In this document: positions 1 to 32,000 of the stretch, in pieces
How positions within the stretch are numbered: the stretch's first letter is position 1
Layout of the letters: every line of letters begins with the position of its first letter
DNA from: Opitutales bacterium
Lineage (GTDB): Bacteria; Verrucomicrobiota; Verrucomicrobiia; Opitutales; PNEW01
Direction: 5' to 3'
Assembly (NCBI GenBank): GCA_965219535.1
Contig: CBDCNV010000001.1
Location: forward strand, 1,620,001 to 1,652,000
Length of the DNA: 32,000 nt
Program-made: the position numbers and the translations under genes
Notes under the pieces: model-generated
Told to the model about the DNA's origin: nothing
Databases searched by the model: none
What the model saw: only the letters and a program-made list of their open reading frames with translations

Positions 1-1388
1 ATACTAATGGGCTGCATACCCACAACACAATAGCGCACTCCAGGTTTTAGTTGATCCCACCAAGTAGATGCCCCCCATAATTTTGCTGCAGTGAGATAAT
101 CGATTTTTTCAATGTTATAATTATGCCAATTGACGCGGGTTATGTAGAGGAAAAGACTGCTTAATAATAGTAAAATACAAAGAGATATTCTGGGAAATTT
201 TTTGTAAACGTGTGGAAATAACATTGCAATAGTAGCAGCCCAGCTCAGTGGTAAATATTGATAATAGCGCAACTCATGGGATTGGGGGAGAATAGCTTGA
301 AAACACAGAAATAACGCCATAGCTAAAATCAGATAGGTTCCTTTTTTCCTATGAAAAATCAATGACAGAATCACAACCAGAATTAGATTTATTACCACTG
401 AAATATTCCAGAATCCACCCATGCGAAAAGCTAACCTGGCATTACCCTGATCGATAATCCAACGAGGTCGGTGAGTATAACTGGTTGGATGATTGATTTC
501 GAAAAAGGAATGAATGAAAAGCTCAATCTGGCTTAAGTGGGCTAAAGGGGGCGGCTTTTGTTTTAAAAGCGATATTGTTTGATCGTACTTGTACGGAAAC
601 CATTCACCCACCAGAGGTAATTTTAATGGCCAAAAAGGATTTTGGTAAAAAGCAAGATTCTTAATGTAAGGGGAAGCGGCGATTATCAATCCCACCGCCA
701 CAATCGCTAAGAATCTGTGGCGTTTTTTTGCTACCCAAAATTTTGGCCGTAGATAGATAATAAGCAAAAAAATAAAGAAGACGGCGGTTAAAGGGACCAA
801 TTGGTATTTGGACCAAGCAGCAGCGACTAATCCGAATAAACTCCATATGAGCAAAGAACGATCCTGATATTGATTAAAAAGATACATGTAGATGCATGAA
901 CTTATTCCTATAGCTAGGAATGAATTCGAAAAGAGATCTATATAATTGTCTGTCACGTGAATTAAAATCATCGGAGTAGTTAAGGCAATCAAAGCAACTA
1001 ACCAGAACCGGGCATTTAATTTTCGATGGCAAAAGACAAGGAAGATACAAAATGCTATATAATTGATAACTCCTGTGGCATTCATGGATCCGGTTATACG
1101 CCACAATATCCCTTGAATCAAATGGGGCAAAGGAGGAAAGCCTTGATAGAAATTGTACATTTCCTCATTCATTTCATAGGGAATGTTTAACCCTCCTCTT
1201 AAAGACGCAAAGGGTATATGGTAACTAAACGTGTCCCAGCGAAGCCCTAGACGTAATACGGATCGAATCGCCAAGATACTGAGAGCCACTATAACAATCA
1301 AAGCGCAGAGCATACTGAAGTAATCGATCCAGTTTCTATTGTTCAGATGATCTTTAAATCTGGCAATGAATTCGGTTTTGCTTTTCAC
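1..1388 (-). CDS. Polytopic integral membrane protein, 3'-partial (runs off the left edge); possibly a GT-C / O-antigen-polymerase-like membrane enzyme
   Basis: Hand translation of the minus strand gives one uninterrupted frame from GTG 1388 (alternative ATG 1313) to the window edge, more than 460 codons (VKSKTEFIARFKDHLNNRNWIDYFSMLCALIVIVALSILAIRS...FWLVALIALTTPMILIH...LVPLTAVFFIFLLIIYL...). About ten hydrophobic helices. It is absent from the ORF track because no stop lies inside the window; track ORFs 661-846 and 874-1104 are out-of-frame artefacts. The family guess rests only on size, topology and AT-richness. Confidence 0.6.
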   Translation of the reverse strand, partial: MKSKTEFIARFKDHLNNRNWIDYFSMLCALIVIVALSILAIRSVLRLGLRWDTFSYHIPFASLRGGLNIPYEMNEEMYNFYQGFPPLPHLIQGILWRITGSMNATGVINYIAFCIFLVFCHRKLNARFWLVALIALTTPMILIHVTDNYIDLFSNSFLAIGISSCIYMYLFNQYQDRSLLIWSLFGLVAAAWSKYQLVPLTAVFFIFLLIIYLRPKFWVAKKRHRFLAIVAVGLIIAASPYIKNLAFYQNPFWPLKLPLVGEWFPYKYDQTISLLKQKPPPLAHLSQIELFIHSFFEINHPTSYTHRPRWIIDQGNARLAFRMGGFWNISVVINLILVVILSLIFHRKKGTYLILAMALFLCFQAILPQSHELRYYQYLPLSWAATIAMLFPHVYKKFPRISLCILLLLSSLFLYITRVNWHNYNIEKIDYLTAAKLWGASTWWDQLKPGVRYCVVGMQPIS

Positions 1389-1554
1389 ACCTCTCTTGAG
1401 TAATTTTACATAGCCATGTAAGTCGCTTCTTTGGCTGCATAATCACTGCATCTCTCAATCTTTGGATTACTGCAGGCATAGAATTGATAAAGCGAAACTG
1501 TCTTGGATAATCCGAAGTAACAACACTCAACATAATCGAAGAAGAATTCCAGCG

Positions 1555-2310
1555 CTACAGCCGGTGGCTGTCTGCAGCGTGTTTTGCCCCGAGGCCATTC
1601 TTCATACGCATGAGCTGCCTTTGGCGTTCGGTCAGTTGGTCGAACCATTCTTCCGGAAATTCGTCGTGCGGATCGTTCTGGAATACGAGCATCCTTTTCC
1701 TGTAGTGGCCGAAGAGTGCGTGACGATTCTTGTCTCCGGTATTCCGACCCCCACCGTGCCAGGTCTGGCCGTTGAATACGAGCACGCTTCCAATCGGTGC
1801 GATCGCATCGGCTACGTGCTTCAGCTCCAGGCCTTCTGGCGGCGCGGCAAAGCCGCTCTTGTGTGAGCCGGGTACTGCACGGGTCGCACCATTCTTCGAA
1901 GTAAATTCATCCAGCATCCATACCGTATTCATCATCACGGGTGACGTCATGTTCAGCATTTCGGTCGAGATGTCGCTGTGCAGTCCCTGGTAACCGTCGC
2001 CGGGTCGAACGATTCTCGCATTCAGGCTTCCCAGGATCATGGATTCGCCCAGGTAGTGCTCCAGGACAGGCAGTGTTCTGGGATGGTCGATTGTTTTGAA
2101 GAAGACAGGATCGAGCGTCGGGAGGTTTGCGACGTGTCGAGCCGTTCCCCGATTGCTGGCTTCAGTTCCGACTTCCTTTTCGCAGCGTATCAAAGCTTCG
2201 CGCATTTCGACCGCCTGATCTTCCGTCAGGACGCGTTCGAGGATAGTGAAGCCGTAGACGTCGATATCGAGGATTGCTTTTTCTGTTTCTGTCATGGGTC
2301 TCAAACTCAA
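1555..2310 (-). CDS. Phytanoyl-CoA dioxygenase (PhyH) family Fe(II)/2-oxoglutarate oxygenase
   Basis: 251-aa ORF. PhyH-type motifs are visible: HxD triad element (GLHSDIS), distal His (QTWHGGG), and the typical N-terminal ...DVYGFTILERVL... The start may be ATG 2295 (MTETEK) rather than 2310. Confidence 0.85.
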   Translation of the reverse strand: MSLRPMTETEKAILDIDVYGFTILERVLTEDQAVEMREALIRCEKEVGTEASNRGTARHVANLPTLDPVFFKTIDHPRTLPVLEHYLGESMILGSLNARIVRPGDGYQGLHSDISTEMLNMTSPVMMNTVWMLDEFTSKNGATRAVPGSHKSGFAAPPEGLELKHVADAIAPIGSVLVFNGQTWHGGGRNTGDKNRHALFGHYRKRMLVFQNDPHDEFPEEWFDQLTERQRQLMRMKNGLGAKHAADSHRL

Positions 2311-2441
2311 GATTATTGCGTGACTATGGTGAATCAGAAAGGGTCATGTCGATTTTTTTAATTAATTGGCATCAACTGTGTTTGATCGAGATAATGCCTT
2401 TTACTTCATGAAGTGTAAGGCCGAATAGCTAAGATTCACAA

Positions 2442-4463
2442 TCAAGCGAGTTCGATTCTTCTGATGACTCGCTTGAGAATCCATTCGCCAAGGTGTCTGT
2501 CTCTTTCAGCGCTGAAGAAATCTCGGTTGTATGGAATGAGAGTGTCCAGGTCCGGATCATAGTCGCCATAGCAGGATGGGTTCTTCAGTGCTGCTTCTAA
2601 CGCGGGAATCAGGACCTTCATCTTCGCCAAGGTCTCCCGACCATAGTACGAGAGATTAGCACCTGCTCGGCATCGTGCCCAGAGAAGATCACTTCCCAAC
2701 GCTCGGGTAAAGGCTGCGATCGCTTTCTCAGGTTGTTCGAATCGACAGAGTGCGTCTCCAGCGGCGAGGCTTACGCTGAGCGAGTTGTCATTAACGAACT
2801 GGGTGAGCTTTTGAATGGTATCGTCGTCCGCATCAAATGACATCAGCCCAGTCACGGCCCAGTAACGGATCGCACTGTCTGGGTCATCCAGGCGCTCAAA
2901 CAGGATTGCCCTGCCTTCTTCACCTAAACGTGAGAGATCGGCGGTCTCCAGGATACGTTCGAAATTCTGACACTGAGTGCCCACTTCGTAGTTCACGCCA
3001 CCGTATTCTGCGGCCCTAACGATCATTTCTGTTTCATCGATAAGCCCCAGGTCTCGCGTCTCGATCATCCAGGCAAACAGAGTTTTCCGCATCCGTTCAG
3101 TGATCGCATCGAACTCAGGGTTGTCAGCGAGGTTGTCAACTGCTTCCGGGTCCTCCTCGAGGGCATACAATTCCTCGAACGGTTTCGATTCCTGCCAGAT
3201 GAGATATTCGGAGTGAGACTCTGGAAGAGGCATCAGGAACACGCCATCGGGATCATGTATCTTCTGCTCCCCCGGTAAACAGGAAGTTTCCCAGAAAGCG
3301 TGCTCGGGTGTACCTTCGGTTGGAATCTCCCTGAAGAATCCGCCGTCGGGAAAGAATGATCCGTAGGGTCGGTGTGGAAGGAAGTTGCGAATGTAGCGAT
3401 ACCTTTGGTCTCTCACCGTACGGATCATCTCATTGCAGTTGTCCAGTCGGTCACGCGCACCGCAGACATATTCACGGGACCGACTTCTTTCAGGTCCGAG
3501 AAATGCCTTCCCCTGGAAGTGATCCGGAATCGGCACCCCGGCCATACTGAGAACCGAGGGTCCCATGTCCATTGTCATTGTTAAGTCTTTCACGACGGAC
3601 CCCGGAGAGCCGGGCGCGTAGTGCTGATACGCTTTCGGGAATCTGACGATCAGAGGAACCCTAAGCCCATCGTCGTAGACGTGGGTTTTTCCGCGAGGGT
3701 AACCCGTTCCATGATCTGTCCAGAAAAAGACGATAGTGTTTTCGGACAGGCCTTGTTTCTCGAGATTCGATAACACTTCACCTACATGGTAATCGACCTG
3801 GGTAAGGGTGTCGTAGAAGAGGGCTGTCCGCTCACGCGCGAGCGGTGTATCGGGCACAAAACTCGGAATCGGGGCACTTTTGGGATCGTGTAGTTCATCG
3901 GGTTGTAACAGGTTTGACCGTTCGTTTCGAACCTGTTCAGGAGTCATCTTGTAGGTGCTGGCGTGCGATTCTGAAAAGCTGTAAACCGCAAAGAAGGGCT
4001 GCCCATTCGCTCCCTCTGCGAGCAGGGCATCGTTATCCAGGTACTGCTCCCATTCGACTGGGTCAATCGGGGTGTTGAGATCCGTATTGATAGGCGAGCT
4101 TCGATAACCCGCATCTCCCAGGTAGTGAGTCAGCATTTTGATGAAATCCGGTCGGATAACGAAACTGCGATGATGATGGGTGCCGACTGTCGTCTGGTGC
4201 ATCGCCGTAAAGATGCTCGTGCGGGCAGGGGAGCAGATCGGTCCGGACGCGAACGCATGGGTATATCGAATCCCTTCTATCGCTAGCTTATCTATATTGG
4301 GTGTTGTCGCGTAAGCATTCCCGTAGCAGCCAAGACTGTCGGCACCCACATCGTGGGTGTTGATCCAAAGAAAATTCGGGCGTGCGCCGTTTAAAGAGGG
4401 GTCAGGTTTCATGGTGTTTCGTAGAGTATCTGGATCTGTTCGGGCTTGACTCGGGGAGGCCAA
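2442..4463 (-). CDS. Formylglycine-dependent sulfatase with a C-terminal HEAT-like repeat domain
   Basis: 673-aa ORF. It has the sulfatase C-x-P-x-R signature (PICSPARTSIFT), an N-terminal NTHDVGADSLGCYGN and FFWTDHGTGYPRGK. The C-terminal ~170 aa reads as HEAT/armadillo-like helical repeats (DPDSAIRYWAVTGL...LSVSLAAGDAL). No signal peptide is visible at either candidate start (4463 or 4412). Confidence 0.9.
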   Translation of the reverse strand: MASPSQARTDPDTLRNTMKPDPSLNGARPNFLWINTHDVGADSLGCYGNAYATTPNIDKLAIEGIRYTHAFASGPICSPARTSIFTAMHQTTVGTHHHRSFVIRPDFIKMLTHYLGDAGYRSSPINTDLNTPIDPVEWEQYLDNDALLAEGANGQPFFAVYSFSESHASTYKMTPEQVRNERSNLLQPDELHDPKSAPIPSFVPDTPLARERTALFYDTLTQVDYHVGEVLSNLEKQGLSENTIVFFWTDHGTGYPRGKTHVYDDGLRVPLIVRFPKAYQHYAPGSPGSVVKDLTMTMDMGPSVLSMAGVPIPDHFQGKAFLGPERSRSREYVCGARDRLDNCNEMIRTVRDQRYRYIRNFLPHRPYGSFFPDGGFFREIPTEGTPEHAFWETSCLPGEQKIHDPDGVFLMPLPESHSEYLIWQESKPFEELYALEEDPEAVDNLADNPEFDAITERMRKTLFAWMIETRDLGLIDETEMIVRAAEYGGVNYEVGTQCQNFERILETADLSRLGEEGRAILFERLDDPDSAIRYWAVTGLMSFDADDDTIQKLTQFVNDNSLSVSLAAGDALCRFEQPEKAIAAFTRALGSDLLWARCRAGANLSYYGRETLAKMKVLIPALEAALKNPSCYGDYDPDLDTLIPYNRDFFSAERDRHLGEWILKRVIRRIELA

Positions 4464-4539
4464 CCTACGGTATTCATTCTCGCGTGTTCCTCCATTTTTT
4501 TACCTGCAGGGTAAGATTGAACTGAGATGCAAAACAACG

Positions 4540-7062
<2,523 letters not shown>

Positions 7063-7076
<14 letters not shown>

Positions 7077-7821
7077 TGCCGTCAAACATCAGTTTGACGC
7101 CGACAAGAAACAACATCGCGTAAGCCACCAGAAAAAAGAGGCGATCCGTTACGCGATTGTGTAGCCATACGCCCAGTCCAATGCTAAGTGGTGCGAGCGG
7201 CGTGAGGATGAGCGAGGTCATAAGGTTGCTGGCGTCGAACTGACCGAGCCATGTATAGGGCACAAGTTTGACGTAATTGATGACTGCGAAAAAAACGACC
7301 GTCGTAGCAACGAATTGCGTTCGATCAATTCCCCGCCGCAACAAGTACATCGTGATAGGCGGCCCACCGGCATGGGCGATGAAGCTAGTAAATCCTGCAA
7401 TGGCCGCGGCACCCATACCGATTGCCGGAGCGAATAGTTTTGGGTGAGTTTTCTTGCTGAGATAGGCTTGCAGGAAATGATGAAGTGTAAAAGCGATGGC
7501 GACAACACCAAGCAGTAGACGTAGTCGCGCGGGGCTCATGAATTCAAACATTAATGTGCCAGCGCAAATTCCGATCAACGAAGCTGGCAGCAGAATTCGC
7601 AATTCGGGCCAGATCCATTTACCGCGGTATGCCCAGAGACCGAGCAAGTCCATGAAACACAGGATCGGCAGTATAATCGCAGCGGCCTGAATCGGCGAGA
7701 CAACCATGGCGAGCAAGGGCACCGCCAGGATACCGATACCGGACCCGAAACCACCTTTCGAAATGCCGAACAAGATTACTGCCGGCACAGCGGCGAGATA
7801 AAACAATGTATCAGTGATCAA
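7063..7821 (-). CDS. TauE/SafE (TSUP, DUF81) family anion/sulfite-type exporter permease
   Basis: 252-aa hydrophobic ORF with ~8 TM segments. It shows the two-repeat TSUP pattern (GISKGGFGSGIGILAVPLL in the first half, AHAGGPPITMYLL in the second). The start called by the track is TTG (plus strand caa at 7819-7821). Confidence 0.85.
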
Positions 7822-7837
7822 TGCTCAGGCCTTTAAG

Positions 7838-7928
7838 TGTGCGTGGAGAATATCATGATCGGATAAGAATTCACTTTTTAGCCGGTAGAGACACGCGCCA
7901 TTTGAGGCTGACCTGAACGAGCGGTTTC
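7838..7928 (-). repeat. Leader/promoter repeat E, copy 1 (upstream of the TauE-like gene)
   Basis: It shares blocks with 10030-10116: gataagaa (7862-7869), agacacgcgcc (7889-7899, an exact 11-mer), ttgagg (7902-7907) and agcggtttc (7920-7928). The blocks are in the same order and at similar distances from the minus-strand start codon. Confidence 0.5.
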
Positions 7929-7929
7929 T

Positions 7930-8937
7930 TTACACCGCGATGCGCGAAGGCAGTTCGGGCACATACTGGTATTCTGGATCCGCCCGCTGCTTTTTTAGGA
8001 TGGAGATGATCTCTTTCCACGCCGCCCAAAGTCCATTATGACATTCCGGCAGCTCATGTTTAATCAGCTTGTGTAGCTTTCCCAGGTTGTAACACGGAAC
8101 GGCAATATACATATGGTGTTCGATATGATAATTCATGTGCCAGTACAAGAATCGGCAAAAGGGATTGAGTATTACCGTCCGCGTGCACAGGCGAAAATCC
8201 GGCACGTCGTCTTTGAGTCCAGTATGCTGGGTATGGTTGCATAAAAAACGCAGCCAGCCTCCGTAGAACACACCGCAGGTGGTCAGCACGGGCAACAGCC
8301 ACAGCCCCAAATAGACCGAAACGCCGACAATGGCCGCATGCCCGACCAAAAGGAAACGCGCCCAATACATCAACCGACGGCGTTTATCACTGTCTTCGGG
8401 AGGCAGTATATGGTTTTCCCATTCGCCTTCGTGTATGCCCCGGCTGTGCCGCACCGTTTGCCGCACCGTTGCCCAAAAAGTCCACGGGTCGACAAAGCCG
8501 CTGCGGATAAAATCTTTTAGCGTCAACATGCGCGGCATCACCACCTCCAGATCGTCCGGCTGATGCAGCGTGTATTTATGGTGCTCAGCGTGGCTGGTCC
8601 AAAACAGGATATGACTGCGCCATCCCAAAAAGCAGAACAGCCGCAAGAAGAAGGCGTTCAATAAGCGCGTCTTAAACACCGAATTATGACACATTTCGTG
8701 CGTCGCATTGAGAATAAATACATAGAAGGTCCCGTAGCAGAACAATACGGGCAACAGCAGATAAATCCGATCCTGCACCTTCCAGGCCAACGCACCCGTC
8801 AACAGGATCAGGGCGATATGAGTGCCAATCTGCAACAACCCTTTCAGATCGCTCCGCTTGATGAGCGCCTGCATCACCTCGGGCGGCACAGCTGTTCTAT
8901 GCCAACCAATAGTCCGTCTACTGCGATCAAGAGACAT
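7930..8937 (-). CDS. Membrane fatty-acid desaturase / hydroxylase family di-iron enzyme
   Basis: 335-aa ORF with the three His boxes of the FADS family in the right order and spacing: HEMCHN, HAEHHKY, HIEHHMY (plus HTQH). Hydrophobic segments flank the boxes. Confidence 0.85.
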   Translation of the reverse strand: MSLDRSRRTIGWHRTAVPPEVMQALIKRSDLKGLLQIGTHIALILLTGALAWKVQDRIYLLLPVLFCYGTFYVFILNATHEMCHNSVFKTRLLNAFFLRLFCFLGWRSHILFWTSHAEHHKYTLHQPDDLEVVMPRMLTLKDFIRSGFVDPWTFWATVRQTVRHSRGIHEGEWENHILPPEDSDKRRRLMYWARFLLVGHAAIVGVSVYLGLWLLPVLTTCGVFYGGWLRFLCNHTQHTGLKDDVPDFRLCTRTVILNPFCRFLYWHMNYHIEHHMYIAVPCYNLGKLHKLIKHELPECHNGLWAAWKEIISILKKQRADPEYQYVPELPSRIAV

Positions 8938-9270
8938 ACGACATCTTCCTCATACTATCGTCTTCCATATTTTCTTTCACGCACCAGTCACCCCGGCGCG
9001 TCCCAATCAGAAATGAATTTCATAGTGAGCTCTGTCTTGCAAGCTAGATCAACGCTGCTGCCACTGCATGCCCTATCCTTGGTCTCAACGGAGCCGCGCC
9101 TGCGGGATCGTTCGTAAAGACCACTCACGCGGTCTGGGTCTTCGGGTTTCTGAACAAATTCGCTCATCTTCATGCCCTTTTCGCGTACTCCGTGGGATGC
9201 CACCTTATTTCAGTATTCTCCTCAGCACCGGCGCCGGCTACACGGCGGAGTTCATTGACAGCCATACTCA

Positions 9271-10014
9271 TCAACCGGAGAAGTGTGTCGCGAGCACGCG
9301 GCTGATCGCGTTGCGACGACTGTAGAACTTGCGTGTTGCCTCGTCCTTTCCCTCCCAGAGGCGAGGGGGAAAGATCGTATAGTCGCTGATGTGCTGGTCC
9401 GTCGTGCGCCCGCAGTAGAGATGAATAGTGCGACGCTCAGAGTCGGTGATACGGACGTTGCCGGCGTGCACCGAGTAGGCATTGAACAAAATGGCGGTAC
9501 CAGCGCCGCCGGTAAGGTGTAATGCCGTCGACATGTCGCACTCCTCCTTGGGTAGAGGATCTGCCATCTGGGCGCTGCCGGGCAGGATGCTGAAGGTGTG
9601 AGTGGTGTCGTCGACATCCGTCAGGTAGAAGACGACGGACAGATAGCGGGTGTAGTAGGGTGGATGCGGTTCCCCGCCACAGGAGTCCCGGTGCCAGACG
9701 CACTCTGTGGGACCGTCCGGGTTGGCCCCTCGAATCATGATCGTATGTTCGTCCGCGCAGATGTCCGGTCCCATGATGGCTTCCATCAAAGAAAGCAGGC
9801 CAGGGGGCCGCATCGTAAAATCGAGTTCGGGATTGGCCAACAGGATGTTGAGTGCCTGGTTTTTTGCGTTCGGGTCACCACGCCACAGTGTAGGACGGGC
9901 TTTAAGATCACGATCTATGACATCATTGATGGTACGGACTTCTGCCGCCGTGAGCGCACCGGGAACAATGACGTACCCATTCTCGGCGAAAAACTGCAGC
10001 TGTTCAGCACTCAT
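9271..10014 (-). CDS. Phytanoyl-CoA dioxygenase (PhyH) family Fe(II)/2-oxoglutarate oxygenase
   Basis: 247-aa ORF. It has a typical PhyH N-terminus (QLQFFAENGYVIVPGALTAAEV), an HxD element (WHRDS) and a distal His (YSVHAGN). ATG at 10014. Confidence 0.85.
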   Translation of the reverse strand: MSAEQLQFFAENGYVIVPGALTAAEVRTINDVIDRDLKARPTLWRGDPNAKNQALNILLANPELDFTMRPPGLLSLMEAIMGPDICADEHTIMIRGANPDGPTECVWHRDSCGGEPHPPYYTRYLSVVFYLTDVDDTTHTFSILPGSAQMADPLPKEECDMSTALHLTGGAGTAILFNAYSVHAGNVRITDSERRTIHLYCGRTTDQHISDYTIFPPRLWEGKDEATRKFYSRRNAISRVLATHFSG

Positions 10015-10029
10015 TTAACGTCTCCGCGA

Positions 10030-10116
10030 GTGGGGTGAAGAATGTAAGGTCATCAGATAAGAAATTGCTTATGTGCTGTTACAGACACGCGCCTGTTGAG
10101 GTCAGCGGTTTCATGG
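10030..10116 (-). repeat. Leader/promoter repeat E, copy 2 (upstream of the second PhyH gene)
   Basis: Same ordered blocks as copy 1: gataagaa (10056-10063), agacacgcgcc (10083-10093), ttgagg (10096-10101), agcggtttc (10104-10112). By eye, roughly two thirds identity over ~90 nt. Confidence 0.5.
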
Positions 10117-10310
10117 TGATTCATAGCGAGACTAAGCCCGAACTGCCCCGCGAAGGCGAGAGTAAAGCTAGGTATTATGGATTCTGCTTCGTTTATCTCT
10201 TAAATCCATAATCATTTATCCGCTTGAAATTAAGCCTTACTTCGACGATACTGTTACTGGATTATCTGATCTTTGAGAGTTAAGTAACTCTTTAACTTTA
10301 AATTGAATTT

Positions 10311-10666
<356 letters not shown>

Positions 10667-10668
10667 GC

Positions 10669-10697
10669 CTTCGCCATTGGCGTAGGCTGCCACGTCG
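10669..10697 (+). repeat. 29-nt hairpin-forming motif DR1, copy a (two nt after the tmRNA CCA)
   Basis: cttcgccattggcgtaggctgccacgtcg. It can fold as gccttcgcc-att-ggcgtaggc. It recurs at 11107-11135 (27/29). Confidence 0.7.
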
Positions 10698-10698
10698 T

Positions 10699-10767
10699 AG
10701 CTCATAGAGCGAAGACGGGCTTAACTGTACAAGCGTACCATTCTCTTCGGCTACGGCTTGGCAAGCC
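10699..10767 (+). repeat. ~69-nt module B, copy 1 (between DR1a and GIY-YIG gene 1)
   Basis: agctcatagagcgaagacgggcttaac...ttctct...acggcttggcaagcc aligns with 22202-22268 (agctcacggagcgaagacggacttaac...ttctct...acggcatgcaaccc). By hand alignment about three quarters of positions are identical. Confidence 0.6.
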
Positions 10768-10847
10768 AGCTTAATAAATTACACAGTTCATTCACTTGCA
10801 GAGTAATCGTCTTCTTAAGTTGCGACTATTCAGACCGTAGCTAAATT

Positions 10848-11096
10848 ATGAAGGGATTCCATTATATCTACATGATGAATTCTATAAAATACCCAAAAAG
10901 AATTTACGTTGGTTCAACTACTGACCTCGAATCAAGGCTCACCAAACACAATCACGGCGAAGTGCCTTATACTTCAAAGTATATTCCCTGGCGCATTAAA
11001 ACAGCTGTTGCATTCTCCGATTCTAAAAGAGCAATGGCATTTGAATTGTATCTCAAGACTGCTTCTGGGAGATCTTTCGCAAAGAAACACTTCTAA
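10848..11096 (+). CDS. Stand-alone GIY-YIG (URI-domain) nuclease family protein
   Basis: 82-aa ORF: ...HYIYMMNS...RIYVGSTTDLESRLTKHNHGEVPYTSKYIPWRIKTAVAFSDSKRAMAFELYLKTASGRSFAKKHF. This is the GIY...YVG motif pair with conserved R and H/N spacing, typical of the ~80-100 aa single-domain clade. Confidence 0.85.
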   Translation: MKGFHYIYMMNSIKYPKRIYVGSTTDLESRLTKHNHGEVPYTSKYIPWRIKTAVAFSDSKRAMAFELYLKTASGRSFAKKHF

Positions 11097-11106
11097 AATA
11101 ATAACA

Positions 11107-11135
11107 CTTCGCCATTGGCGAGGGCTGCCACGTCG
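11107..11135 (+). repeat. 29-nt hairpin-forming motif DR1, copy b (between the two GIY-YIG genes)
   Basis: cttcgccattggcgagggctgccacgtcg. Two substitutions (TA>AG) relative to copy a still allow the stem cttcgcc-att-ggcgagg. Weaker similarity continues ~15 nt further (tagc-catag). Confidence 0.7.
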
Positions 11136-11204
11136 ACTTGTCTAGCCATAGTCCTCGCATTTTAACAAAAAATAAATATACGTGTATGCGAAGCCTGACC
11201 CTTT

Positions 11205-11429
11205 ATGTATTCCGGATCATTCTACATTGGCCATACTGTTAATCTGGAATCAAGAGTGACAAAACACATTAGTGGACAGGGTCCCCAATATACGAAGCAC
11301 CGTCGACCGGTAAGAGTAGTATATTTTGAAGCGCACGACTCACGAGAGAGTGTAATAAAAAGAGAAAAGCAACTGAAAGGTTGGTCACGTAAGAAAAAGA
11401 AAGCACTGATTAACGGGAAAATTAATTAA
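11205..11429 (+). CDS. Stand-alone GIY-YIG nuclease family protein, second clade; the N-terminal beta-strand appears lost or frameshifted
   Basis: 74-aa ORF: MYSGSFYIGHTVNLESRVTKHISGQGPQYTKHRRPVRVVYFEAHDSRESVIKREKQLKGWSRKKKKALI. It has the YIG, R, H and E(x)KREKQLK motifs. The expected first strand (x-YVY-x) is present just upstream (tac gtg tat at 11179-11187) but in another frame. The gene is therefore either 5'-frameshifted or uses a shortened N-terminus. Confidence 0.7.
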   Translation: MYSGSFYIGHTVNLESRVTKHISGQGPQYTKHRRPVRVVYFEAHDSRESVIKREKQLKGWSRKKKKALINGKIN

Positions 11430-11569
11430 TAAAGAAAATATCGTTCTTTTTTATTAGACTAATCTCTCGCACCGCCTTACTGCTCACCAATTGGAAATGC
11501 TTGCAACAGGACGTGTTACCTCTTTGCAAAAAATTAAACACGAGGTGTATTTATACAGCGCAGCAAGGA

Positions 11570-11623
11570 GTCAGGCTCTGCATTCTGACATACATAATTA
11601 TATGTCGGAATGCAGAGCCTGAC
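11570..11623. repeat. Near-perfect 23-bp inverted repeat (long hairpin) with an 8-nt loop
   Basis: gtcaggctctgcattctgacata-cataatta-tatgtcggaatgcagagcctgac has one G:T position and is followed by ccccttttgcctttt. It may act as a terminator for the GIY-YIG pair or be a small MITE/REP-like insertion. A half-copy atgcgaagcctgaccc lies at 11186-11201. Confidence 0.7.
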
Positions 11624-11651
11624 CCCTTTTGCCTTTTCTGAAACGATTATA

Positions 11652-11816
11652 AATTTCTCAGCCAAATACCAGATTCGGCCTAAAATGAATCTATTCGTAG
11701 ATTTCTTCAATCTCACAGAACAACCTCAGAACAGTTTCGAAGGTGATGTTCTGCGCCCGACCGACCGAATTTTCAGTTCCTGGAGAGCGCGTGTCGGTCT
11801 GAATATGTCCTTATAA
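11652..11816 (+). pseudogene. Possible C-terminal remnant of an outer-membrane beta-barrel (TonB-dependent-receptor-like) gene
   Basis: The frame reads NFSAKYQIRPKMNLFVDFFNLTEQPQNSFEGDVLRPTDRIFSSWRARVGLNMSL*. The alternating beta-strand pattern and a NL(F/T)(D/E) motif near the end resemble TBDR C-termini. No N-terminal part exists; the frame opens inside the hairpin. Judged by eye only. Confidence 0.25.
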
Positions 11817-11982
11817 AATCCTTATTCTATTTATCCTCGAATATAGTGTAAAAATTAAAATGCGCCTATCCATCGAGAGCCGCGGTTCATCGCACTTGAG
11901 CAAAAACGAAAGCAAATTTTGGGGTTGGAGGAGGAGTGAGTTTATAAGAATAAAGAGAGCATCGATTTATTGAGGAAATATT

Positions 11983-12038
11983 TGAGAGGGGAGTGCCAAG
12001 GTATACCTTCGATTATAAAACCCCTCTCATCACTTTTT
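11983..12038 (+). terminator. Structured hairpin followed by a T-run (terminator-like or regulatory) upstream of the large secreted-protein gene
   Basis: A 9-bp perfect stem, tgagagggg (11983-11991) / cccctctca (12021-12029), encloses an inner palindrome aaggtatacctt. It is followed by tcacttttt. Confidence 0.35.
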
Positions 12039-12195
12039 GGTAGCCTAGACAGCTGGATCGGTTTTCACTCAGGGAAATATCGCAGAGAACTTTCTCAATC
12101 GCAGATGCAACGATAATTGATAGACAATATTCAGGGACAGTTTAGAAGTTCAACCCCGTTTGACATTAACGCTCTTCCTCTTTAATTTTTTTATC

Positions 12196-14442
12196 ATGGG
12201 TTTCCTAATGCACTTTATAAATCGCGTTTCTTTCTTGTTATTGTTAACAGCATCGAGCTTGCCGCTTCTGCTCTCAGCTCTTCCTCAAGATCTGGAGGTG
12301 TTCACTGATTTCGAGGACATAAGCGGGGAAGGTGAATTTTTTATCGGGGAAGAGCCCAATAGGATCAAGTTAGTCGGATTCACGGTGGAAACTCTGGATG
12401 ATCCTGCGCTCTTACACTCCGGAACAAAGGCGATAACCCTAGGACCTGGTCAGGAGGGGGTAATTGTATCGGAAAGAGGAATTGATGAAATCCAATTCTA
12501 TGCGGCCGAGAATACGGGAGCCGGTAGAATCGAGCCCAGAGGAAATTTCTCTTTTGAAGGCAATATATTTGTATTAGTTCTAGCGGATAATGGTCTTGTC
12601 GAAGGTCTACCGACCAATATCAGTCCCAGTGCCAATCCACCATTACAAAGCTTCGTTTCAGACAGTGATATGTTCCTCGACTCAACCGATTTTGACTTTC
12701 TCGACGGCATTAAAGAATTAAAAATTAAAAATGTTTCAGGAAAATTCTCCCTTGACGATCTGGGTTTCACGATAACGGAAAGACCGTCCAATAACACCGT
12801 ATTCACTACATTTGAGGAATTCAGTGTGGGTGCAGGATTAACGGCACCCATTATTGTTGGAGAATCACCCAATAGTGCTACCTTTGAGGGTGGCTCGATA
12901 CTAGCTGCTGCTGCAGACAGTCCAGTTCGCTCGGGACAAGTATCCTATGGTATTTTTAACGGAGAAAGCTTCACGGTCACTTTTGAAACTCCGGCATTTG
13001 AGATCGATGTTTTCGCCGCAGCCATTATTTCGGCTGGCAGTAATGACCCCGACGGCTCAATTGAAGTTTACGATACTAATGATAACCTTCTTGCTAATAT
13101 TTCGGACTTGGAAAGTGCTGGAAGTGGTGGGGGTGCTGGGGGTCTTAATGCATTAAATAAACCCCGTCAAACTACGATCAATGCGGTGGAGTTGGGAGCT
13201 CCAGGCGGCATTGGCAGACTGCTTGTTACGGACAATCCCAATATAAATGTAGCTTTCAGCCGGACAGTCTTCGATGATTTCGGTTTTACCCCCATTGGCG
13301 CACCGGGCACAGGCTCCGAGGGTCCCCCACCCGCGGATGCTCCCACTATCACCACCCAGCCCGCCAGCCAGGATGTGCAGTCGGGTGCATCGGCAAACTT
13401 ATCTGTTGCTGCCAATGGGGATGATCTTACTTACCAGTGGTATGAAGGCAACAGTGGTGACACCGCCAGCCCCGTCGCCGGTGCCACAGGCGGCACCTTA
13501 ACTACCAGCGCTCTAACCGCGAATACCAGCTTCTGGGTACAGGTGACGAACGCAGGCGGCAGCGCCAACAGTGATACTGCTGTGATCACCGTAGCCGCTC
13601 CTTCCGTTCCCCTCGTTCTCGACGGCTCGGGCGATATCGCCGGAGAAAATATTCAGCATGCCAACGGTAATGTCTTCGACCAGATATTACTCACCGGAGA
13701 GTCCGTCCAACTCCAGGCCAAACCGGGACAGATCACCCGCGTCTCTTTCATGGATGAAAACGAGGACATCGTGCAGGTAGAATTTTCAGGTGTAGGATCC
13801 TTTACCGTAACCCTGGATCCAGCCACCTTCCTGCCCCCGGCCATTCCCCCACGCTACAACCAGGCCGTTGAGTACGTGACGGGCAAACCGAGCGTAGTGA
13901 TCGACGGTGCGGACGCCAATACCTTCTTCAGTATCTTCACCGTGGGTAGGATCAACGCGTTTAACCAGGCCCTCTTCCCCGAGGGACAGGTCTATGACGC
14001 GCAAGCGGACGTGACCCTCGTTGAAGTTGTAAATTCCACGGGCATGGGCGGCATACAACTGTCGAACACCGCGTTCAGTGGAAGTACAGGCAAGACCGGT
14101 ATCGACGCGCGTGGGGTCCCGATCGCGGTACGCTTAACGATTGGCGATATCGATGCCAGTGGCGATGCGGTACCGCACATACTGTTTGGCTCAGGCTCCT
14201 TCACGGTACCCGCGGGCAACCCCGGGTTACGGATCACGGGTGGAGATCTATTGCAGACAAACGGTGCGGCAGTCGTGGTAGCGGAGAGTGGATCGACGAC
14301 GACGGGATTCGATACCTTGATCACGCAGAACAACTTCAAATCAGACAACACGCCTCAGCCCACGCTAAGCATCGATGCCACCTTCGCCAACGAGGATGGC
14401 GATGATATCGAGGTTACGACAGAAGAATTGACGATCGAATGA
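12196..14442 (+). CDS. Large secreted protein of unknown function with a bacterial Ig-like domain
   Basis: The track ORF starts at TTG 12160. More likely starts are ATG 12196 or 12208 (MHFINRVSFLLLLTASSLPLLLSALPQ, a signal peptide). The mid-region PTITTQPASQDVQSGASANLSVAANGDDLTYQWYEGNSGDTASPVAG...VQVTNAGGSANSDTAVITV is a typical Ig-like (I-set/Big-type) repeat. A Gly-rich linker is present. The remaining ~600 aa match no family I recognise. Confidence 0.8.
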   Translation: MGFLMHFINRVSFLLLLTASSLPLLLSALPQDLEVFTDFEDISGEGEFFIGEEPNRIKLVGFTVETLDDPALLHSGTKAITLGPGQEGVIVSERGIDEIQFYAAENTGAGRIEPRGNFSFEGNIFVLVLADNGLVEGLPTNISPSANPPLQSFVSDSDMFLDSTDFDFLDGIKELKIKNVSGKFSLDDLGFTITERPSNNTVFTTFEEFSVGAGLTAPIIVGESPNSATFEGGSILAAAADSPVRSGQVSYGIFNGESFTVTFETPAFEIDVFAAAIISAGSNDPDGSIEVYDTNDNLLANISDLESAGSGGGAGGLNALNKPRQTTINAVELGAPGGIGRLLVTDNPNINVAFSRTVFDDFGFTPIGAPGTGSEGPPPADAPTITTQPASQDVQSGASANLSVAANGDDLTYQWYEGNSGDTASPVAGATGGTLTTSALTANTSFWVQVTNAGGSANSDTAVITVAAPSVPLVLDGSGDIAGENIQHANGNVFDQILLTGESVQLQAKPGQITRVSFMDENEDIVQVEFSGVGSFTVTLDPATFLPPAIPPRYNQAVEYVTGKPSVVIDGADANTFFSIFTVGRINAFNQALFPEGQVYDAQADVTLVEVVNSTGMGGIQLSNTAFSGSTGKTGIDARGVPIAVRLTIGDIDASGDAVPHILFGSGSFTVPAGNPGLRITGGDLLQTNGAAVVVAESGSTTTGFDTLITQNNFKSDNTPQPTLSIDATFANEDGDDIEVTTEELTIE

Positions 14443-14487
14443 TCTACCGATCACGTGTTAGGTTTTAAGTGTTAGGTGATTAGGTGG

Positions 14488-14509
14488 AACGCGCTGTCCC
14501 TAGCGCGTT
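14488..14509 (+). terminator. Candidate intrinsic terminator after the secreted-protein gene
   Basis: GC-rich 8-bp stem aacgcgct-gtccct-agcgcgtt followed by tgatt. The T-tract is weak. Confidence 0.4.
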
Positions 14510-14690
14510 TGATTATGTCGTCATTGAAGAAGTGTGCTAGAGATCAGCTTTCGCTATTCAATTTAAAGTTACAGCGGCGGTCAGGTAACTCGCCTCTGCG
14601 GACGAAGACGAAGCTTTATTAACTATCTTAGTGCCTCTCCTATTAAGCACCATATAGGTGAGCAAAACTTAAATTTAACAAACTCCCTTT

Positions 14691-15449
14691 TTAGGATTCT
14701 TTTCTACGATTTCCGATAATTTTTTCACGGGCAAGCTCGATCGGAACATTTCTTAAAGACTCTCGCCAGATCCCCTGCGGAGCGGCCCATTTTATCGCAT
14801 TGTAGATTATCTTGATAACCGTCTTATTTTGATAAATCGGAAAAGTTTCATGCCCAGGTCGAAAGTAGAAAATTTGTCCATTGCCGCGACGCCAGCAGTT
14901 CCCACTGCGAAAAACCTCTCCACCCTCAAACCATGAAATAAAAATCTGTTCTTCAGGTGGTGGAATATCGAAAGGTTCACCATACATCTCGGTGTTTTCT
15001 ATTTCAAAGCATTCATCGATTCCCTCGGCGATGGGGTGCCCCGGGTTGCATACCCACAACCGCTCTTTCTCACCGGCTTCACGCCAATTCAACATACATG
15101 TCGTACCCATGAGGCGAAGAAAAACTTTTGATAAATGAGCGGAATGTAAGGGGATAAATCCCATACCCTCAAGCACGCGTATTTGTACTCTTTCGCTAAT
15201 AGTTTCGTCAACTTTATCGTGGGCACTGTGTCCCCACCAAACCAGCACATCTGTTTTAGCTAAACGTGAGCCAGTTAAGCCATGTTCTGGATCTTCGAGT
15301 GTAGCAGTTTCAATTTCCAGATCATTACCAATTTCCATTAATTCCCTCATTAATGTTTCATGAATACCTTGAGGATAGATAGATTTCACTTCATCCCTTT
15401 CTCTCTCATCGACGAATTCATTCCAAATAAGAACACGTAGTTTACTCAT
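14691..15449 (-). CDS. ThuA-like (trehalose-utilisation) class-I glutamine-amidotransferase-fold protein
   Basis: 252-aa ORF: MSKLRVLIWNEF...DVLVWWGHSAHDKV...GFIPLHSAH...FYFRPGHETFPIY. This conserved block order is characteristic of ThuA-domain proteins. Confidence 0.88.
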   Translation of the reverse strand: MSKLRVLIWNEFVDERERDEVKSIYPQGIHETLMRELMEIGNDLEIETATLEDPEHGLTGSRLAKTDVLVWWGHSAHDKVDETISERVQIRVLEGMGFIPLHSAHLSKVFLRLMGTTCMLNWREAGEKERLWVCNPGHPIAEGIDECFEIENTEMYGEPFDIPPPEEQIFISWFEGGEVFRSGNCWRRGNGQIFYFRPGHETFPIYQNKTVIKIIYNAIKWAAPQGIWRESLRNVPIELAREKIIGNRRKES

Positions 15450-16112
15450 ATCTTTGATTTGTTATCCGGGATTTCCCATATGACGGGAATGAATCGTTAA
15501 AATTGTCGACCTCTGAAGCTTTCGAAAGCATTTTGCTCCTTTCAAGACACTTTGGCAATCCTCTTTCCGTGGTATCTGCAAGTTGCATAGGCGGTAATTA
15601 CTGTTCATTGAGAATTTGACCGTTACCCGAGGAATACTGGCGTGAGTGATTCTGTGCGGTTAGAGAATCTCGCGGCACTTGATCCTTTGGTATCGAAAAA
15701 TCCTCTTTCTCACCCCGTATCGAGTGCGAGTCGCAATCGCTCTACTCGCCTCAGCATGGTTCGGAACATTACCCTTGGAATGGCCACCTCAGCCATCTGG
15801 AAGGTGATATACCTGGCATGGTGGACCACCTTTGCTCCGATTTGCTCCCTACTTCCAGCGTTGGAAGTGGGGAGTTCCTGGCACTCTCAACCGTAGCTAC
15901 CTGTGTATCCTTTTTCGAGTCCTTCCTCCGACGAGTTATGTGCACCCATTCTCGGAAGGACTCTATTAGCTCGCTTCTCATTAACAGGTAACCTACAAGA
16001 GGCAGGCGAAGATTATTGATTATCTCGATTATACTGATCACTAACAATGACGAAACATTTACATTATCACCTGCCCTAATCGATACTACACAGTCTTAGC
16101 TTAATTAGCGTT

Positions 16113-18182
16113 ATGAAGGTATTCTATTTCAGCAGGTATCGGATACCGATCACACTATGCATGATGGCAATCATTATTGCAGCATTTGGCTGCAGCAGGA
16201 GCAATGACACTCAATCAAAAGGAAAACTGGACACACTTAAACGAGACGCTGTCAGTACTGAAGGATTTAGTTTTATTTATAAGGGCTCGATTCCCACAAC
16301 CTTCAACGAAGCGCCGGAACTGGCAAAGCGCGTTGCTGCGGGAGAGTTACCCTCGGTAGAAGACCGTCTGCCCGAAGAGCCGTTGATTATTCCACCCATT
16401 GAACGCATCGGCCAATACGGTGGTACCTGGCGCCGCGGTTTTACGGGGCGTGGCGATCGTAACAACATCGACCGGATAATACACGATCATATAATTTACT
16501 TCGATATCGACGGATATACCCTGATGCCCCACATCGCGAAAGGATGGGAAATCAGCGTAGACGGGACAATGTTTACTTTCCATCTGCGCCAGGGCATGAA
16601 GTGGTCTGACGGAACGCCGTTCACGGCTGATGACTTTGTTTTCGCCTTCGAAGACGTGACCTTGAATGATAATATCAACCCGGTAATACCCAACTACACA
16701 AAAGCGGATGGGCAACGGTTTAAAGTGGAAAAGTTAGATGAGACCACGGTTCGTTATACCTTTCATAAACCAAACTATGTATTCATCGAGAATGCTGGTG
16801 GATTAGCCGTGGGAGGCCAATTCGCCCGCCGATGGGAAAGCCCTCTCTATGCTCCCCGGCATTATTTAATGCAGTTTCACTCGAAGTATACCCCCTTAAG
16901 TGATCTGAAAATTAAGATGAAGTCTACGGGTGATAGAAGTTGGGTGCAACTCTTCAAACGCATGGCTTCGCCCCACGAGAACCCCGAAATACCGGTGGTC
17001 GGTCCCTGGAAGATGGTTACTCCGATAACGAGTGAAATTTACTCTTTGGAACGCAACCCCTATTACTTTGCCGTCGATCCCGAAGGGAATCAGCTTCCCT
17101 ATATCGACAAGATTGTAATGCATCTGGTTGAGGACTTAGAGGTGTTCAATGCTCGCGTTATGGCTGGCGAAGTAGACATGCAGCACCGTCATGTCCTCTT
17201 GGACAAGGTCCCTGTTCTCAAGCGGGAAGCAAATAGAGGTAATTACCGCGTACTCTTCTGGCCTAATTTAGGAGGTTCCGATGCCATAATATTTATTAAC
17301 CAAACCTGGCAGGGAGATCCGGAAATAGAAAAGTGGCTTAGAAACCGTAAATTTCGCATTGCTCTGTCTCTTGCTATCGATCGAGAGGAGATACACGAAT
17401 CGATCTTTCTGGGCATGGGTCAGCCAAGGGCCTTGGTCCCATTCCCGAATAACCCGTATTATCCCGGACCGGAGTACGAAAAAAAGAATGCGGTGCGCGA
17501 CCTGGAACAATCCAACGCGATCCTCGACGCTATCGGTTTGGATAAAAAGGACAACGAAGGATACCGCCTGCGCACTGACAATAAGGAACGTCTGATTATT
17601 ACGCAATCAGTGCTGAGTCAGGCGATGGTAAATTTTGAAGGTATAGCTGAACTTCTCGTGAATCACTGGAAGGATATCGGCATAAATATACATTTAAGCG
17701 TTGAAGAGCGAAGTTATTATAGCAGACGTCAATCAATCAACGATCACCAACTTAGCATGTGGGTTTCGGGCGGTTCTGAAAACCCGTGGACTTTACCCGG
17801 CATGACCATACCACTCAGTCGCGGTACCTTTGCGTCGCAAATCGGCTTATGGTATGAATCTAACGGTCGAAAGGGCGTAGCCCCTTACGGCGATCTTAAA
17901 CGTTTGATAGAAATATTTGAGGAAGGTAATGGCCTGCCCAAAGCGATGCGAACGGAACTGGGAAAAGAAATATGGAGAATCCATTCAGACAATCTCTATG
18001 TTATTGGCACTGTCGGGCAATCACCGGCTATGAACGGCATTGTCGTGGTAAAAAATAATTTTCGTAATGTTCCCGATGTCGCGCCAAACAGCGCAACCTT
18101 ACAAACCCCCGGCATCGCCCGCCCCGAACAATTCTTTTTTGATCGGGTTTGTAGAGAGTGGACCGACAACGAAAGGAATTGA
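16113..18182 (+). CDS. ABC-transporter family-5 (peptide/oligosaccharide/nickel type) solute-binding protein, orphan, probable lipoprotein
   Basis: 689-aa ORF. The N-terminal signal peptide ends ...IIAAFGC-SRS (Cys after the hydrophobic core). It has family-5 SBP blocks (GGTWRRGF..., MPHIAKGWEIS.DG..FTFHLRQGMKWSDG.PFTADDF, RNPYYFAVD). No permease or ATPase genes are nearby. The last ~12 codons (RVCREWTDNERN*) lie in foreign sequence (see 18151-18312). Confidence 0.88.
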   Translation: MKVFYFSRYRIPITLCMMAIIIAAFGCSRSNDTQSKGKLDTLKRDAVSTEGFSFIYKGSIPTTFNEAPELAKRVAAGELPSVEDRLPEEPLIIPPIERIGQYGGTWRRGFTGRGDRNNIDRIIHDHIIYFDIDGYTLMPHIAKGWEISVDGTMFTFHLRQGMKWSDGTPFTADDFVFAFEDVTLNDNINPVIPNYTKADGQRFKVEKLDETTVRYTFHKPNYVFIENAGGLAVGGQFARRWESPLYAPRHYLMQFHSKYTPLSDLKIKMKSTGDRSWVQLFKRMASPHENPEIPVVGPWKMVTPITSEIYSLERNPYYFAVDPEGNQLPYIDKIVMHLVEDLEVFNARVMAGEVDMQHRHVLLDKVPVLKREANRGNYRVLFWPNLGGSDAIIFINQTWQGDPEIEKWLRNRKFRIALSLAIDREEIHESIFLGMGQPRALVPFPNNPYYPGPEYEKKNAVRDLEQSNAILDAIGLDKKDNEGYRLRTDNKERLIITQSVLSQAMVNFEGIAELLVNHWKDIGINIHLSVEERSYYSRRQSINDHQLSMWVSGGSENPWTLPGMTIPLSRGTFASQIGLWYESNGRKGVAPYGDLKRLIEIFEEGNGLPKAMRTELGKEIWRIHSDNLYVIGTVGQSPAMNGIVVVKNNFRNVPDVAPNSATLQTPGIARPEQFFFDRVCREWTDNERN

Positions 18183-18312
18183 AACCTTGATCTCCCAGAA
18201 CAACTTCAAGCCAGACAACACTCCACAACCGACGCAGACTGTCGAAGCAATCTTCGCAAACGAAGATGGTGATGAGATTGCGGTAACCGTGAATGAGGAA
18301 ACGATCGAATGA
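18151..18312 (+). pseudogene. 3'-terminal remnant (53 codons + stop) of a paralogue of the 12196-14442 secreted-protein gene
   Basis: VESGPTTKGIETLISQNNFKPDNTPQPTQTVEAIFANEDGDEIAVTVNEETIE* aligns without gaps to the last 53 aa of the large protein (AESGSTTTGFDTLITQNNFKSDNTPQPTLSIDATFANEDGDDIEVTTEELTIE*; 14281-14442). It has no upstream body and abuts and overlaps the SBP 3' end in another frame. Confidence 0.7.
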
Positions 18313-18418
18313 TCCTTCAAGGGGTATGGCCAGTTATCCCCTCACTCATAAAAACGTCGTCAGCGCCTCAGCGCTTGAGATTACTATCCTGTGATTGGTT
18401 AACTATTAAATCCTCTCT

Positions 18419-18499
18419 GGGAAAAAACACCTCCGCCGCATACGGGTTAATGGATTATCGATTGATTAAGGGTATGTTTTTTTACCGCCCCCCGCCCCC
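18419..18499 (+). repeat. Junction-associated repeat D, copy 1
   Basis: The core tccgccgcatacgggttaatggatt (18432-18456) matches tccgctgcatacgggtttatggatt (21791-21815) at 23/25. Both continue with gattga, atgt(g)ttttt and a C-rich tract. Confidence 0.55.
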
Positions 18500-18664
18500 A
18501 TTAATTGTATCAAAATTGTATCAGATTTATTGCCATTATTTACCTCTAGTTACTGCTTGATCGCTTTTTCTAATATTTAAAGCAATGGACGATTGCGCGT
18601 CCAAGCCCTTCTTTTACAGCCAGATGCCTTTTATTACCGCTTAAAAATCAAACAGTTAATAAGG

Positions 18665-18899
18665 TTACAAGGCGGGTTCGAGACCCACCTCCTGGAGCTT
18701 GCCCCTGTATTCATCACAGTAGGTTTTGGATTCCGCGGCCTTGTCCAGGTCGATGGCGCGATCGTTCCCAGGCCGGGATCTGCACCCCCTTGTATCCCAG
18801 ACCTGCGACCCACCGGCCGATATTGTCGATGGTGTTGTAGGGTTCATCGTCCCGCATAAACTGGGCCAGGAAAATAGCCGGACCTTTGATGTGTGACAT
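18665..18899 (-). pseudogene. Xylose-isomerase-like TIM-barrel (sugar phosphate isomerase/epimerase) gene, frameshifted and 3'-truncated
   Basis: Frame A reads MSHIKGPAIFLAQFMRDDEPYNTIDNIGRWVAGLGYKGVQIPAWE. The sequence then continues in another frame as DRAIDLDKAAESKTYCDEYRGKLQEVGLE, followed by PAL*. Only ~75 of the expected ~280+ residues are present. The start lies 4 nt after the PhyH stop, which implies a former operon. Confidence 0.6.
18672..18692 (+). repeat. Degenerate third copy of the tmRNA 3' core (pseudo-att) at the truncation point of the TIM-barrel pseudogene
   Basis: gcgggttcgagacccacctcc compared with tmRNA gcgggttcgactcccgccacctcc: an exact 10-mer, then ccc and acctcc with a 3-nt gap, in the same orientation as the other two copies. 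Confidence 0.4.
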
Positions 18900-18902
18900 G
18901 AA

Positions 18903-19778
18903 TTACTCCTTTTCGATGGATTCGGGTTCGTGCTCGATGAAACGGGCTCGGGCAAAGGGCAGGTGGGTGGCGCCTCGGACGAGGATTTGGTTGGCATTAC
19001 CGCCGCTCCATTCCGTATAAGAGCGGGCGTTGGCGTAGTGACTCACAAAAGCGCGCCGGTAACGATTCTTACTGTGGTTTCGGTGTGAACGGTGGATGAG
19101 GTGGCCGTGGAAGAAAATCACATCGCCACCCTTGGCTTCGGCCAGAATTTCCTTGCTTTGGTCCACACCCGCGAGTTCGAAAAGTTGGGCATGAAAATCT
19201 TCGGTGTTTTCAGGCAAAGTTGTATTTTCATAGATAGGGTCGAAATTAGAGCCGGGGATAAATGACATGCAGCCGTTTTCCTCGTCGCAATCATCGATCG
19301 CGATCCAGGCGCCGCAGAGGGTATCGGGCGCAGAGGTAATAAAGCATGAATCCTGGTGAAAGGCCTGTCCGGGGTGGCCCGGCGGCTTGAAGAACAGCAT
19401 CGACTGCATGGCCATCAAGTCGGGGCCGATGAGGGCTTCCAGGACATCGAGGACACGGGGGTGGAGCATGAAGCGCTCATGGATTTCGAGGTGACGGTGG
19501 AACTGAAAGAAGCGGAAATATTTTTCTTCCATATCGGCCGGCGAGGTGCCGTCGTTTATCGGTTCCAGTCCTTTGATTTGGCTCAGATCCACTTTGTTGT
19601 GAAGCAGGTTCATGGAGTGTGCATCAAGTTCCCGCAACTCCGAGTTGGAAAGCAGACCTTCGACCTTGAGATAGCCGTTGCGGCCGAAAAAATGTCGCTC
19701 GTCAAGACTCACCTGGTATTTTTCTCTGTCAGATGTCTTCATGGACAAAGGTTCCCTGTTCGGGGAATGGGTGATCAT
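18903..19778 (-). CDS. Phytanoyl-CoA dioxygenase (PhyH) family Fe(II)/2-oxoglutarate oxygenase
   Basis: 291-aa ORF: FFGRNGYLKVEGLLS, HxD element (AFHQDS), distal His (FFHGHLIHRS), R-x-A-x-x-x-HY tail. The start may be ATG 19742 (MKTSDREKY). Confidence 0.85.
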   Translation of the reverse strand: MITHSPNREPLSMKTSDREKYQVSLDERHFFGRNGYLKVEGLLSNSELRELDAHSMNLLHNKVDLSQIKGLEPINDGTSPADMEEKYFRFFQFHRHLEIHERFMLHPRVLDVLEALIGPDLMAMQSMLFFKPPGHPGQAFHQDSCFITSAPDTLCGAWIAIDDCDEENGCMSFIPGSNFDPIYENTTLPENTEDFHAQLFELAGVDQSKEILAEAKGGDVIFFHGHLIHRSHRNHSKNRYRRAFVSHYANARSYTEWSGGNANQILVRGATHLPFARARFIEHEPESIEKE

Positions 19779-19928
19779 CTTGGTATCATGAAGTTGACGA
19801 GCTTCCTAAATATCTGTCAAGCTTCTAGCCTTGGGGTAAATAAAAGTGGTGGGTAATTCCATATGACTTATTGAGAATGCCCAACCCGTTCAGGTTTATA
19901 CCTTTCCCTTTCTTAACTCCCGGGGATC

Positions 19929-20972
19929 TTAAGCTTCTTCCCATACATCTACATTCAACTGCTGCACACGTTTGTCCAGGACAGGAACTCGTTTACCGGT
20001 TCTGACCGCTTTGACTGCCGCGAAAACCATGGCAACGCTGTGTATGTTGTCAAATACATCTGTTTGCGGTCGTTTACCTCTTTTTACTGAAAAAATAAAG
20101 TCGTTAAGAACAAAATCCTGCAAGGTGTTTTCCGGTCCTTTTGCCCGAAACGTATCTGTCCTATTAACCTTGTAAAGCTTGGGCACCTTCCTGAGAGAAA
20201 TCTTTCCATTCTCATATGAAATGGACCCCTTACTACCCTCAATCTGCCAGTTGCCATCCACGCTACAGAATTGACCCTTAGAAGACCAGCTCGCGTTGTA
20301 GACGACACGTACATTATTCTCCATCTCAAACACCAGCGAAGACGAACTGTCACCTTTGTAGTTTGACCATGCAGGATTCCAGGCTTCACCTCGGACAGAC
20401 ATGGCATTGAGACCGGTAACAAAGCGAACGAGGTCAAAATGATGTATCGCCATATCAATTAGGAGAGGATCCCTCATTTCATGACGGAATCCACCGCCAA
20501 AATCATGGCCCATATAGAAATCTATCTTAACCTGGCCGATATCGCCAATCCGTCCACTTTCGACCAGACGAGCGAGTGTCCATGTTTCCGGTCTATAGCG
20601 ATAATTCTGGCTGACAACACATGTCTGTCCGGTATTTCGTGATGCTCTCAGGATTGACATGCAACTGGCAAGATTATCGGCCATCGGTTTCTCGGTAATC
20701 ACGTCAAGACCCGCCTTCATGGCCTGGACCACACACTGCTTGTGATACTCAGGTGGAGTAACGCATACGAGGGCATCCGCTTTGACCTTCTTCAACGCTT
20801 CGTTCAGTTTTGAGAAGCAAATATCTTTTCCGTAATTCCCAACTTTGCGGGCAGCCGTCAGGGCAGTCTGATTCACATCTACCAGCGCAACGACTTCGAC
20901 AGATGAATTATTTGTCAGCCGTTGTACCCACCCTTTGCCAAATCCACCTACACCAATTTGAATGAATCGCAT
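19929..20972 (-). CDS. Gfo/Idh/MocA family NAD(P)-dependent oxidoreductase
   Basis: 347-aa ORF with an N-terminal Rossmann motif MRFIQIGVGGFGKGW, the EKP motif (VITEKPMA) and a C-terminal alpha/beta dimerisation domain of typical length. Confidence 0.9.
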   Translation of the reverse strand: MRFIQIGVGGFGKGWVQRLTNNSSVEVVALVDVNQTALTAARKVGNYGKDICFSKLNEALKKVKADALVCVTPPEYHKQCVVQAMKAGLDVITEKPMADNLASCMSILRASRNTGQTCVVSQNYRYRPETWTLARLVESGRIGDIGQVKIDFYMGHDFGGGFRHEMRDPLLIDMAIHHFDLVRFVTGLNAMSVRGEAWNPAWSNYKGDSSSSLVFEMENNVRVVYNASWSSKGQFCSVDGNWQIEGSKGSISYENGKISLRKVPKLYKVNRTDTFRAKGPENTLQDFVLNDFIFSVKRGKRPQTDVFDNIHSVAMVFAAVKAVRTGKRVPVLDKRVQQLNVDVWEEA

Positions 20973-21019
20973 TTTTTCTATTCTCTTGTGATTTCATTTC
21001 CGCAGAACGTCAAGCCTCA

Positions 21020-21616
21020 GTGGTCGACGAGCCGGTGCACGCCTACATCACGCAGGAGGTGATGACGCCCCTCGAGATGCAAGGCGCTGCGTTCGTGTGG
21101 ACAGGGAACGAGGACCTGCCCGTTGCGCATACGCACGATGCGGAAGGTAAAGCCAAACCGAAGGCAATTCTGCCCAAGATGAATGCCGCCGCTAGTCTTC
21201 ACTGCAGCGCGCTGGATTACGCCCGCTTCCTGCGCATTGTGCTGACACAGCCTCGCGACCATCCGCTTCGACTTTCGGATGATCTACACCGCGCGATGTT
21301 CACGCCGCAGGTCCCGGTCAACGACTCCATCGACTGGCACGACGACTGGCCACGGAAAACCACTCGACTGCACGATACGATCCAGTGGGGTTTGGGCTGG
21401 GGCATCCATCGCGACGACGACCAGCTCGCTGCGTGGCAGTGGGGCTCAAACCCTTGCACACGATCGTTCGTCATCGGCTTTCCCGAATCCCGTACCGGCG
21501 CGGTCTTCATGGGCAACAGCGGCAACGCAGAACGACTCTGGGGCGAATTGACGCAAGCACTTTTCGGGGAACCTTTCCCACCAGTGGAGTGGGTAGAGAA
21601 GAGCTCCGGGGCTTGA
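21020..21616 (+). pseudogene. 5'-truncated serine hydrolase (beta-lactamase/PBP4-like, class-C fold) gene fragment
   Basis: The 198-aa frame matches only the C-terminal half of PF00144-type proteins (...ITQEVMTPLEMQGAAF..., WGLGWG...GAVFMGNSGN). The N-terminal S-x-x-K and Y-x-N regions are absent. There is an abrupt rise in GC at ~21010 immediately next to the Gfo/Idh/MocA promoter region. Confidence 0.7.
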
Positions 21617-21779
21617 CGACCCGAGAGGCCGTTATTTGGATGATATGCGATGTGGCTACACGCTCGCGAGAAAACCACTATAGGCATGGAAAAGGAACGG
21701 AAAACAAATCGCTGCACTTGACGGTAATTCCACTGCGCTCCATCCCCACCAGTGAGCTCAATCGTTATTGATTCACTTC

Positions 21780-21856
21780 AGGAAAATCAATCCGCTGCAT
21801 ACGGGTTTATGGATTGAGGATTGAGTCGATGTGTTTTTGCGAGACCCCTCCCCCCT
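21780..21856 (+). repeat. Junction-associated repeat D, copy 2
   Basis: See copy 1. The core at 21791-21815 is followed by gaggattgagtcgatgtgtttttgcgagacccctcccccc. Confidence 0.55.
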
Positions 21857-21995
21857 TCTTTTATGTGAGCGTTTTGTGCATGATATTTTGGGTATTCGGG
21901 GACATTCGTTGCCTATCAGTGCCAAATTAAATAATGTGGAGATTTTGCAACGTTCGTAATTGCATGATCTTATGCATATTACTAAATTGCACTAT

Positions 21996-22024
21996 CGCGG
22001 TTTCGACTCCCGCCACCTCCACCA
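21996..22024 (+). repeat. Displaced tmRNA 3'-end fragment (attR-like)
   Basis: cgcggtttcgactcccgccacctccacca is 28/29 identical to 10638-10666. No matching 5' acceptor strand, tag ORF or pseudoknot region lies upstream, so it is not a second tmRNA/tRNA gene. Confidence 0.8.
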
Positions 22025-22108
22025 TTCGACTCCGGCTTGTTGGCCGTCGCTCATGGCAGGCCATTTGGTCTTGCTTAAGACAGGCTAACAGGCCGGAGTC
22101 GAATGGTG
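22020..22108. repeat. 17-bp perfect inverted repeat overlapping the end of the tmRNA fragment
   Basis: caccattcgactccggc (22020-22036) and gccggagtcgaatggtg (22092-22108) are separated by 55 nt. Each arm carries another copy of the T-loop core ttcgactc (22025-22032 direct, 22097-22104 inverted). Confidence 0.65.
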
Positions 22109-22201
22109 TCCTGCTCCGCCCTGAGTTTATCGAAGGGAGCCTGTCGAAGGGCTTGTCCTGGAACTAAGACGTGGTAAATTGCGAGACAGGACGACGGCTG
22201 A

Positions 22202-22268
22202 AGCTCACGGAGCGAAGACGGACTTAACCGAAAGAGCTAACCGTTCTCTACAGATACGGCATGCAACC
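22202..22268 (+). repeat. ~67-nt module B, copy 2 (outside the island, downstream of the tmRNA fragment)
   Basis: Aligns with 10699-10767 (see that feature). Confidence 0.6.
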
Positions 22269-22508
22269 CGTCCTGAATATTTCTAGATCCTGATATCTTT
22301 TTAGATGCCAGCCGATTCACTTAATCTGAAGAGGGATCGAAGATTGATAGGATGTGTGATTGCCATAGTGTATTGAAAGTAGAAAGTCTCTATTTTTAGG
22401 GATCTTTAATGTTCATAGAGTAAAACTCAGATAAAATAAGGATCCAATTAAACCTATTAAGAATGCCTTTAAATTCTACAGCTTGAAATTCGAAAGGAAG
22501 GTCAGCCC

Positions 22509-24050
22509 TTGGGGATTATAGAAATAACGGTAATTGTAATATACATAGTTTTCTTAGGGGCCCTTGGGATATATTTTTCACGCAGGCAAAAGACAACGGA
22601 AAATTACTTTTTTGCGGGGCGCAACTTACCCGGTTGGGTGGTCGGCTTTTCAATCATGGGAACGGCTGTCGGCAGTGCGACCTTCATCGGACATCCCGGT
22701 GAAGTATTTAAAAATAATATGTGGCAATTGCCTATGTTCATGGTTTGGCCGCTCGTAATGATTTTCATTTCCTGTTACCTGGTGGCTTTTTACCGCAGGA
22801 CGATCCGCATGACTGCCTATCGGTATTTGGAAATGCGTTTTGGCTACCCCGCGCGAGCCTACGGTGCAGGAGCATTTATTGTCAGTCGCGTTTTACACTT
22901 AAGTGTTACCTTCTATTTTCTGGCAGTCGCTGTTAGCTACATGAGTGGATGGGATGTGTGGTGGGTAATTCTGGTCTTGGGTGTGGCGACGGTAATTTAC
23001 ACCATGGTCGGAGGGATAGAAGCTGTCGTGTGGACGGACGTTATTCAAGGCACCTTGCTTGTCCTCGGCGGCCTGGCTTGCGTATGCGTTTTACTTTTCT
23101 CAACCGATGACGGTCCAAGCGCTATTATCACCAAGGCCTGGGAAGGTGGAAAGTTTGCATTGGGCAACTGGGAATTCACCTGGTTTGAAAATAATCAGTG
23201 GTTTTACCTCATCGGCGGGACATTGGTCGCGCTACAATATTTAGCCTGTGACCAGAATAATGTACAACGTTATCTCCTGGCACGGACCGACAGAGAGGCA
23301 GCGCAAGGGGCTTATATGGGAGCAGCTGCGTGTCTTCCGATCTGGATTCTCTTCCTGGTTATAGGAGCATTAATGTGGGCATTTTATGAATTATCGACGG
23401 AGCAACTGCCGGTTGAGGTGCTTCGGGAAAAAGACTTTATCATGCCTTACTTTATTAAAACCCAGTTACCCGCAGGAGTGATTGGCCTTATTTTAGCAGC
23501 TTTGATGGCGGCAGCGATGTCATCAATAGACTCGGAATTGAACGCACTGGCAGTAGTGGTGGTCAATGATTTTTATGTCCGACTCCAACCGGATGCTGCA
23601 GATAAACATCGGTTACTTTTGGGAAAGATTGTCGTCGCAGTGTTTGGAGCAATCTCCATTTACATTGCACAGCAATGGATTGGGATTAAATCGGTCGTAG
23701 AATTGTCCGTGACCGTGGCTGCAATAGTAACAGGTGGAATCCTTGGTCTCTTTGCCCTGGGATTTTTGTTTAGATGGACAACGGCATGGGGAGCTTATAT
23801 TGGAATTATAATCTGTATTTTCTTTACGGCCTGGGCAACATTTACGCGGGTTATTTTACCCGGGATGGAAACAACATTGATTAATCTGGGGCGTTTCAAT
23901 TACACCTTAAGCCCGTACCTGATTGGCCCCTTCGGCCATTTTGTTTTAGTCGCCGTCGGATTATTGGTGAGCAAACTTAAGGGCGGTCCCAGACCGGATA
24001 CCAAGGATCTTACTTTTTGGGACATCTTATCCGCTCGGCGTCGCATGTAG
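22509..24050 (+). CDS. Sodium:solute symporter (SSS/SSF) family transporter
   Basis: 513-aa ORF with ~13 TM segments. It has a typical SSS N-terminus (...GIYFSRRQKTTENYFFAGRNLPGWVVGFSIMGTAVGSATFIGHPG). The TTG start is preceded by GGAAGG 7 nt upstream. Confidence 0.9.
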   Translation: MGIIEITVIVIYIVFLGALGIYFSRRQKTTENYFFAGRNLPGWVVGFSIMGTAVGSATFIGHPGEVFKNNMWQLPMFMVWPLVMIFISCYLVAFYRRTIRMTAYRYLEMRFGYPARAYGAGAFIVSRVLHLSVTFYFLAVAVSYMSGWDVWWVILVLGVATVIYTMVGGIEAVVWTDVIQGTLLVLGGLACVCVLLFSTDDGPSAIITKAWEGGKFALGNWEFTWFENNQWFYLIGGTLVALQYLACDQNNVQRYLLARTDREAAQGAYMGAAACLPIWILFLVIGALMWAFYELSTEQLPVEVLREKDFIMPYFIKTQLPAGVIGLILAALMAAAMSSIDSELNALAVVVVNDFYVRLQPDAADKHRLLLGKIVVAVFGAISIYIAQQWIGIKSVVELSVTVAAIVTGGILGLFALGFLFRWTTAWGAYIGIIICIFFTAWATFTRVILPGMETTLINLGRFNYTLSPYLIGPFGHFVLVAVGLLVSKLKGGPRPDTKDLTFWDILSARRRM

Positions 24051-24073
24051 GTTTATTAATTTTTGATATTATC

Positions 24074-25504
24074 ATGAACAAACTGTTTTCAGAAGAACTT
24101 GGACTGCCCACCAGAGGAAAAAGCATGCGCACCACGCGTCGGCCCAATCTTGATCCTGGTGATAATGTTGTTCTTTTTGATGGGTGTGGCCCGGGGTGTA
24201 TCTTTCACTGGTGGATTTGCTACAGCATTAAGCAAGATCATGACGTGCGTGATCCTGCTCACGATCTTCAACTAAAAATCTATTACGACGGAAAATCGAA
24301 CCCTGACGTAGACCTTTCTCTGGCCAAATACTTTGGCATTCTTTTTGACCTCGATGTCTATGACATGGGCAGCGCGGCTATTAAAATGCTGCCGACGAAC
24401 GCATTTAATTTTTATTTACCGATGCCTTTTCGAGCCTTGCGGATCGAGATCGAGAACCGGAGCAAACGGACTACCACTATCTGGTTCATGGCAGATTGGC
24501 AGAAATTTAAGGGCGACACCCCGCTTACTGATATGAGGCTTCAGATTATTCATAAATCGGCTTACCCGGCAGAGACTTACGGCAGTTTCCTTATGGCTGA
24601 CCTTTCGGGTGAGGGATTTGTGGCCGGGATGGTGAAAGGCGTGCGTGCGAAGGATGATAGTGATGGGTGGTTTCACACGGGGGGTGATCTGTGGCTGCTC
24701 GATGGGGAACATAATCCAAGCGCCTTACGCGGGATTGGTGGTGAGGACGCTTTCAATATGAGTTTTGGTATATGGGATACCCAGACGGATTGGATCGGCG
24801 CGCCTTACATCCATCAGGTCGGTGAACATACAGACGTAGGTTCAGGATATGAAGGAGTCATGTATCGGTTTTTTGGCCCGGACCCGGTCTGGTTTGATCA
24901 CTCTGCGATAATTCGTTTTGGTTCGAAAGCGAACGACCTTGAGAGCTTGATCTATACCTATCTACAACCAAGGAATGTTCCCGAGGTATTGACTGTCACC
25001 TCATGGCAGCTTGCCGGCCCATTTCCGTGTATTTCGTATGAGCAATTCGAGAAAAAGGAATGGGCTGACAATGATATATCTACTTGGCCTGCTTCTTACA
25101 CCGTGGATTTTGGTCAGTACCTGGTTAACGACAGTCCAACTGAGTTTAATCTTCCTCAGCAATTGGACACCGAACACGGGTGGTGTGACTTTTCGCGGTG
25201 TTTCAGGGGTAGAAAGGGAGGAAACGTGGGTACACAGCCTAGCGAGGTGAGCGCCTATGCCGTAGGCAAAATTTTAATCCCTGAAGAGGGTGACTATGTG
25301 TTTGCCGTCGCTTTCGATGATTGGTTGCGCCTCTGGATCAATGGAAATGAGCTTCATTCCAATCGTCATGATTGCGGTTTTGAGATCGACACCGTTAAGA
25401 TCAAGTTGCCGGTGGGCGAGTGCGAGATCAGGGTCAAGCTCTCGAATTTTGACAACATGCAGTGGCGACTATGGGCGTTTTGTGTGACCGCAAAAAAGGT
25501 CTAA
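24074..25504 (+). CDS. DUF2961 / GH172-family glycoside hydrolase with a C-terminal PA14-like beta-sandwich
   Basis: The track ORF starts at TTG 24017, inside the transporter gene; ATG 24074 (MNKLFSEELG) is more likely. DUF2961 blocks are present: GPGCIFHWW, LKIYYDG...P.VDLSLAKYFG, NFYLPMPFRALRIEIEN. The C-terminal ...EEGDYVFAVAFDDWLRLWINGNEL... is a PA14-type motif. Confidence 0.85.
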   Translation: MNKLFSEELGLPTRGKSMRTTRRPNLDPGDNVVLFDGCGPGCIFHWWICYSIKQDHDVRDPAHDLQLKIYYDGKSNPDVDLSLAKYFGILFDLDVYDMGSAAIKMLPTNAFNFYLPMPFRALRIEIENRSKRTTTIWFMADWQKFKGDTPLTDMRLQIIHKSAYPAETYGSFLMADLSGEGFVAGMVKGVRAKDDSDGWFHTGGDLWLLDGEHNPSALRGIGGEDAFNMSFGIWDTQTDWIGAPYIHQVGEHTDVGSGYEGVMYRFFGPDPVWFDHSAIIRFGSKANDLESLIYTYLQPRNVPEVLTVTSWQLAGPFPCISYEQFEKKEWADNDISTWPASYTVDFGQYLVNDSPTEFNLPQQLDTEHGWCDFSRCFRGRKGGNVGTQPSEVSAYAVGKILIPEEGDYVFAVAFDDWLRLWINGNELHSNRHDCGFEIDTVKIKLPVGECEIRVKLSNFDNMQWRLWAFCVTAKKV

Positions 25505-25650
25505 ACCGGCGTTAAGTGAAATCCATAATATAGATGAAGACAATAAGGGGATCGAGAAGGTGCATCGTGTACCCCACATCGTGAACTACTTATCGCTAGA
25601 CAATCGGGATATTTCACTCTAAACCGATAACAAATTTTAAAGATAGAGAG

Positions 25651-26517
25651 ATGAAAGTTTATATCAACGGAGAGCATGTCGACTCGGCGGATGCGAAAAT
25701 TTCGGTTTTCGATCACGGGTTGCTCTATGGTGATGGGGTATTCGAAGGGATACGCCTCTACGAGGGTTGTGTCTTCAAGTTAGATGAACATCTGGAGCGC
25801 TTGGAAATGTCTGCCAAGGCGATCATGTTGAAAATGCCTTTGTCGCGGAGTGAAATGTCCGAAGCGGTTTGTGAAACCTGTCGTCAAAACGGGCTCACGG
25901 ACGGCTATGTCCGCTTAGTAGTGACGCGGGGGATCGGGGATCTCGGTTTATCGCCGAAGTTGTGCGAGACGCCGCAAGTAATTATTATCGCGGACAAGAT
26001 TCAACTCTACCCGGATTCTTACTACACGGACGGGATGAAGATAATTACCGTTGCGACCTGGCGAAACAATCCGGCGGCACTTCCACCGATGATTAAATCG
26101 CTGAATTATCTCAATAATATCATGGCGAAAATGGATGCTCAAAATGCCGGTTTCGTTGAAGCACTGATGCTAAATGATCGGGGTTGCGTGGCCGAATGTA
26201 CAGGTGACAATGTTTTTATTCTCTTCAAAGGAGTGATCTATACAACACCCACTTCAGCGGGCAATCTCAAGGGTATCACGCGGGAGGTGGCATTTAATAT
26301 CGCGGAGGCTATGGGAATCCCCTTAAAAGAGGTGGAGTTGACCCGCTATGATCTCTGGAACGCGGAGGAATGTTTCCTCACGGGGACGGCAGCGGAAGTT
26401 GTCCCGGTGACAGAAATTGACGGCCGGGAAATAGGGAACGGAAAACCGGGGACCACCACGTTGCGCTTTATTGAGGCTTTCAGAAAAAAAGTGTCAATTG
26501 AAGGAACAATGCTTTAA
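25651..26517 (+). CDS. ilvE: Branched-chain-amino-acid aminotransferase (fold-type IV PLP enzyme)
   Basis: 288-aa ORF: ISVFDHGLLYGDGVFEGIR, YVRLVVTRG, KSLNYLNNIMAK (catalytic Lys context), ECTGDNVF, FLTGTAAEVVPV. This is the classic short IlvE/DAAT-fold pattern. Confidence 0.9.
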   Translation: MKVYINGEHVDSADAKISVFDHGLLYGDGVFEGIRLYEGCVFKLDEHLERLEMSAKAIMLKMPLSRSEMSEAVCETCRQNGLTDGYVRLVVTRGIGDLGLSPKLCETPQVIIIADKIQLYPDSYYTDGMKIITVATWRNNPAALPPMIKSLNYLNNIMAKMDAQNAGFVEALMLNDRGCVAECTGDNVFILFKGVIYTTPTSAGNLKGITREVAFNIAEAMGIPLKEVELTRYDLWNAEECFLTGTAAEVVPVTEIDGREIGNGKPGTTTLRFIEAFRKKVSIEGTML

Positions 26518-26713
26518 ATTTTCGTCGCTTGGGCCGACAATTTAGAGCCAGTCTACTGAGAAAGTTCCCTATAATGGGATTTCCATATTTTGGCATGATT
26601 CATGCAGGAAATATTTACTTTTGGGTGGATATAATATAGAAATATTGGGTCTATATATTGAAACGAACTATTTAATCTTCTAAATTCACGATCTAAGTGA
26701 TACAATATTGATA

Positions 26714-27217
26714 ATGGGTAAACCGACAGAGTGTAAATATTGCGAAAAAGAAGCTACGATCCACCTTACCCAGATCGTCGATAATAAGATTCACAAAGTG
26801 GATATTTGTGAAGATTGCGCTTTGGCTAAGAAAATGACTGATCCCTCTAATTTCACGTTGGCTAACTTGCTCGACAATATGGGGGGGGCAGATAGTGAAA
26901 TCGAAGGTGATCTGGTCCGATGCGAAAGCTGTGGATTGTCGACAGCTGATTTTAAAAGCCTCGGTCGGTTTGGCTGTCCCTCGTGTTATGAAAGCTTTAA
27001 GGACTTGCTGGGTCCGATGTTAGAAGAGATGCAGAAATCTGCGACGCATCGGGGTAAAGTTCCCCATGTGTCAGCTCAACGTGTCGCCTCGCGCAATCAA
27101 ATCCAGCTTTGGGAAGATAACCTGCAAAACGCGATCAAAGCAGAACGCTATGAAGATGCAGCCCAATGGCGGGATAAAATTACCCAATTGAAAAACGAGT
27201 TAAAAAGTAAAGTTTAA
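26714..27217 (+). CDS. mcsA: McsA-like UVR-motif zinc-finger protein (activator of the arginine kinase)
   Basis: Four CxxC pairs (CKYC, CEDC, CESC, CPSC), an H-x-GK-x-P block and a C-terminal UVR helix (AIKAERYEDAAQWRDKITQLKNEL). It lies 8 nt upstream of mcsB. The track start TTG 26708 is an alternative. Confidence 0.8.
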   Translation: MGKPTECKYCEKEATIHLTQIVDNKIHKVDICEDCALAKKMTDPSNFTLANLLDNMGGADSEIEGDLVRCESCGLSTADFKSLGRFGCPSCYESFKDLLGPMLEEMQKSATHRGKVPHVSAQRVASRNQIQLWEDNLQNAIKAERYEDAAQWRDKITQLKNELKSKV

Positions 27218-27225
27218 ACCTGAAA

Positions 27226-28314
27226 ATGATTATCAGTCCACTCATAGAAGCCGAGGCAGAGTTGACCCATAATGCCAAATTAAATTGTCCTGTGGTTTTG
27301 AGCACACGGATCAGGCTCGCGCGTAATATTTCGGACATCCCATTTCCCGGTTGGGCCAAAGAGGCACAGAGAAGGGAAATTTTGGCCACTTGTATGGAAT
27401 CGCTGACAGCGCTACCTCAAATGGAAGATGGAACGTGCTTAATGGTGGATGAGTTGAGCGAACTGGAAAAACAAATATTAATGGAGCGCCACTTAATCAG
27501 CCGAGAGTTGAGCAAGGCAAAAAAAGGGAGTGGTATAGTTGTGAGTAAAGACCAGTCATGCTCAGTGATGATCAATGAAGAGGACCACTTACGTATTCAA
27601 TACCTGCGCAGCGGTTTTCGCTTCAAACAGGTGTGGTCGACGATAAACGAAATTGACAGCGCACTGGAAGAAAATCTCGACTACGCCTTTTCTTCAGAGT
27701 TGGGCTATTTGACGGCATGCCCGACAAATGTGGGGACGGGCATGCGCGCGTCAGCGATGATGCACTTGCCCGCCTTAGTGATCGCGAACCAGATGGAAAA
27801 AGTAATTCGCGCGGTGAATCAACTGGGAATAGCGGTGCGCGGTGTATTTGGGGAAGGGTCAGACGCGAGTGGAAGTATATTTCAAATCTCTAATCAGCAG
27901 ACACTCGGTGAGAGTGAGGATGAGATAATTAAACGCCTCGTAAATGTTCTTAATTCGGTAATCGAACAGGAGAATAATTCCCGGCATAAACTTTTAGAAA
28001 AAGAACCGATCAAACTCCTCGACAAGATGGGGCGAGCTTATGGACTTTTAAAAAACAGTCATCTTTTGAGTTCAGCTGAAGCAATGAATCTGCTTTCGCT
28101 GTTGCGCTTGGCGATTGATCTGCAGGCGATACCTGAAACTTTCCGGTCGCGCATTGATCGGTTGTATATTGAGAGCCGGCCCGGTCATATCCAATACGCA
28201 GCAAAAACTGAGATCGATCCAAATCAACGTGATGAATTTCGCTCCCGTTATATGAGGGAACAATTGGCGGAACTGCCGTCACTTAACTTTGACAAAGTAG
28301 TCAATAAATCGTAG
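27226..28314 (+). CDS. mcsB: Protein-arginine kinase McsB (ATP:guanido phosphotransferase)
   Basis: 362-aa ORF with the phosphagen-kinase catalytic core: RIRLARN, NEEDHLRIQ, LGYLTACPTNVGTGMRASAMMHLPAL, IFQISN. Confidence 0.92.
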   Translation: MIISPLIEAEAELTHNAKLNCPVVLSTRIRLARNISDIPFPGWAKEAQRREILATCMESLTALPQMEDGTCLMVDELSELEKQILMERHLISRELSKAKKGSGIVVSKDQSCSVMINEEDHLRIQYLRSGFRFKQVWSTINEIDSALEENLDYAFSSELGYLTACPTNVGTGMRASAMMHLPALVIANQMEKVIRAVNQLGIAVRGVFGEGSDASGSIFQISNQQTLGESEDEIIKRLVNVLNSVIEQENNSRHKLLEKEPIKLLDKMGRAYGLLKNSHLLSSAEAMNLLSLLRLAIDLQAIPETFRSRIDRLYIESRPGHIQYAAKTEIDPNQRDEFRSRYMREQLAELPSLNFDKVVNKS

Positions 28315-28340
28315 ATTATACAAAACCCAAAAGTATCACT

Positions 28341-30827
28341 ATGGAACCGATGAATAATTTTACCCCGCGTGCACAACAAGTGCTGGCGTTGGCACGGAAA
28401 GAAGCTGACAGGTTCCACCATAATTATGTTGGAACTGAACACCTCCTGCTCGGGTTGATAAACCTGGGCCAGGGAGTTGCTGTAAATGTCTTACAGAAGA
28501 TGGGCTTGGACCTTGAAACGGTGCGCACTGCTGTCGAAAAGCAAGTGGGCACAGGACCAGAGTCAAAACCATCCGGTAATATCCCGTACACCCCTCGCGT
28601 GAAAAAAGTTTTGGCCCTTGCTGGTAAAGAGGCAAAGGCTTTAAATCATAGTTATGTAGGGACTGAACATATTCTGCTCGGTCTACTACGTGAAGGGGAC
28701 GGTGTCGCGGCGCGCGTGTTGAAAACACTGGATGTCGACATTGAACGCTGCCGCAATGAGATACTGAGTGAATTAGACCCGAGTTTTTCTGGTGAACAGG
28801 ACGAACCGGTAACTTCTTCTACCGGAGCAACGGGAGAAGAAAAAAAAGACGTCAAGACACCTGCGCTCAAAGCCTTTGGCCGTGACCTCACCGAACTTGC
28901 GCGCAATAATGAACTGGATCCAGTAATCGGTCGTAAAGATGAAATCCGCCGCGTCATTCAAGTGCTTTGTCGCCGGACGAAAAACAATCCTGTTCTCATT
29001 GGTGAAGCCGGGGTGGGGAAGACTGCGATTGTCGAAGGTCTGGCCCAGGAAATTGCTTCTGGAATTGTTCCCGAACTTCTCGTCGATCGCCGAGTGATTA
29101 CTCTCGATCTCGCACTGATGGTAGCGGGAACGAAATACCGCGGTCAATTTGAAGAGCGTATCAAAGCTGTGATGGATGAGATACGACGGGCTAAAAACAT
29201 TATTATTTTTATCGACGAGCTGCATACGATTGTCGGTGCTGGAGCTGCCGAGGGTGCGATGGATGCTTCAAATATTTTTAAACCGGCTCTCTCTCGGGGT
29301 GAGTTGCAGTGCATAGGAGCGACTACACTTTCTGAGTACCGCAAGTATATTGAAAAAGACAGTGCTCTTGACCGCCGTTTTCAAAGCGTAATGGTGGAAG
29401 CTCCCTCAGTTGAGGAGACAATTCAAATACTCCATGGTTTAAGGTCCAGGTACGAAGAACATCACAAGGTGGTCTACACCGAAAAAGCGATCGAGGTATC
29501 AGCTAAGCTGTCCGATCGTTATATTACAGGCCGTTATCTTCCCGATAAGGCTATCGACGTTCTTGACGAATCGGGCGCGCGGGCGCGTATTGATTCGCTC
29601 AACCGGCCGCCCGAAGTCGAAGATTTGGCGAAGAAAATTGAGGAAATTTGCGCGAAAAAAGAAGAATCGATCAGTAAGCAGCATTTTGAGGAAGCGGCAA
29701 AATACCGCGATAAAGAGAAGCAGCTTCGAGCTGAGCGCGAGCAGATGATTGAAAATTGGAAAAAGACGCGTGAAGAGACGACGATTACGGTCGATGAAGA
29801 TGATATGCTTCAAGTGGTGTCTGGTTGGACGGGCATACCACTCAGCCGAATGGAAGAAAAAGAAACGGAAAAGTTGCTCAAGCTGGAGAGCGAATTACAG
29901 GAAGATGTTATTGGGCAGGATTTGGCGACCGAAATTATTGCGAAGGCGCTTCGCCGTTCACGCGCGGATTTAAAAGACCCGCGTCGACCGATTGGTTCGT
30001 TCATGTTTTTAGGGCCTACCGGTGTTGGCAAGACCCACCTCGCAAAAATTTTGGCGGAAAAAATGTTTGGCGATCAGGACGCTATTGTGCAGATCGATAT
30101 GTCCGAATATATGGAAAAATTCTCCGTCTCGCGCCTGATTGGTTCACCTCCCGGGTATGTGGGCTATGAAGAAGGTGGTCAACTTACGGAAACCGTAAGA
30201 CGAAAACCCTATTGCATTGTCCTTTTCGATGAGATCGAAAAAGCGCACCCTGATGTCGTGCAGCTTCTCCTGCAAGTCTTTGAGGACGGTCGGTTGACGG
30301 ATAGTCTGGGCCGTACCGTAGATTTTAGAAACACGATCATTATCATGACCTCCAATGTTGGAGCGCAGCAGATACAGAAGGGCGGCTCGCTCGGGTTTGG
30401 CACCGATGACGACAGCTGTATGAGTGATTATGAAAAAATTAAGGAAAAAATACTCGAGGAATCAAAACGTGTATTTAAGCCGGAGTTTCTTAATCGAATA
30501 AATGACATGGTGATTTTCCACAGTCTCAATCGTGAGCACTTAATGAAAATTGTCGGGTTGGAGTTAATCAAAGTAGCCAAGCGATTAATCGAACATGATA
30601 TTCAACTTGAAGTAAGTGATGAAGCAAAATATTTTCTCATCGATAAAGGTTATGATGAGAAGTATGGTGCTCGACCCTTACGACGGGCAGTAGAAAGATA
30701 TCTGGAAGATCCCCTCGCCGAAGCCATTCTACGTGGTGATTTAAAGAAAAATGAGCTGATTACGGTCATTGTTGAAGATGATCATTTAGACTTCACCCAG
30801 GATCAACCCGCGTCGAGTGTGTCTTAA
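28341..30827 (+). CDS. clpC: ATP-dependent Clp protease ATP-binding subunit ClpC (class I AAA+)
   Basis: 828-aa ORF with a double Clp-N repeat ([10 protein letters not shown] / [10 protein letters not shown]), Walker A motifs GEAGVGKT and GPTGVGKT, a UVR linker ([18 protein letters not shown]) and a C-terminal D2-small domain. Confidence 0.95.
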
Positions 30828-30851
30828 GTATAACTGAGTTTTATTTTAAAT

Positions 30852-30881
30852 AAACCGCGCTGCATTTCCAGAGCGCGGTTT
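30852..30881 (+). terminator. Rho-independent terminator of the mcsA-mcsB-clpC operon
   Basis: 10-bp stem aaaccgcgct-gcatttccag-agcgcggttt followed by attatt, 25 nt after the clpC stop. Confidence 0.7.
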
Positions 30882-30992
30882 ATTATTGGAGTGAAATCTG
30901 GATCTACGCTTATAATAGAAATATTTATCGGCATCGATCTGCCTGGAGAACATTCTACGTAAATCGCGGTCAGTTGAGATACTAATGAACGA

Positions 30993-32000
30993 ATGAATAG
31001 CCGCCTGGCATATGTAGGATTAATTTTATGGGGTAGCATTTTTCCTGCCTCCGCATCCCTGAATCTTGATTCGCCCTATGGATCAGGGAGCGACAGGATT
31101 GTCGAATTCGCTGCTGATGAGGGTTGGACAGCTGTAACTCCGCTACTAACAGATAAAGCATTCGAAGCTTATGAGAATGGTGAGAAAACAGCTGTAAACT
31201 GGTATTATCTTTCACGATGGGCGGATCTTTTAGCGTCCAACGAAGGGGATGTCGTAAGTGCTTGGATTGACGCGATTGATAAAGCCAGGTTGGGACATAA
31301 AAATATGGCTCAACGCTATACTCTGTATAAACGACCATTAAATAGCCATTTCTCGCTCTCCCTGCAAAAAGTTTTACTTGGAGATTTTGCATTTTCTCGG
31401 GAGTTTTTTGATCTACTTTCCCCGTATGATTATCTACCCGGCGTCCTTCAGATCCTTAATCATCTTCATAAAAAAAACCGAAAATATTTTTATGAATACC
31501 GTCGGTTAGCACTCGCCATTGCCGTTGTTTATGATGTGCCCCCGCCTCCGGGATGGCCTCATTTCCAGGTTCCTGATTCAATCCTTCCACGTGAATTACC
31601 GGATATTGATACAGCGTTCGACTACTGGGTAGAACTTAATGAAAGGGCGCAATGTCCTTACGATCTCTCCAAAATGTCCGTGGAAGAACTTAAATTTCTC
31701 GTCGATACGCCGGCCATCGATGATTTTCAATGGGTGCAGGAAAATATTCATAACAAACCCGAGAAATTTGCCGAAGTCTATAGTCGCATCAACTATCGCT
31801 TCGATCGAGTATCGAGTAACCAATTCATATGGCGCGGAAAGGATTACCAACTTAAAACAATACTTAATTACGGGGGAATCTGTGTCGATCAAGCGTACTT
31901 TGCGGCACAGGCAGGTAAAGCAAAAGGTATTCCCACCCTCGTCTTTCGCGGTGCGGGGATGGATGGCCGGCATGCATGGTTTGGTTTTATGCCGGATAAA
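30993..32000 (+). CDS. Secreted transglutaminase-like (Cys-protease-fold) domain protein, 3'-partial (runs off the right edge)
   Basis: Hand translation from ATG 30993 gives exactly 336 uninterrupted codons to the window end: MNSRLAYVGLILWGSIFPASASL (signal peptide) ... NYGGICVDQAYFAAQAGKAKGIPTLVFRGAGMDGRHAWFGF (transglutaminase-core Cys...His motif). It is not in the ORF track; the minus-strand track ORFs 30982-31392 and 31596-31973 are antisense artefacts. Confidence 0.8.
   Translation, partial: MNSRLAYVGLILWGSIFPASASLNLDSPYGSGSDRIVEFAADEGWTAVTPLLTDKAFEAYENGEKTAVNWYYLSRWADLLASNEGDVVSAWIDAIDKARLGHKNMAQRYTLYKRPLNSHFSLSLQKVLLGDFAFSREFFDLLSPYDYLPGVLQILNHLHKKNRKYFYEYRRLALAIAVVYDVPPPPGWPHFQVPDSILPRELPDIDTAFDYWVELNERAQCPYDLSKMSVEELKFLVDTPAIDDFQWVQENIHNKPEKFAEVYSRINYRFDRVSSNQFIWRGKDYQLKTILNYGGICVDQAYFAAQAGKAKGIPTLVFRGAGMDGRHAWFGFMPDK

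Follow-up and report, generated by a model that had tools for sequence, protein, structure and literature searches.

Why should small, stand-alone nuclease genes and folded repeats lie directly behind a tmRNA gene? Few small "nuclease family" genes are as common in bacteria as those for stand-alone GIY-YIG proteins of the UPF0213/COG2827 type, and to our knowledge these proteins have no established cellular role or genomic rule in bacteria. We approached this question in a 32,000-nucleotide stretch of DNA from an Opitutales bacterium (the window), in which a tmRNA gene is followed by the repeats DR1 and module B and by two short GIY-YIG open reading frames, ORF1 (GIY1) and ORF2.

Anatomy of the tmRNA locus

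The features of the locus, in window coordinates, are as follows.

10311–10666, + strand: tmRNA gene, tag GNQELALAA (ARAGORN; Rfam RF00023, 137 bits)
10665–10689, + strand: leader helix P1 (CAGCCTTCGCC-ATT-GGCGTAGGCTG), containing most of DR1 (minimum-free-energy fold, RNAalifold, pair counts)
10669–10697 and 11107–11135: DR1 copies, 27/29 identical
10690–10720, + strand: leader helices P2 and P3, made up of the DR1 3' end and the start of module B
10699–10760: module B, 77% identical to copy B' at 22202–22263
10748–10770, + strand: segment (5), CGGCTACGGCTTGGCAAGCCAGC, the end of module B
10771–10847, + strand: spacer or 5' UTR from leader to ORF1, conserved in Opitutales relatives
10848–11096, + strand: ORF1 (GIY1), 82 aa, intact minimal GIY-YIG nuclease gene (predicted)
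11107–11158, + strand: DR1 copy 2 and ACTTGTCTAGCCATAGTCCTCGC, forming the 5' half of another leader unit, in the long form
11159–11204, + strand: left junction of an ~11-kb insertion
11205–11429, + strand: ORF2, 74 aa, truncated and frameshifted GIY-YIG gene of another clade
11565–11628, + strand: big hairpin, 28-nt arms (11565–11592 and 11601–11628), 93% complementary, then T-rich sequence
21996–22024, + strand: displaced tmRNA 3' fragment, a copy of the final 29 nt (10638–10666), 28/29 identical
22020–22108, + strand: long hairpin, 26-nt arms, 92% complementary
22178–22268, + strand: GCGAGACAGGACGACGGCTGA and module B', forming the 3' half of the same long-form unit, now split

A preliminary description of this locus had listed the tmRNA, the DR1 and module B pairs, two GIY-YIG ORFs, a hairpin and a tmRNA fragment, and each of these is present where it was placed; the hairpin, given there as 23 bp, has arms of 28 nt that are 93% complementary. 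The DR1 and module B repeats are far beyond chance. A promoter scan returned a single promoter-like site on the + strand, at 10224–10252, and neither a promoter-like nor a terminator-like site on that strand between the tmRNA and ORF1. Copies of the big hairpin that are 97–98% identical lie directly 3' of the GIY1a and GIY1b genes at loci L013 and L016, and the hairpin in the window probably serves as the terminator of a tmRNA-leader-GIY transcription unit.

A structured leader that opens in the CCA end

DR1 and module B had been described as separate repeats; we find that they are the two halves of one composite structured unit, the leader, which is ~105 nt long in its short form and ~155 nt in its long form. 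The leader opens inside the tmRNA CCA end, with C10665 and A10666, the last two tmRNA bases, forming the first two pairs of helix P1 (C75-A76 plus GCCTTCGCC, pairing with GGCG.AGGCTG). P2 pairs CC.CGTC with GACGGG, and P3 is GCTC-ATA-GAGC. Across the family, P1 joins C75-A76 and the following 8–10 nt to a conserved GCGAAGGCTG. The short hairpin proposed earlier for DR1 is real but longer, beginning at the tmRNA C75-A76 (10665–10689) and comprising 11 pairs with one T.T mismatch in copy 1. Copy 2 is fully paired at that point (T-A, T.G). The hairpin at 22020–22108 obeys the same logic as P1: its 5' arm opens with the CACCA of the displaced tmRNA fragment and pairs with TGGTG.

Helices P1–P3 were predicted independently by RNAalifold, and structural covariation, which the preliminary description had proposed looking for in the repeats, is strong. 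P1 columns 3/35 and 4/34 covary (CAGTC/GACTG, CAGAC/GTCTG, CAGGC/GCCTG, CATCC/GGATG), P2 columns 43/76 are seen as CG, UA, GC and AU, and all four P3 pairs covary. An alignment of 20 sequences has 95.6% of cells paired and double changes in 12 pairs, with none of 500 shuffles as good; in an alignment of 79 sequences, 96.0% are paired, double changes occur in 16 of 22 pairs, and covariation is 0.292, versus 0.116 in shuffles and at most 0.078 in slid alignments. Segment (5) is an alternative partner for the 5' strand of P1 (83% paired; covariation 0.292 versus 0.141 in shuffles), and folding of the window gives it a further complement, CCGTAGC at 10835–10841, just 5' of the ORF1 ATG. Complementarity among leader segments (1), (3) and (5) could derive partly from templated copying rather than from selection for structure. 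G.U pairs outnumber A.C pairs in the leaders by 40 to 20, a twofold excess that the model alignment may favor.

The leaders match none of the Rfam 15 covariance models, self-cleaving ribozymes included, even at E up to 1–10; at the gathering score, Rfam reports only tRNA and tmRNA. A permissive threshold added only miRNA-like scores on the big hairpin, and a weak "permuted tmRNA" score at the CCA-hairpin junction was dismissed at 25.8 bits against a cut-off of 47. The strand order is reminiscent of an HDV-like ribozyme, but P1 extends across the putative cleavage site and none of the ribozyme models scores; the HDV-like idea survives solely within the reading of the leader as a self-processing RNA (see below). 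A tRNA-like nature of module B or segment (5) is unsupported by ARAGORN and Rfam, and the TTCGACT similarity is too short.

ORF1 encodes a predicted Slx1-like nuclease

ORF1 matches the Pfam GIY-YIG family PF01541 over residues 5–75 (49.4 bits, E = 5.5e-13, cut-off 22.6). R30, H34 and E66 are invariant in its clade and Y8 and Y20 nearly so, and ORF1 has all four expected catalytic residues (the tyrosines of GIY and YIG, Arg, Glu). An AlphaFold2 model (pLDDT 92.9) has the element order E-E-H-E-H-H, consistent with the beta-beta-alpha-beta-alpha fold of the superfamily, and its best Foldseek matches are Slx1 (7cq2, 6sei; TM 0.73), At-HIGLE, 1zg2 and 1ywl, with UvrC weaker; 1zg2 is also the best PDB sequence match. 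A dN/dS of 0.10–0.25 indicates purifying selection. Overall, ORF1 is intact and is predicted to encode a minimal nuclease in the Slx1/UPF0213 lineage of GIY-YIG proteins. The 82-aa protein is a single domain, with no DNA-binding domain that could explain sequence-specific homing, and PADLOC and NCBIfam gave no informative matches.

ORF2 lies in an insertion that splits a second leader unit

ORF2 also matches PF01541 (55.6 bits, cut-off 22.6), with a match that begins only at profile position 14 and an alignment from which beta-strand 1 and ~20 C-terminal residues are absent. The missing strand sits in another frame, which starts at 11186 and encodes MRSLTLYVF; ORF2 is therefore frameshifted, and its catalytic set is incomplete, as its own frame lacks the GIY strand. 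Its best homologues are 53–57% identical, and the gene is probably decaying.

The segment 11107–11158 matches the 5' part of the long units at loci L001, L013, L015 and L016 with 92–96% identity, and 22178–22268 matches the 3' part of those at L013 and L016 with 85%; ATT stands on both sides of the break. By these alignments, 11107–11158 (DR1 copy 2 plus 11136–11158) and 22178–22268 are the halves of one long-form unit, interrupted by ~11 kb within a hairpin loop. L015 shares 11107–11204 at 94% identity, with homology ending exactly before the ORF2 ATG, and a solitary copy of the big hairpin's right arm lies in the left junction, at 11186–11203. The earlier picture of two repeat-framed cassettes does not hold: the second is a decayed gene of another clade inside the ~11-kb insertion and is not framed by DR1 and module B.

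The whole arrangement might instead be ordinary debris of site-specific integration at the tmRNA, with the att sites of islands, or have arisen by tandem duplication on the spot; either way the GIY-YIG genes would be passengers. Consistent with this, the ~11 kb is flanked by the tmRNA 3' end and its 29-nt direct repeat, in a related MAG another tmRNA fragment is accompanied by a leader and a GIY gene, and the locus is rearranged relative to L001. Against it, a Pfam scan of the 11-kb interval identified Ig_7, ThuA, SBP_bac_5, PhyH, GFO_IDH_MocA and a beta-lactamase fragment, and no integrase there or in the cassettes, on which ground we rejected an integrase-made island. The distribution of the leader and gene, described next, makes this explanation highly improbable.

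The leader and GIY1-clade genes dock together at tRNA ends

The same leader lies 5' of GIY1-clade genes in metagenomes, most loci being metagenome contigs. A covariance model detects 79 leaders, every one in a GIY locus, and gives zero hits in 10 control loci, 80 viral loci and the rest of the window. CCA plus a T-loop-like motif precedes 57 of these 79 leaders. Where enough upstream DNA was available to judge (67 loci), a co-oriented tRNA or tmRNA ends 93–420 nt upstream of the gene in 53, and these docked loci comprise 15 tRNA identities plus tmRNA. The remaining leaders mostly abut tRNA 3' fragments or contig ends. Unrelated contigs have this covarying leader with its gene behind tRNAs of 15 kinds, a distribution that neither local duplication nor the att site of a single island can yield.

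Among the neighbors at these loci, some ten tRNAs with no GIY gene attached have no leader either. The preliminary description held that the repeat set travels with tmRNA ends and not with one gene; the association with a tRNA-like end stands, but the repeats also follow the GIY1-clade gene. Its two further suggestions, that DR1 and module B be sought elsewhere and that their linkage to GIY-YIG genes and tRNA/tmRNA 3' ends be assessed, both gave positive answers: the leader unit recurs in five related Opitutales loci and in the 79 model hits, and linkage is tight, both to ORF1-clade genes and to tRNA/tmRNA 3' ends. Among six protein clusters of the ORF2 clade that we checked, one is tRNA-linked (P0018, behind tRNA-Glu) and more distant members are not, and we dropped the extension of the docking rule to that clade.

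A profile of the ORF1 clade matches ~12,600 cluster representatives. In the complete 4.5-Mb chromosome OY829953.1 the DR1 pattern marks two loci only, and one chromosome carries two cassette copies. Searches of plasmids and phages gave no hits. DR1-pattern matches outside Opitutales (nine Mesorhizobium and one Pseudomonadota MAG) share no more than the 25-nt string, have no leader by the model, and are chance or unrelated; likewise, more than 120 exact matches of the leader-core pattern in viral contigs reflect chance in GC-rich DNA, as 0 of 80 tested loci pass the model. Full-text literature searches returned no description of such cassettes or leader, in agreement with the earlier impression that the architecture was new. 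The cassettes constitute a large, widespread and apparently undescribed family.

Leader copies and tRNA partners vary between relatives

Leader arrays contain one to three units, with a single unit at most loci, and copy number differs between relatives; L102 and L106, for example, differ by one unit. At L013 and L016 the leader units are 98–100% identical and the ORFs 90%. Downstream of the GIY stop codon, 12 of 77 loci (about one in six) have a leader copy, versus a background of 2.3%; the arrangement noted in the window, with a second copy right after the stop codon, recurs elsewhere. Framing by a downstream copy is limited to about one locus in six.

Repeat arrays directly 5' of a small nuclease gene also characterize type III toxin-antitoxin modules, and an addiction module of this type, in which the leader RNA binds and neutralizes the downstream nuclease, would account for arrays of one to three structured repeats, for a GCGAAG motif that occurs three times in each leader unit and suggests a protein-binding site, and for units that stay 98–100% identical while spacers diverge. 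We consider it improbable, as most loci have a single unit, the interval between repeats and gene has no terminator, the protein is not among the known type III toxins and none of the PADLOC models matches it, and exact CCA docking and C75-A76 pairing are left unexplained.

Different tRNAs can precede closely related proteins: identity reaches 84%, and 25 pairs of this kind share at least 75%. Pairs at least 85% identical share the same tRNA every time, and some groups keep one tRNA, such as tRNA-Ala(ggc) and tRNA-Pro. GIY1 lies behind the tmRNA in 5/5 Opitutales relatives, which vary in leader-unit number and downstream copies; no pair of empty and filled sites for the GIY gene was found among these five. 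The arrays, post-stop copies and different tRNAs fit mobile cassettes, as had been proposed; homing and selfishness we infer.

The same data bear on a resident host module: a housekeeping repair or RNA-processing nuclease tied to tRNA/tmRNA transcription, with the leader as a cis-regulatory processing 5' UTR, or, in a variant, a nuclease that might itself cut the precursor at the CCA end. Purifying selection on GIY1 genes (dN/dS 0.10–0.25) makes long residence and host benefit possible, and the invariant catalytic residues, the stability of the tRNA within lineages (all pairs at 85% or above), the presence of GIY1 in all five Opitutales relatives, two alternative helices that look like an expression switch and a tRNA methyltransferase fusion in the lineage (PMC1564403) all fit such a module. 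It accords poorly with at least 15 different tRNAs plus tmRNA serving proteins up to 84% identical, with tandem and decayed leader copies, some after the stop codon, with leaders on dead tRNA 3' fragments, two copies in one chromosome and degenerate genes such as ORF2, and with neighboring tRNAs that have no leader. On balance we regard a host module as rather unlikely.

A model for the cassettes

We lean towards reading the tmRNA 3' flank as one functional member plus the decayed remains of a mini-cassette family that is a selfish, tRNA-end-specific element; mobility of this kind is, we infer, the best reading of the data. A cassette consists of a ~70–130 nt structured leader and an ~80-codon gene for a minimal Slx1/UPF0213-like GIY-YIG protein; it is co-oriented with a tRNA or tmRNA gene and docked exactly at the CCA end of that gene. 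Having no promoter of its own, it would be transcribed from the tRNA/tmRNA promoter as a tRNA-leader-mRNA that stops at the big hairpin. The leader would fold in the sense strand, as RNA or as displaced non-template DNA; it may mark the tRNA 3' end such that tRNA maturation is still possible, and its two alternative helices would gate nuclease expression.

The structure-specific, Slx1-like nuclease would cut leader or tRNA-end structures in DNA, which we propose leads to recombinational copying of leader units and gene. GIY-YIG enzymes hydrolyse DNA without joining it, so insertion would need host repair. Copies would land in further tRNA-like ends or in ends that already carry a leader; displaced tRNA 3' fragments at the borders of islands would be among the targets. 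By this route the cassette would be a selfish element that also turns such sites into recombination hotspots. In the window, an original order of tmRNA, short unit, GIY1 and long unit would have been followed by the ~11-kb insertion into the long unit, which brought the degenerate ORF2 gene and the tmRNA 3' fragment.

Tentatively, the cassettes might go further and represent a new class of autonomous mobile element, or an RNA-protein system, that targets the universal CCA end. The leader's TG-ending strand, which pairs with CA, might guide a nick exactly after CCA in single-stranded DNA; alternatively, a self-processing RNA, ribozyme-like or nuclease-assisted, might free the correct tRNA 3' end. 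The alternative helices would be the switch. If this CCA-targeting reading is true, orphan bacterial Slx1-like proteins gain a defined substrate, and a small structure-guided nuclease could be on offer.

CCA docking, a covarying leader and two alternative helices in one large clade provide a first testable clue to the role of an orphan nuclease, with DNA or RNA versions of the leader hairpins and of tRNA gene ends as candidate biochemical substrates. The docking rule may explain why tRNA/tmRNA 3' flanks are recombination hotspots even without integrases. The leader itself is a new structured RNA or DNA motif, absent from Rfam. For annotation, gene callers often run GIY ORFs into the leader (many listed products are 100–140 aa), and displaced tRNA fragments beside cassettes can be mistaken for integrase-made att sites.

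Comparison with known systems

Like tyrosine-integrase islands and prophages, the cassettes target tRNA/tmRNA 3' ends and are associated with displaced 3' fragments at borders (21996–22024 in the window; L015, L016, L021, L036, L061, L080). The far-border direct repeat of the tmRNA 3' end is present here, but there is no integrase, the cassette measures only ~0.35–0.9 kb, the junction falls exactly 3' of CCA rather than within the gene, and in lieu of an att core there is a conserved folded leader.

REP/REPIN-RAYT elements, IS200/IS605 and attC integron cassettes likewise combine small folded repeats with a single small gene. In these systems hairpins are recognized in one strand, and a few bases beside a hairpin define the target, for which the counterpart here is the CA of CCA. 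In contrast to all three, the gene encodes a hydrolytic GIY-YIG nuclease rather than an HUH (Y1) transposase or tyrosine recombinase; the repeats are not dispersed genome-wide as in REP/RAYT (DR1 occurs at two loci of OY829953.1), and no integron integrase is present. ToxIN, a type III toxin-antitoxin system, resembles the cassettes in having tandem structured RNA repeats directly 5' of a small nuclease gene. The cassette protein has another fold, belongs to no known toxin family and has no PADLOC match, the unit is usually single, and no terminator separates array and gene.

SegB, a member of the phage T4 Seg family of free-standing GIY-YIG homing endonucleases, lies in the T4 tRNA gene cluster (PMC2330249). 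As with the T4 Seg genes, GIY1 is an intron-less GIY-YIG gene between conserved genes in a tRNA neighborhood, and its proposed spread is through nuclease-induced recombination with co-converted flanks. Seg proteins are ~200 aa or more and have a DNA-binding domain. By contrast, the 82-aa GIY1 is a catalytic core only, of the Slx1/UPF0213 rather than the I-TevI/UvrC lineage, without the fusion of nuclease and sequence-specific DNA-binding domain that marks Seg/Mob homing endonucleases. No Seg element is known to us to have a conserved leader structure that pairs with a CCA end.

Eukaryotic Slx1 requires Slx4 and carries a RING/PHD domain. The best structural and sequence matches of GIY1 are Slx1 and bacterial UPF0213 proteins (YhbQ, YazA, BH0048 1zg2, EF2693 1ywl), with which it shares a minimal core; such a minimal GIY-YIG core has been described for prokaryotic Slx1-like proteins (PMC1564403). 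Unlike in UPF0213 proteins at large, tRNA-end docking and the structured leader are specific to the ORF1 clade.

Architecture of the tmRNA-proximal locus

Every element that the preliminary description had listed beside the tmRNA gene was recovered with ARAGORN, Rfam, Pfam and a repeat search:

Features of the window locus, by position
10311-10666, tmRNA gene (ARAGORN, Rfam)
10669-10697, DR1 copy 1, starting two bases past the tmRNA end
10699-10760, module B, with a 77% identical copy at 22202-22263 (repeat D3)
10848-11096, ORF1, 82 aa, above the Pfam GIY-YIG threshold
11107-11135, DR1 copy 2, 27/29 identical to copy 1 (repeat D9)
11205-11429, ORF2, 74 aa, above the Pfam GIY-YIG threshold
11565-11592 and 11601-11628, 28-nt arms of the terminal (big) hairpin (inverted repeat I1)
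21996-22024, displaced tmRNA 3' fragment, a 28/29 match to the final 29 nt of the tmRNA (repeat D2)

Several further repeats lie in the window. One copy of a 145-nt repeat (76% identical), at 14273-14417, spans the 3' end of a gene for a 760-aa Ig-like protein, and the other, at 18143-18287, begins at the 3' end of a 689-aa SBP_bac_5 gene and extends ~100 nt past the stop. Short conserved blocks at 7858-7907/10052-10101 (76%) and 4405-4424/10107-10126 (90%) sit just upstream of several minus-strand genes, one of them the PhyH gene adjoining the tmRNA, and may represent a shared promoter or 5' UTR element.

GIY-YIG genes sit behind a common leader at tRNA and tmRNA ends

Using a profile of the ORF1 protein clade (the GIY1 clade; alignment A1), we collected 80 metagenome loci encoding proteins 50-64% identical to ORF1. 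ARAGORN placed a co-oriented tRNA or tmRNA end 93-420 nt upstream of the gene, typically ~100-200 nt, in 53 of these loci; 13 have less than 300 nt of upstream DNA, and in 14 no tRNA/tmRNA gene was detectable. In bacteria generally, only ~1% of genes have a tRNA immediately upstream. The docked genes follow 15 tRNA identities as well as tmRNA (seven loci), and their spacers share one architecture, the leader, whose first base lies exactly past the CCA:

Segments of the leader
(1) G(C/T)CTTCGC
(2) variable loop, often GGAGCGAAGCGGA
(3) GCGAAGGCTG, then CC
(4) GCC.CG.C ... G.CGGGC around a small variable hairpin
(5) GCTACGGCTCGGCAAGCCAG, at a position that differs between type I and type II

In type I leaders, including that of the window, segment (5) follows segment (4), and in type II it lies inside the (1)-(3) loop. 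DR1 of the window comprises a (1)-loop-(3) hairpin in its minimal form together with the 5' strand of (4), and module B supplies the remainder.

Loci without a called tRNA still have the leader adjoining a degenerate 3' fragment or a tRNA/tmRNA end cut by the contig edge. Among 79 strong leader matches, 57 directly follow a CCA with a T-loop-like motif and 8 follow CCA alone (degenerate fragments, internal units behind ...GGCAAGCCA, or a post-stop CACCA). Another 12 have no preceding CCA; all but one are post-stop copies or later array units, the exception being a mis-registered match in locus L098. The leader is absent from ~10 other tRNAs within the same loci. The linkage anticipated in the preliminary description is thus borne out, with the DR1/B-type leader tied to GIY1-clade genes and tRNA/tmRNA ends. 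The same family-wide data contradict an origin of the arrangement as integration debris or local duplication, which we consider highly improbable.

The leader has a covarying structure with two exclusive helices

Structural covariation, proposed earlier as a test of the repeats, proved strong. RNAalifold independently predicted three helices (P1, P2 and P3) in a MAFFT alignment of 20 type I leaders (A2). With these helices annotated, pairing holds in 95.6% of cells, changes on both sides are seen in 12/22 pairs (47 cells), and covariation reaches 0.344, compared with 0.143 in shuffles (0/500 reach the observed value) and at most 0.097 with slid partners. A covariance model built from A2 gave 141 matches at E <=0.01, every one in GIY loci, with no match in ten control loci and 10665-10720 as the only match within the window. 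The 79 matches at E <=1e-6 (A5) are 96.0% paired, with double changes in 16/22 pairs (158 cells) and covariation of 0.292; shuffles give 0.116, and slid partners never exceed 0.078. Since the A5 alignment was fitted to the model, A2 provides the test with less bias. The leader structure is therefore real, and matches no Rfam family in any leader.

Helix P1 takes in C75-A76 of the tRNA, paired to the TG of segment (3). These pairs are invariant and thus carry no covariation signal either way, and the neighboring P1 positions covary (CAGTC/GACTG, CAGAC/GTCTG, CAGGC/GCCTG, CATCC/GGATG). The excess of G.U over A.C pairs (40 versus 20) mildly favors the sense strand as the one that folds, either as RNA or as non-template DNA. 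In addition, the 5' strand of P1 and the start of the loop are complementary to segment (5). Across 21 full-length leaders (A3), pairing in this alternative helix reaches 83%, double changes occupy 38 cells, and covariation is 0.292, compared with 0.141 in shuffles (0/500) and no more than 0.149 for slid partners. One strand thus serves two covarying helices that exclude each other. The minimum-free-energy fold of the window leader reproduces P1-P3 (z = -3.0) and pairs segment (5) with CCGTAGC just ahead of the ATG.

Related structures and motifs occur nearby. The 5' arm of a 26-bp hairpin at 22020-22108 starts with CACCA, which belongs to the displaced tmRNA fragment and pairs with TGGTG; the hairpin follows the CCA-end pairing logic of P1, but with another sequence and no gene behind it. 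The motif CTGAG(C/T)TT(G/A)TCGAAGG recurs in the loops of leaders and within repeats that flank other GIY-YIG genes (window 22121-22150; L046 1045-1065; L101 2925-2945; L102 320-345). The long-form inserts of Opitutales, L070, L082 and L069 are recognizable by a related ACTTGTC.

DR1 and module B form one unit, a copy of which is split in the window

We compared the window with contigs carrying close relatives of ORF1 (95% and 87% identical). Loci L001-L005 have the order tmRNA, GC, DR1, a 49-nt hairpin insert, module B and ORF1, and in L007 the series tmRNA, DR1, B and ORF1 is followed by another DR1-B unit and then by a third unit, long and in decay. DR1 and module B, which had been described as separate repeats, are therefore present as repeats but belong to a single unit of ~105 nt, or ~155 nt in the long form, where the insert sits at the DR1/B joint.

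When 185,579 species genomes were scanned with a degenerate DR1 pattern, real matches were confined to two Opitutales MAGs, so the genome search suggested earlier did find copies elsewhere, beside GIY1 genes at L013 and L016. Both loci lie on the complete chromosome OY829953.1: at L013 the intact tmRNA is followed by three tandem units, a GIY1 gene and the big hairpin known from the window, and L016 starts instead with a tmRNA 3' fragment and carries a GIY1 paralogue, again with three units and the big hairpin. In the other MAG, L015 carries a tmRNA fragment with two long units and a half unit. By sequence match, window positions 11107-11158 are the 5' part of such long units and 22178-22263 the 3' part. 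DR1 copy 2 and the far-side copy of module B are therefore halves of one long-form unit, split in its hairpin loop by ~11 kb.

ATT flanks the break on both sides, and the left junction is common to the window and L015 up to base 11204, one base ahead of the ORF2 ATG. The insert (11159-22177) starts with the ORF2 region and ends with the tmRNA 3' fragment; it holds genes for Ig_7, ThuA, SBP_bac_5, PhyH, a GFO/IDH/MocA oxidoreductase and a beta-lactamase fragment, with no integrase found among the insert's genes. The tmRNA-leader-GIY1 locus is a rearrangement hotspot.

Two observations concern its surroundings. After the shared left junction, L015 continues into an IS110-like transposase gene (4095-5408, minus strand). 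The block at window 10194-11099 has different neighbors in its 89% identical relatives L001/L004, with opposite orientation to the GH172/ClpC and PhyH sides.

Leader copies frame the genes and turn over

Many loci carry another leader, often only part of one, that starts 0-10 nt past the stop codon and often retains the CAG (L075, TGA followed by CAGTCTTCGC; L028, TGA followed by CCAGCCTTCGC; L007, atatCACCAGCC). A motif like segment (1) occurs within 30 nt past the stop in 12/77 loci, compared with 2.3% of background windows. The repeat-framed arrangement noted in the window is therefore recurrent, but not universal.

Arrays hold one to three units, and the number differs among close relatives; L102 and L106 differ by one 140-nt unit. 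On the same chromosome, the units of L013 (1447-1901) and L016 (3644-4057) are 98-100% identical and the ORFs 90% (dS 0.28), while inter-unit spacers are unrelated between loci and identical inside each array, a pattern indicative of gene conversion, or else of very strong constraint acting on the units. Proteins at different tRNAs reach 84% identity (L040 at Ile, L091 at Met), with 25 such pairs at >=75%; pairs at >=85% all share the same tRNA. From these identities and the unit turnover, we conclude that the cassettes have moved among tRNA-like ends, though not very frequently.

At L079 95-190, three 33-nt tandem repeats carry the junction ...TTCGACTCGGCACGCCAG joined to TCTTCATG, where the end of segment (5) is fused to a leader-start-like sequence mimicking tRNA-CCAG followed by TCTTCG.

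A conserved Slx1-like nuclease and a probably decaying neighbor

ORF1 retains its catalytic residues (A1), with dN/dS of 0.10-0.25 in all comparisons but that of one closely related pair, which gives 0.58. Structure prediction yields a GIY-YIG fold with high confidence (pLDDT 92.9), whose nearest relatives are the Slx1 nuclease domain (TM 0.73), At-HIGLE and UPF0213 proteins. The clade is a large one of 3,081 cluster representatives at E <=1e-10, with no match in plasmid and phage collections at the thresholds used, nor in PADLOC. Many database entries (P0038-P0186; P0015) are 100-140 aa long; gene callers run the ORF upstream through the stop-free, GC-rich leader, producing spurious N-terminal extensions such as 'RRSASEDGH'.

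ORF2 is at most 57% identical to any protein found and lacks strand beta-1 and ~20 C-terminal residues, its called start being an internal ATG. The absent strand, MRSLTLYVF, is encoded in the frame that begins at 11186 (11186-11227); ORF2 is thus frameshifted, and probably decaying. Within its clade, P0018 lies 266-406 nt past tRNA-Glu behind a leader starting CCA, then TCCTTCG...AGGATGCC, P0021 is flanked by 230-nt direct repeats, and four other members lie away from tRNAs. GIY genes of two clades stand in tandem more than once: in L079 a leader precedes a GIY1-type gene and, 5 nt further on, an ORF2-type gene, and L080 has tmRNA, another GIY gene, tmRNA 3' fragment, leader and GIY1-type gene.

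A model for the cassette and its relation to known systems

We found no promoter-like or terminator-like site on the + strand between the tmRNA and ORF1, and we infer that tmRNA, leader and GIY1 are co-transcribed from the tmRNA promoter. The big hairpin, kept directly 3' of GIY1 in both L013 and L016 with a T-rich stretch behind it, resembles a terminator for this unit.

The docking rule, leader structure, alternative helix, specificity, framing and turnover are established by the data above. The reading we prefer, with modest confidence, is a selfish cassette that would ride on tRNA promoters, its leader preserving tRNA 3' maturation and gating expression. Its Slx1-like nuclease would cut leader or tRNA-end structures, and because of such cuts host recombination could copy units and gene into other leader-bearing or tRNA-like ends, island borders included. 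The docking and the conserved leader could also belong to a domesticated, tRNA-coupled nuclease with a regulatory leader, which we think unlikely, and a type III toxin-antitoxin-like RNA-nuclease pair is more improbable still. Only tentatively do we suggest that the cassette may be a tRNA-end-specific, structure-guided element of a categorically new kind.

Full-text literature, a scope that leaves out most subscription journals, yielded no published description of tRNA-end docking or of the leader. Dunin-Horkawicz et al. (PMC1564403) assign such proteins to a minimal, Slx1-like kind of prokaryotic GIY-YIG domain whose role is unknown, small COG2827 genes occur in multiple copies in a Caulobacter survey (PMC1839093), and T4 SegB is a GIY-YIG homing enzyme within a tRNA cluster (PMC2330249). 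Selfish GIY-YIG genes are a known kind; the structured leader motif appears to be new.
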